Source: an uncultured Planctomycetia bacterium (GTDB taxonomy: Bacteria; Omnitrophota; Gorgyraeia; 2-02-FULL-51-18). From it: 64,000 nucleotides of DNA. Shown one piece after another: positions 1 to 64,000 of the stretch. Numbering within the stretch: the stretch's first letter is position 1; every line of letters begins with the position of its first letter. A model generated the notes under the pieces. The model was not told where the DNA came from and searched no databases. It was given only the letters and a program-made list of their open reading frames with translations. Made by a program: the position numbers and the translations under genes. The stretch lies in contig CAZXLF010000005.1 of the NCBI GenBank assembly GCA_964642015.1, forward strand, positions 75,847-139,846, written 5' to 3'.

Positions 1-2473
1 CTGTGGTAGTTACATTAAGATCAATATGATAATTACCTATTGGAACGCCAGTTGCATTCCAAGTGCCCAAAAGTCCATTCACGATCTTTTGAGTACCTCC
101 ATTTGCTAACGTAACGTTTGCTGAAGAGAGCGGTGTGTAATCGGCCTTTAAGATCTGGATCGTGTAACTTTGAAAATTCACAGGGTTCACGATACCGCGA
201 ATCTCGACATTTCCTCCTTTGCGGAAAAAAAGTTTGGGATCGTTACTCGGGCTATACTGAGGATCTGTGATGCTGACCCGGTCAATCCGTACCAAGATCC
301 TATCTTCGAAAACCTGGCCTTTCTGATTGGTCGCCGTAAGACGAATGGTTTTGAATCCATCGGTGATCGACGTAATATCCCAGGTTTTGGGCTGAGTAGG
401 TGGCGATGTTCCTTGTTCTATAAGTGTCCAAGACGAGGGATTTGGTGTATCGGCAGAAGTATCCCCATAATACATTTTCCAGCTAACTAGTCCCGTTCCC
501 TCTAGTGTATATTGAATTGGGATCGAGTTTCCAGACCATACCTTAGTCGTGGGCGACAGAATATGAACGCCTATCGGTTGATCGACTGACAATGCCTTCA
601 GGGCATTGACTCTTCCATAACCAGATTGATAATCGTACCCAGGAGTCGAAACATCATCCGTTCCAAAACGGATAGCTTGACGGACTTGCTCTACGGTAAA
701 TACGGGATGTAATGCTTTCACAAGCGCTGCCACACCGGCCACCTCAGGCGATGCCATAGAAGTACCACTCTGGCGAAGATAGTTACCGCTACTATCTGGT
801 ACACGAAGAGCGCCGTTACCCGTAAAATCACTAGTTGCCTGCGAAGCGCAAAGAGAGAGAACGGATTGAGCTTGAGTGCCCGACGAAAGCGTGTAGGATT
901 GGTCTCCTCCGCCTGGAGCTCCTACGTCAATTTTTGGACCAAAATTGGAAAAAGCAGCGACCGTATCACTTGAATCAGTGGCAGCAACTGTAATAACATC
1001 GCTGATATTGGCTGGTTCAGTACCTCCATCATCCTGTGTTCCAACATCACTCGTGCTGTTTCCAGCGGCACAGACGACGACGACATTATATCCTGTCGCA
1101 TAATGCACTGCGTCCAAGATAATTCCCTGTGCCGCGCCGGGGGCTCCCCAACTGCAATTTACTATGTCTGCCCCATGATCGACCGCATAATGAATTGTCT
1201 GGGCCAAATCTGTGATGAGTCCTGTACCATTTGCGCCAATTCCTTTGACAGCCATAATCAGCGCATAAGGAGCAACTCCAATTATTCCAGTTGAATTGTT
1301 ACCCGCTGCCGCAATAATCCCGGCGACATGCGTACCATGTCCATGATCGTCCATAGGGTCGGTAGTACCTGAAACAAAATTGTATCCGTGAGTTCCATCA
1401 GGAGCGCTCCAAATGGTTGAATCCGGGTTGCCTTGATCGTTGATAAATTTAAAGTCGGGATGGTTATAATCAACCCCCGTATCCGAGACAGCGACAACTA
1501 TCCTTTTACCGCTTGCGGTCTTGCCTTTAGTAATATCCCAAGCCTGAGCATTTTGCATCTTCTTTGTTGGCCACATATCATAAACAGTAGCAGGCTGTCC
1601 CCATGAGCCCGAACTAGAAAAATAAGGGTCGTTTGGATTCCAGCTTGCCTTCATATAAGAGTTGCGATGGGCATATTCTACGTCAGAGCTGTCTTTATAA
1701 CTTTTTTCTATCTCGTCTACATTTTGAGATTCATTGAATTTAAGGACATAAATCTGGTCTAGGGCGGGAGGATCAACATTGCGATTTTTAAACGATTCAT
1801 TCATGGCTTTGAGTTTTGCCGCTTTAGCTTCCCACTTTTCCAGTTCATCGTTTAACGCTTTTTTTTCAGTTTCAATCTTCTTTTGATACTTTTTATAATC
1901 GTCCGAATCTTTATCGTTCTGCCAATACCAAACTTCATGAGTTTCCGTCAGCTTCTCGATCTTTTTCTTTACACGAGACACCTGTTCATTGGGATCTAAA
2001 TAGCCTGGGAAAGCCTTGTCAACAGAAGTAACTTTAAATTTATCATTGAGAGCTTGTATATCGGATATTGTGTGGCCTTCTTTTAATTTAACAACCAATT
2101 CCCCTTGCTTATAACTGGGTTCTTGATCACGTCCGTTTGACACTATACCGCTCGTGGAAGATGTAGGATTAGAAGCGGCATCCATCGATTCAGAGAAAGG
2201 AAAAGTGTTTGTGTTAGATGTTACCGAAGTACTCAAAGAAGCTTTATTGGGGTCGGCATTTTCTGTTCCGTTTATTTTTTGTATGACAGACACCCGATCA
2301 TCGGTTGCACTACTCGATGTGAAAACTCTTGGAAGACTTGGAGAGCCGTCGCTTGATGCTTTAGCAAAAGCTTTAACAATATCATCTCTATATACAGAAA
2401 CGGAAAATAAAAGGAATGAAATAGAAAGGAAAACACAAATAGTTTTATAAAGTATTCTATTTAAATTTTTCAT
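1..2473 (-). CDS. Subtilisin-like S8 serine protease precursor. Start is at 2473; the 3' end runs off the window.
   Basis: Read by eye. A continuous minus-strand frame runs from the ATG at 2471-2473 to position 1 with no stop, which is why it is absent from the ORF track. It begins with an N-terminal signal peptide. The catalytic triad motifs are VAVSDTGVDYNHPD (Asp), HGTHVAGIIAA (His) and GTSMASP (Ser). Confidence 0.85.
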   Translation of the reverse strand, partial: MKNLNRILYKTICVFLSISFLLFSVSVYRDDIVKAFAKASSDGSPSLPRVFTSSSATDDRVSVIQKINGTENADPNKASLSTSVTSNTNTFPFSESMDAASNPTSSTSGIVSNGRDQEPSYKQGELVVKLKEGHTISDIQALNDKFKVTSVDKAFPGYLDPNEQVSRVKKKIEKLTETHEVWYWQNDKDSDDYKKYQKKIETEKKALNDELEKWEAKAAKLKAMNESFKNRNVDPPALDQIYVLKFNESQNVDEIEKSYKDSSDVEYAHRNSYMKASWNPNDPYFSSSGSWGQPATVYDMWPTKKMQNAQAWDITKGKTASGKRIVVAVSDTGVDYNHPDFKFINDQGNPDSTIWSAPDGTHGYNFVSGTTDPMDDHGHGTHVAGIIAAAGNNSTGIIGVAPYALIMAVKGIGANGTGLITDLAQTIHYAVDHGADIVNCSWGAPGAAQGIILDAVHYATGYNVVVVCAAGNSTSDVGTQDDGGTEPANISDVITVAATDSSDTVAAFSNFGPKIDVGAPGGGDQSYTLSSGTQAQSVLSLCASQATSDFTGNGALRVPDSSGNYLRQSGTSMASPEVAGVAALVKALHPVFTVEQVRQAIRFGTDDVSTPGYDYQSGYGRVNALKALSVDQPIGVHILSPTTKVWSGNSIPIQYTLEGTGLVSWKMYYGDTSADTPNPSSWTLIEQGTSPPTQPKTWDITSITDGFKTIRLTATNQKGQVFEDRILVRIDRVSITDPQYSPSNDPKLFFRKGGNVEIRGIVNPVNFQSYTIQILKADYTPLSSANVTLANGGTQKIVNGLLGTWNATGVPIGNYHIDLNVTTT

Positions 2474-2681
2474 TTTTCTTAATATTTTTTTCCATTTTAT
2501 TTATATCCTTTAATAGACTATAAACTTATTTAAACTATTTAATAAGTAGCTTACATTTATATTTTTTAGAATTCAATGGAAGCTTTGATGTTTTTAACAA
2601 TAAACTTTATATAAGTACTTATAAATAAAAGAGTAATATAAATGATTATTTAAGATAATAGTATAGGATGGGTTTACTTGA

Positions 2682-3170
2682 CTACTGCTCTTTTGAGGGA
2701 GTTACTACAACACGGCCGAGATCGACCTTTTCGAGGTTCTCGGAGGCGATGAGAGCAGCTTGTTGCGTGGTGACCTTATTGAAAGTTTCCTTAAGTTCTT
2801 TATACCTAGACTCAGCGGTTGACAGAGAACTCTCAATGTTCTCTATTTTTTGATTGAATAATGACAAAGAAACCGCCTGGGAACCATATTCATGGATCGT
2901 CTGGCGCAAAGTGGAAATATCATCATTTTCCCCGGTTACTTTTCCATTTAATGCATCCAAAGTTGTTTTCATTGACTGCACGTCTGTCCTTAAACTATTT
3001 AGGTTAGTTTCAAAAGATTTGATCGAATTATCTAAGAGCTGCAAATCTTTTGTTAAATTTAATATCTCAGATCTATGGTTTTCCAATGTCCTATAACCCT
3101 TGTTCGCTGAAAACACCAAAAAGACAAGCGTAACGATACCAAATATTGCCGTTAGATATGATCGCTTCAA
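2682..3170 (-). CDS. Membrane-anchored coiled-coil protein, last gene of the secretion cluster.
   Basis: It has an N-terminal TM helix followed by a Leu/Gln/Ser/Thr-rich heptad-like sequence. No recognisable family. Confidence 0.4.
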   Translation of the reverse strand: MKRSYLTAIFGIVTLVFLVFSANKGYRTLENHRSEILNLTKDLQLLDNSIKSFETNLNSLRTDVQSMKTTLDALNGKVTGENDDISTLRQTIHEYGSQAVSLSLFNQKIENIESSLSTAESRYKELKETFNKVTTQQAALIASENLEKVDLGRVVVTPSKEQ

Positions 3171-3186
3171 GAGTCCTTCTCCTAGT

Positions 3187-5112
3187 TTATTCGTACTGCA
3201 ATGTCACTATAAAATTTTCCGTATCTTTTTTTATAAAAGGAGGGAAAGGATCAAAAGGCGCGGCCTGCTTAACTCGTCGAATGGAATCTTCCCCGATCTC
3301 TGGACTTGATGATAAAACACTCTCAGGTTCTCCGGCGATCTCTCCGTCACGTTTAAGTCGAAAAAAAACTTTCGCCATTCCCTTTTTATCCTGGATATCA
3401 GAGCTCGGAATGCTTTCTATCTTCTTGACCAGATCTCCATAATATTTTTTCTTTTCGATTTCTTCCGTATTGCCGTCGGGCAATTCTAATTTCTTATGAT
3501 ATTCATCCTTTACTAGCTGTTCTTTGTCCAAATGAAACCGTGCTCCTTCTTTAGGTGTCATTTGACTCATATCATTGATGCCCTTTTCTGAATTGATCAC
3601 ATGCGGCGTCAAAAGGATCACTAAATCAGATGCATCCTGTTCATTGCTTTGATTTTTAAATCCATTACCTATGATCGGCATATCACCGATAAAAGGAACG
3701 CGTCTTTCAGTTTTGATCGATGATTCTTTCTTTAGACCACCTATAATGAGCGTCACCCCGTCCTTTACCCGAACTGAAGTTTCCGTTTCAGCAGTAGTAA
3801 CGATCGGTATCTTTTCTCCTTTGGCTGTTAATAAAGAATCATCCGCTGAACTCACTTCCGGCTTGATCTTCATCGTCACAAAGCCATTATCATTGATCGT
3901 CGGCGTCACATATAACTTGATTCCGACGTCAATGAAATTAATGGTCTCAGATGTAGTGACAACTCCCCCATCTCCGGTAACTGTGGTTTGTTGCGCATAA
4001 GGTTGACGTGTCCCTACAAGGATCTTAGCTTCCTGGTTATTTAAAACCGTTACTCTCGGGCTTGAAAGTATCTTTGTATCACCAACCGTTCGGAGTAGAT
4101 CGATGATGGATTTATATTCTCCCGGAGAAGTAGGTGTCGCTGTGGAAGACTGGGCTGTCACTCCTAGAAAGATTTTATTCACCGCATCTGTGCTGGGAAG
4201 CGCAGATTGCAGCCTCAAGTTCTGACGAAAAAAATATTCCCAGTCCACACCCATTTCAAATTTACTATTAGGCTTCACTTCTACAACTTGTGCATCAATC
4301 AATACCTGCGGAGATTGTTTATCAAAATTTTGGATAAGCTTTTCAAGAGCCGGCATTTTAGCCACATAATCGGTCACGGCGATTTGATTGGTCCGCTCGT
4401 CGATCCGAACAGATCCCACTCCTTTGGTGATTTCATCCTGGATCTTCGCTCCCAATTTATCCGCTTGACCGTAATAAAGCGGAAATATCTTCGTCGTGAC
4501 AGGCAAATCGATTTGATGAAGCACCTCAACCATTTTATCGGCTTTCAAAGGATCATCGATCAGGATCACTAAATTGGCATTTGCGTCCGGGATTATTTTA
4601 CCGAATGAACTTTTCAGCTGCGAGATCGTTTTCGCTGCCTCTTCCGCTTTAGCATATTTTAGCATTACCGTGCGTACGGCTTTCTTTTGATAACTATCTC
4701 CATGCAGTCCTTCGTAATCGCTTCTCGTCATCACATAAAAAATGCCGTCATTGTTTTCGTAGGCCAATTCGTTACTGTAGATCAAAATATCAAAAGCGTC
4801 TTGAAGACTAACATTTTTCAGGAAAAGCGTCACGCGACCGGTGACATTCTTCCCAACGGAAATGTTCATATTATAATTCGAGGCGAATATCTTAAGCACT
4901 TCTATGATATCCATACCACGCACATCGAGATTGATCTTTTCCGGCACAGGAGGCTGAATCGATGAGAGGCCCTTATCATTCGTCGGTAAAGAAACGGGCC
5001 CTTCGGCTGCGATGACCGCAGAAGAAAATAAAATCGCGACACTCGCAAAAATGATCGAAGCCGGTTTCAATCTCATGACTTTATATAGCTCTAATCTAAA
5101 GGGCAAGGTCAT
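3187..5112 (-). CDS. gspD: Outer-membrane secretin (T2SS GspD / T4P PilQ family).
   Basis: The N-terminus has an N0/STN-like segment (MDIIEVLKIFASNYNMNISVGKNVTGRVTLF). The C-terminus has the secretin core (SPRVTVLNNQEAKILVGTRQPY...GIKLYVTPTINDNGFVTMKIKPEVSS...DLVILLTPHVI). Confidence 0.85.
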   Translation of the reverse strand: MTLPFRLELYKVMRLKPASIIFASVAILFSSAVIAAEGPVSLPTNDKGLSSIQPPVPEKINLDVRGMDIIEVLKIFASNYNMNISVGKNVTGRVTLFLKNVSLQDAFDILIYSNELAYENNDGIFYVMTRSDYEGLHGDSYQKKAVRTVMLKYAKAEEAAKTISQLKSSFGKIIPDANANLVILIDDPLKADKMVEVLHQIDLPVTTKIFPLYYGQADKLGAKIQDEITKGVGSVRIDERTNQIAVTDYVAKMPALEKLIQNFDKQSPQVLIDAQVVEVKPNSKFEMGVDWEYFFRQNLRLQSALPSTDAVNKIFLGVTAQSSTATPTSPGEYKSIIDLLRTVGDTKILSSPRVTVLNNQEAKILVGTRQPYAQQTTVTGDGGVVTTSETINFIDVGIKLYVTPTINDNGFVTMKIKPEVSSADDSLLTAKGEKIPIVTTAETETSVRVKDGVTLIIGGLKKESSIKTERRVPFIGDMPIIGNGFKNQSNEQDASDLVILLTPHVINSEKGINDMSQMTPKEGARFHLDKEQLVKDEYHKKLELPDGNTEEIEKKKYYGDLVKKIESIPSSDIQDKKGMAKVFFRLKRDGEIAGEPESVLSSSPEIGEDSIRRVKQAAPFDPFPPFIKKDTENFIVTLQYE

Positions 5113-5689
5113 ATTTTTCCCCTTTATAGTTCAGTGTAACACGGCCGGAAGTCACCTTTTCTATCTGAAAGGAATCTATTGTATCTCCCTCTCTAACATA
5201 AAATACTTTTTGGATTTTCTTATTTTCGATCACCGCTTGCGGATTTTTTCCATCTATGACCGCGACTAAATTAAGATCTTTGAATGCCTCAGAGCTAGTT
5301 TGATTTGAGGCGGTTCCCGAATCAGCGCTTCCTCCTAGCGGTTCAAACACGTTCCTTCTAGAAATTTCGGCAATAAATGCTTGTTTTGACAAAGGCTCTT
5401 TCAAAGCGTTCGCGTCGTCCTGAGATGGGGAAGAAAAGCTTCTAGCATTCTCCCTGACATTATCGCTGGGTTTATAAGGAAATATGAATGTGTATACCAA
5501 AAATGATGCGGATAAAAAAAGAGCTAAAAAAATGATATTCTGCGGGTGAAGCCATTTGACTTTTCGCAAAAGACCTAAAGAGATTTGCTGATGTGGGGCG
5601 TACTCGGAGGCCGATCTCGCATCTTTCTTTTTTTCCTTCTCTCCGGCTCGGATCAGATGGAGAAGTTTTTCCTCTGGTGTCGGGCTCAT
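5096..5689 (-). CDS. GspC/PilP-like secretin-interacting protein (TM plus C-terminal beta domain).
   Basis: It has a single TM helix. The C-terminal roughly 60 aa (LVAVIDGKNPQAVIENKK...FQIEKVTSGRVTLNYKGEKYDL) look like a PilP/HR-type fold. The gene sits immediately upstream of the secretin with a 17-nt overlap. Confidence 0.4.
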   Translation of the reverse strand: MSPTPEEKLLHLIRAGEKEKKKDARSASEYAPHQQISLGLLRKVKWLHPQNIIFLALFLSASFLVYTFIFPYKPSDNVRENARSFSSPSQDDANALKEPLSKQAFIAEISRRNVFEPLGGSADSGTASNQTSSEAFKDLNLVAVIDGKNPQAVIENKKIQKVFYVREGDTIDSFQIEKVTSGRVTLNYKGEKYDLAL

Positions 5690-6507
5690 TATACGGCAAC
5701 CTCGTCACAGAGCACGCTGCGGACCAGTTCTTGATCAATAGACGATCTTTCTAAAATGATCGATTGCTTTAATGCATCATGACACAACATCGCAATACGT
5801 CTAGGGTAACCCTGGGTCTTTTCATAGATGAGCTGCACTGCTCCATCCGTGAACAATGGTTGTTTATCGGCGTAACCCGCCTTTTTTAAGCGGAACTCGA
5901 TCATACGAGCCGTATCTTTTTCATCGAGAGGATTGATCGTATATTTCAAGGCAACTCGATCCATAAAATTCCTAACCCGTTGAATCCTCTGAAAAAGTTC
6001 CATCTGGCCCATGATAACTAACTGAAGTAATTTGTAATTATTCGTCTCGTAATTCAAAAGCATTCTCAAAACTTCAAGATTTTCCGTCGATATTTTTTGG
6101 CTCTCATCAATGATTAGAATGATCACTTGATCTTCTTCCACGCCTTTTTGAAAAAGATATTTTTCTATCGCTTCCTTAAAATCGAGCGTCGAACGGAACG
6201 GCGGTTCAATATCGAATAATTTGGTAAGAGAAAAAAGGAATTGATATTCCGATTTGCATCCCGGATCCAGGATCATATGGAATATATAATTGGGGTCATC
6301 CTTAAAAGCTTTGATCAGCATCCGAGATAGAGTCGTTTTCCCGGTACCAACGTCTCCGAATACAAGATTGAGCCCCCGCCGAAGACGGATCGAAATTTCG
6401 AGGCGACGTAATGCAGTCTCGTGGCTTGTGGAATGGTAAAAAAAATCCGGATCCGGACTAGTTGAAAACGGCTCTAAATCAAGTCCTAAGGCTCTATAGT
6501 AACTCAT
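5689..6507 (-). CDS. ExeA/GspA-like AAA+ ATPase, cytoplasmic domain only.
   Basis: Walker A is GDVGTGKTT and Walker B is VIILIIDESQ. At 272 aa it lacks the TM and peptidoglycan-binding half of full-length ExeA. Confidence 0.6.
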   Translation of the reverse strand: MSYYRALGLDLEPFSTSPDPDFFYHSTSHETALRRLEISIRLRRGLNLVFGDVGTGKTTLSRMLIKAFKDDPNYIFHMILDPGCKSEYQFLFSLTKLFDIEPPFRSTLDFKEAIEKYLFQKGVEEDQVIILIIDESQKISTENLEVLRMLLNYETNNYKLLQLVIMGQMELFQRIQRVRNFMDRVALKYTINPLDEKDTARMIEFRLKKAGYADKQPLFTDGAVQLIYEKTQGYPRRIAMLCHDALKQSIILERSSIDQELVRSVLCDEVAV

Positions 6508-6715
6508 TTTTTATCTGCCGAATCGATAGCCCATCTTTTCTCATTCGACGGATCTTAAGGAGAACATGCACGCTATCTTCGTTAAAATAACGATAACCTG
6601 TTTCAGGACTTCGTGCCACCTCCTTAAAGAGACCATCCCTTAAGTAATATTTAAGAGTGTGAACAGAAAAACCTGTACGGCGCGCTAAATCTTTTAAAAG
6701 ATAGACTTCCTGGAT
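6494..6715 (-). CDS. Small MerR-family HTH protein (DNA-binding domain only) with an apparent non-canonical ATC start.
   Basis: Translated by eye: IQEVYLLKDLARRTGFSVHTLKYYLRDGLFKEVARSPETGYRYFNEDSVHVLLKIRRMRKDGLSIRQIKNELL. AGGAGG lies 5 nt upstream of the ATC. An in-frame TAG sits directly upstream, so no ATG/GTG/TTG start is available. The 3' end overlaps the exeA-like start by 14 nt. It is absent from the ORF track. Confidence 0.4.
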   Translation of the reverse strand: MQEVYLLKDLARRTGFSVHTLKYYLRDGLFKEVARSPETGYRYFNEDSVHVLLKIRRMRKDGLSIRQIKNELL

Positions 6716-6814
6716 AAAAGCCTCCTGCTATCACTCTCTGACCAGAGAGTATATCAAAAAAAGCAAAAATTAACAAAATTATTAAATTTATAGTTATTTA
6801 TACAAAAGGCAAAT

Positions 6815-7336
6815 CTATGGCGAGTACGGGGAATAGAAAACAGAAACGATAAAAGAAGCATCCAGGTTATTAGAACCTATTTGAGACCCAATCGATAATC
6901 TTTCTATTCGAAAACTCGATAACGGTTGATCGAGCTCAAATATAAAGCCTGAAACTTTATCCGCTTGCCCTCGTATCCGTAAATTGATCAATATCTGCTT
7001 AAAAGATTTAAGTTGTTTGACACTTTCGGCGTCGGGGCGTATTTCTAAGACTTCAACATTATTCTCATGAGCGATCGTTTCGATAGACGACAGAATATCG
7101 GATGATTCTTTGAAAAATTTCAATGCAGATCCAGATCCTGACGGAACTGATAGATTCTTTTGATATTGATGGTATTTGAAGATTCTTTTCTGAACGGTAA
7201 TGATTTCTTTGCCCATCTTGGAATAATGATCGATAAAAGGCGAAAGAGCAAATTGATAAAAAAAAGCTAGAATGATAACTATCCCAGTCGCTACAAGAAT
7301 ATACCGTTCTCTTTCTGACAGACCCTTTTTTTCCAT
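6815..7336 (-). CDS. gspM: T2SS protein M / PilO-like.
   Basis: 173 aa with an N-terminal TM helix. Size and position, directly after gspL, fit GspM. Confidence 0.5.
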   Translation of the reverse strand: MEKKGLSERERYILVATGIVIILAFFYQFALSPFIDHYSKMGKEIITVQKRIFKYHQYQKNLSVPSGSGSALKFFKESSDILSSIETIAHENNVEVLEIRPDAESVKQLKSFKQILINLRIRGQADKVSGFIFELDQPLSSFRIERLSIGSQIGSNNLDASFIVSVFYSPYSP

Positions 7337-7361
7337 TTAAATGACCTTGTTCTCTATTATT

Positions 7362-8768
7362 TTAAGAACGCTTCGCACATACGATCTCAAAATCGACAGC
7401 CCCTGCATCGCGCCTGGTTATATAACGCACAGAGGCTTCAAAATCTTTTAAAATATCCGAATGATTTAGACTCGATACAAATCTTAAGAGATCATTATAA
7501 TCTTGCGCTCTTCCGCGTAACTCGATCGTGTTAGATTCTTCATACAAAAAATTTATAAGAGATATATTCTCGGGAAGCAGTTTATGAACTTCATAATAGG
7601 CGTAAACAGCCCTTGGCTGTTTTTCAAAATGATCTTTCAAAACTTCACGAGATCTTTCCATTTCTTCAAATACTTTGGTATCGGAAATAGTACTTTTAGA
7701 CTCGGTCTTTAGATGCCTAAGATAAGACGCTCTTATTTGAAAAATATGGAAAAACGAAACCCCCAACAGAAAAATAACCAAGGCGATCAATGATAAAATT
7801 TTGATTCGTTGATTTATTTCTTTATGTTTTTCCCTTTGTTGCCTTATTTTTTCAGGAATAAAATTAAGAGCGGGCTTAATGTCAGAAACGCCTAAAGCCG
7901 AAATGGGAAAATGTTCGATTTCGGCATTTTCCGGAAGCATGATCTTTTCATCGACCCATTGGGCGGTGTTCAATGGCATCGTTTCACAGACCAATCCCAG
8001 AGAAGACAAATCGGCGCTTGCTGCTTCAGCTTCTCTCTTTGACCCAAAAATGACGGTTTTTTCTATTTTAGAATCCAAATTCTCTTTTTTTAAAGATTGT
8101 ATGATCTGCAGGACCGCTGATCTAAGGTCACTTATCCAATCCGCGTTATTCCTGTCAAGACGCACGCATTTTTCAAGCAAAAGCACCTGATCCTTGCTCA
8201 CTGCCAATTCAGCAAAAAAATGACCCAATTCAATGGACAAAATGGATCCCTGGACAGAAAGAAAATTTCTTTTTGTGACGCAAGCAAGCCCGCTTGTTGA
8301 AAGCGTCACGAATATATTCCGCCTTCTTTTCATGAACGAATCCGCAAAAAAACGTTCTATGACCTTGGCCGGTACGATAACAAGGTGGACATGAGAATAG
8401 TTGTCTTCCGTTTTCTCGATTATTTCATAACCGATGGTCAATTCCTCCGATTGATAAGGCAAATATTTTGATGCTTGGAACCCAAGCATCTTTTCTATCT
8501 CGATCGGATCATGAGTGGGGACTTTCACATATCTGAATGTATAATCGAGAGCTGACAAAAGCACGATAACAGGCTCACCTCGATAGTTTTCCATCCTTAA
8601 GAATTCGTCCACCGCGAGTTCCAGTCTCTTGTCGTCGGAAAAATCTCCTGCTATAAAATGATAAAAAGATAATTTAGGCGGATCGGTCTTGGAGAAGGAA
8701 CATCTTAAAAGTTCAAGCCCCAGATTCTTGGATATTTTCACTACAAAATAATTCTTTAAGCGTACCAC
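7362..8768 (-). CDS. gspL: T2SS protein L (PilM-like cytoplasmic domain, TM, then PilN-like periplasmic domain).
   Basis: 468 aa. The cytoplasmic N-terminal domain is followed by a TM helix (ILSLIALVIFLLGVSFFHIF) and a periplasmic tail. It overlaps gspK. Confidence 0.6.
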   Translation of the reverse strand: MVRLKNYFVVKISKNLGLELLRCSFSKTDPPKLSFYHFIAGDFSDDKRLELAVDEFLRMENYRGEPVIVLLSALDYTFRYVKVPTHDPIEIEKMLGFQASKYLPYQSEELTIGYEIIEKTEDNYSHVHLVIVPAKVIERFFADSFMKRRRNIFVTLSTSGLACVTKRNFLSVQGSILSIELGHFFAELAVSKDQVLLLEKCVRLDRNNADWISDLRSAVLQIIQSLKKENLDSKIEKTVIFGSKREAEAASADLSSLGLVCETMPLNTAQWVDEKIMLPENAEIEHFPISALGVSDIKPALNFIPEKIRQQREKHKEINQRIKILSLIALVIFLLGVSFFHIFQIRASYLRHLKTESKSTISDTKVFEEMERSREVLKDHFEKQPRAVYAYYEVHKLLPENISLINFLYEESNTIELRGRAQDYNDLLRFVSSLNHSDILKDFEASVRYITRRDAGAVDFEIVCAKRS

Positions 8769-9766
8769 TTTAACCGATCCTGGCTTCTTATATAAAATAC
8801 GGTGAGATCTTTTTTTACGCTTCCTGCGGTGCCTCGGACATGAATATTAAAATTATCAGAATCCGCCTTGATCCATCCGAGAGAAATGGTTTGTTTGACC
8901 AATTTTGTTCTTGGGTCATCTGCAACTGACCCTAGGCCTAATTTAGCGGCGATGACACGAGCATCCATATCATCGGAAGAAAAATATTGCCCCCCCTGTC
9001 TATAGTTGAGCACTGATCGAGCGAGATTTTCTGCGTCCATCTCAGTAATATCCAATTTTCCAATACTATTTAAATACTCATCATATGCCGCTTTGAACAG
9101 GCTTCGCAACACATATTCACTGGCCGTATTGATATTGATCTTATCCGTGCCAAGGGTCGTAAACCCTTCTTTTATCTGATCGAGAATATCCTCGTCCAGA
9201 CCGTAAAAACTTTTTACCAAAGCCAATTCATCCAAAACAGAAAAGTCGGATGCTTTGCACTCATACCCAAGCTGGCCCTTATAATAATTCTCCGATTCTT
9301 TATCGAGAGCTTCGGCTCCCCGCCACATTCGGATGTCCTTAGCGCCTAACGCGCTTTGTATTTCGTTAAAACCGCACTCTCTGAGAAATCTTCTGATCAA
9401 GGATTCAGGCGCTTTATTAATATTGATCTTCCCATCTTCTTCTCTTATTCCATAATAGGTCCCATCTTTGTTCTCATAAAAAATGCTCCCTAAAACGCTG
9501 TTTTCTTTGTCTATTTCTATTTTTTTAAAAGCCTCGTTTTTTGCCCATATTTCATTAAGGTGATCCTGTGAACTTTCCCGACCGTCCTGTATCAGACAAA
9601 GCTGTGCCATCCCTATCGCGGATCGAGCTGCCGCATAGGAACGCACTTCATCCAAAGAAGCTGATGCAATCCTGAGCGTTTGAGATACCTGAAAAGCCAA
9701 GCTGATACATACAAGCGTCAATAGAACCAACGCCCAAACACAAATGATCAATACCGATCCCTTCAT
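8756..9766 (-). CDS. gspK: T2SS minor pseudopilin K.
   Basis: N-terminal TM helix. The ININTASEYVLRSL HhH-like motif is typical of GspK. 336 aa. Confidence 0.75.
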   Translation of the reverse strand: MKGSVLIICVWALVLLTLVCISLAFQVSQTLRIASASLDEVRSYAAARSAIGMAQLCLIQDGRESSQDHLNEIWAKNEAFKKIEIDKENSVLGSIFYENKDGTYYGIREEDGKININKAPESLIRRFLRECGFNEIQSALGAKDIRMWRGAEALDKESENYYKGQLGYECKASDFSVLDELALVKSFYGLDEDILDQIKEGFTTLGTDKININTASEYVLRSLFKAAYDEYLNSIGKLDITEMDAENLARSVLNYRQGGQYFSSDDMDARVIAAKLGLGSVADDPRTKLVKQTISLGWIKADSDNFNIHVRGTAGSVKKDLTVFYIRSQDRLKWYA

Positions 9767-9780
9767 TTTTTGTCCGCTTC

Positions 9781-10377
9781 CTATGAGAGATAGAACTTTC
9801 TTTTGAAAATACCGTCCCCGCCTGTCCGCATTTCAATCTCAAGCCAATCGGGCATCTTCAATGGGTTCGACCAGGATTCCGAGACGATCTCCTTGCTGGT
9901 ATCTTTGTCCAAATAACCGTAAGTCAGATGAAACATTTTCACATCATCCAAAAAAATCAAAGCGCCCTGTTCGACAGGGATTTCCTTAAGCGCATCACCT
10001 CTGAACAACGCGTTTCTGTAAATCTTATCCTGCTTAAAAAAATAAACGACACGGGCAAAATGAGGGGACGTCCTTTTGATCTTTCCGTTCAATTCCTTTT
10101 CCCAGCGTTCTTTCAATGTAAAAAATTCGATCCGCGAAGCATCGCCTTTAAAATGACACTGAGTCACAGAATACGGAAATAGCTCTCTTAGATCATCTGC
10201 AAAAACCACAAAAAACCTGAAGAACGGCTCTCTTCGGCGCAAAATTTGGTCCGTTCTTCTGTAACTTCGGATACCCGAATTAAAAGCGCCTGACAGAGAA
10301 ACGACTACTATCGCTGATAGGGACAAAGCGATCAATATCTCAATTAAAGTCAAACCCGAGTTTTTCCTGAGTCTCAT
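9781..10377 (-). CDS. gspJ: T2SS minor pseudopilin J.
   Basis: Prepilin motif G|LTLIEILIALSL with E at +5. The start was moved to the internal ATG at 10377, because the ORF-track start at 10449 adds an implausible 24-aa leader. Confidence 0.7.
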   Translation of the reverse strand: MRLRKNSGLTLIEILIALSLSAIVVVSLSGAFNSGIRSYRRTDQILRRREPFFRFFVVFADDLRELFPYSVTQCHFKGDASRIEFFTLKERWEKELNGKIKRTSPHFARVVYFFKQDKIYRNALFRGDALKEIPVEQGALIFLDDVKMFHLTYGYLDKDTSKEIVSESWSNPLKMPDWLEIEMRTGGDGIFKRKFYLS

Positions 10378-10759
10378 CTCTTTTTTCCACAAGTATCGAT
10401 CGAACGATGATCGTCTCTTCTTTCCCTTCACGCATGGGATGCATTTCAAGTTTAAAACGGTACGTATCGAAACCCGGCGTAGAAAGATCCCAATCTTTAT
10501 CGAAAAAAGCTTTCACATGAACATTATCTTCTCGGGAGTTTATCGCCGAAACTTTTGCCAATACTTCTTCTCTCCCTTTCTGGTAATTCAAGTCGACCCA
10601 TTCCAACGAATCGATACTGGTTAATTGCAACTCACTGGCGTAAAGTGAGAGTTTTGAGGAGAAAGCGATGGTCTGAAGCGCGATCACGACTCCGAAAGCC
10701 AATAAAGCAACGGCGATCATGACTTCGAGAAGAAGAAAACCTCTTGAATCAAGCCGCAA
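10340..10759 (-). CDS. gspI: T2SS minor pseudopilin I.
   Basis: Prepilin motif RG|FLLLEVMIAVALLAF. 139 aa. Confidence 0.7.
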   Translation of the reverse strand: MRLDSRGFLLLEVMIAVALLAFGVVIALQTIAFSSKLSLYASELQLTSIDSLEWVDLNYQKGREEVLAKVSAINSREDNVHVKAFFDKDWDLSTPGFDTYRFKLEMHPMREGKEETIIVRSILVEKRDETQEKLGFDFN

Positions 10760-11210
10760 GTCTAAAATCTCCGAAAAAATCCTTCGAAGTCACTTTTCTG
10801 CTGTTCTTATTACTATCCTCAAACGTAATCTCGGCTGGGTCCAGACTCCCATCAGGGTAAAAAACGACGTTCGGAAAAGAACTTTTAATTGAGATCTGGT
10901 ACGGCAACTGTTTAAAAAGATGCTTCTCGTTCTGCTGCTCATACTCAAGCCAATAGCTTTTTTCGATGGAGTTGATCACCAGTTTGACCGGGTTCCCTTG
11001 GCTTCGGGCTCTCGAGCCTGCATAGCGCGTCACACTCATGAAATCTCTGACCACGCTGTCCAAACTTTCCTCTGATAGCCTGCCCGATATTCTGGGAAGA
11101 AGAAGCGCCGTGAAAATCCCCAAGATCGTGATGACCACGAGAAGTTCAATATATGTAAAACCGGAATTCCGCAAAAAATAGTTCTTATTTGAGTTCGCCG
11201 GCCATTTCAT
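10749..11210 (-). CDS. gspH: T2SS minor pseudopilin H.
   Basis: Prepilin motif SG|FTYIELLVVITILGI. The start is probably the second Met (MKWPANS...). Confidence 0.7.
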   Translation of the reverse strand: MKWPANSNKNYFLRNSGFTYIELLVVITILGIFTALLLPRISGRLSEESLDSVVRDFMSVTRYAGSRARSQGNPVKLVINSIEKSYWLEYEQQNEKHLFKQLPYQISIKSSFPNVVFYPDGSLDPAEITFEDSNKNSRKVTSKDFFGDFRLAA

Positions 11211-11638
11211 TATTCGGCTTTTGAAGAAGAGGACTGCCAATTGCCGATATCATCCTCATCCCCCTCTTCGCCGTCCGGACCTGTGGAAAATACATCATAA
11301 TCATTGCTGTGTTTACCTGGCTTTAGATAATGATAACGATTGCCCCAGGGGTCGACCGGTTTCTTTTTAAGGTAGGGGCCTTTCCAATTCTTGGCTGAGC
11401 TAGGCTGTGAAAGCAATGCCTCCAACCCTTCTTCGGTGGTCGGAAGTTTGCCATTGTCCACTTCATAAAGGTCCAATGCGAGAGGAATTGCTCCTGAAAC
11501 ATCGCTGCGCGCCACCTCCGTGCGCGCCTGCTCGCTACGGCCTAAAAGTCTCGGCATCACCATGGCGGCCAGCACGCCGATGATAATGATCACGAGCATG
11601 AGTTCGATCAGCGTAAAACCCTTGCTATTTTTAGCCAT
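11210..11638 (-). CDS. gspG: T2SS major pseudopilin G.
   Basis: Starts MAKNSKGFTLIELMLVIIIIGVLAA. The DPWGNRYHY...PG...YDVFSTGPDG motif is diagnostic of GspG. Confidence 0.9.
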   Translation of the reverse strand: MAKNSKGFTLIELMLVIIIIGVLAAMVMPRLLGRSEQARTEVARSDVSGAIPLALDLYEVDNGKLPTTEEGLEALLSQPSSAKNWKGPYLKKKPVDPWGNRYHYLKPGKHSNDYDVFSTGPDGEEGDEDDIGNWQSSSSKAE

Positions 11639-11649
11639 TGTATTATTCG

Positions 11650-12855
11650 CTATCTTACCAAAAAATTAATTTCAAAAATAGGCAAAAGCATGGATATCAC
11701 GATGAATCCTACGACCAAGCCGACAATGAGGATCACCATCGGTTCGAGTATTTTGGCAAAAATTTTTAACGATCCGTCCACTTCGCTTTCATAATCCTCA
11801 GCGATCCGCGAAAGGGTCTGATCCAGATTCCCCGTTTTTTCGCCGACCATGATCATCTGAACGGCCATTTCGGGAAAAATGCCAAGTTGTTTCAATGCTT
11901 CAGAAAAACTAGCTCCACCGAATATATTTTCCAGGATCATCTTCATCTTTTGTTTCAAGAACTCATTGTCAACGATGGAGATCGATGTCTGAAGAGCGCT
12001 GGCAAGAGGAATACCGCTCGAATAAAGAAGTGATAATACGCGTGATAGCCGGCCTATCTGAGCTTTAAATAAAAGAGGTCCAAAAAAAGGAATTTGAATT
12101 TTGACCCTATCATATATTGATCGATTTTTCACATCTTTCAATAACGTCATTGCCAGAGCCCAGACAATGCCCAAAAATAAAACGATGAAAAAACTGTTCT
12201 TTATAAGAAACGAGGAGATAAAAATAAGTATTTGAGTCGGGAGCGGCAATGCTTGTCCCATCTCTTTGAATACCATTACGATCTTAGGGACCACAAAAAA
12301 GAGCAGAGCAAAAATGGTCAAAAATCCCGTAAATATCACAAAAAACGGGTAGATCAGACTGTCCACCAGAGATCTCTTGTAATTTTGGGCCTTTTCCAAA
12401 TATTCAGACAGCCGTTTCAGTGTTTCCTTAAGTTTTCCGGAAGTCTCACCGGCATAGACCAATGCAATATACAGACTCGAGAAGATATTCGGATATTTTT
12501 TCATGCTATCCGATAGAGAACTGCCTTCCTTGATATCGCGGATCATATCTATCAGGATCGTTTTAAGCCCTACGCTCGGATTATTTTTAGAAAGCGAGTT
12601 CAGCGCCTCCATCACCGTAACGCCCGAATCGACAAGAGTAGCAAGCTGAGAAGTAAAAAGGATAAGATGCGCAGGTTTTACTTTTTTTGGAAAAAAAGAA
12701 AGATGAAAATTTTGAGCCGTTTGTGCGTTCACTTCCAAAGGAAAATAGCCTAATTGTTGGAGTCGAAAAACCGCGTCCGAGACGGATTCCGCCTCTAAAT
12801 CTCCTTGGATGATCTGCATAGGATCTTGTTTGGCTTTATAGACAAAGCGTGTCAT
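11650..12855 (-). CDS. gspF: T2SS inner-membrane platform protein F.
   Basis: 401 aa polytopic GspF/PilC-family sequence with two repeated cytoplasmic domains. Confidence 0.9.
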   Translation of the reverse strand: MTRFVYKAKQDPMQIIQGDLEAESVSDAVFRLQQLGYFPLEVNAQTAQNFHLSFFPKKVKPAHLILFTSQLATLVDSGVTVMEALNSLSKNNPSVGLKTILIDMIRDIKEGSSLSDSMKKYPNIFSSLYIALVYAGETSGKLKETLKRLSEYLEKAQNYKRSLVDSLIYPFFVIFTGFLTIFALLFFVVPKIVMVFKEMGQALPLPTQILIFISSFLIKNSFFIVLFLGIVWALAMTLLKDVKNRSIYDRVKIQIPFFGPLLFKAQIGRLSRVLSLLYSSGIPLASALQTSISIVDNEFLKQKMKMILENIFGGASFSEALKQLGIFPEMAVQMIMVGEKTGNLDQTLSRIAEDYESEVDGSLKIFAKILEPMVILIVGLVVGFIVISMLLPIFEINFLVR

Positions 12856-12858
12856 AGA

Positions 12859-14580
12859 TTATTCTGAAGCTGTTTCATTCTCGATCTGCGTGACTCGAAA
12901 CACTTCCATCAATGTCGTCAGACCGGAAAACGCCTTCAGGATACCGTCTTCCCTTAACGTCTTCATGCCTTGGCTGATCGCGACCTTTTCGATCTCCTGG
13001 CTTGAGGCGCGGCGGATAATAAGTTTCCGGATGGCTTCGTTCATCAGGATCACTTCATGGATGGCCATGCGTCCCCTATAACCAGTAAAACGGCATGCTT
13101 CACAGCCGCGTCCTTCCAAAAAATCGGCTTTGGATAGATCAAGGCGGGTATCTTTTATCCTATCCAACCATCTTTGTTTTGCTTCGCCGGAAAGACGCTC
13201 TTTACAATCCGGGCAGACCGTGCGGACCAGCCGCTGGGCGACTATACATTCAAGCGATGAAGCCACCAAAAAAGGCTCCAACCCCATATCCAAAAGTCTC
13301 GTGACGGCCCCCGGGGCATCATTCGTATGGAGCGTCGAAAGCACCAAGTGCCCGGTCAAAGCGGAGCGGATAGCGATCTCGGCCGTTTCGATGTCGCGCA
13401 CTTCCCCGATCATGATCACATCGGGATCATGACGCAAGATATGACGCAAAGCCAAAGCGAAATCAAGACCGATCTGCGGACTGACTTGAATTTGATTGAT
13501 CCCGCGTAATTGATATTCGACCGGATCTTCGGTCGTAACGATCTTGACCGATGAAGAATTCAACTTTGCAAGACAAGCGTAAAGCGTGGTGGATTTTCCG
13601 GCTCCGGTCGGACCGGTTACGAACACGATCCCGTGTAGTTTTTCGATCGCGTGTTCCAACTTTGCTCGGCTGTCGGTAGAAAGCCCTAATTTTCCGATCT
13701 CCAAGAAAAGTCCGGAGCTCAAGATGCGGATCTGAACCGATTCTCCAAAAATGGTCGGGATCGTCGAGACGCGCAGGTCCAGTTCCTCTTCATTCACTTT
13801 GATCTTGATGCGCCCGTCTTGCGGTAAGCGGCGGTCCGCAATATTCATTTTCGCCATGATCTTGATACGAGACACGATAGCAGGCTGAAAATAGCGCACA
13901 GTTTCAGGGACCGGTACTTCATAAAGCAGGCCATCAATGCGAAAACGGACTCTCAACTGCTCTTGGAACGGTTCTATATGAATATCTGTCGCGCGTTGTT
14001 TGACGGCCTCCGATAAGACCTGATTAACGAATCGAATGATCGAAGCTTCATTTGCCATCGACTCGATATCTTCGGCATCTTCATTGGCCTTTTCCATCTC
14101 CAAGACGCCTTTCTGAGCGATGATCTTTTCGACCGTCTCGGCGCCGACCCCATAATATTTGCGTATAGCTTCCTCAATTTCGATCTCACTCGCCAAGGCG
14201 CCTTCCACTTCCAGCTCTAAAAAAAGACGGAGGTCGTCCAAAATACGGGTATCCATAGGGTCCGCCATGGCCACCGTCAAGCAATGATTCTCGAATTTGG
14301 TGGGGATCACTTTATAATGGCTGACAAATTTGGCGGGAACTTTTTGAATAACGGAAGCATGGATATGCTTTCCTTTCAAATGCACGTAAGGAATATTCAA
14401 CTGACGAGCTAAAAGCGAGAAAACTTTTTCTTCAGAGGCAAAACCTAATTGTACAAGTGCCGTACAAATCAGCATCCCTGTCTTTTTCTGTTCCCGAAGA
14501 CCACGGTCAAGCTGTTCTGAAGTAATGACTCCGTTCTCTACTAAAATTTGCCCTATTTTGATGTTACTAACAGTAGTCAT
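12859..14580 (-). CDS. gspE: T2SS assembly ATPase E.
   Basis: GspE N-terminal domain. Walker A is GPTGAGKSTTLYA. A C-terminal tetracysteine motif is present (CPDC...CEAC). Confidence 0.9.
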   Translation of the reverse strand: MTTVSNIKIGQILVENGVITSEQLDRGLREQKKTGMLICTALVQLGFASEEKVFSLLARQLNIPYVHLKGKHIHASVIQKVPAKFVSHYKVIPTKFENHCLTVAMADPMDTRILDDLRLFLELEVEGALASEIEIEEAIRKYYGVGAETVEKIIAQKGVLEMEKANEDAEDIESMANEASIIRFVNQVLSEAVKQRATDIHIEPFQEQLRVRFRIDGLLYEVPVPETVRYFQPAIVSRIKIMAKMNIADRRLPQDGRIKIKVNEEELDLRVSTIPTIFGESVQIRILSSGLFLEIGKLGLSTDSRAKLEHAIEKLHGIVFVTGPTGAGKSTTLYACLAKLNSSSVKIVTTEDPVEYQLRGINQIQVSPQIGLDFALALRHILRHDPDVIMIGEVRDIETAEIAIRSALTGHLVLSTLHTNDAPGAVTRLLDMGLEPFLVASSLECIVAQRLVRTVCPDCKERLSGEAKQRWLDRIKDTRLDLSKADFLEGRGCEACRFTGYRGRMAIHEVILMNEAIRKLIIRRASSQEIEKVAISQGMKTLREDGILKAFSGLTTLMEVFRVTQIENETASE

Positions 14581-14644
14581 TGGGATAGGATCAGAATCTT
14601 AACATATTTTTCTAACCAATTTTTACAAAAATTAAATAAATATA

Positions 14645-14660
14645 TAAAATTATACCATAT
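14645..14660 (-). promoter_or_regulatory. Candidate sigma70 promoter with extended -10 (TGGTATAAT on the minus strand) for the gspE operon.
   Basis: AT-rich 130-nt region upstream of gspE. The minus-strand hexamer TATAAT is preceded by TGG and lies about 65-70 nt upstream of the gspE ATG. Confidence 0.35.
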
Positions 14661-14729
14661 AAAATCTGTAAATACCCTGATTTTAGGATGAAGAGATAAT
14701 AAGTCTCGGCGATGAGATCATATGGCTGC

Positions 14730-15029
14730 TCAATGCGGCTTGTTTTTCTCAAACCAATTCATGATCTGCCAGCTTATGCCATCAGAATATTCATGGTCCA
14801 ATCCGCCCAATATCATGAGCTTTATGGGATACTGCTGGTTTGTCAGAACACTTTTCATATATTCCGCTTGGCCGGGGTCGACAAGATGATCGTTCTTCCC
14901 ATGTAGAATAAGAACAGGAATGCGCCGACTTGAGGATGGGTCGGGACGGGCATGGTTTTCTAACCATTGATAGGAACCCGCGTGGCCTGCATGATAAAAA
15001 ATTGACCTTTTCCTGGGTGCACGGTGCCT
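14730..15029 (-). pseudogene. C-terminal remnant of an alpha/beta-hydrolase-fold enzyme, with no start codon.
   Basis: A 100-codon open frame bounded by TAA upstream and TGA downstream. It translates to ...RRIPVLILHGKNDHLVDPGQAEYMKSVLTNQQYPIKLMILGGLDHEYSDGISWQIMNWFEKNKPH. This is a hydrolase C-terminal region with no N-terminal half or initiator. Confidence 0.5.
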
Positions 15030-15049
15030 TTAGCCGGAAGGTGTGTTAT

Positions 15050-15562
15050 TTATGTGGCATTTATCTTTAATCCCGCCCGCTTGCATTCATAAAGAAAATC
15101 CGTTACTGACACATCGGTATCGATCCTTTGAGATTTGCCGGATGCTTTAACGACCAAAAAAGTAGGGTAGCCGGTAATTCCGAACTTTTTCATTAACCGG
15201 CTCTCTTGGTCGCCATCTATCTTTACCTTGACGACCGATCTTAGCGCGCTGGTGCCGCGAGAAGACCAAAGAATGTCCCTCGTGAATTGTTTACAATAAT
15301 GGCACCATGTGGCATAAAAATAAATGACGAACGCCTCACCGGTGATCTTTTGTTCTTCGACTGCTTTTTTATAGCCCGTCGAGTTTTCAAACCACGGATA
15401 GGATTTGCTTAACACCGGAGCAGGAGAGCTGGTCACGATCGGTCCTGAATCGCTCGGTGGATCCTTGCTATAGATGACCAATGTATCGTCATCTTGCGCA
15501 GCCAGAGCCAGTGCGGAGAAAAAAATCATGACGATAAAGGTCATGGCCGTTCTTTTAAACAT
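15050..15562 (-). CDS. Secreted thioredoxin-fold protein (TlpA/ResA-like).
   Basis: Signal peptide plus the WCHYC CxxC motif. 170 aa. Confidence 0.75.
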   Translation of the reverse strand: MFKRTAMTFIVMIFFSALALAAQDDDTLVIYSKDPPSDSGPIVTSSPAPVLSKSYPWFENSTGYKKAVEEQKITGEAFVIYFYATWCHYCKQFTRDILWSSRGTSALRSVVKVKIDGDQESRLMKKFGITGYPTFLVVKASGKSQRIDTDVSVTDFLYECKRAGLKINAT

Positions 15563-15635
15563 GATGCACCGTTGATGGTTTCATAAAAACTAATATACTA
15601 GACGCAGTTCGGTATACGGTATTTAAAAATATCTA

Positions 15636-15860
15636 ATTGCGGCGCGGTCCTCTCCCCCATTTGCTATATTCGACGAGGGGTTACTCTCGTTAGGACTCGT
15701 CGGCCGGAAAACTATATTCGGCCGAACCGCACCCCCTCCCGCGCACGTCGTCTGCGGCAGGCTTAAGGAAAGTTCATTTTTATCTTCAGCCGCAGAACCG
15801 AGGGGTGATGTGATTTATTAAGAACCCTCGGCTCCTGGGTCAGGGACGTTTCACTTTTTA
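15636..15860. ncRNA. GC-rich structured intergenic element, unassigned (candidate ncRNA or cis-regulatory leader).
   Basis: A 304-nt non-coding gap whose GC content is far above the flanking sequence. Perfect inverted repeats: CGACGAG/CTCGTCG, TCGGCCG/CGGCCGA and CCGAGGG/CCCTCGG. Direct repeats: CTATATTCG x2, CGAGGGGT x2 and a C5-TC motif x2. Confidence 0.3.
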
Positions 15861-15866
15861 TTGTTA

Positions 15867-16370
15867 TTATTTAATCGCCCTTAATAAAACTCTCCATTCG
15901 CCCATGGCTTTCTTATTTGATACGCGATCCAGAACCTCCGCACGAAAAACATAAATTCCAGGAGGATCTGTTTTTTCAAGCGTAAAATCAATGGCCGGGT
16001 CTAGCATTACAAAGCCTCTTTTTTTCATAATATGTTTATGGACATGCTGGTCAATTTGCTTCATAATTTTTTCGTTTTTAGGATTAATAACAAATAAGCT
16101 GCCTATCAAATCTGTACTTCCAAGTTTATTAAGGTCAAATCCTGATACCACGATACTAATATAAATTGTTTTATTAGGGCCAATCTCGTGAACTCTCTTA
16201 ATATGAATTGGATGTTCAGGACGAGTCGAAATCCATTCTTTTATATAGTCTGGAGTGTCTGCAGTGGCAACATAAACCGTTAAATTTGGCCCTGCTTCCA
16301 ATGAATAACCCGATGCAGGGAGAAAAACAAGACTTGATAAAATTAATAAAATTCGAATTAAGAAGATCAC
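15867..16370 (-). CDS. Small secreted protein, candidate second Rhs immunity protein.
   Basis: Signal peptide. AT-rich. Its start overlaps the upstream ORF's stop, and it lies downstream of the rhs C-terminus. Confidence 0.4.
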   Translation of the reverse strand: MIFLIRILLILSSLVFLPASGYSLEAGPNLTVYVATADTPDYIKEWISTRPEHPIHIKRVHEIGPNKTIYISIVVSGFDLNKLGSTDLIGSLFVINPKNEKIMKQIDQHVHKHIMKKRGFVMLDPAIDFTLEKTDPPGIYVFRAEVLDRVSNKKAMGEWRVLLRAIK

Positions 16371-16888
16371 GGTCTTCCACTTACTGCTACACGTATTTGA
16401 ACTGATTTATCTAATTTCGAAATCTGAGCATCAGGTTCTAAAACGGTTATCTTTACATACAAATTATCTGAGTTTCCTTTATACGGAATTGGAAACTCAT
16501 ACATTGAGAATTCTTTATACCTATCTCTTTTGTTTTCGGAACCAAAATAAGCTATTGGTTTTTCCACTATTACAGACTCTAATACGTGTATATCATTATA
16601 GAGTTCTATTAATAATCTCCCTTTGTAAATATAATCGATAGGAATACTCTCGGTATCTGAATAAAAACTAATCTGATAAATATCGTGATACTTCGCATTT
16701 AATTTATAGATTCGGTTAAAACCTTTTTCTGATAAATTAAAATTATCTTGGACAATGGACTTGTACAAATCGACCTTCGGAGCGATTGAGTTAAAGAAAT
16801 GTGCTAATCCTGGCTGGGAAGATATATACTTAAAACTGATTAAAAGAAGAATTACTGATATTAAGAAAAAGGATTTTTTATTAATCAT
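16367..16888 (-). CDS. Small secreted protein, candidate cognate Rhs immunity protein.
   Basis: Signal peptide. About 30% GC. The start codon overlaps the rhs stop (16888), the classic toxin-immunity arrangement. Confidence 0.45.
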   Translation of the reverse strand: MINKKSFFLISVILLLISFKYISSQPGLAHFFNSIAPKVDLYKSIVQDNFNLSEKGFNRIYKLNAKYHDIYQISFYSDTESIPIDYIYKGRLLIELYNDIHVLESVIVEKPIAYFGSENKRDRYKEFSMYEFPIPYKGNSDNLYVKITVLEPDAQISKLDKSVQIRVAVSGRP

Positions 16889-19800
16889 CAGCCTGAATTA
16901 CGCTGTATATCTAAAAGTAAATAATAAACCTCTCTTAACCTTTCCGCAAAATCTTGGCAATTATTCTTTTCTTTTCCATCCAATCCAAACAACGAAAAGT
17001 CTCCGGTTCTCACGATTTTCAAGGCCTCTCTCATAACATCATCGTTATAATGCCTGTTGTCTGTTCTCTCGTATTGAGATGGGTCTTCGTTGTAAAAAAG
17101 ACCGTTCGGTCCGAAGCCAACATTTGATGGTTGTCTTCCATCTTCAAAAAATCCTTGTTCATGACTCAATTCAATATTGTTCCAATCTAAAACGTCATTG
17201 TTAATTGCAATTGGAACATCGCTCAATTTTCTTTTGGCAAAATAAAATAAACCAAATGGGTCAATAAAGCTAGTCGGGTTGTTTTTTACATATATAAAGA
17301 AATTAACGCCCCCTATAAATTTTGCTGGGTCTTCAGTAATAAACCTCCCTACAGATGGATTATAGTATCTATTCCTGTAGTAATAAAGGTTCGTTTCATT
17401 ATCCCACTGTCTTCCCGTGAACTGGAACTCATTATTCACAGAGCCTGTCTTGGATCTTGTATCTCCGAATACATCGTACGTATAGGTGCCGACAGATGTG
17501 CCGCTCAAGTTCGTGAGCATGCTCACAGACCCTAGGCCGTCGTAGATATAATAGGTATCCTGCGCTCCGGTACGCAGCGAAAGGGTCTCATCTATCCTCG
17601 GCCCATGGATATAAGACCTCTGAATATTGTCGGCGCTATTGGTCTCAAAGAGCGTCTCGAAGCCGTCGTAGTAGGTCCTTGTGACCTTGGTATTGACGCT
17701 CTTTTCTACCCTTCTCCCCAGCCCATCATAGGTATAGGTATCGGTATTGGTGCCTTGAGTGGCTTGTTTCAAGCGGTTCTCAAAGTCATAGGTGTAGTTT
17801 CTTGTGACAGCGTTGTTGGTGTTCTTCTCAGAGATCAGATCCCCGTTGGCGTCGTAAGAATAGAGTTTATTTTTGGAGGTGAGGAGACGGTTGGCGGCAT
17901 CATAGGTGTAAGTGTCGGATACTTTGCCGTTCTTCTTTAAAGTAAGACGATTGCCGACACCGTCATAGCTATATTCGAGCTTTGTTCCCGCGGGATAAAC
18001 CACAGAAGTAAGTCTATAGTCATTGTCGTAGGTGTAAGTGTGTGTGCCTTCATTATCCATCAAGGACAGTCTGTTGCCTACGCTGTCATAAGCATAGGAG
18101 AAGCTCGCGGTATTGAGATTTGAGCTTGTGTTTTTGTAGATGAGACTGGTGAGTCTATTGGCATTGTCGTAGGCATAGGCGGCTTGGATATTATTCGGAT
18201 AAGTAAGCAGCGTTCTCCTGCCTCCCGCATCATAGGCATAATTAAATACCTGGTTCTTCGGCGTCGTGAGAGACGTAAGCCGGTTCATGACGTCATAGGC
18301 ATATGTAGTCGTCCCGACGGTTGAAACCATCGTAGCTGTGTTCCCCACCGCATCATAGGTATACGACATTGTCTTGCCTTTCGGGAAAGTCACCTGGGAA
18401 AGCCGATTGAGCTTGTCATAAACATACTGTGTAAGTCCTGTGGCATCGGACATCGAGGCAAGATTTCCCGCGGCGTCGTAAACATTCGTCACAGTGGACG
18501 CGTCGGGATAAGTCGTCGCAAGAAGCCGGTTCACGGCGTCATAAGAATAACTTGTTTTATTTCCATTGGCGTCTGTTCTTGAAATAAGATTGCCCACGTT
18601 ATCGTAAGCGAATTTTGTGATGTTACCCAACGCGTCCTGCTCGCTGACCTTTCTGTCAAAAGCATCGTAGACGAATGTGGTAAGACCGCTGTTAGCGTCC
18701 TTGACGCTCAAAAGATTTCCGACATTATCATAGGTAAGCGTCGTGATAGCGCCCATAGGATCTTTGCTTGTGATCAACCGGTCAAGCGCATCATAAGTAA
18801 AAACGCTTTGATTGTTATCCGCGTCCGTCACCGAAAGCACATTTCCGTGAGCATCATACGTGAACGTCGTGACGTGATTCATCGCATCGGTGATCGTCGA
18901 AGGGTGGCTGGAAGCATTGACATTGCCCTGGTCCGAGCATGAACTGCATCCGCTGTCTCCGGATCCAAGCGGCGCGCCGTAAGCGAATTTCGTCATGTTG
19001 CCGTTGGGATCCGTCACGCTAAGAAGACGGTCATCATCGTCATAAGTCATATTGGTGGATGAGCCGTTGGCGAACTGGATCTTCAATATCCTATCACCGG
19101 CGTCATACGTAAAAGCAGTCGTTCTACCCAGAGTGTTCGTGACCGAAAGAAGCCGGCCGACGACATCATAGTTGAAGCTTGTGGTGTTCCCCAGGGCATC
19201 TGTCTGAGACACGAGATTCCCATAACCGTCATAAGCGTAGGACGTCGTATTGCCCAAAGGATCAGTCTGAGTTAGAAGCTCATCCAGATTATTATAGGTA
19301 GAAGTCGTGATGTGTCCCGAAGCATCTGTCAGTTTGGTGACATTTCCGTGGGAGTCGAAATCACGGCTCGTGACATGACCATTGCGGTCTGTTATCGACT
19401 GCCAGAAATTATAAGAGCTGTTATAAGAATAGGCCGTGATGTTGCCAGAAGAATCGGTATTCTGATTAAGGTTCTGATCTGAACCATAAGCCAAGGTCGT
19501 CGCCCTCCCTAACGCATCTGTCTTCTGTGTCATGAGGTTCGTATTGGGATCATAAGAATATTTCCACACACCACCCGTGGGATCCAAAGCTAGCGTGCCA
19601 AGACCGATCTTAAAATATTCGTAACTCCAATTATTTTTCAGCTGATCGGTCATCGTCGAAGTGCCGAGCAAATTGTTATAAGAAAATTGAATCGTGGAGC
19701 CGTCGGGCTTGACTTCTTTGATCACCTGGTCAGTACTATTGTAAGTATAGTTGGTGGCATAGCCCATCGCGTCCGTCACAGTTGTGATATTATGCGGATC

Positions 19801-20685
19801 AAACGGATCAGTGTAGCTATAATTAACTTTTCTATTTAATGGATCTTTGACCGAGATCAAATTGTTCAATAAATTATCGTAATTATAAGTCCAGATTCGG
19901 TTCAACGGATCGGTCATCTGGCTTATTTTGCCGTTGGAGCCATAAGTGAAATTCAAGCTTCGTCCTAAGTCATCGCTGATGGAATTTTTGAAGCCGTTCG
20001 CATCATAACTAAATTTGATCGAATGCCCGCTTCGGTCGCTTATAGAAGTAAGACGTGTGATAAAATTTTGATCGAAATGGTAGGTCGTTCCATGAGGTTT
20101 TGCGTAAGCAAAAGTTCCTTGGAGCGGATCCCCTCCTGTCGAATACCACGAGACATTTCTTTGGCCATCTGTAAAAACCACCGGACCCGGAACGATCTGC
20201 GTATCGGTCAACAATAGAAAAGTAAGGAGTGAGCTGTCTTGATCCCTTACGGTCACCGATGAGCCAGCTTTCATGGTTCCGCTGATCACAATAAAATTTG
20301 TGATAAGTTCAATATCAAGTGTTGAAGTCCAACCCGCGCCGAATACGCCGCTAAAACCGATCTGATTCGAATAACTGCGGATCAGCTGAAGCGAAAAACC
20401 ATTTCTTGATGTGCCGGGTCCCGGGATCTTGACATCTGTCACAGGAATGTAGAGCTTGCCGCCGGTAAGCAGTACCGGATCTACAGGGCAAGTGGTATCA
20501 ACCGGAGGGTTAAAACAATTTGGACAAGACGGAGGGCAATCTTTAAGATTATAAGGTTGAGCAGTAGTAAAAGAAGTGGCGGTAGGGCAACCAGCGGGCG
20601 GTGATTGATTGGCCATCGCAAAATTCTGCAGGCCGAATGTCAGAACACAAAGAAAGCTGATGAACTTAAGGGAACGGTTTTTCAT
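16888..20685 (-). CDS. rhs: Rhs/YD-repeat polymorphic toxin with a Sec signal peptide and a variable C-terminal toxin domain.
   Basis: Signal peptide MKNRSLKFISFLCVLTFGLQNFAMA. Dozens of YD repeats (YTYDAHGNVLSVTD, YDALDRLITSKD...). The Rhs core end reads YYNPSVGRFITEDPAKFIGGVNFFIYVKNNPTSFIDPFGL, followed by a 116-aa tip. Confidence 0.9.
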   Translation of the reverse strand: MKNRSLKFISFLCVLTFGLQNFAMANQSPPAGCPTATSFTTAQPYNLKDCPPSCPNCFNPPVDTTCPVDPVLLTGGKLYIPVTDVKIPGPGTSRNGFSLQLIRSYSNQIGFSGVFGAGWTSTLDIELITNFIVISGTMKAGSSVTVRDQDSSLLTFLLLTDTQIVPGPVVFTDGQRNVSWYSTGGDPLQGTFAYAKPHGTTYHFDQNFITRLTSISDRSGHSIKFSYDANGFKNSISDDLGRSLNFTYGSNGKISQMTDPLNRIWTYNYDNLLNNLISVKDPLNRKVNYSYTDPFDPHNITTVTDAMGYATNYTYNSTDQVIKEVKPDGSTIQFSYNNLLGTSTMTDQLKNNWSYEYFKIGLGTLALDPTGGVWKYSYDPNTNLMTQKTDALGRATTLAYGSDQNLNQNTDSSGNITAYSYNSSYNFWQSITDRNGHVTSRDFDSHGNVTKLTDASGHITTSTYNNLDELLTQTDPLGNTTSYAYDGYGNLVSQTDALGNTTSFNYDVVGRLLSVTNTLGRTTAFTYDAGDRILKIQFANGSSTNMTYDDDDRLLSVTDPNGNMTKFAYGAPLGSGDSGCSSCSDQGNVNASSHPSTITDAMNHVTTFTYDAHGNVLSVTDADNNQSVFTYDALDRLITSKDPMGAITTLTYDNVGNLLSVKDANSGLTTFVYDAFDRKVSEQDALGNITKFAYDNVGNLISRTDANGNKTSYSYDAVNRLLATTYPDASTVTNVYDAAGNLASMSDATGLTQYVYDKLNRLSQVTFPKGKTMSYTYDAVGNTATMVSTVGTTTYAYDVMNRLTSLTTPKNQVFNYAYDAGGRRTLLTYPNNIQAAYAYDNANRLTSLIYKNTSSNLNTASFSYAYDSVGNRLSLMDNEGTHTYTYDNDYRLTSVVYPAGTKLEYSYDGVGNRLTLKKNGKVSDTYTYDAANRLLTSKNKLYSYDANGDLISEKNTNNAVTRNYTYDFENRLKQATQGTNTDTYTYDGLGRRVEKSVNTKVTRTYYDGFETLFETNSADNIQRSYIHGPRIDETLSLRTGAQDTYYIYDGLGSVSMLTNLSGTSVGTYTYDVFGDTRSKTGSVNNEFQFTGRQWDNETNLYYYRNRYYNPSVGRFITEDPAKFIGGVNFFIYVKNNPTSFIDPFGLFYFAKRKLSDVPIAINNDVLDWNNIELSHEQGFFEDGRQPSNVGFGPNGLFYNEDPSQYERTDNRHYNDDVMREALKIVRTGDFSLFGLDGKEKNNCQDFAERLREVYYLLLDIQRNSG

Positions 20686-21891
20686 TTAAAAGCCCTCCGC
20701 GGACTGCAAGGCATCGGGATTGTTCTTCAAGATAGCTTTGTACCTTTGGATCGTTCTCAAAGATTCTTGGGCTTCCTCGTATCGCTTTTCACTCAAAAAG
20801 TCGTCTTGTTTGACGCTTGAAAATTCCTGTTCGGATCTGTCGAGGTCCCTTAGATAAAAATAGATCCTTCCTTTCCTAAGATGCGCTTCTGAAGAATAAC
20901 CTTTTATCTGGGACGCCTGGTCAAGCAATGCGAGAGCTTCTTTTGGTTTCTTGAGATCGTAGTCGATATCGGCCATCTCCATCATGATCTCAGCGGTCAT
21001 CTTGCCATCTTTTAGAGCATTGTCAGCGTAATTAAGCGCTTGCTGAAGCCGGTCCGTCAGCGTGTAATCATTGCGAAAAGATTGGATGACCTTCACGGGA
21101 TTAAAATCCGCCTCGAACATTTCCCGCGCTTTGGCGAATTGATGAAGCTGCGAATAAAGATCGCCTAAGCCATTCTTATCGTTTACTTGAGTAAAATAGG
21201 CTTCTGCTTTCTTAAAATCCCCTTGCGCCATCGCAACATAACCGAGTCCTGAAACATCATGGGCTTTCTGGAAATAGACGGCGGCTTTTTCGTAGTGTCT
21301 CACGGCCAGGAACACAAGTCCCATACCGCTGTCATCTTTCGCCAAAGTGAAATTGCGCGTCGCCGCGTCAAAATCTTTTTCTTTTAACGCGGTCAGGCCG
21401 AGGCCTGTATAATCCTGGATCCTCTGGAAACAATTTTTGGCCTCTTTTGTGTTATTTTTGGCAAGCGCGATAAGACCCAAGCCCGACCAATCATTGGCTT
21501 TTGAAAAAGCGTCCCGCGCATTTTGCTCATCCTTGAGCGCTAAGTAGGTAAGGCCGAGGCCGCGGTTGTCATTCTTTAAAAGAAAGTGTTTTAGAGCTTC
21601 TTGATATTCACGCCTTTTCAGTCTACAAAGCCCCAGCCCTGAAAGGTCATTGGCCTTTAAAAAGTGGCTCTCCGCTTCATAGGGTTTATTTTGGGCGAGC
21701 ATGACCAGGCCGGCGCCTGATTCATTCCCTATTTTAGAATAAAGCTCCAGCGCTTCATTGAATTGATGCTTGGTGAACGCCAAATACGCGCGTGTCTCCT
21801 CTCCCCCTTCAAAGCCCAGCACGAACGCGGTAGAAATAATAAGCGATATCAAAAAGATCAATTTCAATCGTGGTCTATTCATGGCGCGCAC
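20686..21891 (-). CDS. Secreted TPR-like repeat protein (seven roughly 34-aa repeats, each containing SGLGL/TGLGL).
   Basis: Signal peptide. The repeat pattern is F.KAND.SGLGL.AL....Y..A...F. Its stop abuts the rhs start. Confidence 0.7.
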   Translation of the reverse strand: MRAMNRPRLKLIFLISLIISTAFVLGFEGGEETRAYLAFTKHQFNEALELYSKIGNESGAGLVMLAQNKPYEAESHFLKANDLSGLGLCRLKRREYQEALKHFLLKNDNRGLGLTYLALKDEQNARDAFSKANDWSGLGLIALAKNNTKEAKNCFQRIQDYTGLGLTALKEKDFDAATRNFTLAKDDSGMGLVFLAVRHYEKAAVYFQKAHDVSGLGYVAMAQGDFKKAEAYFTQVNDKNGLGDLYSQLHQFAKAREMFEADFNPVKVIQSFRNDYTLTDRLQQALNYADNALKDGKMTAEIMMEMADIDYDLKKPKEALALLDQASQIKGYSSEAHLRKGRIYFYLRDLDRSEQEFSSVKQDDFLSEKRYEEAQESLRTIQRYKAILKNNPDALQSAEGF

Positions 21892-21947
21892 CTTTCATTT
21901 GGTCTTTCGTAAATGATACCTGACGATCCTGTGAGTGTCAATTATTA

Positions 21948-21964
21948 TTTGATAATTTATCAAA
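21948..21964. promoter_or_regulatory. 17-nt perfect palindrome TTTGATAA-T-TTATCAAA (operator-like) upstream of the TPR-rhs operon, with an extra half-site TTTATCAAAG at 21978-21987.
   Basis: Seen directly in the AT-rich 100-nt gap between the GT2 stop and the TPR start. Confidence 0.35.
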
Positions 21965-21990
21965 TTTATATTACAACTTTATCAAAGTTT

Positions 21991-23751
21991 TTATATGCGT
22001 TGGGACCAGCACATCCAAAGGTCCAGACTCACCAACACAAAGATCAATGTCCCGATCAGAAAAGGGATCGCCGTAAAAGGCTTGATCCATCCTTTCCATC
22101 CGGTGCGATAGAACAACGGGCTTAAGACCATCGCCGCGGCAGGCGCCATGAACCACAGGTTCTTTGTTTGAACGCCCAGCGCAAAAAGAACCAGCCCCAT
22201 CAATACTTCACTAAGGAAAACAGCCCCGCTATTAGGGTGAAATGAAAAGAATTTTGCGATCAGATCCTGCCGCTCTTTCGCGGCTGAATGACTGTGAGTG
22301 TTCCTGAAAACGGCCTTCCCGGTCAAAAGAAAAACGATGACAGCGGAAGCCTCGGTGACCAAAGAACCCATAAAAACAAAATTAGACAAAGCCAGATATT
22401 GAAATAACCGGACTGGCTTTTTATAAAGGTCAATGATCGCCGGAATAGTCGGAGCTAAGATCGATAATGCCATCATGAAATAAAAATCAAGCGACCAAAA
22501 TATATGGTAACGGATATGGATCAGGTACTCAAACACCGATTTGCCCTGAGGCACCGGCATTAAAAGAAAAGATCCGGGATATCTGAAATTTGAATAATAG
22601 GTCGGCATCAACGTCCCAAGCATCAAAAGGAATAAAAGCATGATCGACGTTTGATAATGGCTACAAGCTGAAATAATGACGTCCATCTTTTCAAACCAGG
22701 GAATATGACGCGCTCTAAAGAAGCTCGCATAGCCCTTTTTAATGAATTCACTTGTAGCCGTGATCCATTTTTCCGTTCGGATCCTTAGTCGTCCGTAAGT
22801 CGGCGGAAAATCTTCTGAGCAAGTAACACGCTCCGTGTAAATCCCCCGGTAGCCCAATTCCCTTGCCTTTGCCGCGAACGCGAGGTCCTCAGCTACGAGC
22901 TCCGGAAAACCGCCCATTTTCTGCCACACTTCTGTTTTGATAAGAGCGCCATGACCATAGAACATCACAAACCCGAAGCGGTTCTTAGTTTTCACGAAAT
23001 AGCGGTAATGTTGACTGACCATGGGGCCCATCGCTTGGCCGAACGGATCTTTTTGGAAAGGATCATGTTCTTGGGCGGTTTGTATAAAGGCTGCGTCGGG
23101 ATAAGCTTTAAAATAAGGCAGAAGAGATCCGATAAATTTCTTCGGCAGAGGCCCATCCGAATCGCAGACCGCAAAGAAAGGATATTCATGTTGTATTTGG
23201 CGGAGCGCATGATTTAAATTACCTGCTTTAAATGCCCTCCGGTCCGGTCTTCGTATGACCGTCACATTGTGAGGATACTTTTTGGACCACTGATCGACTT
23301 CTAAGCAATATTCCGGCAAAGTGCTGTCATCAAGAATGAAAATATGAAAATTCGGGTAATCAAGATCCAGATAAGTTTCTACGGCCTCTTTCCTGAAATC
23401 ATTGCGTGTCGTGTATAAAATAGCGGTCTTTGGAAAATCAGTGAGTGACGGCAGATCGGGTTCGAAAGTTTGACGTCGAAGCCATAAAGAGGCCAAGATC
23501 ATCGTTGTGTTATAGATCGCATATAACCAAAAAATATCTAAGCATAAAACAAAGATCACGACACATATTCTGGCAAGAAAATTAGGCGCGGCGTAAGTAA
23601 GCGCAAAAAGTCTTGGATCAAAATATAAGATAGCGCACAGCCAGCAAATGATGATCCAAAGAAATACCGGCTCATCTTTCTTTTCATCGAGCAAGATCGA
23701 TTCAGTTCGTTGGGTCAAGTAAATCGGTTTTGTTAAAGTATAGTTATTCAT
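21991..23751 (-). CDS. GT2-family membrane glycosyltransferase (processive, cellulose/chitin-synthase-like).
   Basis: Multiple TM segments. DSD (DXD) and TED...R..RW-like motifs. 586 aa. Confidence 0.8.
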   Translation of the reverse strand: MNNYTLTKPIYLTQRTESILLDEKKDEPVFLWIIICWLCAILYFDPRLFALTYAAPNFLARICVVIFVLCLDIFWLYAIYNTTMILASLWLRRQTFEPDLPSLTDFPKTAILYTTRNDFRKEAVETYLDLDYPNFHIFILDDSTLPEYCLEVDQWSKKYPHNVTVIRRPDRRAFKAGNLNHALRQIQHEYPFFAVCDSDGPLPKKFIGSLLPYFKAYPDAAFIQTAQEHDPFQKDPFGQAMGPMVSQHYRYFVKTKNRFGFVMFYGHGALIKTEVWQKMGGFPELVAEDLAFAAKARELGYRGIYTERVTCSEDFPPTYGRLRIRTEKWITATSEFIKKGYASFFRARHIPWFEKMDVIISACSHYQTSIMLLFLLMLGTLMPTYYSNFRYPGSFLLMPVPQGKSVFEYLIHIRYHIFWSLDFYFMMALSILAPTIPAIIDLYKKPVRLFQYLALSNFVFMGSLVTEASAVIVFLLTGKAVFRNTHSHSAAKERQDLIAKFFSFHPNSGAVFLSEVLMGLVLFALGVQTKNLWFMAPAAAMVLSPLFYRTGWKGWIKPFTAIPFLIGTLIFVLVSLDLWMCWSQRI

Positions 23752-23810
23752 TGCGTTCTAAACAGTGGCGGTGAGCGACTTATTAAAAACTTTACAATTT
23801 ATCCATTGAT

Positions 23811-23848
23811 CAAAAATAAAAAATGGCTTGCTATCATTAAAGCAAGCC
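23811..23848 (-). terminator. Rho-independent terminator downstream of tRNA-Ser(GCU).
   Basis: 8-bp perfect stem GGCTTGCT/AGCAAGCC with an 8-nt loop. On the minus strand it is followed by ATTTTTTATTTTTG. Confidence 0.6.
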
Positions 23849-24076
23849 ACTGGGTGGAATTTTGCTTGTTCCATATATTCCTTAACTGTACAACATCTGA
23901 GAAGTGTACTGAGCGATCTTGTATTTGTCAATAGACGAATTGATTTTTTCTCAAATTTTTATCTTAAATCCAAATATAAATCACTAATAATTACCAATGG
24001 TTAACTACACAGAGACCGGGACTTATTCATTTTTAAAAAGAAAAATCCCTTGAATAAAACCCAAGGAGTAAATCAA

Positions 24077-24165
24077 CGGAGAGACTGGGATTCGAACCCA
24101 GGGACCCGTTTTACCAGGTCAACCACTTAGCAGGCGGTTGCATTCGGCCTCTCTGCCATCTCTCC
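24077..24165 (-). tRNA. tRNA-Ser(GCU).
   Basis: Manually folded. Acceptor GGAGAGA/TCTCTCC. Anticodon loop CUGCUAA. Long variable arm. T-arm CTGGG-TTCGAAT-CCCAG. CCA is not encoded. Confidence 0.9.
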
Positions 24166-24303
24166 AAAACTCGTCGTCATCCTGAGCGAAGCGAAGCCCG
24201 CCTGCCGGTCGGGCAGGGATCTCATGATGAGATTCTTCGTCACCTCGTTACTCAGAATGATATGAAGCTAAATCATATCGATTCGGTGGAATTGGTTCAA
24301 TCT

Positions 24304-25086
24304 TTATTTATTGCGTTCTTGAAGGCTTCGAACAATGCGAGTCACAAGCCTTCTAGGACTAAGTCTGACTGAAAAAGCAGCAATTTTATTCTTGATACCC
24401 GGAATTACAAGCGGCTTACCCTTCATCAGCCCACGATAAGCTTCTTTGGCGACGGTTTCAGCGTCCATCATTAAACCGCTATGCACGATCCGCGTACCCT
24501 CAATATCGGCTCTTTTTTGAAAATCTGTCTTCGTCGGGCCGGGACACAACGCGGTCACCGTCACACCGGTTCCCTGAAACTCGTTCGAAAGCGCTTCTGA
24601 AAACGACAACACATAAGCCTTTGAGGCATAATACACCGCCATCAGCGGACCCGGCTGAAAAGCGGCCGTTGACGCCACATTCAGGATCTTCCCATAAGTA
24701 TTTTGGACCATGTCAGGCAAGAACAATTTAGTTAGGTGGGTCAGTGATGCAATATTAAGCCGGATCATTTGCAGTTCCGTTTCAATATCCGTATGCAAAA
24801 AATACCCGTAATTTCCAAATCCTGCGTTGTTGACCAAAATATCGATGGGATGCGAGGAATTTTTAAGCTCTTTATAAATTTGATCCGGGGCGGCTGGATC
24901 CACAAGATCCTTAGCGATCACTTTCACAAGCACACCGTATCTTTTTTCAAATTCTTCTTTTAGATTGGAAAGTTTATCCGCGTTTCTGGCGACTAGCACG
25001 AGTCCGTAACCATCCTTCGCGAAAAGTTTGGCCAATTCATAACCGATACCGCTTGTAGGGCCCGTGATCAAGACTGTTTTATTCAT
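24304..25086 (-). CDS. SDR-family short-chain dehydrogenase/reductase.
   Basis: TGPTSGIG Rossmann motif, NNAG, and YASKAY (YxxxK). Confidence 0.85.
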   Translation of the reverse strand: MNKTVLITGPTSGIGYELAKLFAKDGYGLVLVARNADKLSNLKEEFEKRYGVLVKVIAKDLVDPAAPDQIYKELKNSSHPIDILVNNAGFGNYGYFLHTDIETELQMIRLNIASLTHLTKLFLPDMVQNTYGKILNVASTAAFQPGPLMAVYYASKAYVLSFSEALSNEFQGTGVTVTALCPGPTKTDFQKRADIEGTRIVHSGLMMDAETVAKEAYRGLMKGKPLVIPGIKNKIAAFSVRLSPRRLVTRIVRSLQERNK

Positions 25087-26285
25087 AAAACCGCTTTCCT
25101 ATATTTTAAACCATAAAGTGTAAACACCATGATCACCGCTCCAATCGTCACGAGCGAGAACACTTCGAATTTATATTGCAAATTCCTGCCGACAACCGAT
25201 TGACTTCCAATGCTCGTCAGTATAAACACGCATGCGGTTAAAAAAAGCGCCCGGTAATCAAGCTTATTCTTCAAAAAGTAATAAACGACCACCATGTAAG
25301 CCACAACGATCAACGCGTAATTGAACGCCCAAGCGTTCGGGTTAAAAAGCGCCATGCCTACAAAAAGCATAGCGTATTCGATAATATCGAGACGCGATGA
25401 TGGCTCCGGTCTTGGAAAGATCATCGCCACATAAATCAATACCCCTAATACTATACTAACTATTAACGTATTATGAAATGACCAAAAAGATAAACTATGC
25501 ATGACCGGATCGTAAGGAGAATCTTTCATGAAAGTGCGTAAAATGAACGAATATAATGATTGGTTCTTATAGTCCGTCCACGATCCTTTATCCAGCGAAG
25601 TCGAGCTTATCGACGGAAGCCACTGAGTCAAGTAGCCTACCTCTTTATTGAGACCGACATAAAGCGAAGGAAGCAAACAATAAAACGCGGCGAATATCAG
25701 CGTATACGACACGATCTTAAATCGACGTTTGATCAAAAAATAAGGGATAAAAATAAAAGACATATATTTAAACATCATCGATAAGGCAAGAAGCGCCGCT
25801 CCAAAAAGATCATTGCCTTTTTCAAAACTATAGATCGCCGATACCACCAAAGCTGTCATCAAAAAACTAACCTGTCCCGAATCGAAAACGCCTAATATAA
25901 AGCGAAAACTCAAAAGCACCGGCACAACATAAAGCCATGTATTTTGACTGAAGTTCGATTCTTCCTTCACAAGCAATTTCTTAAAAAAAATGAGTACGAT
26001 CACGAATGAAATAAAACTCATCGTAAAAAAGATCGCATCCGCGCGCTTTAAAGAAAATAAAGAAAGAGGGCTGATCAAAAATGCGAACATCGGCGAATAT
26101 TTAAAAGGCGTGATCGTTTCATCAGGTCGACCGTAGATATCGCCTTTTTCGGCGAAACGCTGTGCTGTCGTGTAGTAAACCTGAAAATCAGTGCCTCGGT
26201 GAGAAGTTCGGTCAATATGCCGAAGAAGGAATACGGTGAAGCCGATCCCTATCAGAAACCAAATGATATGTTTTCTTTTGATCAA
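25083..26285 (-). CDS. Polytopic membrane protein, DUF2029/GT87-like glycosyltransferase.
   Basis: Roughly 10 TM helices. N-terminal DFQVYY...[15 protein letters not shown] pattern. Confidence 0.5.
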
Positions 26286-26306
26286 TACAGCTTGCCCTTA
26301 AAAATC

Positions 26307-26394
26307 TGGCGGAGAGGGTAGGATTCGAACCCACGGTACCTTTCGGTACAACGGTTTTCAAGACCGTCGCAATCGACCACTCTGCCACCTCTCC
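26307..26394 (-). tRNA. tRNA-Ser(UGA).
   Basis: Manually folded. Acceptor GGAGAGG. Anticodon loop CUUGAAA. Long variable arm. T-arm GTGGG-TTCGAAT-CCTAC. CCA is encoded. Confidence 0.9.
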
Positions 26395-26484
26395 ATAAAA
26401 TCAGAAGACAGAATACAGTAAACAAAATTCAGGAAAAATAGAAAACTTCAGTCCTCTTCCTGTCTACGGTCTACTGTCTGCTCT

Positions 26485-27759
26485 TTACCTTTTAATAACA
26501 GTTATCCCACCCATATAGGGCCTCAAAACTTCCGGAAGCAAGACCGATCCGTCGGCATTCTGAAAATTTTCTAAGATCGCGATCATCACGCGAGGCAACG
26601 CAAGTCCCGAGCCGTTCAAAGTATGCACAAATTCCGATTTTCCTGTGTCTTTTCTTTTATAGCGGATATTCGCACGTCTCGCCTGGAACGCTTCAAAATT
26701 ACTCACAGAAGAAACCTCAAGCCAGCGGTTAAGGCCCGGCGCCCACGCTTCGATGTCATAGCATTTTGCGGCGGAGAAACCCATGTCGCCGCTGCAAAGC
26801 TGCATCACACGATAAGGAATGTTCAAAAGTTGAAGGATCTTTTCGGCGTCTTTCAATAATTTTTCATGTTCATCGTAAGAAGTCTCGGGTTTACAGAATT
26901 TCACAAGTTCTACTTTGTCGAATTGATGGACACGCACCAATCCTTTGGTATCTTTTCCGTAAGAACCAGCCTCTCGGCGAAAACAAGGCGTATACGCGGT
27001 ATATTTTAATGGTAAATTTTCTTCTTTGATAATTTCGTCTCGGTGAAGATTGGTCACCGGTACTTCCGCTGTAGGGATCAAAAAAAGATCATCATCTTTC
27101 AAGCGGTACATATCCTCTTCGAACTTGGGGAGCTGCCCGGTGCCGGTCATGCTTGCACGGTTAACCAATGCAGGCGGCCATATTTCCACATAACCATGGT
27201 GACCCGTATGATAGTCCAGCATAAAGTTTATCAATGCCCTCTCCAATTTAGCCCCAATACCCTGATACAAGGCAAAACCGCTCCCGCTGATCTTGGAAGC
27301 ACGGGTACCATCGATTATCTCGAGCTCTTGGCCTATTTCGGTATGTTCTTTTGGCTTAAATTCGAACTTTTTCGGCTTTCCCCAGCTTAAAACCTCTGTA
27401 TTTTGGGTATTATCTACCCCACTTTTTACAGAATTATGAGGTATATTTGGGATTATATACAGAATTTCTTTAACTTTTGAGTCTATTTCCTCCATTTTTG
27501 ACTCAAATTCTTTAATATTTTGGGAAATAGACTTCATAGACTCAATTTCAGCCTTTGTATCCTTCTTTTCCTTCAAAAGCGCGGAAATCCGGTCATTTGC
27601 TTGGTTCTTTTGAGCTCTCAGAGCATCCGTTTCCTGTAAAAGTTCGCGCCGCTTGGCATCTAGCTCCAAAAAGCCGTCAAAATCCAGCTTTGGTGCCCGG
27701 ATCTTAAGCGCTTCCCGGACTTTATCTTGATTCTCTCTTATAAATGTCAGCTCTAGCAT
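26485..27759 (-). CDS. serS: Seryl-tRNA synthetase.
   Basis: N-terminal coiled-coil arm plus class II core. 424 aa. Confidence 0.95.
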   Translation of the reverse strand: MLELTFIRENQDKVREALKIRAPKLDFDGFLELDAKRRELLQETDALRAQKNQANDRISALLKEKKDTKAEIESMKSISQNIKEFESKMEEIDSKVKEILYIIPNIPHNSVKSGVDNTQNTEVLSWGKPKKFEFKPKEHTEIGQELEIIDGTRASKISGSGFALYQGIGAKLERALINFMLDYHTGHHGYVEIWPPALVNRASMTGTGQLPKFEEDMYRLKDDDLFLIPTAEVPVTNLHRDEIIKEENLPLKYTAYTPCFRREAGSYGKDTKGLVRVHQFDKVELVKFCKPETSYDEHEKLLKDAEKILQLLNIPYRVMQLCSGDMGFSAAKCYDIEAWAPGLNRWLEVSSVSNFEAFQARRANIRYKRKDTGKSEFVHTLNGSGLALPRVMIAILENFQNADGSVLLPEVLRPYMGGITVIKR

Positions 27760-27912
27760 AGTGTCTTAAGATATTTGGTTATAATGAATTGGGTGTGATT
27801 ATAGCGTAAAGTCATGCTCTAGTAAAGAAAGTGGAATCGCTAAGGATCAAAGGTCATCCAATGGTCAGTGGGACGCTTTCTTCAATTTTTACCAGAACTA
27901 ATGTTTTTGTCA

Positions 27913-28014
27913 AAGGAGGTCAGATGCTAGACGCAAGCAAGCGACCGAAGAAGGCGTAGTAGAACTACATCGACTGAGGGAGCGTCGCTTGCAACAACGC
28001 AGATGGCCTCCTTT
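27913..28014 (-). promoter_or_regulatory. Nested perfect inverted repeats in the serS leader (between tRNA-Lys and serS).
   Basis: The outer 8-bp pair is AAAGGAGG/CCTCCTTT, enclosing about 86 nt. The inner 8-bp pair is CAAGCGAC/GTCGCTTG. Confidence 0.25.
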
Positions 28015-28023
28015 CACAAAAAC

Positions 28024-28096
28024 ATGAGCCGAGTGGGAATCGAACCCACGACACCTTCCTTAAAAGGGAAGTGCTCTACCGACTGAGCTATCGGCT
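28024..28096 (-). tRNA. tRNA-Lys(UUU).
   Basis: GAGCCGATAGCTCAGTCGGTAGAGCACTTCCCTTTTAAGGAAG...GGTTCGATTCC. Anticodon loop CUUUUAA. Confidence 0.9.
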
Positions 28097-28104
28097 CTGA
28101 AATT

Positions 28105-28668
28105 TTAAAACTGGGAAAGTTCTTTCTCTTTCTGGGACTGCGCCTGATCGATAGATTGAATGTACTTATCGGTAAGCTTCTGGATATCCGCTTGGGATTT
28201 AAAACTTTCATCCTCAGTGATCTTTTTTTCTTTTTCGATCTTCTTGATATGTTCATTCGCTTCCCGGCGGATCGAACGAAGTGCTACGCGTCCGTCTTCA
28301 GCGGCTTTATGAACGATCTTGATCAGTTCTTCCCTGCGCTCGCGAGTCAACGTAGGCACGACTAAACGGATTGCTTTACCGTCGATCACCGGCGTGATCC
28401 CGATCTCCGACTCGAGGATCGCTTTCTCAATAGATTTAAGCACAGAGATATCCCAAGGATTGATAAGCAGCATTTTCGGTTCGGGAACAGCGATATTCGC
28501 AAGCTGTTTCAAAGGTGTCGGGGTACCATAATAGTCGACGCGGATATTCTCAACGATTCCGGGATTCGCACGGCCTGAACGTATGCCGGCAAAATTGTGA
28601 CTCACCACATCCACTGACTTTTTCATTTTATCTTCTGAATCTGTTAAGATCGCCTTGGAAGTATCCAT
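28105..28668 (-). CDS. frr: Ribosome recycling factor.
   Basis: 187-aa RRF sequence. Confidence 0.95.
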   Translation of the reverse strand: MDTSKAILTDSEDKMKKSVDVVSHNFAGIRSGRANPGIVENIRVDYYGTPTPLKQLANIAVPEPKMLLINPWDISVLKSIEKAILESEIGITPVIDGKAIRLVVPTLTRERREELIKIVHKAAEDGRVALRSIRREANEHIKKIEKEKKITEDESFKSQADIQKLTDKYIQSIDQAQSQKEKELSQF

Positions 28669-28671
28669 AGA

Positions 28672-30230
<1,559 letters not shown>

Positions 30231-30239
30231 TTGACGGTC

Positions 30240-31016
30240 CTACTCTTTATTATTTTCTGGCGTTTCGGATAATACAACTTGCGACTCATCATCCAATGGA
30301 TCTTCGTCTTTGGTAACAACCATATCACGCTTCACTTTTTGAAGCCCTTCAACGATGCTATCAGTGATAATGCCTGTGAGTAATTTAATAGAACGGATCG
30401 CGTCATCATTACCAGGTATGGGGTACTGGATATTGTCCGGGTCAGAATCCGTGTCGACGACCGCCACGACAGGAATGCCCAGACGATTGGCTTCCTGAAC
30501 AGCGATATCTTCCTTTTTGGCATCGATGACAAACATTGCTCCCGGAAGCCGGCTCATTTCGGCGACGCCTCCGAGATTTTTCTCAAGCTTTGCGATTTCC
30601 TTCTCAAGTTCAGCGACTTCTTTTTTCGTGATCGCATCGAAAGTGCCGTCTTCTCTCATCAGAAGCAGACTGCGGTACCGGCGCACACTATTCCGAATCG
30701 TCTGATAATTGGTCAACATGCCGCCGAGCCATCTGTGATTGACAAAATACATTCCGCAGCGTTTGGCTTCCTGTTCAATAATTTCCTGAGCTTGCGGCTT
30801 AGTACCTACAAATAGGATGGGAACTCCCTGGGCGGCGATGTCTTTCATGAAATTGCAGGCACGTGTCAGATGTGACACGGTCTTTTCAAGATCAATGATG
30901 TAAATGCCGCTCTTTTCCCCAAAAATATACGTCTTCATTTTTGGGTTCCATTTCTTGGTCTGATGACCAAAATGGACTCCCGCTTCAAGCAAACTTTGCA
31001 CTAATTCTTTAGACAA
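30240..31016 (-). CDS. rpsB: 30S ribosomal protein S2.
   Basis: S2 family with an acidic C-terminal tail. Confidence 0.95.
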
Positions 31017-31138
31017 TTTTAATCTCCTTATTCATTTATAAGGGAACGCATAAGTCATTAAAATCAATAAACTTATGTACGGAAACTACCGTTCTCCCCG
31101 CTCCGTGCAAGACGGAACCACTCCGTTCAACAAAATCT

Positions 31139-31189
31139 TAGCCCCCGATGGGCTAAAATTCTTCAATTGATAAACGCTTAATTATACCA
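31139..31189 (-). promoter_or_regulatory. rpsB promoter (extended -10 TGGTATAAT) followed by a leader hairpin.
   Basis: The minus-strand TGGTATAAT lies at 31181-31189. The hairpin TAGCCC-ccgat-GGGCTA lies at 31139-31155 and is followed by AGATTTTGTTG. This hairpin could also terminate the msbA-like gene. Confidence 0.3.
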
Positions 31190-31216
31190 AAGATTTATAG
31201 GCAGGCAAGGATTTGT

Positions 31217-33055
31217 TTAGACGCGAAATTGCAGTTCATAGAGCCGTTTATAGGTGCCATTATGGCGTATGAGTTCCTCATGAGTGCCCTGTTCCACGAT
31301 ACGGCCTTCGTTGATCACAATGATCCGATGGGCATCCTTGATCGTTGACAGCCGGTGAGCGATCACAAGAACCGTTCTTCCCTGCATCAAATTATGGATC
31401 GCTTCCTGGACAAGGATTTCAGATTCAGAATCCAGCGCCGATGTCGCTTCATCCAGAATCAAGATAGGCGGATTTTTTAAAACAGCCCGAGCGATAGAAA
31501 TCCTTTGTCTTTCTCCGCCTGAAAGCCGTGTACCGCGATCGCCGACGACAGTCTGATATTTCATCGGTAATTTTGAAACAAAATTATGCGCGTTGGCGAT
31601 CCGTGCGGCTTTTTCAATGTCGGCTTGAGGAGTTTTAGACCGGCCGTATGCGATATTCGCGGTCACCGTATCATTGAAAAGTATCGTTTCTTGAGTAACA
31701 ATACCGATCTGCTCACGTAAAGACTTGAGCGTTGCATCTCTTAAATCGACCCCATCGATCAATATTCGCCCTTCCATGACATCATAGAATCTCGGCAGAA
31801 GATTCATCAGGCTTGTCTTCCCTGCGCCGCTCGGACCTACGATAGCGATGATCTCGCCTGTTTTCACAGTAAGGTCAATACCTACAAGTACTTTGTGGGA
31901 AGTGTATCCAAATGAGACTTTTTCGAATCGAATTTCTTTTTTAAGCGGCGCCAATACTTTTGCCGATTTCTTCTCAATAATTTCGTTCGGCGTATCGAGG
32001 ATCTCAAATATACGTTCCGCTGCAGCCAAGGCGTGTTGGTAAATGCTGTGGACACGGCTGAGACGCTTGAACGGTCTCTGCAGTGAAAAAAGTGCCGCCA
32101 AAAACGCGATGAATGCACCGGGAGACATATGATTGCCGATAACCCCGCGGCCGCCGATCCATAATACCACTCCGAAACAGATGAAACCGATGAACTCGGT
32201 GATCGGACTTACAATGATCATTCGGCTGATCGAAAGCATCATCGTTTTATAGAGGGACTGGTTCTGTCTGTCAAAACGGTCCGTTTCATATTTTTCCATT
32301 CCAAATCCCTGAACGATCCGGATACCCGAAATGGATTCAAATAATGTCGAATTAATATCCGCAACCTGTTCCTGGGCCGAGCGACTGATCTTTTTAAGAC
32401 GTCGGCCAACTTTCATAACCGGATAAATCACAAGCGGCATTAGAATAAATATCACTCCGACCAGTATCCATGGGATCCCAAAAATAAACTTTACGGACAG
32501 CAGCACGAAAAAATTGATCAGGATCTGCACGGGTTGAAATAAAAGGTCTGTCAAACCTTCCGAAATCGCATCGCGGATCACGACGGTATCATAAGTAATA
32601 CGCGATACCAACGCGCCGGCCTGGGATTTTCCGAAAAAGCTGAGTGGTAAATGTACGATCTTTTGATAGACATGATTTCTCAGATCCTTGATGACCAGTT
32701 GGCTGGCGTCATTCATGAAGTAAGATTGCAAAAATTCGAAGACCAGTCTGAAAAAAGCGATCGAGAGCGTCCATATGATCAATAAATCCAGCAATCTCGC
32801 TTTAGGGAGTGCGTTAATCTGAGAGATGAAGCCGAGAACAAATTGCGGAAGTCTCTCAGCATGAGGGACAACGATCGGCTTGCCGGCAAGGATCGTATCG
32901 ACAAATGGGATGATGAGTCCGATGATCGGCAGACCGCTCAAAAGCGAATTCATGATCATCGCAGCGATGGCAAGTAAAAGTATGCCTAAATGAGGCTTGA
33001 TCCAGAGAAGAAGACGATTGATATTTTTCATGATTAATTGGGCATCATAGCACAC
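31217..33055 (-). CDS. ABC exporter with fused permease and ATPase, MsbA-like (lipid A/lipid flippase family).
   Basis: Six TM helices then an NBD. Walker A GPSGAGKTS, signature LSGGERQR, Walker B ILILDEATSALD. Confidence 0.85.
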   Translation of the reverse strand: MCYDAQLIMKNINRLLLWIKPHLGILLLAIAAMIMNSLLSGLPIIGLIIPFVDTILAGKPIVVPHAERLPQFVLGFISQINALPKARLLDLLIIWTLSIAFFRLVFEFLQSYFMNDASQLVIKDLRNHVYQKIVHLPLSFFGKSQAGALVSRITYDTVVIRDAISEGLTDLLFQPVQILINFFVLLSVKFIFGIPWILVGVIFILMPLVIYPVMKVGRRLKKISRSAQEQVADINSTLFESISGIRIVQGFGMEKYETDRFDRQNQSLYKTMMLSISRMIIVSPITEFIGFICFGVVLWIGGRGVIGNHMSPGAFIAFLAALFSLQRPFKRLSRVHSIYQHALAAAERIFEILDTPNEIIEKKSAKVLAPLKKEIRFEKVSFGYTSHKVLVGIDLTVKTGEIIAIVGPSGAGKTSLMNLLPRFYDVMEGRILIDGVDLRDATLKSLREQIGIVTQETILFNDTVTANIAYGRSKTPQADIEKAARIANAHNFVSKLPMKYQTVVGDRGTRLSGGERQRISIARAVLKNPPILILDEATSALDSESEILVQEAIHNLMQGRTVLVIAHRLSTIKDAHRIIVINEGRIVEQGTHEELIRHNGTYKRLYELQFRV

Positions 33056-33156
33056 GATTAAGGTTATTGTCGACTCACTTCAAGGCTCATACGGCCTCCA
33101 GAAGCGAAACTGCAAGGTATTTGTCAAGGACCCGCTTCATGATACAATGTTCCGTT

Positions 33157-34089
33157 ATGCAAAAGCCATTAAGGGTCGCTGTTATTGGGACCGGAAAATT
33201 AGGTTCTCGCCATGCAGAGGTGTATTCTAAACTGCCTGGCATCGAGCTCGTAGGAGTATGCGACATCATTGAGCACCGCGCCAAAGAATCAGCGCATCAT
33301 TGCAAGACGAAAGCTTATAAAGATCATCGTGAACTTTTGAAGCTCGTCGATGCGGCAAGTATCGTTGTGCCTTCCCATGCTCACCATAAAATCTCCAAAG
33401 ACTTCCTTGAACACCGGGTCCATGTGTTGATCGAAAAACCCATTACGACTTCCTTGGCCGAAGCGGATGATCTCCTTTTTATAGCCGAAGAAAAGAATGT
33501 CATCATTCAAGTAGGCCATATTGAAAGGTACAATTCGGCGATAAGAGCCATCAAAAATATAATCAAAACTCCCCGATTCATTGAATGCCACAGACTCGGG
33601 CCTTATGACCCGCGTATCATTGACGTAGGCGTCACACTGGATCTGATGATTCATGATATTGACATCGTGATGGACCTTGTGAGATCTCCCATTAAACTGG
33701 TAGATTCTGCAGGCGCATATATTCTGTCAAAAACTGAGGATATCGCGAACGCAAGGATACGATTTGAAAATAATTCCGTTTGTGATCTCACCGCGAGCCG
33801 TGTCACCAAAGACGTCATGAGAAAGATACGGATCTTCCAAGATGATGCCTATATTTCCATGGACTACGTCAAACAGGAAGCCGCTATTTATACCAGAGAA
33901 AACGGACATATTCATCACCGCATCATCGACATCAAAAAAAGTGATTCGCTGAAAGAGGAGCTCTTGGATTTCGTGGACTGCGTCCGGCACAATCGGCAGC
34001 CGCTCGTCTCAGGCAAAGAGGGGCGCGCCGCATTGGCGTTGGCGCTTCAGATACAGCAGCAAATCCAAGAACAAAACGCCAAAAATTGA
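33157..34089 (+). CDS. Gfo/Idh/MocA-family NAD(P)-dependent oxidoreductase.
   Basis: Begins MQKPLRVAVIGTGKLGSRHAE (Rossmann). The start was moved to the ATG at 33157, because the ORF-track start is a TTG 30 codons upstream. Confidence 0.8.
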   Translation: MQKPLRVAVIGTGKLGSRHAEVYSKLPGIELVGVCDIIEHRAKESAHHCKTKAYKDHRELLKLVDAASIVVPSHAHHKISKDFLEHRVHVLIEKPITTSLAEADDLLFIAEEKNVIIQVGHIERYNSAIRAIKNIIKTPRFIECHRLGPYDPRIIDVGVTLDLMIHDIDIVMDLVRSPIKLVDSAGAYILSKTEDIANARIRFENNSVCDLTASRVTKDVMRKIRIFQDDAYISMDYVKQEAAIYTRENGHIHHRIIDIKKSDSLKEELLDFVDCVRHNRQPLVSGKEGRAALALALQIQQQIQEQNAKN

Positions 34090-35207
34090 AGATCTATGTC
34101 ATCGCAGGTGAAGCCTCCGGAGACCTGCACGGCGCGCACCTAATCCACAGTTTGAAAAATATCTCCAAAGAACCGATCGAGATCTACGGGATTGGTGGAG
34201 ATAAAATCCGAGACACTGGCGCAAAAGAATTTTTCGATCTGGCCCATTTTCATGTCACCGGCATCAGCGACGCCATAAAGAAAATCCCTCAATATAAAAA
34301 AGCATCCGAAACGATTCTTTCCAAAATAAGTAAAGTTTCACCGGATCTTATCGTATTGATCGACAATCCCGGCTTCAACCTGCATCTAGCCCAAAAGATC
34401 CATGCGATGAAAATTCCGATCGTTTATTACATCGCTCCTCAAATTTGGGCCTGGGCCCCCAAACGTATTTTAAAAATAAAAAAATATATCCAAAAAGTGC
34501 TGGTCGTGTTCGAATTCGAAAAAAAGATCTACGAGGATGCTCACATCCCTGTCGCCTGGGTCGGTCATCCTTTAAAAGACCTCGTAAAAATAAAAGACCA
34601 CAAAAAAACGCATGAGAAAACCGGACATTTTATTACGGTGTTACCGGGTTCGCGGCAAGGCGAGCTTAAAATGCTGCTGCCTATTTTTCTGAAAGCTACT
34701 AAGATTATTTCCAAAGAAGTGCCGGATGTTTCGTTCGCAGTACTTAAATCGTCGGCGGTGCCAAAAGAGGTCTATGAAAAGATATTCAAGGCAAATGGCA
34801 TAACGCTGCCGTTGATCGAGCGAAATCATTACGAACTGATCCATCAAAGCGATCTTGCTCTAGCCTGTTCGGGCACCGTAACTTTGGAATGTGCGCTTCT
34901 GGGTACACCGATGATCATCTCTTATAAAGGAAGTTTTTTGACTTATGTGGCGGCGAAAAGTCTGGTCAAAGTCCGATATCTTGGGTTGCCGAATCTTGTA
35001 CTCGGAGAGCAGAAGTTCCCTGAAATGCTCCAATACAACGCTACTCCAAAAAAAATAGCGGCAGAAGCCCTCAAGATCTTGAGGAATCAGAAATTAAACC
35101 ACTCCATGAAACACGCTCTTGAAAAAGTGTCCGAAAAACTGGGAGAACCGGGCGCCAGCGAAAGAGCAGCGAAAGAAATTCTGAAATTATTGCCGTATAG
35201 AAGTTGA
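34086..35207 (+). CDS. lpxB: Lipid-A-disaccharide synthase.
   Basis: GT19 family. Begins MKIYVIAGEASGDLHGAHLI. Confidence 0.9.
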   Translation: MKIYVIAGEASGDLHGAHLIHSLKNISKEPIEIYGIGGDKIRDTGAKEFFDLAHFHVTGISDAIKKIPQYKKASETILSKISKVSPDLIVLIDNPGFNLHLAQKIHAMKIPIVYYIAPQIWAWAPKRILKIKKYIQKVLVVFEFEKKIYEDAHIPVAWVGHPLKDLVKIKDHKKTHEKTGHFITVLPGSRQGELKMLLPIFLKATKIISKEVPDVSFAVLKSSAVPKEVYEKIFKANGITLPLIERNHYELIHQSDLALACSGTVTLECALLGTPMIISYKGSFLTYVAAKSLVKVRYLGLPNLVLGEQKFPEMLQYNATPKKIAAEALKILRNQKLNHSMKHALEKVSEKLGEPGASERAAKEILKLLPYRS

Positions 35208-36581
35208 TTACAAAATCGGAAGGTATTTGGTCAGTTCGTAATTAGTGATCTCGGCGCAGTACTTGCTCCATTCGATCTTTTTATTCTCGATCAAAGAATG
35301 AAAAATATGCTCGCCAAGGGTGTCTTTCAAGAATCTGCTTCCTTCGGCGATCGCGACCGCTTCTCCGAGACTTTGGGGTAATATTTCAATGCCGCGTTTT
35401 TTCTTTTCCGAATCCGACATCCCAAGCATGCTTTGTTCCATCGCATCCGGCAACTCATACTGATTGCGAATACCTTCTAGACCGGCCGCTAAGAGCACCG
35501 AAAACACAAGATAAGGATTGCAAGCTGCATCCGGTGAGCGAAGCTCAACACGCATGGAATTCTCATGTCCCTGCTTGTACATTGGGAGACGGACAAGCGC
35601 GGACGGATTGCGTTTGGCCCAATAAACATCTACCGGCGCTTCAAAACCCGGTGTGAGACGTTTGTAAGAATTGACCCATTGGTTGGTCAAAATGCAGATC
35701 TCGCGGGAATGTTTGAGAAGACCTGCGATATAATATTTGGCAACTTTTGACAGATGATTGCGGTCACTTTTATCAAAAAATGCGTTCTTGTCGCCTTTGA
35801 ACAAAGACTGATGGATATGCATACCGCTTCCGTTCTCACCTTTCAAAGGTTTCGGCATAAACGTGGCATAAACGCCGTTCTTCAGCGCGATCTCCTTAAC
35901 TACGAGACGGTAAGTGATCGCGTTATCCGCCATCGTCAATGCATCTGTGTAACGGAGATCGATCTCGTGCTGGCTAGGTGCGACTTCGTGATGGCTTGTT
36001 TCAACGCCGATACCCATTTCCTCAAGCGTTAAAACCGTCTCTCGGCGAAGATCTGACGCCGCATCCAAAGAGGTCAGGTCAAAATAACCGCCTTGATCCA
36101 ATGTTTTTGTGGAGTCCGGACTTTGAAAGTAGAAGAATTCGATTTCGGGACCCACATAAAAAGTATAGCCCAGATCCGAAGCTCTTTTTAACGTGCGCTT
36201 CAAACAATATCTCGGGTCTCCGGCAAAAGGAGAACCTTGTACATTTTGAATATCCACAAACATACGGGCAACCGCATTTTCCCTGGGACGCCAAGGAAGA
36301 AGCTCAAATGTCGAAGGATCGGGAAGTGCACGCATATCTGATTCATCGTTCCGTGCAAAACCTTCAATAGCCGAACCATCAAAACCGGCCCCTTCTTCCA
36401 TCACCTCTTCCAGTTCATCGATCGTAATGGCAAAACTTTTTAATTGTCCTAAAATATCGGAGAACCAAAGCCGGACGAAGCGCACATTATGGTCCTGCGC
36501 CTTTTTCAAAACAAATTCTTTACTTTGTTTTACGGGTGAAGTCCGAGAAATCTTGAGTTGTGATTTTTTTGAAGTTTTCAT
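35208..36581 (-). CDS. glnA: Glutamine synthetase.
   Basis: GS beta-grasp and catalytic domains. 457 aa. Confidence 0.85.
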   Translation of the reverse strand: MKTSKKSQLKISRTSPVKQSKEFVLKKAQDHNVRFVRLWFSDILGQLKSFAITIDELEEVMEEGAGFDGSAIEGFARNDESDMRALPDPSTFELLPWRPRENAVARMFVDIQNVQGSPFAGDPRYCLKRTLKRASDLGYTFYVGPEIEFFYFQSPDSTKTLDQGGYFDLTSLDAASDLRRETVLTLEEMGIGVETSHHEVAPSQHEIDLRYTDALTMADNAITYRLVVKEIALKNGVYATFMPKPLKGENGSGMHIHQSLFKGDKNAFFDKSDRNHLSKVAKYYIAGLLKHSREICILTNQWVNSYKRLTPGFEAPVDVYWAKRNPSALVRLPMYKQGHENSMRVELRSPDAACNPYLVFSVLLAAGLEGIRNQYELPDAMEQSMLGMSDSEKKKRGIEILPQSLGEAVAIAEGSRFLKDTLGEHIFHSLIENKKIEWSKYCAEITNYELTKYLPIL

Positions 36582-36738
36582 TGAATAATAAAATCGGTCC
36601 TTTCTATTCTAAAGAAGGGGTTAACCTTAATCAAGCATTGTTTTATAAACTAAAATTTTAATTTTTGAAGAATTTTTTATTGAAAAAATCGATTAATATT
36701 GATTAAATAAAATATATAAAGATAAATTAAAATAAAAT

Positions 36739-37149
36739 TTAAGGTTGCTTTGTTTCCAACGCCACTTTCTTTATTCCAAGACGCCGGGCCTCATCCAATA
36801 CAAAAATGGCCCGTCCGTAAGAAGCTTTTTCATCTCCGTTCAAAACGATCATTGGATCGTTGTTCGCTTTTTTAAGCTGTCCTAGTTTTTCAGGCAGTTG
36901 AGCCGCAGATATCCTCTCCTTATTGAAATAAATCTCACCCTTATCAGTTACTGTGATAGCCGTATATTGGTTATTTTTCACCTGCTGCGAAGCGGTCGTG
37001 GCGGACGGCAAATTCACGTCAACGCCCAGATTTTTAACCATTGAAAGAGAAATCATCACAAAAGTTGCCAACAAAAAAAAGACGATATCAATAAGCGGGA
37101 TGATCTCGATCCTGGCTTTGCGCTTTGGACGAAGAGAAGGAATGATCAT
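36739..37149 (-). CDS. exbD: ExbD/TolR biopolymer transport protein.
   Basis: IEIIPLIDIVFFLLATFV followed by a periplasmic domain. Confidence 0.85.
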   Translation of the reverse strand: MIIPSLRPKRKARIEIIPLIDIVFFLLATFVMISLSMVKNLGVDVNLPSATTASQQVKNNQYTAITVTDKGEIYFNKERISAAQLPEKLGQLKKANNDPMIVLNGDEKASYGRAIFVLDEARRLGIKKVALETKQP

Positions 37150-37751
37150 TTACGTATACTAGGCACTAATAGTATTTCCAGATGCGTCGAAGCATCTTCG
37201 ATCTCATGTCTTGCTTCTTCCAACTGTGAATTCATATAATTAAAAGGGATCAGTGCCACCACCGCTATAGCCAAACCGAATGCGGTGCCGATCAAAGCCT
37301 CCGCAATACCACCGGTGATCACAGTCGGAGCGTCTAGTTCCTTATGGCCCAAAAGACCGAATGCATGGATCATCCCGGTAACAGTGCTCAAAAGACCCAA
37401 GAGCGGCGCAAGCGTGATCACCGTATCTAAAACGGAAAGTCCCTGATTGAACCGTTTAAGCTCACGGTTAGCCGCTCTTAAGAGAGCATTAGAAAAAGAA
37501 GTCTCACGATTCTTTAATCCGTCCACTAACGTCTTAACCACGAAATCATGGCTGTTTTCGCCGGTCTCGATCGCATTTTGTATGCGACCTGCTTCCACAT
37601 TGGATAGTATCTCATCGACCACATGGGGTTGACGCCTTATTTTTATGCCGATGATGAATAAAATACGGTCTAAAACTACTGTCAATGAAATTACGGACGT
37701 CAGAAGAAGCGGCCACATCACTGGACCGCCTTTTTGTATCAACTGCAGCAC
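37146..37751 (-). CDS. exbB: MotA/TolQ/ExbB proton-channel protein.
   Basis: Three TM helices. Conserved C-terminal TolQ/ExbB region. Confidence 0.85.
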   Translation of the reverse strand: MLQLIQKGGPVMWPLLLTSVISLTVVLDRILFIIGIKIRRQPHVVDEILSNVEAGRIQNAIETGENSHDFVVKTLVDGLKNRETSFSNALLRAANRELKRFNQGLSVLDTVITLAPLLGLLSTVTGMIHAFGLLGHKELDAPTVITGGIAEALIGTAFGLAIAVVALIPFNYMNSQLEEARHEIEDASTHLEILLVPSIRK

Positions 37752-37757
37752 TTGATC

Positions 37758-38444
37758 TTACTCCTCCTCCGAAATAAATTTATATCCGATATTCCTTACA
37801 GTCTCGATAAACATAGCAGACCTGCCCTCTATTTTAGAACGCAGACGCCTTATATGCACATCGACCGTACGCGTACCGCCATAGTACTCGTAACCCCATA
37901 CTTTGTTTAAAAGCACTTCACGAGTGAATACGGTACCAGGATTACTGCATAAAAATTTCAGCAATTCAAATTCCGTAAAGGTCAGATCGATCTTCTTATC
38001 CCCGATACGGACCTCGTATTTGGCTACATCAATGCTGAGCTTGCCTCGTTGAATAATGTTCTTCTGATCTACTTTATGAAGCCGTTTAAATAAAAGATTA
38101 ACTCTGGCAATTGCCTCAGGCATCCTAATCGGTCGGTAAAGCACTTCCTGAATTCCTGAAGGTAAATCAGCGTTTTTCATCTCTGCTTCATCCATTAGAA
38201 GAAGCATCGGAATATCCTGTGTTTGCGGTTCCTTTTTTATCGCGTAATAAAGGTCAATGATCTCAAAATAGCTGTTCTTCGGATTTAAAATAATAAGATC
38301 GGGTTCTTTTTCTACCGTAGTATTCAGAGAGATTGCATTCTTGGATATAATCTGCGAAGAAAAATGCGTTTCTTTTTTCAAGGCCTCTTTCAGTTCATGA
38401 CCCTGTTTATTTTGATCGCCGATAATAAGGATACTTCCAACCAT
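37758..38444 (-). CDS. OmpR-family winged-helix response regulator with a degenerate (non-phosphorylatable) receiver domain.
   Basis: The C-terminal trans_reg_C domain reads LTFTEFELLKFL...VWGYEYYGGTRTVDVHIRRLRSKIE. The receiver has N where the phospho-Asp should be (PDLIILNPKN), GD instead of the DD/ED pair, no Thr/Ser at the LT position, and R at the conserved Lys. Confidence 0.7.
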   Translation of the reverse strand: MVGSILIIGDQNKQGHELKEALKKETHFSSQIISKNAISLNTTVEKEPDLIILNPKNSYFEIIDLYYAIKKEPQTQDIPMLLLMDEAEMKNADLPSGIQEVLYRPIRMPEAIARVNLLFKRLHKVDQKNIIQRGKLSIDVAKYEVRIGDKKIDLTFTEFELLKFLCSNPGTVFTREVLLNKVWGYEYYGGTRTVDVHIRRLRSKIEGRSAMFIETVRNIGYKFISEEE

Positions 38445-38445
38445 T

Positions 38446-39270
38446 TTAAAGTCCTACTATACTGATACCCGCTTGGTCCGCAGTTTCAATCAATTTATCC
38501 TTGAATAGCATGATCGTTTTTAAACCTTCGATACCGATGACCTGAGATCCTACGGACCTCATCGATTCAAGTGTTTCACGGCCAATACAAGGCAGATCGA
38601 ACCTGAAATCCTGATTGGGTTTGGCCACTTTGACAATAACAGCTCCGCTGCCGCTCAGTTGTCCTCCCCTGCGGATCGCGGCGTCGGTGCCTTCGAGAGC
38701 TTCTACGGCCAATACCACTCCATCCTTGACCACAACGGTCTGGCCGATATCCATTCTGCCAATTCCTTTCGCGATACGCCAGCCAAATTTTAGATCATTA
38801 TTTTCAGAAGCGCTGGGCACTTGCTTGGTCATGACGCCTTTGACAGCCAAAGTATTCTTCAAAAAAACCCTGGAATCAAGAATGGACACGCCGCATTTGG
38901 CCTTCAAAAAAAACTGGAACGCCTTTAATATGTGATCATCGCCTTTGTTTTTTGTACGGCCGATCAAGCCTTTGGCAGTGTCATCCATATGAAATGATGG
39001 GTTATAGATCTCACGTTTCGGAATTCCGCCGGCTAATACGACTTTCTTGGTTTTTGTCTTTTTCAAAAGATCGACCAGCCCTCCAAGCGCTCCCAACTCA
39101 AGGTAATGTGTTTCTTTTGCGTATTTTTCGATGCGCGGATCGGTTTGCCCTTTGACGGCAAAAACCACTAGCGGTTGTTTCAAAGAAGCAGCTGCTTCGG
39201 CCAAAAGGATCGGAAAATCGCCCCTGCCTGCGATCAAACCGATAGCATTTGAAGAAGAATTCCAGAGCAT
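38446..39270 (-). CDS. lpxI: UDP-2,3-diacylglucosamine hydrolase LpxI (DUF1009).
   Basis: N-terminal IGLIAGRGDFP. C-terminal EGTDAAIRRG. It lies within the lpx cluster, and no lpxH is present in the window. Confidence 0.7.
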   Translation of the reverse strand: MLWNSSSNAIGLIAGRGDFPILLAEAAASLKQPLVVFAVKGQTDPRIEKYAKETHYLELGALGGLVDLLKKTKTKKVVLAGGIPKREIYNPSFHMDDTAKGLIGRTKNKGDDHILKAFQFFLKAKCGVSILDSRVFLKNTLAVKGVMTKQVPSASENNDLKFGWRIAKGIGRMDIGQTVVVKDGVVLAVEALEGTDAAIRRGGQLSGSGAVIVKVAKPNQDFRFDLPCIGRETLESMRSVGSQVIGIEGLKTIMLFKDKLIETADQAGISIVGL

Positions 39271-39273
39271 TTT

Positions 39274-40113
39274 CTATATCTTGACGCCGGCTTTGAGCAC
39301 GCTGCGAGGAATGCCACGTTCAGATTTACTGACAAACTCTAAAAGATGATCAATATCCGGATTTCTATTGAATTCCTCTTTAATCCTTGGAATAGCGGTA
39401 GAGAATTTAAGACCTGAGGCAAACAATATCTTTAACGCTTTTTTCAATTGGAGCGCATCCTTCGAACTATATCCCGCTCGTTTAAGCCCCACTGAATTCA
39501 ATCCATAAAACTTAACCGGATTCCCGTCGCAGATCGAGAATGGAGGAATATCCGTATTAACCTTTGAAACGCCTCCGATCATTGAAAGTTTACCAATGCG
39601 GACGAATTGATGAACTCCGGTCAAACCACCGACCACCGCCTGGTCTTCCACTGTCACATGTCCCGACAAACCGACCGAATTCACAAGCGTGATATCATTT
39701 CCCAACTGACAATCATGCGCCACATGAACACCGATCATGATAAAATTCCTATCACCGACTATGGTCTTCGAGCCATCCTTGCTTCCGACATTCATCGTGA
39801 CATATTCGCGGATCATGTTGTCATTACCTATAATAAGGTATGATCTGATGCCATTATACTTTTTATCTTGCGGGGCCGTGCCAAGACAGGCACCAGAGAA
39901 TATTTTGCAATTGTTGCCAATCTCGGTGTACCCATCAATAACCACATGATTTGCAATCTTGGTTCCGTTACCTATCTTTACATGAGGGCCAATGATCGTA
40001 TATGGACCTATCTCAACGTTATCAGCGATCTGAGATGCCTCGTCGACAATGGCCGTCGGATGTATCCTGGCCCTCACTGATTTACTCGACGAGAGCGAAC
40101 ATGAACTCTGCAT
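39274..40113 (-). CDS. lpxA: Acyl-ACP:UDP-GlcNAc O-acyltransferase.
   Basis: Left-handed beta-helix hexapeptide repeats ([37 protein letters not shown]...). Start is approximate; the ORF-track start at 40131 overlaps lpxC-fabZ. Confidence 0.85.
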
Positions 40114-41434
40114 CACAAACTTCTTCTCCATTTACTTTTGCAACACCTTGAACAACGCCTATTTTTGATTTCATCTTAGTGACTTTGATCTCGAGTCTCA
40201 ATTGATCGCCCGGAACAACAGTTTTGCGGAAACGCGCTTTTTCGATAGACATAAAGTAAGCCAGCTTTCCGCGGTTTTCACTCTTAATAAGCATCATCAC
40301 ACCACCTACCTGCGCCAGCGCCTCAATAATTAAAACTCCCGGCATGATGGCTCTTTCCGGAAAATGCCCCTGAAAAAACGGTTCGTTAGCACTGACATTT
40401 TTCAGACCCACCGCCGTCATATCCCCGATCTCGAGGATCCTATCGACCAATAAGAACGGATAACGATGAGGCAGTATCTTTTTGATCTCTTCCAAACCGA
40501 ACGGCGGTTTTAAAGCATCATGTTCTTTTTTAGCTGTCATAGTCTCCCTCTGTTTCTTGATCTCTTCGACCAGTTTTGCATTCAGCGCATGCCCGCTGCG
40601 GATACCGACTACGTGACCTAAAACAGAAAAACCCAGCAGACTTAAGTCTCCGACGATATCGAGCATCTTGTGACGGGCACATTCGTCCTTAAAACGAAGC
40701 TCATTTTGGATCACTCCATTCTTTCCGAACACGAGCGTATTTTGATAATTCGCACCGGCCCCGAATCCTCTTTCCTGAAGGGACAGTGCTTCGTTTTCAG
40801 TGCAAAAAGTGCGGGCCGGCGCTATCTCCTTTTCGAAAGTTTCAGGCGTCACAGCCAAGTCCACACTTTGACCTTTGAGATCCGGATGAGGATAATCCAA
40901 AACATATGAAATCCGGTACTCGCTCGAAGGATAAATAGCGATCGCTTTATTATGGTCATGACAAAAAATAGGTTCCCTGATCTTGTATATCTTGCACGGA
41001 ACCTGCTGATCGCGGATCGCAAGAGAACGGAAAAATTTAGCAAACGGCAATGAGCTACCATCAAGACCGGGTATTTCAGGACCGTCCACGTGAACCTGTA
41101 TATTCGTAATACCCAATCCTGAAAGAGCAGCCAGAAGGTGCTCTACTGTCTTGATCTGATTTTCATCTGTTCCGATCGCCGTGCACCGAAGACTGGCTTC
41201 GAATCCATGCTCTGGCTTACGAAGATAATCCAGCGATACGCCATCATGAAAAAAACATATTCCTGAATTCACGGGTGCCGGTTTAAAAAAAACAGTGCTC
41301 ACTTCTCCCGTGTGTAAGCCTTTACCGGATAATGAGCCTTCGCGCAAAATGGTCTTTTGGGACTTCAAAAACAGACTATCAGCAGCTTCGGAAGAGGATG
41401 CTTCAGATCGCCGGGCCGCAGTGGTCTGTTTCAC
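40082..41434 (-). CDS. lpxC-fabZ: Bifunctional LpxC-FabZ (UDP-3-O-acyl-GlcNAc deacetylase fused to 3-hydroxyacyl-ACP dehydratase).
   Basis: The N-terminal roughly 300 aa form the LpxC fold. The C-terminal FabZ hot-dog domain carries [14 protein letters not shown]...FFQGHFP...[11 protein letters not shown]. Confidence 0.85.
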
Positions 41435-42498
41435 TTTGCACCTGACATAGCAGATAGTTTTCTCTTTATCTCGGATAATTCTTTGAAAATTTCAGGCAAT
41501 TTAGCCGTTAAAGCAATGATCCTTTTCTGTTCAGACAAAGGTCTGGCTGGCTGTCCTAAAACCACTGAATTGGCAGGAATAGATTTGGTAACTCCGGCAC
41601 CAGCACCAACCACGACACAGTCACCCAACTCAATATGGCCCACAAGCCCTGCCTGACCCGCTAAAACAACGTTCTTGCCAAGCTTTGTGGAGCCCGATAT
41701 ACCCGCTTGTGAGACAATGAGACAATTTTCACCGATGATCACATTGTGAGCGATCTGAACAAGATTATCGATCTTCGTTCCCTTTTTGATCCACGTGGCA
41801 TCAAAACGCCCGCGATCCACGCACACATTCGCGCCGATCTCAACATCATCCTCGATCCTGACCATACCGGTATGAGGGATCTTCACATGAATCTCATCGA
41901 CGCTTTCGTAACCGTATCCATCACTTCCGATCACCGTGCCGCTGTGAATAATCACCCGATCGCCGATCTCGGTCCGTTCACGCACAGTCACGTTGGGATA
42001 GATCAAAGTATCGGAACCGATCGTTGAACCGGAACCGATAAAACTATTCGCTTGAATAACGGTTTTATTGCCGATGCTGCAATCTTTTTCGATCACAACA
42101 TGCGGACCGATCGCGACTTCCTTGCCTAGAACAACGCTTGGGTCAATGACCGACGTCGGATGGATGCCTGAAATTCCTGAGTGATTGGAAGAAGCAAATA
42201 AAGCGATGACTTTTGTGAACGCCTGTGAAGGATTTGAAGTACGTATCAAAGACTTACGTTTGCTTACAACATCTTTCGATGTGATGACAGCAGACGCTTC
42301 CGTTTCGTCTAGGAAAGAAAGATATTTAGAATTCGCCAGAAAAGTGATTTCGCCTTTTCTGGCTTCTTTGATACCGGCTACACCGCTGATGGAAATATCA
42401 GAGTCGCCGACTATTTCTCCGCCGACAAGCTCCGCTATTTTTTTGAGCTCTAAGGTTTTTGCCGATTTCCCACTATTTTTTCTTTTCGTAGGAATCAT
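41431..42498 (-). CDS. lpxD: UDP-3-O-acylglucosamine N-acyltransferase.
   Basis: Hexapeptide-repeat beta-helix. 355 aa. Confidence 0.9.
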
Positions 42499-42988
42499 TC
42501 AAAGCCTTGATGACCTGATTGGTCAGGTCGCCGCCTTCACCTTTGTAAACCAGAACACGGTCATTGAAAATATAAGAATATCCCTGGCTTTTTCCGAAAT
42601 TCTGGATAACCGTTTCTATTTCTTTCAGGATATCACGGACCATGCCGTCGCGCTCGCGGCGCAGACTGTCACGAGTCGTACGGTCATATTCCTGGAGCGC
42701 CTTGATCTTTTCATCGATGACAACTTGCTTGTCATCTTTGGCCTTGGCACTCAGGAGTTCCGCTTCATCCCTCAGTTTCTTGATCTCAGCGACCATCTTA
42801 TCGCGATCGGTCTGCTTGGAAGCGCCTTTGGCTTCAAGCGACTTATCGAATTCTTTAGTCTTTTGATATTCATCAAATACCCTCGCCAAATCAACATAAC
42901 CAATTTTTTCTCCCGCCGCAAAAGCCGGCAAAGAGATAAAAGCGGCTAAGAAAAACGTGGATAGGGTTACTAATAACGTTTTTTTCAT
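42473..42988 (-). CDS. skp: Periplasmic chaperone Skp/OmpH.
   Basis: Signal peptide, coiled-coil-rich sequence. 171 aa, between lpxD and bamA. Confidence 0.8.
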   Translation of the reverse strand: MKKTLLVTLSTFFLAAFISLPAFAAGEKIGYVDLARVFDEYQKTKEFDKSLEAKGASKQTDRDKMVAEIKKLRDEAELLSAKAKDDKQVVIDEKIKALQEYDRTTRDSLRRERDGMVRDILKEIETVIQNFGKSQGYSYIFNDRVLVYKGEGGDLTNQVIKALNDSYEKKK

Positions 42989-43032
42989 CTTGGAATTTCC
43001 TCCTTAGTTTAGAATTTAAAAGATCCCGGGGC

Positions 43033-45354
43033 TTAAAACCCTTGGCTGATATTAAAGTAGAATCGAAGTTTTTTCTTTTCTTGAGGGATATCATCCAACG
43101 GATATCCAGCATCCAATTTGACCGGCCCGATCGGCGTTTTGATGCGCACGCCTACACCGGCGCCTGAAACAAGACCGCCTTTGCCGAAATCGCCGATTTT
43201 TTCTTCGACATTGCCGGTATCAAAAAATACCGCACCTTTGATCAAATCCGGATAAATAGGAAAAGTCTCTTCGACGTTGAAGATCCAATAAGCGTCACCG
43301 CCGACCGGCTGCTGATTACCCGGGTCACGCGGACCAACACGTTGTTCACGATAACCGCGGATCGTATTCGCACCGCCGGCAAAATAACGCTCATAAATCG
43401 GAACATCATTAGTTTTGCCATAAGCATCCGCGATACCTGCGCGGCCTTTTAATTCAAGCACCATTTTATCAAAATTTTTGAAATAAGAGCTAGCGATGCC
43501 ATACAGTTTCGTAAAATTCTTATCTCCTCCCAATGCACCGCCCGCGACCTCACCTGTTCCCGAGACCATGAAACCTTTTGTCGGATTGTAAATGTTGTCA
43601 CGCTGGTCATGGGTAAGCGTAAGCGCAACGCTTGAGGTCGTATTCCTTCCGGATTCATCTTTAAGCGCCTGTGAAGCGTCATCTGGAATATCAGAAATTT
43701 TTACCTCTTCAAGCTTATACATTAAAAGACCCTTATCATATTCCGTAAATTCTTTGCCCAATCTCAGATCGCCGCCGGTCTTTCTCTCGCTGAAGAAATA
43801 ACCCGAATTAGAGGATTTGTCGAATTCCTTCCGGTAAAGGTCGAATCCGAATGAATAAGGGTATCCAAAAACCCACGGCTCCGTAAAACTGAGTTCGGCA
43901 TTCTTGCGGACACTCCCACCTTCAAATCTCATCATAAAATCTTGGCCGGCACCGGTGAAATTTTTCCAATTTTGCCAATCAAAATTCTTTTGACGGATCT
44001 GCACAAAACCGATGATCGAATCAATAGAACTATAACCACCTCCAAAACTAAACTCGCCCGTCTTACCTTCCTTAACACTGACCAAGAGATCTCTCGTATT
44101 AGGAGTCGCCCCAGGATCTGTGTCAAACCGCACATCTTCGAAGAAACCTAGATTATACAAGCGTTCTTTGGACCTTTTAAGTTTAGCGCCGCTAAAAGAC
44201 TCGCCCGGATAAGCGCGAAGTTCACGGCGAATGACATTATCTTTAGTTTTAGTATTGCCTTGGATACGAACGCGGCCGACGTAAGTCAGTTCGTTTTCAG
44301 TAATCGTATAATTTAAATCCACACGGTCCGTCGTTTCGTTGTATACAGATTCGGAGCGGATCTGAGCCGAAAGATAACCTTTTTCAAAATAAAGGTCCTG
44401 GATATTCGCCACATCCAAACGCAGGCCGCGGCGTGAAAACGGTTTATCCTTCGTCATCGCGATCGCCTTCATGATCTCATCGGATTTGATCACCGAATTG
44501 CCTTTTAGCTGAACATCCCCGACAAGATATTTTTTGCCTTCATTGATGATGATCTTCAAAATAATATCGCCGCTGTCCTTGGCCGAACCGATCGGTTCAG
44601 TATCCGTTTTAACATCAACGTCGCTGAAACCGGCTTCGTCATAAAGCGCTTTGATGCGCTCGACATCCTCCGAAAGGTCTTCCTCGTTCAAATAACCAGA
44701 ATGGAACCATCCCCACCATTCCATCTTTTTGGTTTTTATCTTCCCGAGAATATCTCCGGATTTGATGGATTTATTTCCGACGACCTGGATATCGCGGATA
44801 CGGACCTTTGAACCTTCATCGATCAGGATCCTTAAGACCGCCTGATTCGTGTCCGGATTCACATCAAGCGAATCATCGATCTTCACATCCGAAAAACCTT
44901 TCTTTTCATAAAGTTTGCGGATCGATTCAATATCATCGCGCACGCGCTTCTGATCAACAAAATCGCCCACCGTCGACTGCATTTCTTTTTTCACCGCGTC
45001 ATGGCCTATCTTTTTATTGCCTTCGATCTTGATCTCAGAAAGAACCGGCTTTTCGACCACAACGAACATCACCTTCACCCCGTCCAACAGATCTTCCTGA
45101 TCAATTCTGACATCAGTAAAATAACCCAGTCCATAAAGCCTTTTTAGGTCTTCATTCAAAATGGCGGAGGACAATGGTTGCCCGACTTGGGTTTTGACCT
45201 TTGCTAAAATCGTTAGGCTGGAAACTGTCTTATTCCCTTTAACATCAACGGCTTTGACGATTTTATCGCTATCGCTAGAGTGTGCAGAAGAGGCAAAAAT
45301 CTGGAAAAAAGAAAAAACAAGAAGGAATGATAAAAAAAGTGTCTTGGATCTCAT
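43033..45354 (-). CDS. bamA: Outer-membrane protein assembly factor BamA.
   Basis: POTRA repeats plus a C-terminal beta-barrel ending ...RFYFNISQGF. The start was moved to the internal Met at 45354 (MRSKTLFLSFLL signal peptide). Confidence 0.9.
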   Translation of the reverse strand: MRSKTLFLSFLLVFSFFQIFASSAHSSDSDKIVKAVDVKGNKTVSSLTILAKVKTQVGQPLSSAILNEDLKRLYGLGYFTDVRIDQEDLLDGVKVMFVVVEKPVLSEIKIEGNKKIGHDAVKKEMQSTVGDFVDQKRVRDDIESIRKLYEKKGFSDVKIDDSLDVNPDTNQAVLRILIDEGSKVRIRDIQVVGNKSIKSGDILGKIKTKKMEWWGWFHSGYLNEEDLSEDVERIKALYDEAGFSDVDVKTDTEPIGSAKDSGDIILKIIINEGKKYLVGDVQLKGNSVIKSDEIMKAIAMTKDKPFSRRGLRLDVANIQDLYFEKGYLSAQIRSESVYNETTDRVDLNYTITENELTYVGRVRIQGNTKTKDNVIRRELRAYPGESFSGAKLKRSKERLYNLGFFEDVRFDTDPGATPNTRDLLVSVKEGKTGEFSFGGGYSSIDSIIGFVQIRQKNFDWQNWKNFTGAGQDFMMRFEGGSVRKNAELSFTEPWVFGYPYSFGFDLYRKEFDKSSNSGYFFSERKTGGDLRLGKEFTEYDKGLLMYKLEEVKISDIPDDASQALKDESGRNTTSSVALTLTHDQRDNIYNPTKGFMVSGTGEVAGGALGGDKNFTKLYGIASSYFKNFDKMVLELKGRAGIADAYGKTNDVPIYERYFAGGANTIRGYREQRVGPRDPGNQQPVGGDAYWIFNVEETFPIYPDLIKGAVFFDTGNVEEKIGDFGKGGLVSGAGVGVRIKTPIGPVKLDAGYPLDDIPQEKKKLRFYFNISQGF

Positions 45355-45453
45355 ATTTTGAGTGTTTACTTTAACACAGCCACCTAAATAAATCAAAGCA
45401 TTACATTCGTGGTTACAGGTCTGACCTAGGTGACGGACAGACGGAATAATCCC

Positions 45454-46815
45454 TTAGGACATCTCTTCGCGGCGCATCAATTCCGCGTTCTCAAAACGCG
45501 TGTATTCGTGAATAAAAGCGAGTTTTAAGCTGCCTACGGGGCCGTTCCTTTGCTTGGCGATAATCACTTCAGCCTTTCCACGGTTCTCCTCTGTAGGGTT
45601 GTAATACTCTTCTCTCAAAAGAAGCACGACTACGTCTGCGTCTTGTTCAATGGCGCCGGATTCCCTCAAATCCGATAATTGCGGCCTGTGATCAGTCCTA
45701 GATTCTACAGCGCGCGACAGCTGGCTGATCGCAATAAGCGGAACGTTCAACTCACGCGCCAATTCTTTAAGCGAACGGGATATCTCAGAGATCTCCTGCT
45801 GGCGGTTTTCGCTGCCAGCTGTTCCCTGCATCAGCTGCAAATAATCTAAGATCAAAAGCTTAATATCAAACTGCGCTTTCAAACGGCGAGCTTTGGCTTT
45901 CAATTCAAGAATGCTAATGCCCGGTGTGTCATCGATATAAATAGGCGCTTCGGATAATTTAGCAGCGGCGCTCGTTAAATTCGGCCAGTCTGACTGCGCC
46001 AAAAATCCTGTCCTGACCTTGTGAGCGTTGACGCGCGCGCAGGAACAAAGCATTCTTTGGATCAATTGCTCTTTGGACATTTCCAAACTGAATATCGCGA
46101 CTGGCGCCTTGACGACCATGCCAACATGTTCGGCGATACAAGTCATTAACGCGCTCTTACCCATCGACGGCCGTGCTGCGATAATAATGAGATCCGACGG
46201 CTGAAGTCCCGCGGTCTGTGTATCGAATTCATGAAAACCCGTTGCAATACCGGTAATATGTTCTTTTCTCTGATAAAGTTTGTCGATCGTTTCGATCTGA
46301 TTGCGGATGATCTCTTTTAACGGAACGACTCCGCCGGAGAATTTCCGGCTCGTAATATCAAAAATGACCTTTTCTGCGCGATCGAGAAGAGTTTCAACGT
46401 CTTGTGACGCGTCGTAACAATCCGTCACGATATGGGTCGCGTTCGTGATCAAATGACGAAGGATGTATTTTTCCCTTACGATCTTTGTGTAATACAAAAG
46501 ATTAGCGGCGGTCGGGACAGCAGTTGTAAGAAAAGCCAGGTAACTTGCTCCGCCCACATCTTCCAAAATCCCCTTGCGATCCAAATGTTCGGTTAAAGTC
46601 ACAATGTCTGCGGGTTTATTTTCGTTGAAAAGATCGATCAGGGTCTGGAATATTTTTTTATGTGCGTCTTTGTAGAACGCCTCAGGAGTCAACAGTTCAA
46701 TCGCCTGCGTGACCGCATCTTCTTCGATCAGCATCGAGCCTAACACAGAAACCTCGGCATCTATATTTTGTGGTGGGACTTTTTCCCGCTGGAGCATCGT
46801 TTCAAGACTTTGCAT
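45454..46815 (-). CDS. dnaB: Replicative DNA helicase DnaB.
   Basis: N-terminal domain plus RecA-like core. Walker A GARPSMGKSALM. Confidence 0.95.
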   Translation of the reverse strand: MQSLETMLQREKVPPQNIDAEVSVLGSMLIEEDAVTQAIELLTPEAFYKDAHKKIFQTLIDLFNENKPADIVTLTEHLDRKGILEDVGGASYLAFLTTAVPTAANLLYYTKIVREKYILRHLITNATHIVTDCYDASQDVETLLDRAEKVIFDITSRKFSGGVVPLKEIIRNQIETIDKLYQRKEHITGIATGFHEFDTQTAGLQPSDLIIIAARPSMGKSALMTCIAEHVGMVVKAPVAIFSLEMSKEQLIQRMLCSCARVNAHKVRTGFLAQSDWPNLTSAAAKLSEAPIYIDDTPGISILELKAKARRLKAQFDIKLLILDYLQLMQGTAGSENRQQEISEISRSLKELARELNVPLIAISQLSRAVESRTDHRPQLSDLRESGAIEQDADVVVLLLREEYYNPTEENRGKAEVIIAKQRNGPVGSLKLAFIHEYTRFENAELMRREEMS

Positions 46816-46818
46816 GGC

Positions 46819-47274
46819 CTAATTCTTCTTTTTTACTACCCACAGTTTCAGTTTGACTTGAATATCCGTATGCAACTTGACCGGCACCGTGTACGCACCG
46901 AGTTTTTTGATCGGTTCTTCTAAATGAATATCTTTCTTATCGACCAATATACTTTGCTTCAAAAGTTCCTGCTGAATATCCTGAGAGGTTACCGCACCAA
47001 ATAGTTTGTCCGCTTCGCCCGCCAATACTTCTATCGTCAGCGATAAAGCGGATATTTTTTTAGCGAGCTCTTCGGCATGAGCTTTGGTTTGCGCCTGCTC
47101 TTTGGCACTTCGAGCCTTCTCTTCTTCAAAGTTCTTAAGATTTGAGGTCGTAGCAAGCTTTGCTTTTTTATGAGGGATCAAAAAATTATGCGCATAACCT
47201 GACGAAACTTTGATCACCTGGCCGCGCTTGCCCAGTTTAGGGTCCGTCTCGGTCAGAACTACCTCAATATCCAT
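46819..47274 (-). CDS. rplI: 50S ribosomal protein L9.
   Basis: Begins MDIEVVLTETDPKLGKRGQVIKVSSGYAHNFLIP. Confidence 0.9.
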   Translation of the reverse strand: MDIEVVLTETDPKLGKRGQVIKVSSGYAHNFLIPHKKAKLATTSNLKNFEEEKARSAKEQAQTKAHAEELAKKISALSLTIEVLAGEADKLFGAVTSQDIQQELLKQSILVDKKDIHLEEPIKKLGAYTVPVKLHTDIQVKLKLWVVKKKN

Positions 47275-47298
47275 GAAAATGTCCCCTGTAACGGGTGA

Positions 47299-47562
47299 TT
47301 ATTCTGCGACGTGCGCTAAAAGAGCGATCTGTCTGGCGCGTTTGATCTGGCGCGCTAAAAACCGCTGAGATTTCGCATTGGCTCCGGAAATGCGGCTCGG
47401 GATGATCTTGCCTCTTTCCGTAACAAAATAACGCAGACGTGCTATGTCTTTATAATCGATCGTCTCGATCTCTTCAGGTGTGAACTTGCAAACTTTCTTT
47501 TTGATGAACTTCTTTTTTACAGCCTCACCAAATTTTTTCTTTTTGATTTTCTTATCGAACAT
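47299..47562 (-). CDS. rpsR: 30S ribosomal protein S18.
   Basis: [25 protein letters not shown]...[12 protein letters not shown]. Confidence 0.9.
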
Positions 47563-47593
47563 GCGTTTTCCCTTCCTTGTAATTTAATGATGG

Positions 47594-48052
47594 TTAAAAT
47601 GGTGTATCGTCTGAACCCTTGCTTGGTTCAGGATAATCTTCAAGCTGAATATCAGGGATTTCTTCTTTGCTGGAACTTTGAGCGATCTCGACCGGCACAT
47701 CGCGATCTTTGCCCGCGCCTTGTTGGCCTCTCAAAAATTGGATGTTCACGGCGATTACTTCCAAAGCGCTTCTCTTCTGACCGTCGGGACCGTCCCATGA
47801 CCTGCTTTGAAGCCGGCCTTCCACGAACACCGGGCTGCCTTTTGTCAGATATTCCCCGCAAACCTCGGCCATGCGGCCCCAGACAATGACTTTCACAAAA
47901 CTCACTTCTTCTTTTTTTTCGCCGGTCTGCAATTTGTAAACGCGGTTCATTGCGAGCGTAAAGCTGGCAACAGCGGATCCGCTCGGCACATAACGAAGTT
48001 CCGGATCGCGCGTTAGATTTCCTATCAATAAAACTTTATTCAGACTAGCCAT
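47594..48052 (-). CDS. ssb: Single-stranded DNA-binding protein.
   Basis: OB fold (MASLNKVLLIGNLTRDPELRY). Acidic C-terminal tip DDTPF. Confidence 0.9.
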   Translation of the reverse strand: MASLNKVLLIGNLTRDPELRYVPSGSAVASFTLAMNRVYKLQTGEKKEEVSFVKVIVWGRMAEVCGEYLTKGSPVFVEGRLQSRSWDGPDGQKRSALEVIAVNIQFLRGQQGAGKDRDVPVEIAQSSSKEEIPDIQLEDYPEPSKGSDDTPF

Positions 48053-48063
48053 GGGTCACCCCC

Positions 48064-48354
48064 TTATAGTGCATCCTTGTTCACTAACAAATACCTAAGC
48101 AAATGATCGTTCAGTCTCAACGCCTGGTCCAGCTTTTTGGATTGCTTGGAGTCCATTTGAAAATTCACGATCACGTAATTGCCTTCCTGCTTTTTTTTAA
48201 TCTTATAAGCCAGACGCTTTTTTCCCCATTCCTGGATGCCGTCAACCCGGCCGCCATTCTTAGAGACCAGATCCTGGATCTGTGTAACGACGCCTTTCGC
48301 GTTGTCCGTAGACAGGTCGGGGTTAATGATAAATACACCTTCGTAATTCCGCAT
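48064..48354 (-). CDS. rpsF: 30S ribosomal protein S6.
   Basis: Begins MRNYEGVFIINPDLS. Confidence 0.9.
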   Translation of the reverse strand: MRNYEGVFIINPDLSTDNAKGVVTQIQDLVSKNGGRVDGIQEWGKKRLAYKIKKKQEGNYVIVNFQMDSKQSKKLDQALRLNDHLLRYLLVNKDAL

Positions 48355-48358
48355 TATT

Positions 48359-48943
48359 TTACTCTCCCTTTTCTTTCACTGATTGTATTCGGCTTAACTC
48401 GTTCCTCGCGGATTCAAAGCCTTCGTTGATCCATGCTTCACAAACTGAAACTGCTTGTTCCAGAATATTTCCTAACTTTTTTTTCTCATATTTATCAAAT
48501 TTCCCGAGTACGAACGACGTCAGATCTTCCGGCATGCTGTCGTTACCAACACCAATGCGCAATCTTGGAAACTCATCGGAGCCTAAATGTTCAATGATCG
48601 ATTCAAGTCCATGATGCCCACCGGCGCTTCCGTGTTCACGAAGCCGGAGTTTCGCGAATTTTAAATTAACATCGTCGCAAACCACCAAAACATTTTTGGG
48701 TTGTGCGCCGTACTTTCTCAAAAGAGCGAAAACCGCATCGCCGGTATTATTCACAAAGACTTTTGGTTTCAATAAAACCATGTCTTTATGAACTTTAATT
48801 TCGGACTGAAGATTTTTATCTTCAGTCCATCGGATCGACGGCTGCAACTGCTTGCCTAAAGTATCGAGTATTTCAAAACCTATATTATGCCTTGTTTTTT
48901 CGTAGGTTTTGCCCGGATTGCCGATCCCAACGACAAACTTCAA
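48359..48943 (-). CDS. pth: Peptidyl-tRNA hydrolase.
   Basis: MKFVVGIGNPGKTYEKTRHNIGF. Confidence 0.9.
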   Translation of the reverse strand: MKFVVGIGNPGKTYEKTRHNIGFEILDTLGKQLQPSIRWTEDKNLQSEIKVHKDMVLLKPKVFVNNTGDAVFALLRKYGAQPKNVLVVCDDVNLKFAKLRLREHGSAGGHHGLESIIEHLGSDEFPRLRIGVGNDSMPEDLTSFVLGKFDKYEKKKLGNILEQAVSVCEAWINEGFESARNELSRIQSVKEKGE

Positions 48944-48945
48944 AA

Positions 48946-49662
48946 TTATTTCTTCTCTGGTTTTGCCGCTTCTTTAGCTTTTGGTTCTTCCTTTGCCTTT
49001 TCAGCAGCAGCGCCAGGCTTACCTTCTTCTTCCTTCTTCTCACGGATCACTTCAAGCTCAGGCGTCTCCGCTGCGACTTCCTCAACCTTTTCTTCGACAT
49101 GCAGTTTGACCTGGAACAATAAAAGTTCAGGATCCGTCAAAACTTTGATCTTATCGGACAACACGACATCTTTGACGTGTATGGATTGATTGAGTTTTAA
49201 ACCCGACACATCGACATCAATATGCTTGGGAATATCCGTCGGCAAACATTGGATCTTGAGCATTCTCAGCGGATGATCCAACACACCGCCTTCCTGTTTG
49301 ACGCCGATGGGTTCGCCCTGTCCGAGCACTTCGACTTCGACGATGATCTTTTCATTCAATGAGATCTCATTGAAATCAACGTGAAGGATGCTTCGCTTCA
49401 CCGGATCATGCTGGATCTCCTTGATGATCACAGCACGCGGTTTGGCTTTCTTCTCTTTTTCGATCGTCAGATTGATCAGTATGTTCTCACCACCTGCTGA
49501 GTGCACGATCTTTGTGATCTCTTTGTCAGGCACGGTGATCGAAACCGGTTCATCTCCGCGATGATAAACGATGCCGGGCACCAATCCTTGGCCGCGCAGT
49601 TTTTTGACGGCCTGTTTTCCATGAGTGTCTCTTAATGATGCTTTTAATTTTATCTGTTCCAT
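48946..49662 (-). CDS. rplY: 50S ribosomal protein L25/general stress protein Ctc with a Lys/Ala/Glu-rich C-terminal tail.
   Basis: L25 beta-barrel domain. The tail reads ...EEKVEEVAAETPE...KPGAAAEKAKEEPKAKEAAKPEKK. Confidence 0.85.
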   Translation of the reverse strand: MEQIKLKASLRDTHGKQAVKKLRGQGLVPGIVYHRGDEPVSITVPDKEITKIVHSAGGENILINLTIEKEKKAKPRAVIIKEIQHDPVKRSILHVDFNEISLNEKIIVEVEVLGQGEPIGVKQEGGVLDHPLRMLKIQCLPTDIPKHIDVDVSGLKLNQSIHVKDVVLSDKIKVLTDPELLLFQVKLHVEEKVEEVAAETPELEVIREKKEEEGKPGAAAEKAKEEPKAKEAAKPEKK

Positions 49663-49680
49663 TTTATTACCCTTTTCTGA

Positions 49681-50619
49681 TTAATTAAATAAACTACTCA
49701 CCGACGCTTCGTCGTGAATCCTTTTTATTGCCTCTCCCAAAAGCGGCGCAACTGAAAGCACTTTAAATACAGGATCCTTTTTCTCTGCGCTCAAAGGAAT
49801 ACTGTCAGAAATAATAAATTCCTCGATCGCGGATTTTTTGATCCGCTCAACCGCCGGACCAGATAGGATCGGATGCGACACCGCCGCATAAATTTTCAAT
49901 GCACCCGCTTTTTTAAGCGCGGAAGCTGCCTCGCACATCGAGCTCGCCGTAGCCACAAGATCATCAACGATCACAATGTTCTTGCCTTTCACATCACCGA
50001 GAATATTCATGGCCTCCGCTCGACGATCGTCAATACGCCGTTTATCGACGATCGCAAGACTTGCGTTGAGACGCTTGGAGTAAGCTCGTGCCATTTTAAT
50101 ACCGCCAACATCGGGTGATGCAACGACCAAATTTTTCATTTTCTTCTTTGCAAAATATTCGACCACCGTATTCACGGCAAACAGGTGATCCATCGGAATG
50201 TCAAAAAATCCCTGGATCTGGCTCGCATGCAGATCCATCGTCAAGATCCTGTCCGCTCCGGCTTCGACCAAAATATTGGCCACAAGTTTCGCCGTGATCG
50301 GAACGCGCGGCTGATCTTTTCTATCCTGACGCGCATAACCAAAGTACGGGATCACCGCCGTGATACGGCGCGCGGAAGCGCGGCGGATCGCATCCATCAT
50401 GATCAAAAGTTCCATCAGATTGTTGTTCGTCGGCGGACATGTCGGTTGGACAATAAAAACATCGCGCCCGCGCACATCTTCATTGATCTTCACGCGGATC
50501 TCGCCTTCGCTGAAAGTCGTCACCAGCGCATCGCCCAAAGGAACTTCAAGATACTTCGCGATCTTTTTTGCAAGTTCCGGATTCGCATTTCCGGAAAACA
50601 ATTTTAATTGTCCGTTCAC
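49681..50619 (-). CDS. prs: Ribose-phosphate pyrophosphokinase.
   Basis: PRPP synthetase motifs (DLHA.QIQGFF, VIVDDLVATASSM). Confidence 0.95.
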   Translation of the reverse strand: MNGQLKLFSGNANPELAKKIAKYLEVPLGDALVTTFSEGEIRVKINEDVRGRDVFIVQPTCPPTNNNLMELLIMMDAIRRASARRITAVIPYFGYARQDRKDQPRVPITAKLVANILVEAGADRILTMDLHASQIQGFFDIPMDHLFAVNTVVEYFAKKKMKNLVVASPDVGGIKMARAYSKRLNASLAIVDKRRIDDRRAEAMNILGDVKGKNIVIVDDLVATASSMCEAASALKKAGALKIYAAVSHPILSGPAVERIKKSAIEEFIISDSIPLSAEKKDPVFKVLSVAPLLGEAIKRIHDEASVSSLFN

Positions 50620-50620
50620 G

Positions 50621-51940
50621 TTATCTTTTCCTCATCAATCTTTTTGCCGGCACTCCGACAACAACCGCGTTATCAGGGACATTCTTGCCGCGTGTTACAA
50701 CAGCGCCCGCGCCGGTTTTCGCGCCTTTTCCTACAGTAACCGGAGCGACCAAAACAGTCCCGCTTCCGATATGGGCCCTGTCTTTGATCACGGTCTTATG
50801 CTTGTTCTTTCCGTCATAGTTAGCTGTGATCGTTCCGGCTCCGACATTCACGAACGATCCGATCTCCGCGTCTCCGATATAACTCAAATGCTTGATCTGA
50901 GTCTTATTACCGACCTTGGACCTTACTACTTCGACAAAATTGCCAATGACGCTATGGTCGCCGATCTTCGAACCGCCGCGGATCCTAGCAAACGGCCCGA
51001 TGATGCAATTTTTTCCGATGACCGATCGGTCTTCAATGACCGTATGCGGAAGGATCAGTGTATCATGCCCGATCTGAACACCTGCATCAATCATCGTCGT
51101 TTTAGGATCGCGGATCCGGACACCTTTTTCTATCAACTGATCCAAAAACCGCTCGCTCATTAATCCTTCCAACTTTGCCAGATCCAATCTCGTGTTAACA
51201 CCCAATACTTCCTCGCAGTCTTCAGTGATCATCGCGCACACTTTACCTTGCTCGGCGAGTATCTCGACCACATCCGTCAAATAATATTCTTTTTTCTTCG
51301 GGTTTTTTTTGACCTTTGCTAAAGCGTCGAAAAGCTTTCTGCATTCAAAAACATAGCATCCGACATTGATCTCTTGTATTTTTTTCTGTTCTTCGGTCGC
51401 GTCATTTTCCTCGATGATCCTAAGCACGCGGCCGTCTGAATCCCTATGAATCCTGCCGTAACTAAAAGGATCATCCAGCTCTACGGACAAAAGCGTGCAA
51501 TCCCACGATCCCTTATGATGCTTCTCGATCAGTCTCGCGATAGTCTTCTGAGACAAAAGCGGTGTATCACAATACATTACGAGCACTGAACCATTAAAAT
51601 TTTTAAGCGCTGCAGCTGCTTGATACACCGCATGGCCACTGCCCAAAAGATTCTTCTGATAGATCACTTGGCCGCGGCCGCCGATCGCTTTTCGTACAAG
51701 GTCGATCGCGTAACCGGCAATTACAATGATCTTTTTCGCGGCGGTACGCTCGGCTTTTTTCAACAAATGGCCTAACATCGTATCACCGCAAATGGGTTGA
51801 AGCGCTTTCGGCAGCTCCGACTTCATGCGCGTACCTTTTCCTGCGGCAAGAACGATCACCGCCAGATCAGGCAATTTGTTTATTCTCACCTTTTTTTTCA
51901 ATGAGCAGCGGCTGTGCGCGATCAGTGACGGTAGACGCAT
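50621..51940 (-). CDS. glmU: Bifunctional GlmU (UDP-GlcNAc pyrophosphorylase and GlcN-1-P acetyltransferase).
   Basis: [11 protein letters not shown] motif plus a C-terminal hexapeptide-repeat domain. The true start is probably downstream of the ORF-track start, which overlaps clpX. Confidence 0.9.
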
Positions 51941-53117
51941 TGATCACGCATTCCTGGATCCCTTGCATGGAAGGAATATCGTACATCACGTTCATCATGA
52001 GATCTTCCAAAATAGCACGCAGGCCTCTAGCACCAGTCCCTTTGCGGATGGCTTCTTTCACGATCTCGTGTAAAGCGTCATCTGTAAACGTTAATTCAAT
52101 ACCTTCCATCTCAAAAAATTTTTTAAATTGTCTTACCAGCGCATTCTTCGGCTTCACAAGAATATTCAGCAAGTCCTTTTCACTCAAATGTTCCAAAACA
52201 GAGACGACCGGAAATCTGCCGATAAATTCAGGGATCAGACCAAACTTCACCAGGTCTTCAGTCTCTACTTTGGATATCACAGACCTGTCCTTCTGAACGG
52301 ATCCGATCGCGTGCGAAGAATGAAAACCGATATCCTTTTTGCCAATACGTCTTTCAATGATCTTATCAAGACTGGAAAATGTGCCTCCGCAAATGAACAA
52401 AATATTCGTCGTATCAACCTGCAGATATTCTGCCTGCGGGTGTTTGCGTCCGCCTTGAGGCGGGACACTCGCTTTAGTTCCTTCGAGTATCTTAAGAAGC
52501 GCTTGTTGAACACCCTCGCCGGAAACGTCGCGCGTGATCGAAACATTATCGGATGTCTTGCCGATCTTATCGATCTCATCGATATAAATAATGCCCATCT
52601 GAGCACGTTCGACATTAAAATTAGCATCCTGCAGCAGGCGCAGGATCACATTTTCAACGTCTTCGCCGACATATCCGGCTTGGGTTAACGTCGTGGCATC
52701 ACAGATCGCGAACGGCACTTTGAGGATCTTGGCAAGCGTCCTGGCTAAAAGCGTTTTGCCGGAACCTGTCGGGCCGATCAAAAGCACATTTGACTTTTCA
52801 AGCTCTACGTCTTTAGTATCAACGATCGCGTTAATGCGCTTGTAGTGATTGTAAACGCTGACAGAAAGCTGCTTTTTCGTTCTTTCCTGTCCAATAACGT
52901 ATTCGTCCAGAATTTTTTTGATCTCAGATGGCTTCGGAAGTTCTTTCAGAGAAAACGTCCCTTGCTTGAATCCTTCCGATTCGCGATGGATCATCTGAGA
53001 GCAGAATCTTACGCAATCCTCGCAGATGTAAACACCCGGGCCGGAAAAAAGTCTTTCATCTTTTCCGGTGACCTTTTGGCAAAACGAACACTTATGCGCG
53101 GTTATTTTCATACTCAT
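51867..53117 (-). CDS. clpX: ATP-dependent protease ATPase subunit ClpX.
   Basis: C4 zinc finger (CSFCQK...CEDC). Walker A GPTGSGKT. Confidence 0.95.
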
Positions 53118-53148
53118 AATTTTTTATGCCCTCATCCATGTGGTTTAA

Positions 53149-53219
53149 CTGCCCCGCATGGATTCGAACCATGACTCTCGCCTCCAAAGGGCGGTGTGCT
53201 ACCATTACACAACAGGGCA
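53149..53219 (-). tRNA. tRNA-Gln(UUG).
   Basis: Manually folded. U1:A72 acceptor (TGCCCTG/CGGGGCA) with one U-G pair. Anticodon loop CUUUGGA. T-arm CATGG-TTCGAAT-CCATG. Discriminator G. CCA is not encoded. Confidence 0.8.
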
Positions 53220-53226
53220 AATTCAC

Positions 53227-54120
53227 TTAAACCCTAGGAGGGACAAACCCTTTCTTTCTTGGCCGCGATGCCGTTGAAGCGACAAAAACCTGCCATCCCT
53301 TGTGTTTTCTAAAAAAACTAGCGGCAGCTAAGGCTTTTTTTTGAGAGGAAAAAATCCCAAAAACCGTGGGGCCGCTGCCTGACAAAAGAGAAGCACATGC
53401 GCCATGGCGCAAAAGTAATTTTTTTATTTCTAAAATTTCTGTAACTCTTTTATTAAGAGCACCTTCCAGACTATTAGTTAAGAGCTTTTCGAGAACCGAC
53501 GATTGCCCCTTTTGAATAGAGTGGAGCAGCATTTTAACATTGGCTTTTTTGGGTGTCAAGGAGCTTTGGTCAAGCGATTGATACGCCTTTTTTGTAGAAA
53601 TCCCGAATGACGGTTTGATCAAACAATGCCAGATCTTGATACGAGGTGCATGGATTTTTTTCAAGATCTCTCCTCGGCCGGTTCCGCGCGCAAGCGGCTC
53701 TTCCAGAAGAAAGAACGGCACATCACTCCCTAAAACACTTCCCAATTCAATAAGTTTCTTTCTTGAGAGACGGAGATTCCAGTGCTTATTCAAACCCATG
53801 AGCACCGCAGCTGCGTTGCTTGAGCCACCCCCGAGTCCCGCGGCGACCGGGATATCTTTTTGAATATGGATCACTAGGCCTTTTTCTATTTTATATTTAT
53901 CTTTAAGAAGTTTTGCGGCACGATAGGCCAGATTTTTAGGACCTTTAGGGATTATTTTGGAATTCGTGGTTATCTTAATACCTTTTTTTGCTGCTGTCAG
54001 CGTTATTTCATCTGCAAGACCGATCCGCTCAAAAAGCGTGTCAATCTCATGATAACCGTCTTGTCTTTTGAAGAGAACGTTCAGGTAAAGATTGACTTTA
54101 GCGTAGGATAATAACTTCAC
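53227..54120 (-). CDS. ispE: 4-diphosphocytidyl-2-C-methyl-D-erythritol kinase.
   Basis: GHMP kinase. VKLLSYAKVNLYLNVLFKRQDGYHEIDTLF and PVAAGLGGGSSNAAAV. The start was set to the GTG at 54120, because the ORF-track start overlaps the upstream gene by about 180 nt. Confidence 0.8.
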   Translation of the reverse strand: MKLLSYAKVNLYLNVLFKRQDGYHEIDTLFERIGLADEITLTAAKKGIKITTNSKIIPKGPKNLAYRAAKLLKDKYKIEKGLVIHIQKDIPVAAGLGGGSSNAAAVLMGLNKHWNLRLSRKKLIELGSVLGSDVPFFLLEEPLARGTGRGEILKKIHAPRIKIWHCLIKPSFGISTKKAYQSLDQSSLTPKKANVKMLLHSIQKGQSSVLEKLLTNSLEGALNKRVTEILEIKKLLLRHGACASLLSGSGPTVFGIFSSQKKALAAASFFRKHKGWQVFVASTASRPRKKGFVPPRV

Positions 54121-54121
54121 A

Positions 54122-55168
54122 TCAAGGCGTTGCAGGTCTCGGGACCGCGGCGTCCTTATCGGAAGAAGACTCCTGAGGAAGATTAAAACCGAAAAGCTTG
54201 AAAGCCTCCTGGATGGATTGGGATTCCACGAGGCATCTCTGATAGATCTGGTCATCAGTGATCTTTTTCTGCTGATAATCCAAAAGGACCGATAATGGCA
54301 CAATCAATTTTTTCCTGTTTAGATAATCCAGAATCTCTATTTTATCGAAATCTTTAAACGCATAACTTTTCAAGACGTCGCTTGTTATTCTGAATATGTT
54401 CATAACAATTTTTTTAGGATCATCATTTTTGATCGATATTACCGAAAATCGAAAAGCCCTTTTACCAGGTTCATAATCAAAGAGTCCATCCAATAAAATA
54501 GCATTCCGCGCGATCTCATCAGGGTTGGCATCTTTTGAAAAACTAAAACGTATCCTTTGCACGATCTGATCACTGAGGAAACTTTCCAACTTCACTTCCT
54601 TCAGTACAAAAGAATTTGGATTCTGGGCATCCCGCTTATACCTACCCTGACCAAACACAGTGCGGTTGATCGATTCCTCTATGCCTATCGCGTCCGCATT
54701 GGCTCGTTTGGTATCGTCTAAGGAACGTGTGATCACTAATTCATTCTCATGCTGCTTATCGCGGATAACGACCGTGCAGAAATCTAAAGGAAGATCCGTG
54801 GACAAAGCCACACGCGTTACCGCTTGCATAACCTTGCCCATTGTCTCATGAACATCTTTGGAGACCTGTCCTTTTGCATCAACAATGGAATCAACGTAAA
54901 CAACCGCACCGACAGTCTTGCCTACAACGCGGGCTATACTATTGATGTTGTACTCTTTTCGATCGATATCTTCAATGGATTCGGGAACTTTGGTGGCTGG
55001 ATAACTGTACTTGGGGCCACAGCTGGTGAGAAAAAAGATAAGAGAAAGTAAAAAAAAGACGGCAAAAACCAGACTCTTACCGTCTGACCTCTGTCGTCCG
55101 ACCTTTAAATGAACGCTAAGCTTATTTTGGAACGTATTTTGCAGCAACTCGCGGATTCGATTTCCCAT
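54122..55168 (-). CDS. Hypothetical lipoprotein (lipobox LTSC). Start uncertain.
   Basis: Signal peptide with Cys (FFLTSCG). About 330 aa with no recognisable domain. The 5' end overlaps the ftsH-like stop. Confidence 0.5.
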   Translation of the reverse strand: MGNRIRELLQNTFQNKLSVHLKVGRQRSDGKSLVFAVFFLLSLIFFLTSCGPKYSYPATKVPESIEDIDRKEYNINSIARVVGKTVGAVVYVDSIVDAKGQVSKDVHETMGKVMQAVTRVALSTDLPLDFCTVVIRDKQHENELVITRSLDDTKRANADAIGIEESINRTVFGQGRYKRDAQNPNSFVLKEVKLESFLSDQIVQRIRFSFSKDANPDEIARNAILLDGLFDYEPGKRAFRFSVISIKNDDPKKIVMNIFRITSDVLKSYAFKDFDKIEILDYLNRKKLIVPLSVLLDYQQKKITDDQIYQRCLVESQSIQEAFKLFGFNLPQESSSDKDAAVPRPATP

Positions 55169-56753
55169 ATTCCTTGAAAATCGCTTCGATCTCATCGTAA
55201 TCCAATTCTTCCCGATCGATCAATTCCTTCGCAAAACGCTCGAAGATCACATTCTCTTTTCTGATCAACGCTTCTACGTCTTTCAAACACGACTGAATGA
55301 TCTCATGTGTTTCCGCGTTAAGTTTGTCTTTGATACTGCCTGATAACTGTTCCGCGGGGATGCTGGAATAGTCTCCCAAAGACTCCGAACGTCCCATACC
55401 AAGACTCCATACCATCGTATGGGCTAAACGCATCGCATGTCTAAAATCACTTGAAACACCGCTGGATGTAACGCCAAATTTAACTTTTTCAGCCACATAA
55501 CCGGCGATCAGCGTTTTAATTTCAGCCAAAAACCAATCTTTATTCCGAAACATCTCATCTTCCTGCGGTAAAGAATAGGTCACACCGCCGGCCGGTCCGC
55601 GCGGAATGATCGACACCTTGAACACATCATCTTTCGGATGCATCAGATAGGTAACAAGCAAATGGCCTGTCTCATGATAAGCCGTGATGCTTTTTTCTTC
55701 CATGCTTACTTTTCTATTTTTCTTAAGGCCTAAATCCACGCGTTCCATGGCTTCGGAAAGATGGTCTGCGTTTACCTTGTCTTGTTTTCCGCGTGTCGCG
55801 ATGAGCGCCGCTTCCTTGGTAATGTTCGCAATATCAGCCGGGCTCTTACGGACGGCTTTCCTGGCAAATCTCGCGATATCCAATTTTTCATCATACTTGA
55901 TCTTGGAAAGATAATAACGGAAAAGCTCTTCTCTTTCTGAAAGATCAGGCCTATCCACATAAATCTTACGATCAAAACGGCCCGGTCTCAATAAAGCTTC
56001 ATCAAGCGAATCTTCGGAAGCGTTGGTTGCACCGATGACGATGACGTTCTCATCTTTATCCTTAAGACCGTCCATTTCGGCGAGTAATTGATTTTGGGTG
56101 GAATTGGTCTCTTCTGTTCCCCCGAAAGCACTGAACACACGTTTGCGGCCCACCGCATCGATTTCATCGATGAAAATAATGCATCCGCCGTCGGCATACG
56201 CCAAGCGCCTTGCCTTTTGGAACAATTGCCGTACGCGCGAAGCACCCACACCGACAAAGACTTCAACGAATTCGGCACCGGACATCGAAATAAAAGGTAT
56301 TCCAGCCTCGGTAGCGATGGCCTTGGCTAAATAAGTCTTTCCACAGCCAGGAGGACCCATCATTAACATTCCGCGGATAATATTGCCGCCGATCTTTTTG
56401 ATGCGGGCGCGGTCCTTGATGAGCTCGACCAATTCGCGGGCTTCCATCTTTGCACCTTCCATGCCGATCACGTCCTTCCACTGAATATTAACGCCTTCGC
56501 CTTTTACCTGGCGTTTTTTCAATTTCTGAAGGCCACCTTGCAATACCCACGAGTACAATACGACGAAAATAACAGCGCTGATCGTCGCCTGCAGTCCCAT
56601 TGTGGAAAGCCACGCCACCATGTAGGAGCGCTGATAAGAATCAATGGAACCAAGAGCCGCAATAGGGATCCAAAAAATAAAAATGGTCCATGCGATGACC
56701 GCTATTTTAACCCAATGATTCCACCAGAATAACTTTAGTTTTCTCCAGAACAC
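55122..56753 (-). CDS. FtsH-family AAA+ zinc metalloprotease lacking the periplasmic domain.
   Basis: Two closely spaced N-terminal TM helices with only about 13 aa between them. AAA module GPPGCGKTYLAKA. HETGHLL zinc site. 543 aa. Confidence 0.8.
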   Translation of the reverse strand: MFWRKLKLFWWNHWVKIAVIAWTIFIFWIPIAALGSIDSYQRSYMVAWLSTMGLQATISAVIFVVLYSWVLQGGLQKLKKRQVKGEGVNIQWKDVIGMEGAKMEARELVELIKDRARIKKIGGNIIRGMLMMGPPGCGKTYLAKAIATEAGIPFISMSGAEFVEVFVGVGASRVRQLFQKARRLAYADGGCIIFIDEIDAVGRKRVFSAFGGTEETNSTQNQLLAEMDGLKDKDENVIVIGATNASEDSLDEALLRPGRFDRKIYVDRPDLSEREELFRYYLSKIKYDEKLDIARFARKAVRKSPADIANITKEAALIATRGKQDKVNADHLSEAMERVDLGLKKNRKVSMEEKSITAYHETGHLLVTYLMHPKDDVFKVSIIPRGPAGGVTYSLPQEDEMFRNKDWFLAEIKTLIAGYVAEKVKFGVTSSGVSSDFRHAMRLAHTMVWSLGMGRSESLGDYSSIPAEQLSGSIKDKLNAETHEIIQSCLKDVEALIRKENVIFERFAKELIDREELDYDEIEAIFKEYGKSNPRVAAKYVPK

Positions 56754-56879
56754 TTTTGGCCTCTTTTCCTAATGAATCAAATAAAAAGTAAATATATCTA
56801 CAGAATCTGACTGCCGGTTAACGGTTGCGCGAAAACCTCTAACCGCACAACGGCCACTATGTTAAATAACGCGGACCGC

Positions 56880-56975
56880 CTAACGATCTCTCTTCTTGTG
56901 TCTGTCACGACGGCGTCTTTTCTTTCTTTTATGGACCGCCATCTTATGACGTTTTCTTTTTCTGCCGCAAGGCAT
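56880..56975 (-). CDS. 31-aa Arg/Lys-rich small protein (ribosomal bS22/bL34-like composition).
   Basis: Read by eye: MPCGRKRKRHKMAVHKRKKRRRRDRHKKRDR. AAGGAGAT lies 8 nt upstream of the ATG. It is absent from the ORF track, which has a 60-aa cutoff. Confidence 0.35.
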   Translation of the reverse strand: MPCGRKRKRHKMAVHKRKKRRRRDRHKKRDR

Positions 56976-57050
56976 TAGCAGGATCTCCTTCTTGTTTTTC
57001 GGAAAGCGGTTCTCGCTTGGCGCGGACCGCAGACCGTTTACTGTAAATTA

Positions 57051-57941
57051 TTAATAAATAACCTTATTCAACGGGTACTCTATGATACCTTCTGCGCCCG
57101 CTTCTTTCAACTTGGGGATCAGCTCTCTTACGATCTTTTCATCGATGATCGTATCCACATCAAACCACCCTTTTGACGCAAGATTAGAAACTGTCGGTTT
57201 TTTCATAGCGGGTAAAAGCGAAATAACTCTTTGGAGATCTTTTTCGCTGACGTTCATTTTGAGGCCGACCTTGGATTCGGCGTTCAACGCGCCCTGAAGC
57301 AGCAAAGCAATATGCTCCATCTTCTGTTTTTTCTTTGTGTCGGCATAAGCTTTTTTGTTAGCAATGAACTGTGTGGTCGAATAACAAAGTGTCTCAACGA
57401 TCCTTAGGTTATTCGCGCGCAAGGATGAGCCGGTTTCAGTCAATTCGACGATCGCATCGACAAGACCTGAACCTACTTTAACCTCTGTGGCGCCCCAACT
57501 AAATTCGACATCAGCTTTAACACCTTTTTCACTCAAATATTTTTCCGTAAAACCCTTAAGCTCGGTCGCGATCCGTTTGCCTTTCAGATCCTTGACGGCC
57601 TTGATCGGAGAATCATTAGGCACCGCCAAAACCCAACGGACCGGGTTCATACCTGTTTTGGCATACACAAGCTCTTGGATCCGTACTACCTTGGAACCAT
57701 TTTCTTGTATCCAATCTTCGCCCGTAATCCCACAATCCAACGCGCCGTCTTCGACGTATCTGGACATCTCCTGCGCGCGGATCAATACAACCTCGATCTC
57801 ACTATCATCTATATAAGGAAAATAGGACCTTGAACCGACCGTGATATTGAATCCGGCCTTTTTGAACATCTTGAACGTTGACTCCTGTAAACTTCCCTTT
57901 GGAAGGCCTAATTTCAATTTAAAATTTGTAGAGACAGACAC
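57051..57941 (-). CDS. hisG: ATP phosphoribosyltransferase, long form.
   Basis: [10 protein letters not shown] and [14 protein letters not shown] motifs. A C-terminal regulatory domain is present. The start codon is GTG. Confidence 0.9.
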
Positions 57942-57977
57942 TTAACACCTTTCACTGTATCATTTTAGATAAAGATC

Positions 57978-58000
57978 GGGGCGCACGCATCGTGCGCCCC
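57978..58000. promoter_or_regulatory. Perfect 10-bp GC-rich hairpin (GGGGCGCACG-cat-CGTGCGCCCC) in the hisG/ppiD divergent region.
   Basis: On the minus strand it sits 37-59 nt upstream of the hisG GTG and is followed by GATCTTTATCT, consistent with a candidate attenuator. A minus-strand TTGACA-N17-TACACT promoter lies about 30 nt further upstream. Confidence 0.3.
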
Positions 58001-58072
58001 CCTATTTAAGACTTATTTATACGTGTCAGAGTGTAACATAGCTAAAAATTATTGTCAACGAACACCGCTTAA

Positions 58073-58103
58073 GCTTGCCTAAGGCAATGGCTTCGGGTAT
58101 AAT
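58073..58103 (+). promoter_or_regulatory. Candidate sigma70 promoter for the ppiD-like gene (TTGCCT-N17-TGNTATAAT).
   Basis: -35 at 58073-58078, -10 at 58098-58103. It lies inside the ORF-track N-terminus of the ppiD-like gene, which suggests the true start is the ATG at 58117 (MLKFLRKK). Confidence 0.3.
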
Positions 58104-59550
58104 GCGCGGGAAACTTATGCTAAAATTCTTAAGAAAAAAGCACAATCAAAAGCGTATCTATATTATTCTAGCGATCACGATCATTCCGCCGTTCCTCTTC
58201 TGGGGTGTGATCACATCCCAAAAAGACTCAAAAGTACCTTCAACCGTCGGTGTCATCGACAACAGGAAAATATCTCTTCGCGAATATCTTAATAGCTATA
58301 AAGCCGTCCAACACGAAATGGCTTTCATGTACGGCGATAAATTAAAAGAAGCTGCCGCGATGATCAATTTCAAGGGTGAAGCGTGGGACCGCCTGCTTCT
58401 TTTGCATTACGCAAAAAAACAAAATATTAAAACCACAGACAATGAAGTGGTTGACTGGATCTCTCAACAGCCCGTTTTTCAGAGCCACGGCCAATTCGAT
58501 ACGAACGTCTATAAGCTATATGTCACCCGCTACCTGCGTTCAAACGAAAGAGACTTTGAGGAAGAGATCCGAGACATCTTAACGATCGAAAAGGTCTCGG
58601 ATCAAGTAAGATCCAACGTCGATCTAAAAGACAGCGACCTCAAAAACCTCTACATTGACGAAAATGCTGAACGGGACATCGTGTACGGCGTTGTATCATG
58701 GGAATCCGAAAAAGAAAACGTAAAAGTCGATGATAATGACGTTAAAAATATCTATCCTATCGTCAAAGATAAGCTCACTGAGCCTGAAAAAGTGAAGATC
58801 AGTTATCTCTTTGTGCCCAAAGAGAAAATAGACGCTTCCAAATCCATTCTTGATGAAAAAGATTTGCCGATGGGTTCGCTGGCTTCTAAATATTCCCTCA
58901 ATATCAAGGAAACTGGTTACTTTTCAAAGAACGACGCTGTGCCTGATATCGGATTATCTCCTGAAGTGTTGTTTGCAAGCTTCTCTCTGCCGGTAGACCA
59001 GGAAAGCGATTGGATCCGCGTGGATAACGGCGCTTATAAGATAAAAGTAACGGACAAAAAAAGCGAACGGCCTTTAAGTCTTGATGAGGCGAAGGATTCC
59101 CTTAAGAAAATCATATTGAAACAAAAAGCCATTGACGCGGCTGTCGCAAAACTCAATGATTTGAAGAAAAAAATGACCGGAAACGATCTCGAAAAATTTC
59201 TCAAAGATAATTCAATAGAAGCCAAACACGCCGATAAATTCAAAAAAGGTTCTTATCTGCCGGGCGTCGGGCCTTCTCAAACCGTCGACGAGACTATTAT
59301 CAAACTTAAAGAAGGCGAGGTCAGCTCCGCATTCGCCACGCCAGATGGGGCAGGCATACTAAAAATAGTGAAAAATTGGGCTATTGATGAAAAGAAATTT
59401 GAACAGGAAAAAGAAGAGTTCAGAAAAAAAATGACCGCCCAAAAAGCACAGAAACAAATGAAAGAACTTATAGAAAAACTAAGGAATCAATTGAAGATCG
59501 ATATGGACACCATGCAGAAGATCTTTGCCGAAGAAAAACCCGCCGTTTAA
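58075..59550 (+). CDS. PpiD/SurA-like periplasmic chaperone (membrane-anchored).
   Basis: N-terminal TM helix ([19 protein letters not shown]) and a large periplasmic region. 5' end uncertain. Confidence 0.6.
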
Positions 59551-60005
59551 GCCCTCTTGCTCAGCAGGTCCTTTAATTCTTTCATGAACTGATTGATATC
59601 TTTGAATTGCCGATACACTGAAGCAAAACGCACATAAGCCACTTCATCAAGCTTGTGAAGGTAATCCATCACAAGCTCTCCGATCACTTCCGCCTTCACT
59701 TCCTTATCGAAGCTTTTCTGCAATTCTTTTTCGACTTTATCAACGACCGCTTCCACTTTTTCCATGCTGACCGGCCGTTTTTCGCAGGCTTTTAAAATAC
59801 CCGAGATGATCTTATTGCGGTCAAACGCTTCGCGGCGACCGTCCTTTTTGATGACCATTAGCGGTACTTCCTCAATATATTCATAAGTGGTGAAACGGCG
59901 TTTGCATTTCATGCATTCGCGGCGACGGCGCACACTTTTATCTTCATTGGAAGAACGTGAATCGATGACCTTGTCTTCGACGAATCCGCAAAAGGGACAT
60001 TTCAT
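59547..60005 (-). CDS. nrdR: Transcriptional repressor NrdR.
   Basis: MKCPFCGF...CMKC zinc ribbon plus an ATP-cone. Confidence 0.95.
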
Positions 60006-61279
60006 CGTGATTTTCCTTTCGATAAAAGTTCGGAATCCAGAAGTTCGGGATAAAGCGGAAACCTTTCTGTCAAATTCCGGACCGCTGCACGTACCTCTGA
60101 GATCGTTTTCTGAGATCCAATATCCGATAACACCTTTCCAATAAGGTTCGCGATCTCGGCCATTTCTTTCTCCTTCATGCCTCGCGTGGTCACAGCCGGC
60201 GTGCCCAAGCGAATACCGCTGGCCGTAAAAGGGCTTTCCGTGTCAAACGGGATCGTATTCTTGTTCACCGTGATCGCAGCCAGATCAAGCGCCGCAGCAG
60301 AATCTTTTCCGGTCAGCCCGCGCTTGCGGACATCGACCAACATCAGGTGATTGTCGGTTCCACCCGAAACTAAACGAAAACCCTGCTTGATCAGTGCCTC
60401 AGCAAGCGCTTTTGCGTTCTTAACGATCTGATTTTGATAAACTTTAAAACTCGGCTCAAGCGCCTCCTTTAATGCCACGGCCTTTCCGGCAATCACATGC
60501 ATCAGCGGCCCGCCTTGTAAACTTGGGAAAACTTCGGAATCAATTTTTTTAGCAAATTCATTCCGACAGAAAATAATGCCTCCGCGCGGTCCGCGGAGCG
60601 TTTTGTGGGTCGTGGTCGTCACAAATTCAGCATGAGGTATAGGGCTAGGATGCGCACCGGCTGCTACAAGTCCCGCGATATGCGCCATATCCACGAATAA
60701 AAATGCGCCAACTTTATCGCAGATCTTACGGAAACGCGCAAAATCGATCACTCTCGGATACGCAGATGCGCCTGCCAAGATCATTTTCGGCTTATGTTCA
60801 TTCGCAAGCGACTCGACTTCATCATAATCGATTTTCTCGTCTTTTTGGCTTACTCCATAAGGAACTATTTTGAAAAATTTCCCTGAAAAATTCATCGGAT
60901 GGCCGTGTGTCAGATGGCCACCATGAGAAAGGTTCATCGCAAGCACCGTATCTCCGGGCTTCAGCATTGAAAAATAAACCGCTGCGTTCGCCTGAGAACC
61001 CGAATGCGGCTGCACGTTCACATGTTCAGCGCCAAAAAGCTTCTTTGCTCTTTCGATCGCCGAATTTTCCGCTATATCCACAAATTCACAGCCGCCATAC
61101 CAACGTTTGCCCGGATATCCTTCTGCATACTTATTGGTCAGCACCGAACCGACCGCTTCCATGACCGCGAGACTTGTGAAATTCTCACTGGCGATCAGCT
61201 CAATGTTCTCATTTTGCCTTTGTATCTCTTTGGAAATGGCTTTGGCTATCTCTGGATCTGTTTCGAATAACGTGCTCAT
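60002..61279 (-). CDS. glyA: Serine hydroxymethyltransferase.
   Basis: SHMT family. PLP site [14 protein letters not shown]. Confidence 0.95.
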
Positions 61280-61761
61280 TTTTTTCTTCTTGCCTTTTGT
61301 GTGCTTGGTTTCTTTGTCCCACAGATCTTTTTTTCAAAGCGGCTGATCTGGTCCACTCTTCTTTTATGCCGTCCACCCTCAAAACCTGACTCAAGCCAGG
61401 TGCGTACGATGAGTTCTGGGTCGTCGAATAGATGTTCCGACCCAAGCACCAAAATATTGGCATTGTTATGAAGCCGGGAAAGTATCGCCACGTTCTTGTC
61501 AAAACAAATGGCCGCGCGCACATTGGGCAGCTTATTGGCCATCATAGCCATGCCGTTCCCGCTTTTACAGATCAAAATCCCTAGGTCCGCTTTCTTATCT
61601 GAAACCGCTTTGGCGACTTTATAGGCAAAAACCGGATAATCGCATGCTTCAGCGGTTCTAGTGCCAAAATCGGTTGTCTTATGCCCTTCCATTATCAGAA
61701 ACTTATTGATATCGCCTTTAAGGGCGAACCCGCCGTGATCAGCTCCCAATGCAATTTTCAT
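61276..61761 (-). CDS. rpiB: Ribose-5-phosphate isomerase B.
   Basis: Begins [15 protein letters not shown]. The start was moved to this Met. Confidence 0.85.
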
Positions 61762-61778
61762 AATCCACCTCGCTGGAT

Positions 61779-62237
61779 TTATAGGTTTTCCGCTAATTTT
61801 TTGACGCATTCACGTATCACAGACAATACATTGATATAAAAACTATCCGACATGTGGATCGGATCCGGGATATCGATCTCGCCGGTATGTCCCAGATCTG
61901 TCTTGTGATATTCCCCCAACAAAAAAACTTTGCTTTTAGCATCCGGCACAAAACGCAGGATCCAGTCTTTGTGCATCTTTTCCATAACAAATATTTTATC
62001 CGCAGCTCGTACCATATCGGCCTTGAGCCGCTGGCTTTGATGTTCAGAAACATCCACGCCCTCGTCGTGCATGACTTTGACCGTCTCAGGTGACGCCGGA
62101 AAACCATCCATCGCGCTGATGCCCGCCGACAAAACTTCAAACTGATCCGCGCGATCGCGGACCATTTTTTTGAACAGGCCTTCGGCCATCACCGAGCGGC
62201 AGCTATTGCCGGTACAAACAAAAAGGATCTTTTTCAC
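61779..62237 (-). CDS. Low-molecular-weight protein-tyrosine phosphatase / ArsC-like.
   Basis: CTGNSCRS P-loop (CX5R). Confidence 0.8.
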   Translation of the reverse strand: MKKILFVCTGNSCRSVMAEGLFKKMVRDRADQFEVLSAGISAMDGFPASPETVKVMHDEGVDVSEHQSQRLKADMVRAADKIFVMEKMHKDWILRFVPDAKSKVFLLGEYHKTDLGHTGEIDIPDPIHMSDSFYINVLSVIRECVKKLAENL

Positions 62238-62729
62238 TTACAGATTAATTTCCTTGCTTAAGATTTTTTTACGATTATCATCTTTGTATTTAGCCAAAGT
62301 TTTTTCCAATTTCGCATCTTCCAAAGCCAAGATCCGCGCCGCCAAGAACGCCGCGTTCTTAACGCCTCCGGAACCAACCGCGACGGTGCCCACCGGCGTT
62401 CCTGCGGGCATTTGCACGGTGGAAAGCAATGAATCCATTCCTTTAAAGGATGAAGTCTCAACGGGAATACCAATAACGGGTAAAAGCGTATTTGCCGCCG
62501 CGACACCTGCCAGATGAGCAGCGCCGCCGGCTGCGGCGATGATCACTTTGAAACCATTTTTCTTGGCAGATTTCACAAATTCGACAGCCTCGTCGGGCGT
62601 GCGGTGCGCGGACAAAACTTTGGCTACGAATGGGATCTCCAATTCCCTTAGGACTTCTCCGCAGGGTTTGAGCAAGGGCGCATCCGAATCACTGCCCATC
62701 AATATTGCAACAATTGGCTTCATATTCAC
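62238..62729 (-). CDS. purE: N5-carboxyaminoimidazole ribonucleotide mutase.
   Basis: VAILMGSDSD...IIAAAGGAAHL. Confidence 0.9.
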   Translation of the reverse strand: MNMKPIVAILMGSDSDAPLLKPCGEVLRELEIPFVAKVLSAHRTPDEAVEFVKSAKKNGFKVIIAAAGGAAHLAGVAAANTLLPVIGIPVETSSFKGMDSLLSTVQMPAGTPVGTVAVGSGGVKNAAFLAARILALEDAKLEKTLAKYKDDNRKKILSKEINL

Positions 62730-62757
62730 TCCTTCGTAATTTAAAATTTAAATAAGA

Positions 62758-64000
62758 TTACCTTAGAACTCTTGTAGCTTTATATCCAATGTCCTTACGG
62801 TAATACATCTTGTCAAAAAAGATCATATCGACGGCGCTATAGGTCCTTGAAAGCGCTTCAAAGATCCCTCGGCCGGTTCCCACCACGTTCAGCACTCGGC
62901 CGCCGGCTGTCAAAAGATCGCCATTCTGGCGTTTCGTGCCCGCGTGAAAAACATGGATACCCGGCTGTTCTTTAGCGGCAGATAAACCGGCGATCTTTTT
63001 GCCAACGTCGTAATTTTCAGGATAACCTTCTGCGGCGATCACAACGCACACGCAATGTTCTTCCTTCAATTCTATTTTTATTTGCGAAAGACGGGTTTCA
63101 ACCGTCGCCAAAAAAATTTCAAGAAGATCATTTTTTAAGCGAGGCAATATGACCTGCGTTTCGGGATCGCCCAATCGGGCATTGAATTCCAGAACTCTGA
63201 AGCCCTGAGCGGTGATCATGATGCCGGCATAAAGAAAACCTTTGAATGGGTTTCCAAGAACTTGGAATTCTTTAACGATCGGATAAAACACTTTATCCAG
63301 AATCTCCTTCTCCATCGCCTCTGTGACTACCGGTGCCGGCGAATATGCTCCCATGCCGCCGGTATTGGGGCCGTGATCGCCTTCAAATATTCTTTTATGG
63401 TCTTGGCTCGACGGCAAAAGTTGGACCGTGTAACCATCAGTCACCGCGATCACAGAAGCTTCTTCTCCTTCAAGGCATTCCTCAATCACCACTTTTTCCC
63501 CCGCTTTTCCGAAAACTTTTTTTACCATATCCAAATGGATCGCTTCCATCGCCTTAGGCAAAGATGTCGTGACGGCCACGCCTTTACCGCCGGCCAATCC
63601 ATCGACTTTGATGACAATGGGCACTCCTTTTTTGGCCACATAATTCATCGCTTTATCGGCATTATCAAATACCTCGAACTCACCCGTCGGAATAGAAAGT
63701 TTTTGCATCATCTGCTTCGCAAACGCTTTTGATCCTTCCAGCTGAGCCGCGAATTTATTCGGTCCAAAAATTTTTATCCCCTCTTTTTGAAAACGATCGA
63801 CAATACCCTCGACCAACGGCGCTTCAGGACCAACAACGACAAGATCGATCGCTTCCCGTTTGCAAAATTTTAAAAGCCCTTCCTGATCTTTAGCCGGAAT
63901 ATCCAAAAGCTGTGCAAATTCTTCCATGCCCGCATTCCCCGGAGCTGCATAAAGCTTTGTTAGTTTCGGGCTCTGGGATAATTTCCAGCAGATCGCATGT
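62758..64000 (-). CDS. purD: Phosphoribosylamine-glycine ligase; the 5' end lies beyond the window.
   Basis: The frame continues upstream of the ORF-track Met, reading ...YAAPGNAGMEEF and matching the PurD N-domain. ATP-grasp core. Confidence 0.9.
   Translation of the reverse strand, partial: HAICWKLSQSPKLTKLYAAPGNAGMEEFAQLLDIPAKDQEGLLKFCKREAIDLVVVGPEAPLVEGIVDRFQKEGIKIFGPNKFAAQLEGSKAFAKQMMQKLSIPTGEFEVFDNADKAMNYVAKKGVPIVIKVDGLAGGKGVAVTTSLPKAMEAIHLDMVKKVFGKAGEKVVIEECLEGEEASVIAVTDGYTVQLLPSSQDHKRIFEGDHGPNTGGMGAYSPAPVVTEAMEKEILDKVFYPIVKEFQVLGNPFKGFLYAGIMITAQGFRVLEFNARLGDPETQVILPRLKNDLLEIFLATVETRLSQIKIELKEEHCVCVVIAAEGYPENYDVGKKIAGLSAAKEQPGIHVFHAGTKRQNGDLLTAGGRVLNVVGTGRGIFEALSRTYSAVDMIFFDKMYYRKDIGYKATRVLR

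Follow-up and report, generated by a model that had tools for sequence, protein, structure and literature searches.

The question raised by this locus is whether a 304-nt gap packed with inverted repeats (15563-15866) encodes a structured RNA, marks the boundary between two transcription units, or is leftover DNA. It was addressed within a 64-kb window, i.e., the whole stretch of DNA that was analysed, which belongs to a metagenome-assembled genome (MAG) of an uncultured Candidatus Omnitrophota. The gap separates two minus-strand open reading frames (ORFs), one for a thioredoxin-like protein (15050-15562) and one of 167 aa (15867-16370), and the minus strand carries both of these flanking genes as well as nearly all other genes of the window. 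An earlier reading made from the letters of the sequence (henceforth called the sequence-only reading) had delimited the gap in the same way and described it as non-coding; both statements were correct, and the GC-rich core of the gap (15636-15850) contains no ORF of at least 20 aa.

To the right of the gap, which is upstream in the direction of transcription, lies a Rhs-imm1-imm2 operon with overlapping stops and starts. It comprises a Rhs protein of 1265 aa (16888-20685, minus strand; RHS_repeat at E = 4e-118, DUF6531), imm1 (173-aa ORF, 16367-16888, minus strand), and imm2 (167-aa ORF, 15867-16370, minus strand, 35.5% GC), which closes the operon. Because both small ORFs match no Pfam family, they are putative immunity genes named from their position alone. 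The 167-aa version of imm2 corresponds to the Prodigal calls on Logan contigs, where it has a GTG start and overlaps the imm1 stop codon; in the NCBI annotation, imm2 apparently has just 65 aa, beginning at an internal MKQIDQ..., so that the start of imm2 given here is provisional. To the left of the gap, the thioredoxin-fold gene (15050-15562, minus strand, 170 aa) matches Pfam Thioredoxin at E = 8e-13 and encodes a WCHYC motif and a hydrophobic N-terminus, the latter of which suggests export. Its start is placed 6 codons later in the NCBI annotation, yielding 164 aa. Beyond this gene follows a gspE/gspF/pseudopilin/secretin operon. The thioredoxin-fold gene is an orphan-like, fast-evolving gene adjoining this T2SS/pilus-like operon.

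Based on composition, the gap consists of three parts. A 16-nt AT-rich spacer (15851-15866, 19% GC) adjoins imm2 and forms the end of the low-GC Rhs-CT/imm1/imm2 module. It is followed by the 215-nt GC-rich core (15636-15850, 55.8% GC), which holds all four hairpins described below, carries no ORF, coding signal, or copy elsewhere, and is separated from the imm2 stop codon by about 16-17 nt. The third part is a 73-nt AT-rich stretch (15563-15635, minus strand, 33% GC) located just upstream of the thioredoxin start codon, which is presumed to contain the promoter and 5' UTR of this gene. The GC content amounts to 48.4% for the whole gap and 44.2% for the 64-kb window, and the core ranks in the top 0.6% of the window's 215-nt windows; a similar GC content is reached at roughly ten sites within coding sequence of the window. 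The description of the gap as far above its surroundings in GC content holds relative to the immunity-like genes (30-36%) but only moderately relative to the thioredoxin gene (45.6%). The low-GC block (15851-17247, minus strand) includes the C-terminal 119 aa of the Rhs protein after DPFGL (36% GC), imm1 (30%), and imm2 (35.5%), compared to 46.5% for the Rhs core and 46-49% for the neighbouring genes. No Pfam family was matched by the Rhs C-terminal domain, imm1, or imm2, and the composition of the block fits a horizontally exchanged toxin/immunity cassette. The GC-rich core begins exactly where this low-GC module ends.

All three of the perfect 7-bp inverted repeats named in the sequence-only reading were recovered, and a fourth pair of 8 bp that had not been named (TCTGCGGC/GCCGCAGA at 15751/15789) was identified in addition. 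The corresponding hairpins are henceforth called H1 to H4. H1 (15671-15702) consists of a perfect 7-bp stem (CGACGAG/CTCGTCG at 15671/15696) with an 18-nt loop, and its 3' arm shares 3 nt with the 5' arm of H2. H2 (15700-15725) has a perfect 7-bp stem (TCGGCCG/CGGCCGA at 15700/15719) that encloses a loop of 12 nt; pairing on the plus strand continues by one G-U and one A-U pair to give 9 bp, and the hairpin can close to an 8-nt loop there. H3 (15751-15796) has the perfect 8-bp stem and a 30-nt AT-rich loop. H4 (15795-15834, minus strand) has a perfect 7-bp stem (CCGAGGG/CCCTCGG at 15798/15825) and a 20-nt AT-rich loop, and is the first structure past the imm2 stop codon. On the minus strand only, H4 gains two G-U pairs, which results in an 11-bp stem (dG -18.2 kcal/mol, z -4.5). 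All stems are GC-rich, the loops are AT-rich in three of the four hairpins (17-33% GC; 50% GC in the loop of H1), and the four palindromes have no consensus in common.

Regarding direct repeats, the two copies each of CTATATTCG and CGAGGGGT reported before are exact. The 9-nt repeat CTATATTCG occurs at 15664-15672 and 15712-15720, i.e., with a spacing of 48 nt, and its copies enclose H1 together with the 5' arm of H2. The reported pair of C5-TC repeats was inexact, as CCCCCTC is present at 15732 only, and the sequence at 15652 is the mirror form TC-C5. The mutually exclusive pairing of ACCCCCUC with either copy of GAGGGGU that had been proposed is limited to 6 bp or has to accommodate a bulged C, since the exact complement ACCCCTC is absent. 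Tandem repeats were not detected in the gap using Tandem Repeats Finder.

As the region was picked for its repeats, all repeat and hairpin statistics are post hoc. As many inverted 7-mers as observed arose in dinucleotide shuffles with P = 0.006-0.015 (post hoc). Shuffles that preserve local composition were run with four block sizes, and for every block size 0 of 1000 contained four hairpins (mean 0.3; also post hoc). The 64-kb window contains 25 GC-rich perfect hairpins, 7 of which are intergenic, and 4 of these 7 are located in the core. The four-hairpin cluster exceeds chance in these post hoc tests; for the direct repeats, the comparison with shuffles was marginal (P = 0.03-0.09).

Folding had been suggested as a check in the sequence-only reading, and placed the whole gap within the range of shuffled sequences (z -1.47 on the minus strand, -0.97 on the plus strand). 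The same was found for the core under several null models (z -1.1 to -1.8), i.e., fold stability beyond that of shuffled sequence was not seen for the entire gap or core on either strand. Outlying z-scores were obtained only for sub-segments that were hand-picked around the palindromes. On the minus strand, H3+H4 (15746-15850) reached z -4.2, with 0 of 300 shuffles being as stable (z -2.0 on the plus strand), and the core half nearer the thioredoxin gene reached z 0.07. For H2 and H1+H2, the plus strand gave the better fold (z -4.2 and -3.5, respectively). Since the minus strand is the better one for H4 and H3+H4 but the plus strand for H2 and H1+H2, folding does not single out one strand.

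A search of the whole window against Rfam 15, whose coverage includes curated riboswitch classes, 6S, tmRNA, RNase P, and SRP, resulted in only four tRNAs at gathering scores, all of them outside the gap. Within 15400-16000, just three eukaryotic matches at chance level were retrieved at E<=10 (snoR18, mir-57, HOXB13-AS1_2), all far below gathering, and ARAGORN predicted no tRNA or tmRNA in the gap. The covariance-model scan that had been recommended hence assigned the gap to no family, in agreement with the earlier inspection by eye, which could not match it to tmRNA, RNase P, SRP RNA, cobalamin, or TPP. The tentative label of a 6S-like ncRNA was not borne out by the Rfam scan, and the rod-like 6S fold is absent. 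The same applies to the proposed riboswitch or attenuator, for which Rfam 15 gave no match even at E<=10, a hairpin followed by a U-tract is absent, and the alternative pairing is limited to the 6 bp mentioned above. The layout expected of such elements was likewise rejected, given the absence of terminator/antiterminator helices and the 73-nt AT-rich stretch between core and start codon.

Several other identities were considered and rejected. An intrinsic terminator was not found in the gap by scanning either strand, U-tracts are absent, and the loops are 12, 18, 20, and 30 nt long. Elsewhere in the window, four terminator-like hairpins are present (23822-23851, 24047-24067, 55057-55085, and 57978-58000, all on the minus strand) with 9-13 bp stems and 3-8 nt loops. 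Three of the four have clear T-tails and adjoin a tRNA gene or gene end, and these represent canonical terminators (minus-strand 23851-23822, 24067-24047, and 55085-55057); the hairpin at 57978-58000 is located between divergent genes and has a weaker tail. As canonical short-loop terminators with T-tails are used elsewhere, the core hairpins are not ordinary terminators. An integron attC site was dismissed because GTTRRRY and RYYYAAC are absent from both strands of 15540-15900, and a CsrB/RsmZ-type sponge because 4 GGA motifs occur per strand vs. 3.0 and 4.4 expected from composition. On the plus strand, a sigma-70-like match (TTGATG-16-TATACT, 15572-15599) was found at chance level (3 found vs. 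3.5 expected in 1.5 kb), and no convincing promoter or terminator marking a separate gene was detected in the gap.

Other copies of the locus were retrieved by exact-protein look-ups only on three Logan contigs (runs SRR12313477, SRR12313479, and SRR12313480), which are 100% identical over up to 12.5 kb and stem from the same strain. Look-ups of protein P0001 and of the right-end protein gave no match. In a word index of 5.8 billion proteins, the thioredoxin protein had no relatives beyond its own sequence (as the shorter NCBI annotation). A gspE-anchored scan of GTDB genomes yielded 80 loci, the best of which was 65% identical and belonged to Omnitrophota; the thioredoxin gene or anything resembling the gap was absent from all 80. 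Omnitrophica bacterium GWA2_41_15 (isolate Hainich-Omni-XXI) is the closest relative, and here the gspE homologue (locus L003, positions 3364-7044) lies within a 1226-aa ORF that has a long N-terminal extension or represents a fusion. Neither a thioredoxin gene nor a Rhs cassette is located upstream of it, and synteny with the window is therefore lost.

For the core itself, no second copy was found in the 64-kb window (blastn-short, nhmmer --max), and no homologues were found in plasmid and phage collections (blastn). Two stem-pattern scans of JGI metagenomes resulted in 0 matches. Of two such scans of viral collections, one had no match and the other two matches, which were regarded as chance since they were situated inside coding DNA of contigs with 65-71% GC and did not extend past the pattern. 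Literature searches on the run accessions and on Omnitrophota with Rhs or type IV pili returned nothing relevant. Across the collections searched, the core thus appears to be a single-copy, lineage-restricted hairpin cluster between two genes.

Most likely, the core is ordinary in kind, i.e., an operon-boundary structure or a leftover. Of these, we tentatively put first, at a confidence well short of even, that the core acts at the level of RNA, as a structure in the transcript of the minus strand that sets a boundary or confers stability. This is suggested by four perfect GC-rich inverted repeats within 215 nt, far above the shuffles and the rest of the window, and by the combination of GC stems with mostly AT loops, which makes selection for hairpins likelier than decayed coding sequence. 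As both flanking genes are on the minus strand, the core would be transcribed together with the Rhs operon unless transcription stopped earlier, and H3+H4, the pair nearest to the stop codon, folds well on this strand. The position of the core at the end of the low-GC module, followed by the 33% GC stretch before the thioredoxin gene, points in the same direction, as does the unrelated hairpin cluster that another Omnitrophota genome has at a different operon boundary (described at the end). Counted against a boundary structure are the lack of a U-tract after any hairpin and the loops of 12-30 nt, the whole-core fold within the shuffle range together with the mixed strand preference, and the perfect Watson-Crick arms, which suit a DNA-level palindrome equally well. 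Moreover, the other copies are all 100% identical, and the statistics are post hoc.

If the core acts as such a boundary structure, the polycistronic Rhs-imm1-imm2 message would enter it about 17 nt past the imm2 stop codon and would fold there into H4 and H3, perhaps together with H2 and H1. The GC-stemmed hairpins would then mark and protect the 3' end of the message; they could block 3'-exonucleases, provide a site for processing, or weakly terminate transcription in spite of the missing U-tract. The horizontally acquired low-GC toxin/immunity module would in this way be uncoupled from the thioredoxin gene, which would be expressed from signals in the following 73-nt AT-rich stretch.

REP/BIME elements of enterobacteria, which exemplify stabilising stem-loops of intercistronic regions or 3' UTRs, occur in many copies that have short loops and follow a common consensus. 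The core resembles them in that it also consists of GC-rich palindromes between co-directional genes, directly past a stop codon and without U-tracts; its location in a co-directional gap downstream of a stop codon is that of a REP/BIME element, and by analogy a role as exonuclease barrier or operon boundary is plausible. It differs from them in that its palindromes have no consensus and loops of 12-30 nt, and in being single-copy in 64 kb and absent from the collections searched. Like intrinsic terminators, the core has GC-rich stems a short distance past the final gene of an operon, but it has no T/U-tract, and its loops of 12-30 nt compare to 3-8 nt in the same genome. Similar to riboswitches, attenuators, and 6S RNA, the core is GC-rich, non-coding, located upstream of a gene, and contains several helices; unlike these, it matches no covariance model, and its stability is within the shuffle range.

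A close rival, at slightly lower confidence, is that the core is non-functional relic or junction DNA, either an older gene in decay or a recombination scar beside a swapped-in Rhs-CT/immunity module, in which case the hairpins would either be incidental or stem from template-switch mutation. Such an origin agrees with the single-copy nature of the core and the lack of relatives found, with its direct contact to the composition boundary of the low-GC module, and with its 56% GC, which resembles the coding DNA of this genome more than its other intergenic DNA. Furthermore, two stop-free frames of 63-64 codons span the core, yet none of the frames has a coding signal. The best codon-usage score across six frames was -0.005, a value that more than 95% of real genes exceed and that falls in the out-of-frame range when six frames are tried. 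Five frame pieces of the core had no match in Pfam at E<=10, and the plus-frame translation had no match in the word-index search. For the minus-frame translation, HMMER was run in full against 1.84 billion representative proteins and retrieved only three tandem-repeat proteins; these were considered artefacts because each was matched by several weak stretches. A degenerate gene remnant, which the sequence-only reading had named as the alternative that would refute a structured element, is consequently unsupported by Pfam, codon usage, word index, and HMMER. In addition, a coding relic leaves four perfect palindromes with GC stems and mostly AT loops unexplained.

A gene remnant in the vicinity is counted in favour of relic DNA. 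Directly past the thioredoxin stop codon, a stop-free stretch of 99 codons (14730-15026, minus strand; ...RIPVLILHGKNDHLVDPGQAEYMKSVL...ILGGLDHEYSD...WFEKNKPH*) matches positions 176-229 of 245 of Pfam Abhydrolase_1 at E = 4e-4, which is below the curated cut-off, and also DLH and Peptidase_S9. It comprises the C-terminal third only and lacks the N-terminal part and start codon, which identifies it as what is left of a truncated alpha/beta-hydrolase gene that lies between gspE and the thioredoxin gene. The remnant indicates that the neighbourhood was rearranged, which raises the prior for relic DNA. That the core is the N-terminal half of this truncated hydrolase was rejected: no frame of the core contains hydrolase motifs such as GxSxG, and a full-length homologue for comparison was not retrieved. 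A 64-aa ORF predicted on a Logan contig in the opposite orientation (window 14712-14906, plus strand) overlaps the hydrolase remnant and is probably spurious.

It is unlikely that the core is a stand-alone sRNA gene of about 200-250 nt on either strand, belonging to an undescribed lineage-restricted family. In favour of such a gene, the core is a GC-rich non-coding island with a significant hairpin cluster in a 44% GC genome. The plus strand in particular offers a sigma-70-like match that would put the transcription start near 15606, the best folds of H2 and H1+H2, and a T-rich run past the core at 15848-15871. However, the promoter match is at the chance level given above, an intrinsic terminator is absent on both strands, and z-scores of -1 to -1.8 for the whole element are weak for a stable structured RNA. 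Rfam had no match, a second copy or homologue was not found, and a CsrB-like sponge is not indicated as GGA is not enriched. More broadly, we consider it improbable that the core encodes an undescribed structured RNA confined to this lineage of Omnitrophota, be it a four-hairpin sRNA or a new cis-acting boundary element between the Rhs module and host genes.

The perfect Watson-Crick arms, whose G-U extensions have no consistent strand preference, would also suit a site acting at the level of DNA, i.e., a conserved 'landing pad' downstream of Rhs CT/immunity modules for their exchange by recombination, or an array of protein-binding palindromes. The low-GC CT/immunity module borders the core exactly at its 3' edge; this position and the 9-nt direct repeats (CTATATTCG, 48 nt spacing) are in line with this possibility. 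We nevertheless regard it as quite unlikely, because spacers of 12-30 nt are long for sites of dimeric proteins, attC core sites are absent from both strands, and the four palindromes have no common consensus; in addition, further copies are absent from the window, and related Rhs loci for comparison were not found. Least probable, and very doubtful, is that the core serves the thioredoxin gene as a cis-regulatory leader, in the sense of the riboswitch or attenuator proposed in the sequence-only reading: the core does lie upstream of this gene on the same strand, and GAGGGG (15675, 15800) could pair alternatively with CCCCUC (15733), but these pairings comprise only 6 bp, Rfam riboswitch and leader families were unmatched even at E<=10, no terminator hairpin with U-tract precedes the gene, the gene-proximal half of the core has a z-score of 0.07 on the minus strand, and due to the 73-nt AT-rich promoter-like stretch the core may lie upstream of the thioredoxin transcription start.

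At present, the core is a single orphan locus, and its value is that of a flagged candidate to be revisited in closer genomes or metatranscriptomes. If its hairpins are functional, they would provide a first look at how a swapped-in toxin/immunity cassette is insulated from its neighbours in an uncultured member of Omnitrophota, and would add to hints that GC-rich hairpin clusters are located at operon boundaries of this phylum beside classical terminators. Such clusters may be a habit of Omnitrophota. The second example was observed in another Omnitrophota MAG (JAMXCX010000063.1; locus L004, positions 1154-1271), where a GC-rich cluster of three strong short-loop hairpins is located upstream of gspE. 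It lies between an ORF containing a PDZ domain and gspE, has an AT-rich promoter-like stretch behind it (TGCTATAAT), and had no match in Rfam. Like the core, it consists of GC-rich hairpins in a lower-GC genome, is placed at an operon boundary with an AT-rich promoter-like stretch next to it, and is not represented in Rfam. The two differ in that they have no sequence similarity, and the 7-8 bp stems, long loops, and weak overall z-score of the core compare to 11-14 bp stems and 2-4 nt loops in the gspE-associated cluster, which folds at -73 kcal/mol (z -5.2).

Follow-up and report, generated by a model that had tools for sequence, protein, structure and literature searches.

We conclude that the locus is probably a Sec-dependent Rhs polymorphic toxin system, as proposed in a preliminary description of this DNA, and that it is directed against other bacteria. 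It lies on the minus strand of a 64,000-nucleotide stretch, here called the window, and combines a signal-peptide Rhs protein with a TPR-like repeat protein, a BcsA-like family-2 glycosyltransferase (GT2), and an exchangeable toxin tip with a predicted immunity protein. Rhs toxins dependent on Sec and the T2SS have been reported before; no earlier description of a GT2/TPR module for them appears to exist.

Organization of the locus and the Rhs shell

The features of the locus and its neighbours are as follows.

3187..14580, minus strand: complete T2SS (gspE, F, G, H, I, J, K, L, M, ExeA-like AAA ATPase, gspC, gspD secretin)
15867..17247, minus strand: low-GC cassette of tip, ORF3 and ORF4, predicted to be imported from its GC step and the shared three-gene set
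16370..15867, minus strand: ORF4, 167 aa, GTG start
16888..16367, minus strand: ORF3, 173 aa
16891..17247, minus strand: C-terminal toxin tip, 119 aa, permuted papain-like (NlpC/P60 clan, LRAT/PPPDE-like) Cys-His enzyme
17248..17478, minus strand: Rhs-associated core ending in the DPFGL autoproteolysis motif, residues 1070-1146 (TIGR03696 Rhs_assc_core, 84.5 bits)
20685..16888, minus strand: Rhs ORF, Rhs/YD-repeat polymorphic toxin, 1265 aa
20218..20481, minus strand: DUF6531 N-terminal domain, residues 69-156 (Pfam PF20148, E 1.7e-8)
20611..20685, minus strand: Sec signal peptide of Rhs, residues 1-25, read from the sequence, predicted cleavage between AMA and NQ
21891..20686, minus strand: TPR-like ORF, 401 aa from GTG; 398 aa from the alternative start ATG 21882, after GAAAGG
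21913..21941, minus strand: best sigma-70-like promoter match of the region, TTGACA-17-TATCAT, consensus match only
21991..23751, minus strand: BcsA-like membrane GT2, 586 aa (Pfam and NCBIfam matches)

All four tightly coupled minus-strand ORFs that had been described, from the TPR-like gene to ORF4, are present, with the junctions as claimed: the Rhs ATG directly abuts the TPR-like stop codon, the ORF3 ATG overlaps the Rhs stop by 1 nt, and the ORF4 GTG overlaps the ORF3 stop by 4 nt. As an operon, the four-gene account is incomplete, leaving out the conserved GT2 gene just upstream. The ATG at 21882, used by other gene callers, is the probable true start of the TPR-like gene. The promoter-like site matches 11 of 12 consensus positions and lies inside the 99-bp gap between the GT2 and TPR-like genes, although sigma-70-like sites across the region are no more numerous than in shuffled sequence. 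Since this site separates the two genes, they may be transcribed separately in the window.

The Rhs gene is intact, and identical copies are present in an NCBI contig and, independently, in two Logan assemblies. A profile search found RHS_repeat in 17 stretches (E 4e-118), as well as DUF6531, which begins at a conserved DPVLLTGGK, and returned no match to PAAR or VgrG in Rhs. By inspection, the N-terminus, MKNRSLKFISFLCVLTFGLQNFAMA followed by NQ, was judged to be a Sec-type signal; signal peptides throughout were called by eye and from hydropathy. An alignment of 10 orthologous N-termini places a conserved N-x-x-P-P-x-G at the start of the mature protein, followed by a Cys/Pro-rich linker. 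The domain matches and the N-terminus together uphold the earlier reading of a Sec-signal Rhs polymorphic toxin that lacks the N-terminal domains of T6SS cargo. Seven orthologues match the window Rhs only up to residue 1145-1165, and every tip differs.

Toxin tip, immunity protein and the imported cassette

The tip belongs to a widespread family (356 cluster representatives) for which Pfam has no model. Residues H29, D36 and N96-C97-Q98 are invariant in the family alignment, and the domain forms the C-terminus in 135 of the best 150 among the 356 representatives. Weak profile matches to LRAT (13 of 40 members) and PPPDE (9 of 40) were obtained, and the fold matches that of permuted NlpC/P60 enzymes such as YiiX, PPPDE, TseH and PLAAT. 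Enzymes of this type act in the periplasm, with lipids as their probable target. One of them, the permuted NlpC/P60 toxin Tox-Act1, is a phospholipase that is toxic solely in the periplasm and is paired with a membrane immunity protein (PMC12994826). Tox-Act1 and TseH (PDB 6v98) are delivered by a T6SS, which is very improbable for the window Rhs. The window tip is also shorter, with a His-to-Cys spacing of 68 residues versus 108 in Tox-Act1, and is nearer to the LRAT and PPPDE profiles.

ORF3, ORF4 and the TPR-like protein each carry a single N-terminal hydrophobic segment. In 37 of 80 unrelated metagenome loci the tip is immediately followed by a gene of the ORF3 family, and 36 of the 37 family members have an N-terminal hydrophobic segment, several with a Cys in a lipoprotein-signal context. 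ORF3 shares 52% identity with the gene that follows an orphan tip in locus L003, and has no match in Pfam or the PDB. On this basis, ORF3 is the genetic partner of the tip across its family and its predicted cognate immunity protein, membrane-anchored or exported. It consists of a single anchor and a soluble domain; Imm-Act1, with its two TM helices, represents a different immunity family. The periplasm-facing target put forward earlier is consistent with both the tip class and the exported or membrane-anchored ORF3-family proteins.

Along its entire length ORF4 shares 54% identity with gene three of the L003/L019 cassette, and this conservation favours the 167-aa reading over the 65 aa annotated by NCBI. 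Direct comparison revealed no relationship to ORF3, and among the 80 tip loci and in further searches no homologues were found beyond one homologous orphan cassette. Thus, of the two tandem candidate immunity genes described previously, ORF3 is borne out by its recurrence and ORF4 is not. ORF4 is a predicted exported protein, co-imported with the tip and ORF3, and could serve as a second immunity protein or as an accessory protein.

GC content falls sharply at the end of the Rhs core, from 46.5% to 36.1% in the tip, 30.1% in ORF3 and 35.5% in ORF4, and is 48.4% in the downstream DNA. The same three genes co-occur as an orphan cassette in L003, L004, L019 and L020. As judged from sequence, the tip, ORF3 and ORF4 are shown to have been gained together, with an earlier tip replaced at the DPFGL boundary.

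Conserved TPR-like and glycosyltransferase partners

Related loci were collected from MAGs of Omnitrophota, Verrucomicrobiota and Planctomycetota, giving 17 distinct TPR-Rhs loci of variable gene order and unrelated flanking genes. A TPR-like gene precedes the Sec-signal Rhs in 17 of the 17, and in L018 the repeats, a C39 peptidase domain and Rhs are fused into a single 2453-aa ORF; the proposal that the TPR-like gene is a partner of Rhs is therefore well founded. The protein has an N-terminal signal or anchor and about 8 repeats of 26 residues (D-x-S-G-x-G-L...), with G-x-G-L at positions 59, 85, 111, 137, 163, 189 and 215. Its description as a secreted TPR-like repeat protein stands with the proviso that this period is not the canonical 34-residue TPR. 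An ordinary TPR appearance is confined to the C-terminal third; the family alignment has a conserved NPVKVIQSYRNDY block, with TPRs at the C-terminal end.

GT2 orthologues adjoin TPR-Rhs in 12 of the 17 loci, upstream in some and downstream in others. In the remaining 5 GT2 was not seen: four contigs stop in or just after Rhs, and L013 has none within 6 kb downstream. The window protein has two N-terminal TM segments, a GT2 domain and at least five C-terminal TM segments; it matches Pfam Glyco_tranf_2_3 and Glyco_trans_2_3, with weak matches to the NCBIfam models CelA and MdoH, and among solved structures cellulose synthase BcsA is nearest to it (E 1e-19). The motifs DD, KAGNxN, DxD, ED and RxRTEKW are invariant in the alignment of orthologues. 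The GT2 and TPR coding regions overlap in L007, as do those of gspE and GT2 in L005 and L103, a hint that these genes are translationally coupled in a single operon.

The pairing of a membrane processive GT2 (DD, DxD, ED, QxxRW-like) with a periplasmic TPR-like protein resembles systems of the BcsA-BcsC and PgaC-PgaA type, although neither an outer-membrane barrel nor a PilZ domain was detected. Here an Rhs toxin completes the set of constant members; no synthase-dependent polysaccharide system is known to include one.

A C39 gene and a double-glycine (GG) leader co-occur in L009, L012, L101 and L018, and both are absent from the window, L005, L007, L016, L017 and L102. In the C39-bearing loci the GG leader of Rhs replaces the AxA signal-peptidase site. 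As in bacteriocin PCAT systems, the sequence L-S-x-x-E-M-x-x-I-K-G-G precedes mature Rhs, with C39 alongside or fused. Unlike in PCAT systems, C39 is fused to TPR-Rhs or forms a separate protein with a single N-terminal TM segment, rather than being the N-terminal domain of an ABC exporter, and the leader comes after a hydrophobic signal-anchor.

Export route and proposed mechanism

The T2SS starts 1.3 kb downstream of ORF4, on the same strand. Within the window's clade each of the four loci (the window, L005/L006, L103 and L104) has a neighbouring T2SS, with three different arrangements among them; none of the 13 more distant loci has one next to it. The link to a T2SS made in the preliminary description is thus better than chance for this clade but does not extend to the others, and we consider the T2SS a candidate outer-membrane route for Rhs. 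The rarity implied for such a route was overstated, since Rhs toxins with signal peptides are a recognised class, termed T2SS/Sec-dependent (Zhang, Aravind et al. 2012, PMC3482391), and a T2SS-dependent Rhs bacteriocin has been published (PMC7259588). Members of the class share with the window Rhs a signal peptide as sole trafficking element, an RHS shell, a C-terminal toxin that varies, an immunity gene downstream of it and orphan tip/immunity cassettes (PMC3482391); to these the window's relatives add the 26-aa-repeat TPR-like protein, the BcsA-like GT2 and sometimes C39 with the GG leader. The bacteriocin, Bcn-A of Xanthomonas perforans, is likewise an Rhs-family antibacterial toxin of a diderm, and its activity, found in the supernatant, is lost in a T2SS secretin (xpsD) mutant (PMC7259588). 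It requires downstream accessory ORFs (124, 100 and 290 aa), which are not described as TPR or GT2, and its immunity protein is predicted in the inner membrane. Its producer belongs to another phylum, and Bcn-A has no assigned toxin type.

From linkage and the one fusion we infer roles for GT2 and the TPR-like protein relative to Rhs. Sec would move Rhs across the inner membrane, after which the leader would be cut off, and the TPR-like partner would hold the shell, with the self-cleaved tip inside, in the periplasm. In the window's lineage the outer membrane would most likely be crossed via the adjacent T2SS, and a glycan made by GT2 might retain or present the shell at the cell surface. Once at a target cell, the tip would work from the periplasmic side, where membrane lipids are its most likely substrate, attacked by phospholipase or acyl-hydrolase activity, and peptidoglycan peptides a less likely one. 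Membrane-anchored ORF3 would shield kin cells.

Other readings of the conserved partners were weighed. A possible though doubtful one is that GT2 and the TPR-like protein, with C39 where present, form a dedicated and unrecognised pathway for Rhs export or surface display, to which the T2SS is incidental; it would resemble synthase-dependent polysaccharide systems, and the growing glycan would carry or tether Rhs. No partners other than GT2 and TPR are conserved in all three phyla, T2SS adjacency being confined to one clade, and a survey of polymorphic toxins gives the Sec class no signature neighbour gene (PMC3482391). The L018 fusion, the N-x-x-P-P-x-G at the mature Rhs N-terminus whichever peptidase exposes it, and the retention of every processive-synthase motif in a BcsA-like GT2 all favour such a pathway. 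BcsC, the natural partner of BcsA, is a periplasmic TPR protein. Against it stand the T2SS linkage throughout the window's clade and the loci in which GT2 was not seen; in addition, no outer-membrane barrel or porin component like that of synthase-dependent systems was seen in any locus, and we know of no case in which a glycan synthase moves a folded protein of 140 kDa. It is unlikely that the function of GT2 and the TPR-like protein lies in the envelope of the producer itself, where their product, such as a polysaccharide or a periplasmic glucan, would hide the Rhs receptor or form a matrix; Rhs would then be a matrix- or glycan-binding kin-discrimination toxin, linked through shared regulation or ecology rather than export. 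The promoter-like site of GT2 in the window and the stronger one of the TPR gene, the resemblance of GT2 to the periplasmic glucan synthase MdoH/OpgH, and its changing position relative to TPR-Rhs would fit, but the TPR-Rhs fusion and the adjacency in all 17 loci argue that the TPR protein physically cooperates with Rhs, and the coding overlaps point to one coupled operon.

We regard it as improbable that no dedicated outer-membrane machine is involved, and that Rhs stays periplasmic or exits in outer-membrane vesicles or on lysis, with the periplasmic immunity protein mainly guarding the producer during transit. The predicted periplasmic, membrane-anchored location of that protein and the lack of an outer-membrane component in the conserved GT2-TPR-Rhs core agree with this. 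The T2SS linkage, repeated and rearranged within the clade, and the published T2SS-dependent bacteriocin (PMC7259588) do not, and the polymorphism of the tips, together with the orphan cassette arrays, implies that strains are in continuing conflict, for which the toxin must reach other cells. Least plausible, to the point of being very improbable, is that Rhs is ordinary T6SS cargo with a prePAAR-like or TM N-terminus, served by a PAAR, VgrG or adaptor and T6SS genes elsewhere. Its closest solved relatives are indeed T6SS Rhs shells, along with Tc toxins; the best sequence matches among solved structures are effectors of the RhsA (7q97), Tse5 (8cp6) and Tre23 (7pq5) type, which share the YD shell, the self-cleaving DPxGL core and the encapsulated tip. 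These effectors differ from the window Rhs, which has a Sec signal in place of a PAAR, prePAAR or VgrG region and lacks an Eag chaperone and nearby T6SS genes. In line with the preliminary description, profile searches of Rhs, of the neighbouring proteins and of the ten largest remaining ORFs of the window, these ten being housekeeping genes, yielded no PAAR, VgrG, DUF1795 or other T6SS family, and no T6SS gene occurs among the annotated neighbours of the 17 related loci. The n-h-c signal-peptide layout with its AxA site is conserved in orthologues, or swapped for the GG leader and C39, and signal peptides also begin other carriers of the window's tip family.

The Rhs operon and its secretion class

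The four coupled minus-strand ORFs of the preliminary description were all found, with each stop codon either adjoining the next start codon or overlapping it, by 1 or 4 nt:

21891..20686, minus strand: TPR-like gene; the likelier start is ATG 21882, 8 nt past GAAAGG, which other gene callers use
20685..16888, minus strand: Rhs gene, 1265 aa
16888..16367, minus strand: ORF3, 173 aa
16370..15867, minus strand: ORF4, 167 aa, GTG start

The Rhs gene, checked as a possible pseudogene, is intact. Its protein sequence is identical in two independent read-set assemblies and in a 204,677-bp NCBI contig, and it is therefore neither a pseudogene nor an assembly artefact. Pfam and NCBIfam searches identified YD/RHS shell repeats (PF05593, E 4e-118 in 17 stretches; TIGR01643, E 5e-80), DUF6531 at residues 69-156 (Pfam) and the Rhs core TIGR03696 at residues 1070-1146 (84.5 bits, cut-off 32.5). 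The core reads ...TEDP...IDPFGL, a predicted DPxGL aspartyl autoproteolysis motif ahead of the tip (the last 119 aa). Orthologous Rhs proteins (n=7) align to that of the window no further than residue 1145-1165, and the tips all differ. The nearest solved structures are T6SS Rhs shells, with TccC for the core region alone. An ABC (Tc) toxin of the TcB/TcC kind was rejected, as only residues 1045-1149 match TccC chains and no SpvB or TcA match was found.

By inspection, the Rhs N-terminus, MKNRSLKFISFLCVLTFGLQNFAMA/NQSPPAGCP (slash, predicted cleavage site), is arranged as a Sec signal in its charge, its hydrophobic core and its AxA site, and this n-h-c layout with AMA/N is kept across orthologues. 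The h-region is too short for a TM-helix score, and the N-terminal linker of the window protein carries five cysteines. Neither PAAR, VgrG, SpvB nor any other trafficking domain was detected in Rhs with Pfam and NCBIfam, and the same databases gave no match in Rhs or its neighbours for PAAR/prePAAR, a VgrG fusion, an adjacent vgrG or an Eag (DUF1795) adaptor. No T6SS family was detected among the window ORFs scanned or among the genes annotated around related loci. Of the other ORFs in the window, the ten largest (T6SS family, 0/10) encode diderm housekeeping proteins: BamA, an LpxC-FabZ fusion, an MsbA-like ABC transporter, FtsH, DnaB, GlnA, SerS, GlmU, SHMT and a SurA-like protein. Judged from its sequence, the protein falls into the Sec/T2SS class as delimited by Zhang 2012, with a predicted signal peptide as the sole secretion-specific element of its N-terminus. 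The core idea of the preliminary description, a Sec-signal Rhs without a PAAR/VgrG N-terminus, is thus correct, but already known; Rhs toxins with a signal peptide are an established class (PMC3482391).

Partner genes of the Rhs protein

The TPR-like proteins form a tight family of ~400 aa (23 proteins), and the members with a named source come from MAGs labelled Omnitrophota, Verrucomicrobiota (including Chthoniobacteraceae) and Planctomycetia. A Sec-signal Rhs gene stands directly after the TPR-like gene in 17/17 distinct loci examined, the window and 16 related ones. The protein consists of an N-terminal anchor, ~8 repeats of 26 residues (D-x-S-G-x-G-L), a conserved NPVKVIQSYRNDY block and ordinary C-terminal TPRs. 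It is not a canonical TPR protein with a 34-residue period: the period in residues ~40-250 is 26 instead, Pfam TPR models there match positions 6-27 of 34 only, and ordinary TPR-like matches are limited to residues ~275-365. One related locus, L018, carries a single 2453-aa ORF (1995-9356) made up of ~33 repeats, the conserved block, a C39 domain and Rhs from DPVLVTGG onward. Three components encoded by individual genes in the other loci are here joined as a Rosetta-stone fusion.

The four-gene operon first drawn had its coordinates right but omitted a constant partner, a BcsA-like membrane family-2 glycosyltransferase (GT2) gene at window 21991-23751 (minus strand). A GT2 orthologue accompanies the TPR-Rhs pair in 12/17 loci, and four of the five exceptions are contigs ending in or just past Rhs. 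The gene lies either upstream (GT2-TPR-Rhs) or downstream past the immunity gene (TPR-Rhs-imm-GT2), and the genes flanking GT2, TPR and Rhs are unrelated between loci, being LPS genes in one and a conjugative element in another. The GT2 domain is surrounded by 2 + at least 5 TM segments. The motifs DD141-142, D197/D199, ED288-289 and R323-x-R-T-E-K-W329, together with KAGNxN, are invariant in 9 orthologues, and among solved structures the protein comes closest to BcsA, a cellulose synthase (E 1e-19). Neither a PilZ domain nor an outer-membrane barrel partner was seen. Of the features of a synthase-dependent system of the Bcs/Pga type, the GT2 motifs are present, and an outer-membrane beta-barrel porin, as a partner of the TPR protein or fused to it, was not found in the loci. 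On its upstream side, the block from GT2 to ORF4 is bounded by a tRNA-Ser(GCT) with a terminator-like hairpin (24047-24166, minus strand), 325 bp upstream of the GT2 gene.

Further members of the system were sought among neighbouring genes. A thioredoxin-fold exported protein (signal peptide, WCHYC motif) is encoded between the Rhs cassette and the T2SS (15050-15562, minus strand); the gene is conserved in no other related locus examined, so its link to the system is doubtful and it was not retained as a member. HEAT-repeat, TSP3 and GT1 genes occur in few loci only and were rejected as a fourth constant partner. The HEAT-repeat protein, 309 aa, is encoded near TPR-Rhs in L013 (5635-6564) and L101 (2130-3059). 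In L013, the Rhs has no DPxGL and a further Rhs-repeat protein, of 1253 aa, comes after it; this locus may be a divergent subtype.

A C39 peptidase of ~185 aa with one N-terminal TM is encoded in L009/L010, L101 and L012, and the domain is fused in L018. The stand-alone genes are:

L009, 7567-8112: TM-anchored C39 peptidase
L101, 6822-7385: TM-anchored C39 peptidase
L012, 15636-16196: TM-anchored C39 peptidase

In exactly the C39 loci, the hydrophobic segment at the Rhs N-terminus leads into L-[ST]-x-x-E-M-x-x-[IV]-K-G-G, the double-glycine leader consensus, with ...MKAVIAG (a GG-like site) at the equivalent place in L018. These leaders follow a signal-anchor and do not stand at the extreme N-terminus. 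Loci without C39 (the window, L005, L007, L016, L017 and L102) have AxA/N at the same position of the N-terminal alignment, and the window is thus the signal-peptidase variant. The residues after the AxA or GG site are conserved as N-x-(A/P)-P-x-(Q/E)-G (window 20326-20685 and orthologues). This conserved mature N-terminus may be a sorting or recognition motif, and the covariation of C39 with the double-glycine leader suggests that it is important for the system to free a defined mature N-terminus.

The toxin tip and its imported cassette

Direct searches of Pfam, NCBIfam and PDB returned no sequence match for the window tip. A word-indexed search gave one tip relative only, so an exhaustive HMMER search was needed to show the family; it retrieved 356 relatives at E<=1e-3 from 1.84 billion cluster representatives. 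The domain stands at the extreme C-terminus in 135 of the 150 best relatives, often preceded by a DPxGL-like motif. Alignment of 40 members demonstrated that H29, F33, D36, G44, R73, A75, N96-C97-Q98 and Y108 are invariant. Individual members matched Pfam LRAT (13/40) and PPPDE/Peptidase_C97 (9/40) weakly, and these families all belong to the papain-like group with the catalytic His ahead of the Cys. In the structure model of the tip, C97 begins helix 97-118 and the likewise invariant H29 precedes it. The fold is similar to solved members of the permuted NlpC/P60 clan (LRAT, YiiX, PPPDE, TseH, Tox-Act1), with modest scores; a single-sequence AF2 model (pLDDT 42) was discarded as uninformative, and Foldseek against PDB gave no match. 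We conclude that the tip is a predicted permuted NlpC/P60-type enzyme, on which the dyad, the profile matches and the fold ranking agree at modest scores.

Assignment to an existing family was rejected in each case considered. For Pfam LRAT (PF04970) and Peptidase_C97 (PF05903), the window tip had no match and its relatives matched weakly (best E 3e-4); the gathering threshold was not reached, and the tip is therefore filed as a separate family within the clan. For Tox-HDC or another curated toxin family, none of the family members matched such a Pfam model.

For the permuted NlpC/P60 toxin Tox-Act1, a 2026 study (PMC12994826) showed toxicity restricted to the periplasm, cleavage of PG and PE, and neutralisation by a membrane protein; it also showed that TseH is active as a phospholipase. 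By analogy, the most likely targets of the window tip would be acyl-ester bonds in membrane lipids, reached from the periplasmic side; phospholipase or acyl-transferase activity and periplasm-only toxicity are predicted because of clan membership and the exported immunity protein. The substrate could instead be a peptide or amide. The closest Rhs orthologue, in L103 (4159-8469; 49% identity over the core, 61% for the TPR partner), has another His...Cys tip, GHSWVEY...NPCSSFA, in the style of YiiX/DUF4105, followed by a different secreted small protein. Papain-like tips acting in the periplasm may be favoured in this Rhs clade.

ORF3 and ORF4 were proposed in the preliminary description as two tandem secreted immunity genes. 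Linkage supports the proposal for ORF3: among 80 metagenome loci encoding tip relatives, a gene of the ORF3 family, as delimited by iterated search, lies directly downstream of the tip in 37, and many others end at the tip. Of the full-length family members, 36/37 start with a hydrophobic segment, several with a Cys in a lipoprotein-signal context. Profile searches with the family found no Pfam or PDB match, and ORF3 and ORF4 singly gave nothing in Pfam, NCBIfam and PDB sequence searches. ORF3, directly after the tip, is the putative cognate immunity gene, and the anchored ORF3-like protein is the predicted periplasmic partner of the tip. Tip and ORF3 would thus constitute a widespread toxin/immunity pair without a Pfam model, extending the lipid-targeting NlpC/P60 toxins lately recognised.

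For ORF4 the proposal did not hold to the same extent, as the gene was found again only in one orphan cassette, that of L003/L019, among the 80 loci scanned; a word-indexed search detected no other homologue. It was rejected as a diverged duplicate of ORF3 (hhalign probability 0.3%; BLASTP match of 40 residues only). NCBI annotates only its last 65 codons; we read it as a GTG-initiated gene of 167 aa because the L003 homologue (54%) aligns from residue 1.

In the word-indexed database, the tip has a single close relative, a 139-aa orphan fragment of an Rhs C-terminus (67% identity), which belongs to an array of orphan Rhs-CT cassettes in L003/L004. Next come a 172-aa gene (52% identical to ORF3) and then a 180-aa gene (54% identical to ORF4, full length). 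After the second L003 cassette lies a 171-aa gene without pairwise BLAST similarity to ORF3; that it is unrelated was overturned by iterated search, which puts it into the ORF3 family. The Rhs core has a GC content of 46.5%, against 36.1% for the tip, 30.1% for ORF3 and 35.5% for ORF4; just downstream the value is back at 48.4%. This pattern argues that tip, ORF3 and ORF4 were imported together. In the arrays of L003/L019, every orphan Rhs C-terminal fragment comes with a separate immunity gene, a His...NNC-type motif is found in at least three tips, and a gene for an Rce1-like CPBP protease is present.

Candidate routes of export

Signal-peptide-only Rhs toxins are common in genome surveys of diderms, and we know of essentially no account of how the large folded Rhs shell exits the periplasm and reaches a neighbour. 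The 17 loci give candidates for Rhs handling: a repeat protein adjacent to Rhs in every locus and fused to it in one, a cellulose-synthase-like enzyme with its catalytic motifs intact, a C39 peptidase that tracks the double-glycine leader and, in one clade, a T2SS kept adjacent through three rearrangements. Their interest is that of testable candidates for the handling of Sec-dependent Rhs toxins in diderms, with the export question open to genetics.

The complete T2SS claimed to lie near the operon is present, and the claimed lack of T6SS families in the window was borne out (0 among the ORFs scanned):

14580 to 3187, minus strand (same strand): complete T2SS with gspE, F, G, H, I, J, K, L-like, M, ExeA-like ATPase, C-like and D secretin

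The ATPase, of the AAA_22 (ExeA/GspA-like) family, is encoded at 5689-6507 (minus strand) between the gspM-like and gspC-like genes. A T2SS adjoins 4/4 loci of the window's clade (TPR protein at least 58% identical to that of the window), namely the window, L005/L006, L103 and L104, in three arrangements. In the window it lies downstream of the cassette and thioredoxin gene, gspE and the start of GT2 overlap in L005/L006 and L103, and pseudopilin genes run straight into the TPR gene in L104. According to a preprint (10.1101/2023.11.21.568195), the genes for giant secreted proteins in Omnitrophota typically neighbour T2SS-like loci, and the activity of the Xanthomonas Rhs bacteriocin Bcn-A is lost in an xpsD mutant (PMC7259588). 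From the adjacency in the clade and these two precedents, we infer that T2SS export of Rhs is plausible in the window's lineage.

In the mechanism that we propose, Rhs would be translocated by Sec, its leader removed, and the protein kept in the periplasm by the TPR-like protein. In this clade it would cross the outer membrane via the T2SS, and a glycan made by GT2 would tether or present it at the surface. The tip would then reach the periplasmic side of the target and attack lipid acyl bonds, while anchored ORF3 would shield kin cells. The points of this scheme that are observed are the architecture, the tip family and its dyad, tip-ORF3 linkage, the ORF3 export signal and cassette import, along with the TPR/GT2 partnership, the fusion, the C39/double-glycine covariation and T2SS adjacency in one clade.

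The main rival to T2SS export is that GT2, TPR and C39 are themselves the export or display pathway. Within the flanks available, a T2SS was found in 0/13 more distant loci, where the TPR-Rhs pair is kept; the TPR-like protein is 400 aa without a barrel region, and the loci share no porin gene. Tentatively, and with low confidence, we consider that GT2 and the TPR-like protein, with C39 in some lineages, could form a dedicated, undescribed apparatus that processes, chaperones and exports or displays Sec-translocated Rhs in Omnitrophota, Verrucomicrobiota and Planctomycetota, and that is glycan-coupled, T6SS-free and with or without a T2SS. The reference survey names no accessory gene as a signature of the signal-peptide Rhs class (PMC3482391). 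The association of Rhs with GT2 and the TPR-like protein was not found in this 2012 survey or in full-text searches, which is not proof of absence, and the same sources held no description of the Rhs fusion, the C39/double-glycine variant or the conserved mature N-terminus.

Two further observations concern the surroundings of these genes. LpxC and FabZ are fused in a 450-aa ORF of the window (40082-41434, minus strand), and in L007 such a fusion adjoins the GT2, TPR-like and Rhs triad. In L009 (1-7210 and 16683-21197), a C39-GT2-TPR-Rhs cluster lies within a conjugative element (TrwC relaxase, T4 coupling protein, TraG-like ATPase) that adjoins an AbiEi/AbiEii pair, and the whole module may therefore be mobile.

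Follow-up and report, generated by a model that had tools for sequence, protein, structure and literature searches.

Results and Discussion

Organization and base composition of the rhs locus

The locus described here raises the question of what is encoded by two small genes lying directly behind an rhs gene. The original prediction was that both are immunity genes, one cognate to the toxin carried by the Rhs protein and the other possibly an orphan retained from a previous toxin tip. The genes are found in a 64-kb stretch of DNA (hereafter, the window), and the relevant features are the following:

16888..20685, minus strand: gene for an Rhs/YD-repeat protein (1265 aa)
16891..17247, minus strand: Rhs C-terminal toxin tip, putative (119 aa after DPFGL)
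16367..16888, minus strand: ORF1 (173 aa, ATG start), candidate cognate immunity protein, exported or membrane-anchored
15867..16370, minus strand: ORF2 (167 aa, GTG start), predicted secreted Ig-like/E-set beta-sandwich protein
15867..17450, no strand assigned: low-GC island formed by the Rhs core/tip junction, ORF1 and ORF2, delimited by a composition profile and by per-gene GC and GC3

The small genes are coupled in tandem, as had been proposed, and both overlaps can be read directly in the sequence. At the border between rhs and ORF1 (TGATG), the TGA stop codon of rhs shares its A with the ATG of ORF1, and the ORF1 stop and the ORF2 start share four nucleotides (GTGA). The very low GC content attributed to both ORFs was also confirmed, with GC fractions of 0.301 for ORF1 and 0.355 for ORF2, as compared to 0.442 for the whole window, 0.471 for the body of the rhs gene and 0.45-0.49 for the flanking genes. 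The Rhs tip (0.361) belongs to the same block, and GC3 is 0.27-0.33 within the island versus 0.52-0.54 outside it. The island begins in the Rhs core/tip junction and stops at the stop codon of ORF2, the 3' terminal gene, and it marks a horizontally exchanged cassette. A GC-rich spacer of approximately 300 nt lies 3' of ORF2, in which no convincing terminator, Rfam family or repeat was found (fold z-score of -1.7).

ORF1 and ORF2 are genes and not chance ORFs, since ORF1 has 38 distinct, full-length relatives, ORF2 has at least 139 among 50%-identity cluster representatives in an exhaustive search (65 with E<1e-10), and the AlphaFold2 model of ORF2 reaches a mean pLDDT of 91.3. Both have been gained along with the toxin tip.

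Regarding the carrier protein, it matches the Pfam family RHS_repeat over 22 stretches (E=4e-118), as well as the DUF6531 domain. In addition, TIGR03696 (Rhs_assc_core) matches residues 1-32 of the query stretch taken before the tip, which ends in FIDPFGL; the protein thus combines YD/RHS repeats with a core ending in a DPxGL-type motif before a variable C-terminus. A crude Kyte-Doolittle and -3/-1 scan pointed to a Sec-type signal at its N-terminus (MKNRSLKFISFLCVLTFGLQNFAMA, with the cut before NQ). Moreover, rhs sits just upstream of a complete T2SS-like cluster encoded on the same strand.

The toxin tip as a candidate Cys-His enzyme

The tip belongs to a family of at least 68 distinct Rhs C-termini of environmental origin, in which a His and an N-C-Q-D motif are invariant. 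The 47-sequence alignment of the family (A9) has as invariant residues His29, Asp36, Gly44, Asp69 and Asn96-Cys97-Gln98-Asp99, and in 47 out of 47 tips His29 is N-terminal to Cys97, two residues for which we infer a catalytic role. Searches against NCBIfam and Pfam returned nothing at family threshold for the tip, and single-sequence and profile searches against PDB sequences gave spurious weak matches alone. Neither the window's own tip nor the family consensus matched the Pfam profiles of permuted NlpC/P60 member families. Sub-threshold Pfam matches were obtained with individual family members, namely to LRAT (6 of 47, best E=8e-4) and to Peptidase_C97 (4 of 47, best E=1e-3). One tip relative aligns to positions 81-115 of the 120 in the LRAT profile, that is, to its C-terminal end with the Cys motif. 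The AlphaFold2 model of the tip, built on a 13-sequence alignment, is poor (pLDDT of 53.7): its sole moderately confident part is the helix that runs from Cys97 to residue 117, and a Foldseek search with this low-confidence model (pLDDT ~54) was uninformative. Judging from motif order and the sub-threshold matches, the tip is probably a permuted NlpC/P60-like (LRAT/PPPDE-like) Cys-His envelope enzyme, for which it stands as a candidate.

The closest precedents for such an activity are Tox-Act1, a T6SS toxin of Salmonella, and TseH from Vibrio cholerae, two permuted NlpC/P60 toxins that hit phospholipids from the periplasm, the former having a membrane-associated immunity protein (PMC12994826). 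With these, and more distantly with LRAT/HRASLS, YiiX and PPPDE proteins, the tip has in common a small domain (~120 aa) in which the His precedes the Cys. Another likeness is that the Cys is part of an N-C-x-(D/H)-F/W type motif, from which a C-terminal helix would start according to the low-confidence model of the tip. Likewise, the partner gene ORF1 would encode an exported or membrane-associated protein, as expected for a toxin acting in the periplasm. However, the tip shows no significant sequence match to these proteins, the best score being that of one inspected tip relative (18.5 bits versus the curated LRAT cut-off of 24.3), and it is carried by an Rhs protein with a predicted Sec signal, as opposed to an effector of a T6SS.

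ORF1 co-varies with the toxin tip

We then turned to the gene that follows the tip. Among the 55 distinct metagenomic tip loci with at least 600 nt of downstream sequence, an ORF1-family gene is the next gene in 34. Distances between tips and distances between their ORF1 partners are correlated (Mantel r=0.72), a value that 0 of 2000 permutations reached, and the ORF1 proteins have diverged more quickly than the tips (mean identity of 22% versus 43%). ORF1 gave no family-threshold match in Pfam or NCBIfam, and PDB searches yielded spurious weak matches alone; the family can be recognized by the motif H-x2-H-L...P-x-D-L-Y-x-P-I-V. In the 21 remaining loci no ORF1 could be recognized, and different small membrane proteins or lipoproteins (~295 aa) are encoded in some of these. 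Further tip loci encode divergent 171-aa lipoproteins with an FPPxDxY-type motif in common with ORF1. Overall, genomic context and co-variation agree with the earlier suggestion of ORF1 as the immunity candidate of this toxin, and ORF1 looks like the cognate immunity protein of the tip. The tip and ORF1 families are previously unannotated additions to the polymorphic-toxin repertoire.

Both small proteins had also been described as carrying Sec signal peptides and no lipobox. The second part stands, as neither has a Cys within the first 35 residues. As for the first, each N-terminus has one hydrophobic segment with candidate signal-peptidase sites and no further hydrophobic span follows; this comes from the same crude scan as above, which does not distinguish a cleaved signal peptide from a signal anchor, especially for ORF1. 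In fact, the N-terminal hydrophobic segment is present in every member of the ORF1 family, and it is longer and TM-like in many relatives.

ORF2 is a predicted secreted beta-sandwich protein

ORF2 is given as a 65-aa protein in public annotation, and homology supports the full length of 167 aa. A word-indexed search with ORF2 found nothing because its 90% cluster representative is that truncated 65-aa call. Neither Pfam nor NCBIfam searches gave a match for ORF2 itself. Within the ORF2 family, the best Pfam match is MG2 (5 of 47 members, E=1.6e-3, well short of the gathering level), and the family profile weakly matches the last strands of RbmA (E of about 1e-3). The ORF2 model consists of seven predicted strands and one short helix, and Foldseek retrieved 53 PDB matches at E<=1e-3 with it. 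The best 50 of these 53 are all beta-sandwich domains, with no known immunity protein among them (E of 2e-5 to 1e-3, probability of ~1.0, TM-scores of 0.4-0.5 and identities of 8-15%). The same fold class is represented by CARDB (3idu), the FnIII domain of RbmA (4kkp), the MG domain of alpha2-macroglobulin (2p9r), RhoGDI and NPC2/ML. For CARDB, MG2 and RbmA-like FnIII, profile scores stay below the threshold for naming any of them as the family of ORF2. According to the model, then, ORF2, which is predicted to be secreted, is an Ig-like/E-set beta-sandwich, an assignment of fold class alone, without a functional assignment.

ORF2 travels with the tip and ORF1

If ORF1 and ORF2 were two immunity genes of the same kind, one possibility would be that they are diverged paralogs. 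This was rejected, as pairwise alignment indicates unrelated proteins (BLASTP E=0.016 over 40 residues; hhalign probability of 1.4%). It also counts against the idea that ORF2 was once the immunity gene of an earlier tip, since displaced by the present tip-ORF1 module. In favor of that idea, rhs loci are known to harbor orphan cassettes, and tandem ORF1 paralogs behind one tip do occur, namely in three of the loci collected here (L050, L065 and L087).

Also relevant here is L005, an independent array of Rhs orphan cassettes and the one other contig type in which the full trio was found. There, the tip, ORF1 and ORF2 recur with identities of 67%, 52% and 54%, respectively, to those in the window, and ORF1 and ORF2 again overlap by four nucleotides (TTGA there and GTGA in the window, hence NTGA). 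The ORF2 homolog is the last gene of this cassette too, since the following Rhs fragment begins 96 nt beyond it. Moreover, the two ORF2 proteins are reciprocal closest relatives, with 54% identity to each other versus at most 36% to any other family member.

That L005 is itself an orphan-cassette array could be taken in favor of the displaced-immunity explanation, and an ancient orphaning before the split between the window and L005 is conceivable. Several observations, however, argue against it. A six-frame HMM search of the 64-kb window gave a single match each for the tip, ORF1 and ORF2, which agrees with the earlier remark that no orphan tip accompanies ORF2; the search for orphan Rhs C-terminal fragments upstream of ORF2 was negative in the window, in which no other tip or Rhs-core fragment is present, and with an overlap of 4 nt there is no space for one between ORF1 and ORF2. 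Furthermore, the trio is kept as a unit in L005, low GC is shared by ORF2, the tip and ORF1, and the ten other ORF2-family loci examined have housekeeping or otherwise unrelated surroundings, where the neighbors inspected included no tip, ORF1, Rhs or other toxin. We therefore consider the orphan origin originally put forward for ORF2 to be very improbable. As to the objection that the two ORFs might be periplasmic proteins also found without rhs, it holds in part: it applies to ORF2 only, through these ten non-toxin loci, and not to ORF1. Rather, sequence comparison suggests that ORF2 is a co-inherited third member of the cassette, travelling with the tip and ORF1.

Possible roles of ORF2

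ORF2 stands beside the tip in just 2 of the 42 distinct loci with at least 1200 nt of downstream sequence, and the toxin family as a whole therefore does not require it. This frequency has to be taken into account when considering ORF2 as an accessory of the toxin, i.e., a secreted beta-sandwich that would aid receptor or substrate binding, activation, or export via the adjacent T2SS. Such a role finds a precedent in Bcn-A, an RHS bacteriocin from Xanthomonas perforans with accessory ORFs downstream: its ORF2 and ORF4 are required for activity, deletion of ORF3 lowers activity, ORF5 alone provides immunity, and the T2SS gene xpsD is needed for activity (PMC7259588). The Bcn-A immunity protein is predicted to be located at the inner membrane (PMC7259588). 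In both systems an Rhs toxin is followed by several small ORFs, a likeness drawn from the published description, but there are four downstream ORFs in the Bcn-A system and two here, and T2SS dependence is suggested here by cluster adjacency and the Sec signal alone. The signal on the Rhs protein together with the T2SS-like cluster downstream on the same strand would fit an accessory function, as would the fold class of ORF2 (CARDB, FnIII, MG, RhoGDI/ML-like), which is typical of binding modules, and the fact that ORF2 accompanies the tip and not the Rhs body. Nevertheless, 40 of the 42 tip loci do without it, and in L005 it is found in a promoter-distal orphan cassette, where the tip and its immunity gene alone would be expected. 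On balance, an accessory role in toxin action appears quite unlikely.

The restriction of ORF2 to one tip sub-lineage could also be explained without any role, if chance capture had placed it at the 3' end of a single cassette lineage, and recombination had carried it along ever since as a neutral or selfish passenger. Its family is large and, at the ten loci examined, otherwise unlinked to toxins; one relative adjoins genes for an IS91-type transposase and an integrase. However, decay or loss would be the expected fate of a passenger, and ORF2 has remained full length and confidently foldable despite amino-acid divergence of ~46% between the two cassettes, at an identity close to those of its neighbors, and with the 4-nt overlap preserved. 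This explanation is thus unlikely as well, although it retains some weight.

The explanation that we favor, and regard as reasonably likely, is that the 3' end of rhs, ORF1 and ORF2 form one exchangeable toxin cassette, with the tip as toxin, ORF1 as its immunity protein and ORF2 as an auxiliary factor. The tip would be a circularly permuted NlpC/P60-type enzyme with the Cys-His arrangement of LRAT, PPPDE, Tox-Act1 and TseH, in which the His comes before the Cys, and it would attack a target in the envelope, probably an acyl or amide bond of a membrane lipid or of the cell wall. Translated by coupling to rhs, ORF1 would either be exported or remain anchored to the inner membrane on its outer face, and it would bind and block the tip. 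Exported protection would be needed because an Rhs protein with a Sec signal presumably crosses the periplasm of its producer, and sister cells could be attacked. ORF2, in turn, may have been recruited once from a widespread secreted beta-sandwich family into one cassette sub-lineage, and thereafter inherited together with ORF1, to which its translation is coupled. Most likely it would serve as an auxiliary, tip-specific envelope-protection factor, which is the weakest step of the proposal.

A more elaborate form of this proposal can be conceived, in which immunity against a lipid-targeting Rhs toxin has two layers, ORF1 blocking the enzyme and ORF2 protecting its substrate or sequestering its toxic product, with delivery through Sec and the T2SS. 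If true, a RhoGDI/ML-like protein from a housekeeping periplasmic family would bind, e.g., lysophospholipid, and the whole system would be delivered by Sec/T2SS and not by a T6SS. To our knowledge, immunity at the level of the product has not been described for polymorphic toxins, and we hold this two-layered form to be distinctly improbable.

Relation to known Rhs systems and implications

The cassette shares its general architecture with known Rhs/YD-repeat systems (RhsA/RhsI, WapA/WapI and orphan rhs-CT/rhsI modules), i.e., the repeats, a DPxGL core, a variable AT-rich tip, a small adjoining downstream gene that co-varies with the tip, and the occurrence of the same module as an orphan elsewhere. 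It differs from them in the Sec signal of the Rhs protein and the position of rhs beside a T2SS-like cluster, with no PAAR or VgrG context, in that its tip and ORF1 families have no Pfam or NCBIfam model, and in that this cassette sub-lineage has a third gene, ORF2, which is inherited along with the others and is no paralog of the immunity gene.

Altogether, these results advise caution in annotation, as a toxin gene can be followed by a second small gene for a secreted protein without the latter being an orphan immunity gene. With its Sec signal and the neighboring T2SS-like cluster, the Rhs protein is a further candidate for Rhs delivery that does not involve a T6SS, and the tip may join the recently recognized group of lipid-targeting permuted NlpC/P60 proteins. 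Finally, if ORF2 works in protection or in toxin action, this would be the first functional clue to an uncharacterized beta-sandwich family.

Organization of the cassette

The rhs gene is followed on the minus strand by two small genes, ORF1 and ORF2, arranged as follows:

16888-20685 (-), Rhs protein, 1265 aa, ending in a 119-aa C-terminal toxin domain (the tip)
16367-16888 (-), ORF1, 173 aa, ATG start
15867-16370 (-), ORF2, 167 aa, GTG start

The rhs gene ends on the first base of ORF1 (TGATG), and the last four bases of ORF1 are also the first four of ORF2 (GTGA). In a crude scan, each small protein showed a single hydrophobic stretch at its N-terminus, plausible sites for signal peptidase, no second hydrophobic span, and no Cys in its first 35 residues, hence no lipobox. 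GC content is 0.301 in ORF1, 0.355 in ORF2 and 0.361 in the tip, compared with 0.471 in the Rhs body and 0.45-0.49 in flanking genes. This island (GC3 of 0.27-0.33 vs 0.52-0.54 outside) begins at the Rhs core/tip junction, and its other end coincides exactly with the ORF2 stop. Every element observed in the original prediction, namely coordinates, both overlaps, N-terminal segments, absence of a lipobox and low GC, was reproduced.

Homology over ORF2 residues 4-165, together with the signal peptide, supports the 167-aa GTG-start gene; the NCBI annotation in the source genome (P0004), which starts at an internal ATG and is 65 aa long, is a shortened version of it. As this shortened call represents its cluster, a word-indexed protein search missed the ORF2 family. 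The 300-nt spacer between ORF2 and the thioredoxin gene (15563-15866) is GC-rich (0.48) and contains several G+C-rich hairpins; it had no Rfam match, no canonical terminator and a fold z-score of only -1.7, so that nothing in it is demonstrably functional.

The tip as a putative permuted NlpC/P60-type enzyme

The 119 residues following FIDPFGL had no Pfam match of their own. A profile search returned 12 relatives, and a metagenome scan 151 matches; the best 80 of these 151 loci were kept and yielded 68 distinct tips, all located C-terminally in Rhs proteins or Rhs fragments. Invariant positions in a 47-sequence alignment are His29, Asp36, Gly44, Asp69 and Asn96-Cys97-Gln98-Asp99, which is the order of circularly permuted NlpC/P60 enzymes, with His before Cys and the Cys within N-C-x-D-(F/W). 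Weak Pfam matches were obtained to LRAT (six members, best E=8e-4) and to Peptidase_C97/PPPDE (four members, best E=1e-3), and in one relative the aligned part was positions 81-115 of 120 of the LRAT profile, the end with the Cys motif (18.5 bits; cut-off 24.3). The tip structure model was poor (pLDDT 53.7), with moderate confidence only for the helix starting at Cys97; a fold search with it was uninformative, as were PDB sequence searches of the tip. From motif order and these matches we infer that the tip is a permuted NlpC/P60-type enzyme. The permuted NlpC/P60 effectors Tox-Act1 and TseH are phospholipases acting in the periplasm, and the immunity protein of Tox-Act1 is membrane-associated (PMC12994826), which fits the exported partner proteins found here.

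ORF1 as the candidate cognate immunity gene

All fetched loci were screened with HMMs of the tip, ORF1 and ORF2. At least 600 nt of sequence was available downstream of 55 distinct tips; in 34 of these cases the very next gene belongs to the ORF1 family, and several of the others are followed by 171-aa lipoproteins with the same FPPxDxY-type motif, small membrane proteins or lipoproteins of about 295 aa. An N-terminal hydrophobic segment is common to all 38 distinct full-length ORF1 relatives. Moreover, tip and ORF1 distance matrices are correlated over 25 pairs (r=0.72, with 0 of 2000 permutations as high), and ORF1 diverges faster (mean identity 22% vs 43% for the tip). A constant neighbour with co-varying distances and faster divergence is what typically marks a cognate immunity gene, and ORF1 is accordingly assigned this role, with neutralization of the tip as its putative activity. 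Tandem ORF1-family paralogs follow one tip in three other loci (L050, 2511-3618; L065, 1014-2138; L087, 2118-2977); immunity duplication, or an ORF1-type orphan immunity, thus occurs in this toxin family, though not in the window.

ORF2 as a co-inherited third gene

The pairwise comparison proposed with the original prediction indicated that ORF1 and ORF2 are unrelated in sequence: BLASTP gave a single 40-residue match (E=0.016), and profile-profile comparison of the two families a probability of 1.4%. Neither protein had a family-threshold match in Pfam or NCBIfam. ORF1 has one close relative, P0002 (52% identity), whose contigs (L005-L009) consist of arrayed Rhs orphan cassettes. In these, an Rhs C-terminal fragment, its tip 67% identical to that of the window, precedes the ORF1 homolog, after which comes a 180-aa ORF2 homolog (54% identity). 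The start of the ORF2 homolog and the stop of the ORF1 homolog share 4 nt (TTGA), and another Rhs fragment starts 96 nt after the ORF2 homolog. The two ORF2 proteins are reciprocal closest relatives (54% vs at most 36% to every other family member), have diverged to a degree similar to that of the neighbouring tip and ORF1, and the window copy shares the low GC of its island. ORF2 is a component of the cassette, and a single capture into this lineage followed by co-inheritance is the simplest history.

The array of L005 (1-10062, JGI 3300000574 contig; the same in L006-L009, L019 and L020) consists of five or more orphan cassettes of Rhs C-termini, each followed by different small ORFs. At 4663-5610 lies a second, distant tip-family member with an N-C-Q-D-Y motif, followed by one 171-aa lipoprotein 24% identical to ORF1 and no ORF2.

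An exhaustive search of cluster representatives at 50% identity found 139 ORF2 relatives, 65 of them with E<1e-10. The length of most is about 165-175 aa, and those aligned have typical signal peptides. Some combine the ORF2-type domain with TPR repeats (P0022) or with an unannotated domain some 230 aa long, which lies at the C-terminus (P0026, P0028, P0039) or the N-terminus (P0057, P0063); neither this domain nor that of ORF2 has a Pfam or NCBIfam model. The AlphaFold2 model of ORF2 is confident (pLDDT 91.3) and describes a beta-sandwich resembling only generic E-set domains (CARDB, RbmA FnIII, macroglobulin MG, RhoGDI and NPC2; TM-scores 0.4-0.5), with no known immunity protein among its top 50 fold matches. 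Ten other ORF2-family loci, from Omnitrophica, Gammaproteobacteria, Deltaproteobacteria, Ghiorsea and Thermoanaerobaculia MAGs and metagenome contigs, lie in unrelated settings (purine, proline and biotin genes, dehydrogenases, GGDEF-EAL, an IS91 transposase); the neighbours examined included neither the tip nor ORF1 nor Rhs. In L103 (922-2905), the ORF2 relative P0025 (about 36-40% identical) adjoins an IS91-type transposase and a phage-type integrase, a hint that family members can be mobile. Conserved periplasmic proteins occurring without rhs, the alternative named with the original prediction, therefore describe ORF2 at the family level, but not its closest relative.

Possible roles of ORF2

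We rank auxiliary protection first, because ORF2 is linked to the toxin tip, exported and conserved along with its translational coupling. It could instead be a passenger, our second choice, as its family is otherwise without link to toxins and just 2 of the 42 distinct tip loci with sufficient sequence downstream contain ORF2. A toxin accessory, ranked third, would have a precedent in Bcn-A, a T2SS-dependent RHS bacteriocin of Xanthomonas, in which that system's own ORF2 and ORF4 are required for activity, ORF3 deletion lowers it, and ORF5 alone confers immunity (PMC7259588). Orphan immunity retained from an earlier tip, as originally proposed, comes last: the conserved trio, the reciprocal closest ORF2s and the shared low GC speak against it, and no second tip, ORF1 or ORF2 copy was found elsewhere in the 64-kb window, in agreement with the earlier remark that no orphan tip accompanies ORF2. 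Such an origin would need an unseen displaced tip, for which no support was found.

Genomic context and export

The minus-strand region 3187-21891 is wholly co-directional; besides the cassette it comprises:

20686-21891 (-), TPR protein
15050-15562 (-), secreted thioredoxin
12859-14580 (-), GspE
11650-12855 (-), GspF
11210-11638 (-), GspG
8756-11240 (-), pseudopilins
7362-8768 (-), L/PilN-like protein
6815-7336 (-), M-like protein
5689-6507 (-), ExeA-like AAA protein
5096-5689 (-), GspC-like protein
3187-5112 (-), secretin

The T2SS-like cluster, from GspE to the secretin, is complete, and signal peptides also occur on other carriers of this tip (e.g., a 1265-aa Rhs in L041). Delivery of the Rhs toxin by Sec and T2SS is a plausible inference; T2SS-dependent export was shown for Bcn-A, whereas here it is suggested by the cluster beside a Sec-signal Rhs. 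The mature Rhs N-terminus (residues 30-70; 20500-20685, -) is Cys- and Pro-rich (CPTAT...CPPSCPNC...TTCP), and the gene for a secreted thioredoxin-fold protein lies about 300 nt past ORF2; the two could possibly be linked through periplasmic disulfide handling.

In the best-supported picture, the Sec-exported Rhs protein would bear a permuted-NlpC/P60-like envelope toxin, the translationally coupled ORF1, exported or membrane-anchored, would act as its cognate immunity, and ORF2 is the co-inherited third gene. The finding is real, and the cassette is a typical polymorphic-toxin cassette made of unannotated families; it departs from the standard only in this third gene, which belongs to a large, uncharacterised family of secreted proteins.

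Follow-up and report, generated by a model that had tools for sequence, protein, structure and literature searches.

An Rhs toxin tip with a permuted NlpC/P60 (LRAT/PPPDE-like) Cys–His hydrolase fold and a predicted membrane-anchored immunity partner

The first direct characterisation of lipid-targeting NlpC/P60 toxins dates only from 2026 and concerned the Salmonella SPI-6 T6SS effector pair Tox-Act1/Imm-Act1 (PLoS Biol 2026, PMC12994826). The His and Cys residues of Tox-Act1 are both essential, its toxicity is confined to the periplasm, and the matching immunity protein is embedded in the membrane (PMC12994826). The locus described here suggests that another family shares this fold, one that is much larger, more compact and paired with an immunity family of its own; its carriers are Rhs and haemagglutinin-repeat (CdiA-like) proteins in many poorly studied phyla. 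The tip family is new, but it is of an already known kind of toxin. It escapes current annotation models; once it is defined, Rhs tips now listed as 'hypothetical' could be annotated in their hundreds, together with their partners. It also provides a small, tractable enzyme for the question of what permuted papain-fold toxins cut.

The window, that is, the whole 64,000-nucleotide stretch of DNA analysed, contains an Rhs/YD-repeat toxin gene at positions 16888–20685 on the reverse strand, where the genes and motifs given below also lie. Its 1265-aa product comprises a signal segment, DUF6531, a YD shell, an Rhs-associated core and a toxin tip. The N-terminus is a signal-like, Sec-type segment (MKNRSLKFISFLCVLTFGLQNFAMA), DUF6531 occupies residues 69–156, and RHS repeats (PF05593) fall in 22 stretches (E 4e-118; TIGR01643, E 5e-80); no PAAR or VgrG match was found in the protein. 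The Rhs-associated core (17248–17478; residues 1070–1146, TIGR03696, 84.5 bits) stops exactly at the L of DPFGL (codons 17262–17248), the predicted autoproteolysis site, which bears out where the sequence-only reading had ended the core. Both Asp residues of the ...TEDP...IDPFGL pattern are present, 23 residues apart, and by analogy with Rhs/TcC proteins they would be catalytic in the predicted autoproteolysis that releases the tip. With its YD shell, DPxGL-ended core, variable tip and downstream immunity gene, the locus has the makeup of an Rhs/YD polymorphic toxin.

A TPR-repeat protein gene (20686–21891; TPR_2, E 7e-26) abuts the Rhs start codon and probably opens the operon; the promoter-like site ranked best in the region (21941–21913) is a consensus match only. 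A type II secretion cluster neighbours the locus, and no T6SS is in view. Elsewhere in the window neither the tip nor the downstream gene imm1 recurs, and no orphan Rhs end was found; the 304-nt GC-rich spacer at 15563–15866 has no Rfam match and folds no better than shuffled sequences (z −0.61). The Rhs protein closest in length comes from an Omnitrophota MAG and shares just 33% identity.

The toxin tip consists of 119 aa (16891–17247; stop codon 16890–16888), its first residue lying directly after the cleavage site. The sequence-only reading had correctly placed a tip after DPFGL but had given it 116 aa, leaving out the first three residues, FYF. Its statement that the tip matches no recognisable toxin family held for single-sequence searches of Pfam, NCBIfam and PDB; the family analysis gives an LRAT/PLAAT-like fold. 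Searched alone, the tip returned nothing from NCBIfam at E ≤ 1, a sole Pfam line to QRICH1 (E 0.17; 12.4 bits against a cut-off of 30.8) and a best E of 0.8 among PDB sequences; profile searches of PDB with 13 and 71 tip-family sequences likewise returned nothing relevant. The family comprises at least 933 clusters, with both Rhs and haemagglutinin-repeat carriers, spread over many phyla, among the taxa being Desulfobacterota, Nitrospirota, Omnitrophota, Kiritimatiellia/Lentisphaerota/Verrucomicrobiota, Burkholderiales and Pasteurellaceae. It is richest in the Desulfovibrio group, Nitrospirota, Lentisphaerota and Burkholderiales MAGs, and in most relatives it begins with the residue directly after DPxGL.

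His29, Gly44, Cys97 and Tyr108 are invariant across 192 aligned members. Conservation centres on an H-box, H-E-Q-G-F-F-E-D-G (tip residues 29–37; 17140–17163, with the His29 codon at 17163–17161 and the Asp36 codon at 17142–17140), in which H29 is kept in 192/192, E30 in 189/192 and D36 in 189/192 members. The other centre is an NC motif, N96-C97-Q98-D99 (16951–16962; Cys97 codon 16959–16957), in which the counts are 191/192 for N96, 192/192 for C97 and 190/192 for Q98. His29 is predicted to be the general base and Cys97 the nucleophile, with Asn42 or Asp36 the likely third catalytic residue.

The tip is a circularly permuted NlpC/P60 (LRAT/PPPDE-like) Cys–His hydrolase domain of an unnamed family. 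An AlphaFold prediction made from only 13 sequences reached a pLDDT of 53 and was set aside as unusable. According to a later predicted model and the 192-member alignment, a His on a β-strand lies N-terminal to a Cys that caps an α-helix; in the model, His29 sits on strand 28–33 and Cys97 is the first residue of helix 97–118. The model is also structurally similar to solved members of the permuted group. The H-box and NC signatures (H-x6-DG; NCxx[FW]) can be read directly from the tip, whose HEQGFFEDG and NNCQDF correspond to HWAIYVGDG and ENCEHF of PLAAT3, and the verified PLAAT3 sequence has the same H-x6-DG spacing (H23...D30-G31). When the family was aligned by hhalign with the single PLAAT3 sequence, Cys97 fell opposite C113 (NCEHF), in the right register though with a probability of just 7%; against LRAT and C97 it falls opposite profile positions ~110–116. 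Matches to LRAT (PF04970, gathering threshold 24.3 bits) lie below threshold in 13 of 71 relatives, one relative reaches 24.4 bits over profile positions 80–116 only, and the window tip has no match at E ≤ 1. For Peptidase_C97/PPPDE (PF05903, gathering threshold 29.2 bits), the best relative scores 24.2 bits and the window tip has no match. DUF6695, the TseH family, matches none of the 71 relatives, and 6v98 did not appear in the profile search of PDB sequences.

The tip also differs from two further groups. A canonical NlpC/P60 amidase (Tae/Tse1) does not agree with the His-then-Cys order of the tip, for which there are no NLPC_P60 or CHAP matches. Tox-HDC, which we take to be PF15656, came into question through its H, D, C signature and was rejected: it matches 0/71 relatives, and the tip differs from it in fold, with its Cys on a helix, in a motif SHE rather than SGxH, and in having immunity genes. 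As described, the SGxH, D/N and C of Tox-HDC each stand where one of three consecutive strands of a Rossmann-like fold ends, and an immunity gene is usually missing (Zhang et al. 2012, PMC3482391).

Immediately downstream, imm1 (16367–16888) encodes 173 aa, with an N-terminal signal/anchor helix followed by a ~150-aa domain; the Rhs stop and the imm1 start overlap by a single base (TGATG). Members of the imm1 family are the first downstream ORF at 49 of ~95 tip occurrences (81 loci), so imm1 is inherited together with the tip, and 43 of these 49 proteins have exactly one N-terminal hydrophobic helix. The protein is 52% identical to the partner of relative P0001, and neither it nor its profile has a Pfam or PDB match. 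We predict imm1 to be the cognate immunity gene, with a membrane-anchored periplasmic product. In other relatives (~25), the downstream gene encodes a tiny polytopic membrane protein with almost no periplasmic domain. The next gene, imm2 (15867–16370), overlaps imm1 at GTGA and encodes 167 aa with a signal-like N-terminus. It is unrelated to imm1, and a word-index search of 5.8 billion proteins yielded no relatives; the sole homologue found, 54% identical, follows the P0001 module in L001/L002, where the tip–imm1–imm2 trio is kept together. Candidate roles for imm2 are those of a lineage-specific second immunity protein or accessory protein.

These genes differ in composition from the Rhs core, as the sequence-only reading had observed in calling the tip and its downstream genes more AT-rich. 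The GC content is 0.361 for the tip, 0.301 for imm1 and 0.355 for imm2 (GC3 0.27–0.33), or 0.34 jointly, compared with 0.465 for the core (GC3 0.527) and 0.442 ± 0.030 for the window. The compositional break is real, and the lowest-GC stretch of the window lies inside the cassette; only 0.3% of equal-length windows have a GC content as low as that of the tip and two genes. The switch occurs at ~17400–17450, 150–200 nt upstream of the DPFGL codons, which defines a low-GC exchangeable cassette (15867–17400) consisting of the last ~150 nt of the core, the tip, imm1 and imm2. Resemblance at the DNA level to the orphan module of L001 sets in at ~17389 of the window, with 63–70% identity.

On balance, we lean towards a reading in which the tip is a thiol acyl-hydrolase whose substrates are envelope lipids, reached from the periplasm, with imm1 protecting the producer. 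The tip would be the toxic payload that a Sec-exported Rhs protein carries, and aspartyl autoproteolysis at DPFGL would free a 119-aa domain that takes the permuted NlpC/P60 (papain-like) fold of LRAT/PLAAT, PPPDE, YiiX and TseH. His29 on the H-box strand would activate Cys97, the residue that starts the C-terminal helix, most likely giving an acyl-thioester on the enzyme, by analogy with PLAAT/LRAT, CLN5, the B. cereus C92 enzyme, TseH and Salmonella Tox-Act1. Fatty-acyl chains of envelope lipids (phospholipids, possibly lipoproteins) would then be stripped or transferred at the periplasmic membrane face, and lytic lysolipids would result in the target cell. The producer would be shielded by the co-transcribed, membrane-anchored periplasmic imm1 product, and the imm2 product may act as a second, lineage-specific partner.

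The same Cys–His papain-like domain might instead cut peptidoglycan, as a Tae/Tse1-like amidase or endopeptidase that lyses the wall and is held in check by imm1 as a periplasmic inhibitor, which we consider unlikely. Confirmed peptidoglycan-cleaving NlpC/P60 toxins all have the order Cys then His, whereas the tip domain is permuted, and the sequence matches of the family are to LRAT and PPPDE, not to NLPC_P60 or CHAP. Moreover, the tiny polytopic partners of ~25 relatives, almost devoid of periplasmic domain, fit neutralisation at the membrane, and phospholipase activity is known for TseH and Tox-Act1 (PMC12994826). It is more doubtful still that the domain is a PPPDE/DeSI-like isopeptidase or protease directed at a target-cell protein, be it an envelope protein, a lipoprotein linkage or a cytoplasmic protein reached after translocation. 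Throughout the family, the candidate immunity proteins are anchored in the membrane or integral to it rather than cytoplasmic, the Sec signal on the Rhs protein implies that the toxin crosses the producer's periplasm, and ubiquitin-like substrates are not known in bacteria.

We give next to no credence to a LAS-type zinc D,D- or L,D-peptidase, which the sequence-only reading had raised from an H-x6-D motif and a downstream His. The motif is real, and H29 and D36 are conserved at the x6 spacing. However, the His of RHYNDD (His66) is His in just 61/192 members (32%), position 31 is Gln in 59%, no other His is conserved, and the tip does not have the LAS fold. The speculative zinc-peptidase idea, contradicted by both conservation and fold, gives way to a testable catalytic dyad, H29/C97, and the earlier interpretation as a whole is partly supported.

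Among known systems, Tox-Act1 resembles the thiol acyl-hydrolase proposed here in being an interbacterial toxin domain with a permuted NlpC/P60 core and His before Cys. Its relatives, like the window-tip family, are fused to haemagglutinin and Rhs carriers (and also to PAAR), and many window-tip relatives are likewise paired with 2-TM mini-proteins. The two families differ in several respects: 108 residues separate His and Cys in Tox-Act1 (H43, C151) and 68 in the window tip, and the taxa richest in the window-tip family are absent from the tables of PMC12994826. In HHpred, Tox-Act1 relatives score against DUF4105 and TseH, whereas the scores of the window-tip family are confined to LRAT and Peptidase_C97. 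The window immunity protein crosses the membrane once and has a ~150-aa domain, and the carrier of the tip is a Sec-signal Rhs protein with no T6SS in view. TseH (Vibrio cholerae T6SS effector, PDB 6v98, DUF6695) is larger (182 aa) and is stand-alone T6SS cargo.

LRAT/PLAAT proteins (H-rev107; PF04970, including picornavirus 2A H-box/NC proteins) use His35 as the third residue, where the tip probably uses Asn42 or Asp36. They are housekeeping lipid enzymes, whereas the tip, a toxin that bacteria secrete, has an immunity partner, lacks a C-terminal membrane anchor and does not reach the Pfam threshold. PPPDE/DeSI (PF05903) and CLN5 are eukaryotic isopeptidases or lysosomal transacylases, and the match to the tip covers the NC-motif segment only. 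We know of no toxin context for either. We advance only tentatively the proposal that the tip defines a hitherto unrecognised LRAT-like toxin family of minimal size (~115 aa), distinct from Tox-Act1 and TseH and with an immunity family to itself, possibly with a substrate new for interbacterial toxins (for instance lipoprotein or lipid A acyl chains) or acyl transfer, and possibly with T2SS rather than T6SS exit of a Sec-exported Rhs protein and two envelope immunity proteins. The locus shares with Rhs/YD systems bearing orphan CT-immunity arrays (Zhang et al. 2012, PMC3482391) the YD shell, DPxGL core, variable tip and adjacent immunity gene, as well as a lower-GC tip cassette and an orphan module copy in another genome (L001). 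Its architecture is otherwise ordinary; it departs from the usual Rhs/YD systems only in its Sec signal, in a neighbouring T2SS cluster that replaces T6SS genes, and in having two downstream genes rather than one.

The minus-strand ORF 16888..20685 encodes a 1265-aa Rhs protein with a signal-like N terminus (MKNRSLKFISFLCVLTFGLQNFAMA/NQ), a DUF6531 domain (residues 69-156), and 22 RHS-repeat stretches (E 4e-118). The match to the Rhs-associated core model TIGR03696 covers residues 1070-1146 and stops exactly at the Leu of DPFGL (codons 17262-17248), where the sequence-only reading had placed the end of the core. The Asp residues of ...TEDP...IDPFGL are spaced by 23 residues, which we take to match the aspartyl autoprotease in Rhs/TcC proteins, and we therefore infer autoproteolytic cleavage at DPFGL. 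The tip that follows, FYFAKRKL...RNSG (17247-16891), is 119 aa long; the earlier count of 116 aa had left out FYF. Searches with the tip returned zero NCBIfam matches at E<=1, only insignificant lines from Pfam (QRICH1, E 0.17), and only insignificant matches among PDB sequences (best E 0.8). Downstream on the minus strand lie the predicted immunity gene imm1 (16367-16888, 173 aa, stop/start overlap TGATG) and a second gene, imm2 (15867-16370, 167 aa, overlap GTGA), and both products have a hydrophobic signal or anchor segment at the N terminus. Just past this cassette, beyond a GC-rich spacer (304 nt, normal composition), is a gene for a secreted thioredoxin (15050-15562, minus strand; signal peptide and WCHYC motif) that could keep periplasmic thiols, such as Cys97 of the tip, reduced, or could be unrelated.

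The proposal that the tip and downstream genes are more AT-rich than the Rhs core was borne out quantitatively. GC and GC3 are 0.361 and 0.328 for the tip, 0.301 and 0.270 for imm1, and 0.355 and 0.280 for imm2, versus 0.465 and 0.527 for the core. Across the window, 1381-nt segments average 0.442 +/- 0.030 GC, and nowhere in the 64 kb is GC lower than in the cassette: just 0.3% of segments of this length are as low, the minimum falls inside the cassette, and GC is back up to 0.48 in the spacer beyond 15867. Because the GC switch at ~17400-17450 is 150-200 nt ahead of the DPFGL codons, and DNA similarity to the sole close relative begins at ~17389, the exchanged unit takes in the conserved core end, as Rhs tip replacement would predict.

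A word-index search recovered one tip homologue, P0001 (67% identical), an orphan Rhs C-terminal fragment on metagenome contigs L001/L002. Homologues of imm1 and imm2 follow it (52% and 54% identity), and the three genes thus travel together. On contig L001 (ERZ27253376 k141_636153, 1-8056), orphan Rhs C-terminal modules form an array of four, and a membrane or secreted ORF follows each of them. Two of the module tips (3798-4229 and 5385-6332) belong to the family studied here, including a distant paralogue (26% identity) in which RHDQ aligns to SHEQ of the tip and NNCQDY to NNCQDF. Also on L001 are a tip with a different His...YKLYSNNC pattern (6982-7794), which likewise looks like a permuted papain-fold toxin, and an Rce1-like (CPBP) protease gene (1408-2130).

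A profile built from these sequences found 12 proteins, and an exhaustive HMMER search with 13 tips yielded 933 cluster representatives at E<=1e-3 (534 at <=1e-10). Scanning one genome per species gave 115 relatives, distributed among Desulfobacterota, Nitrospirota, Omnitrophota, Kiritimatiellia, Lentisphaerota, Verrucomicrobiota, Burkholderiales, Dyella, strain HdN1, Cloacimonadales, Treponema, Rodentibacter, and others. No Pfam or NCBIfam model recognizes the family as such. The domain is nearly always C-terminal and starts directly after DPxGL; in other proteins it follows ...ENN, a junction of VENN type, or a different pre-toxin boundary. Among its carriers are DUF6531-Rhs, Ig-Rhs, Peptidase_C39-Rhs, and haemagglutinin-repeat proteins. 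In a few relatives (P0110, P0140, and P0088), the toxin domain is not terminal and is followed by adhesin-type domains spanning 290-670 residues (DUF7619, cadherin-like, Big_9, DUF11, dockerin), which is unusual for an Rhs tip. Another, P0006, has 208 aa consisting only of a signal peptide, an Rhs core-end remnant (...NNPVLYFDKYGL), and the toxin domain, and may be a stand-alone secreted mini-toxin. Many relatives in the family alignment end in a short Cys-rich tail (e.g. ...KECCxK or ...ECGVC) that the window tip lacks.

When 192 distinct domain sequences were aligned to the family profile, H29, G44, C97, and Y108 (numbered from the tip start) were invariant, and N96 (191/192), Q98 (190), E30 and D36 (189 each), D69 (188), and N42 (184) nearly so. 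The H-x6-D motif singled out by the sequence-only reading is therefore conserved, but its assignment to a LAS-type zinc peptidase did not hold. The proposed third ligand, H66 of RHYNDD, is His in only 61 of the 192 sequences, position 31, where some members carry the second His of SHEH, is occupied by Gln in 59%, and no further column of this alignment has His or Cys in more than 40%, so a LAS-type zinc site is not conserved and was ruled out. The invariant Cys sits in an N-C-Q motif, which suggests thiol chemistry.

When 71 family members were each scanned separately against Pfam, recurrent, sub-threshold matches fell in two families only, both of them circularly permuted papain-like enzymes: LRAT (PF04970; 13/71, best E 3.8e-5, with one member reaching the gathering score) and Peptidase_C97/PPPDE (PF05903; 10/71, best E 3.3e-5). 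These matches span a helix and the Y-x-L-x3-N-C-x2-[FW] segment, and cover profile positions 80-116 of 120 (LRAT) and 83-119 of 151 (C97). An AlphaFold model from 13 sequences was unusable (pLDDT 53); the one from 71 sequences reached pLDDT 87.4 (pTM 0.79) and places strands at 2-7, 28-33 (bearing H29), 42-46 (with N42 and G44), and 49-51, and helices at 69-78 and 97-118, the last opening with C97. The fold comparison of this model gives the Aichivirus 2A H-box/NC protein (7zv6, 6.5), DeSI/PPPDE (2wp7, 5.7), PLAAT4 (7zot, 5.7), YiiX (2if6, 5.5), a Euglena complex-I subunit (8iuf_E7, 5.4), the T6SS effector TseH (6v98, 5.3), CLN5 (6r99, 4.8), and a B. cereus C92 enzyme (3kw0, 4.5).

In PLAAT3 (sequence identical to 7zom_A), H23-WAIYVG-D30-G31 corresponds to H29-EQGFFE-D36-G37 of the tip, and E-N-C113-E-H-F to N-N-C97-Q-D-F; hhalign of the family against this single sequence paired the NC motifs, at only 7% probability. 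Because the motifs correspond, the H-x6-D of the tip reads as an LRAT-type H-box. The counterpart of the third catalytic residue (PLAAT3 His35) would be N42, with a one-residue offset, or D36. We consider this fold and Cys-His chemistry very probably correct.

The first ORF downstream of each tip occurrence was examined in 81 loci (the two metagenome contigs L001/L002 and 79 genome loci). Forty-nine of these ORFs form one family with imm1 (iterated HMM search, E 1e-17 to 1e-63), which takes in the partner of the distant L001 paralogue and matches nothing in Pfam or the PDB. Exactly one N-terminal hydrophobic helix, followed by ~150 residues, is present in 43 of the 49, and most of the other credible partners (~25) are only 53-146 aa long and consist of little more than their two to four predicted transmembrane helices. 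That immunity is always membrane-anchored or membrane-made argues that the toxin is met, and is active, at the membrane or in the periplasm, and we regard an envelope site of action as likely. The Rhs protein carries a Sec signal and so would pass through the producer's periplasm, hence the need for such immunity. The imm2 product is unrelated to the imm1 family, and its homologue occurs in L001/L002 only, after P0001.

The gene content of the window is that of an ordinary diderm chromosome (BamA, LpxC-FabZ, SurA, FtsH, DnaB, GlnA, rpsB-tsf-pyrH-frr, SerRS, four tRNAs). The fused LpxC-FabZ (UDP-3-O-acyl-GlcNAc deacetylase and FabA-like dehydratase; 40082-41434, minus strand), BamA (43033-45396), and SurA (58075-59550) identify a diderm with lipid A. 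No T6SS, PAAR, or VgrG genes were found among the window ORFs scanned, the smaller ones only in part. Directly downstream of the cassette, on the same strand, is a complete-looking type II secretion/pseudopilus cluster (3187-14580) that includes GspE (12859-14580), GspF (11650-12855), four pseudopilins (one G-like, the others minor; 9781-11638), a secretin (3187-5112), PilN/GspL-like, GspM-like, and GspC-like genes, and an AAA ATPase. Because the Rhs protein has a Sec signal and is without PAAR, T2SS-dependent export is conceivable, and one may reasonably guess at export by Sec and then by the adjoining T2SS, which would fit the 'T2SS' class of Zhang et al. 2012 (PMC3482391). A TPR protein gene (20686-21891, minus strand) abuts the Rhs start; its product has at least seven evenly spaced '[ND]D.sGLG' copies (NDLSGLGLCRL, NDNRGLGLTYL, NDWSGLGLIAL, QDYTGLGLTAL, ...), and the best sigma-70-like site of the region (21941-21913) is in front of it.

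LRAT/PLAAT proteins are phospholipases A1/2 and acyltransferases that act via an acyl-Cys intermediate, and CLN5 has lipid transacylase activity. C92 enzymes act as lipid amidases (PMC10318531). Toxicity of the Salmonella SPI-6 T6SS effector Tox-Act1 is confined to the periplasm and depends on its His and Cys; the effector is paired with an immunity protein of two TM helices and converts PG and PE to lysophospholipids, and the Vibrio cholerae effector TseH has phospholipase activity in liposomes (PMC12994826). Because these permuted NlpC/P60 relatives are largely lipid-directed, the tip would most likely act from the periplasm to hydrolyze or transfer acyl esters of envelope lipids. Its chief alternatives are that this active site belongs to a peptidoglycan amidase, or that the tip is an isopeptidase of PPPDE type with a protein target, and we give a lipid substrate about an even chance.

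Overall, this is a typical Rhs polymorphic toxin whose tip and immunity genes form an exchangeable cassette. By family models, the tip falls outside LRAT, C97, DUF6695/TseH, Tox-HDC, and canonical NlpC/P60. Its His-Cys spacing is 68, versus 108 in Tox-Act1, the Pfam affinities of the two differ, and the main taxa of the tip family are absent from the tables of the Tox-Act1 paper (PMC12994826). These differences, drawn from the published description of Tox-Act1, suggest that the family is separate from Tox-Act1. Given these differences and its place outside existing models, we class the tip as a new family among the known permuted NlpC/P60 interbacterial toxins; what makes it noteworthy is chiefly how large and how compact the family is, together with its unannotated immunity family.
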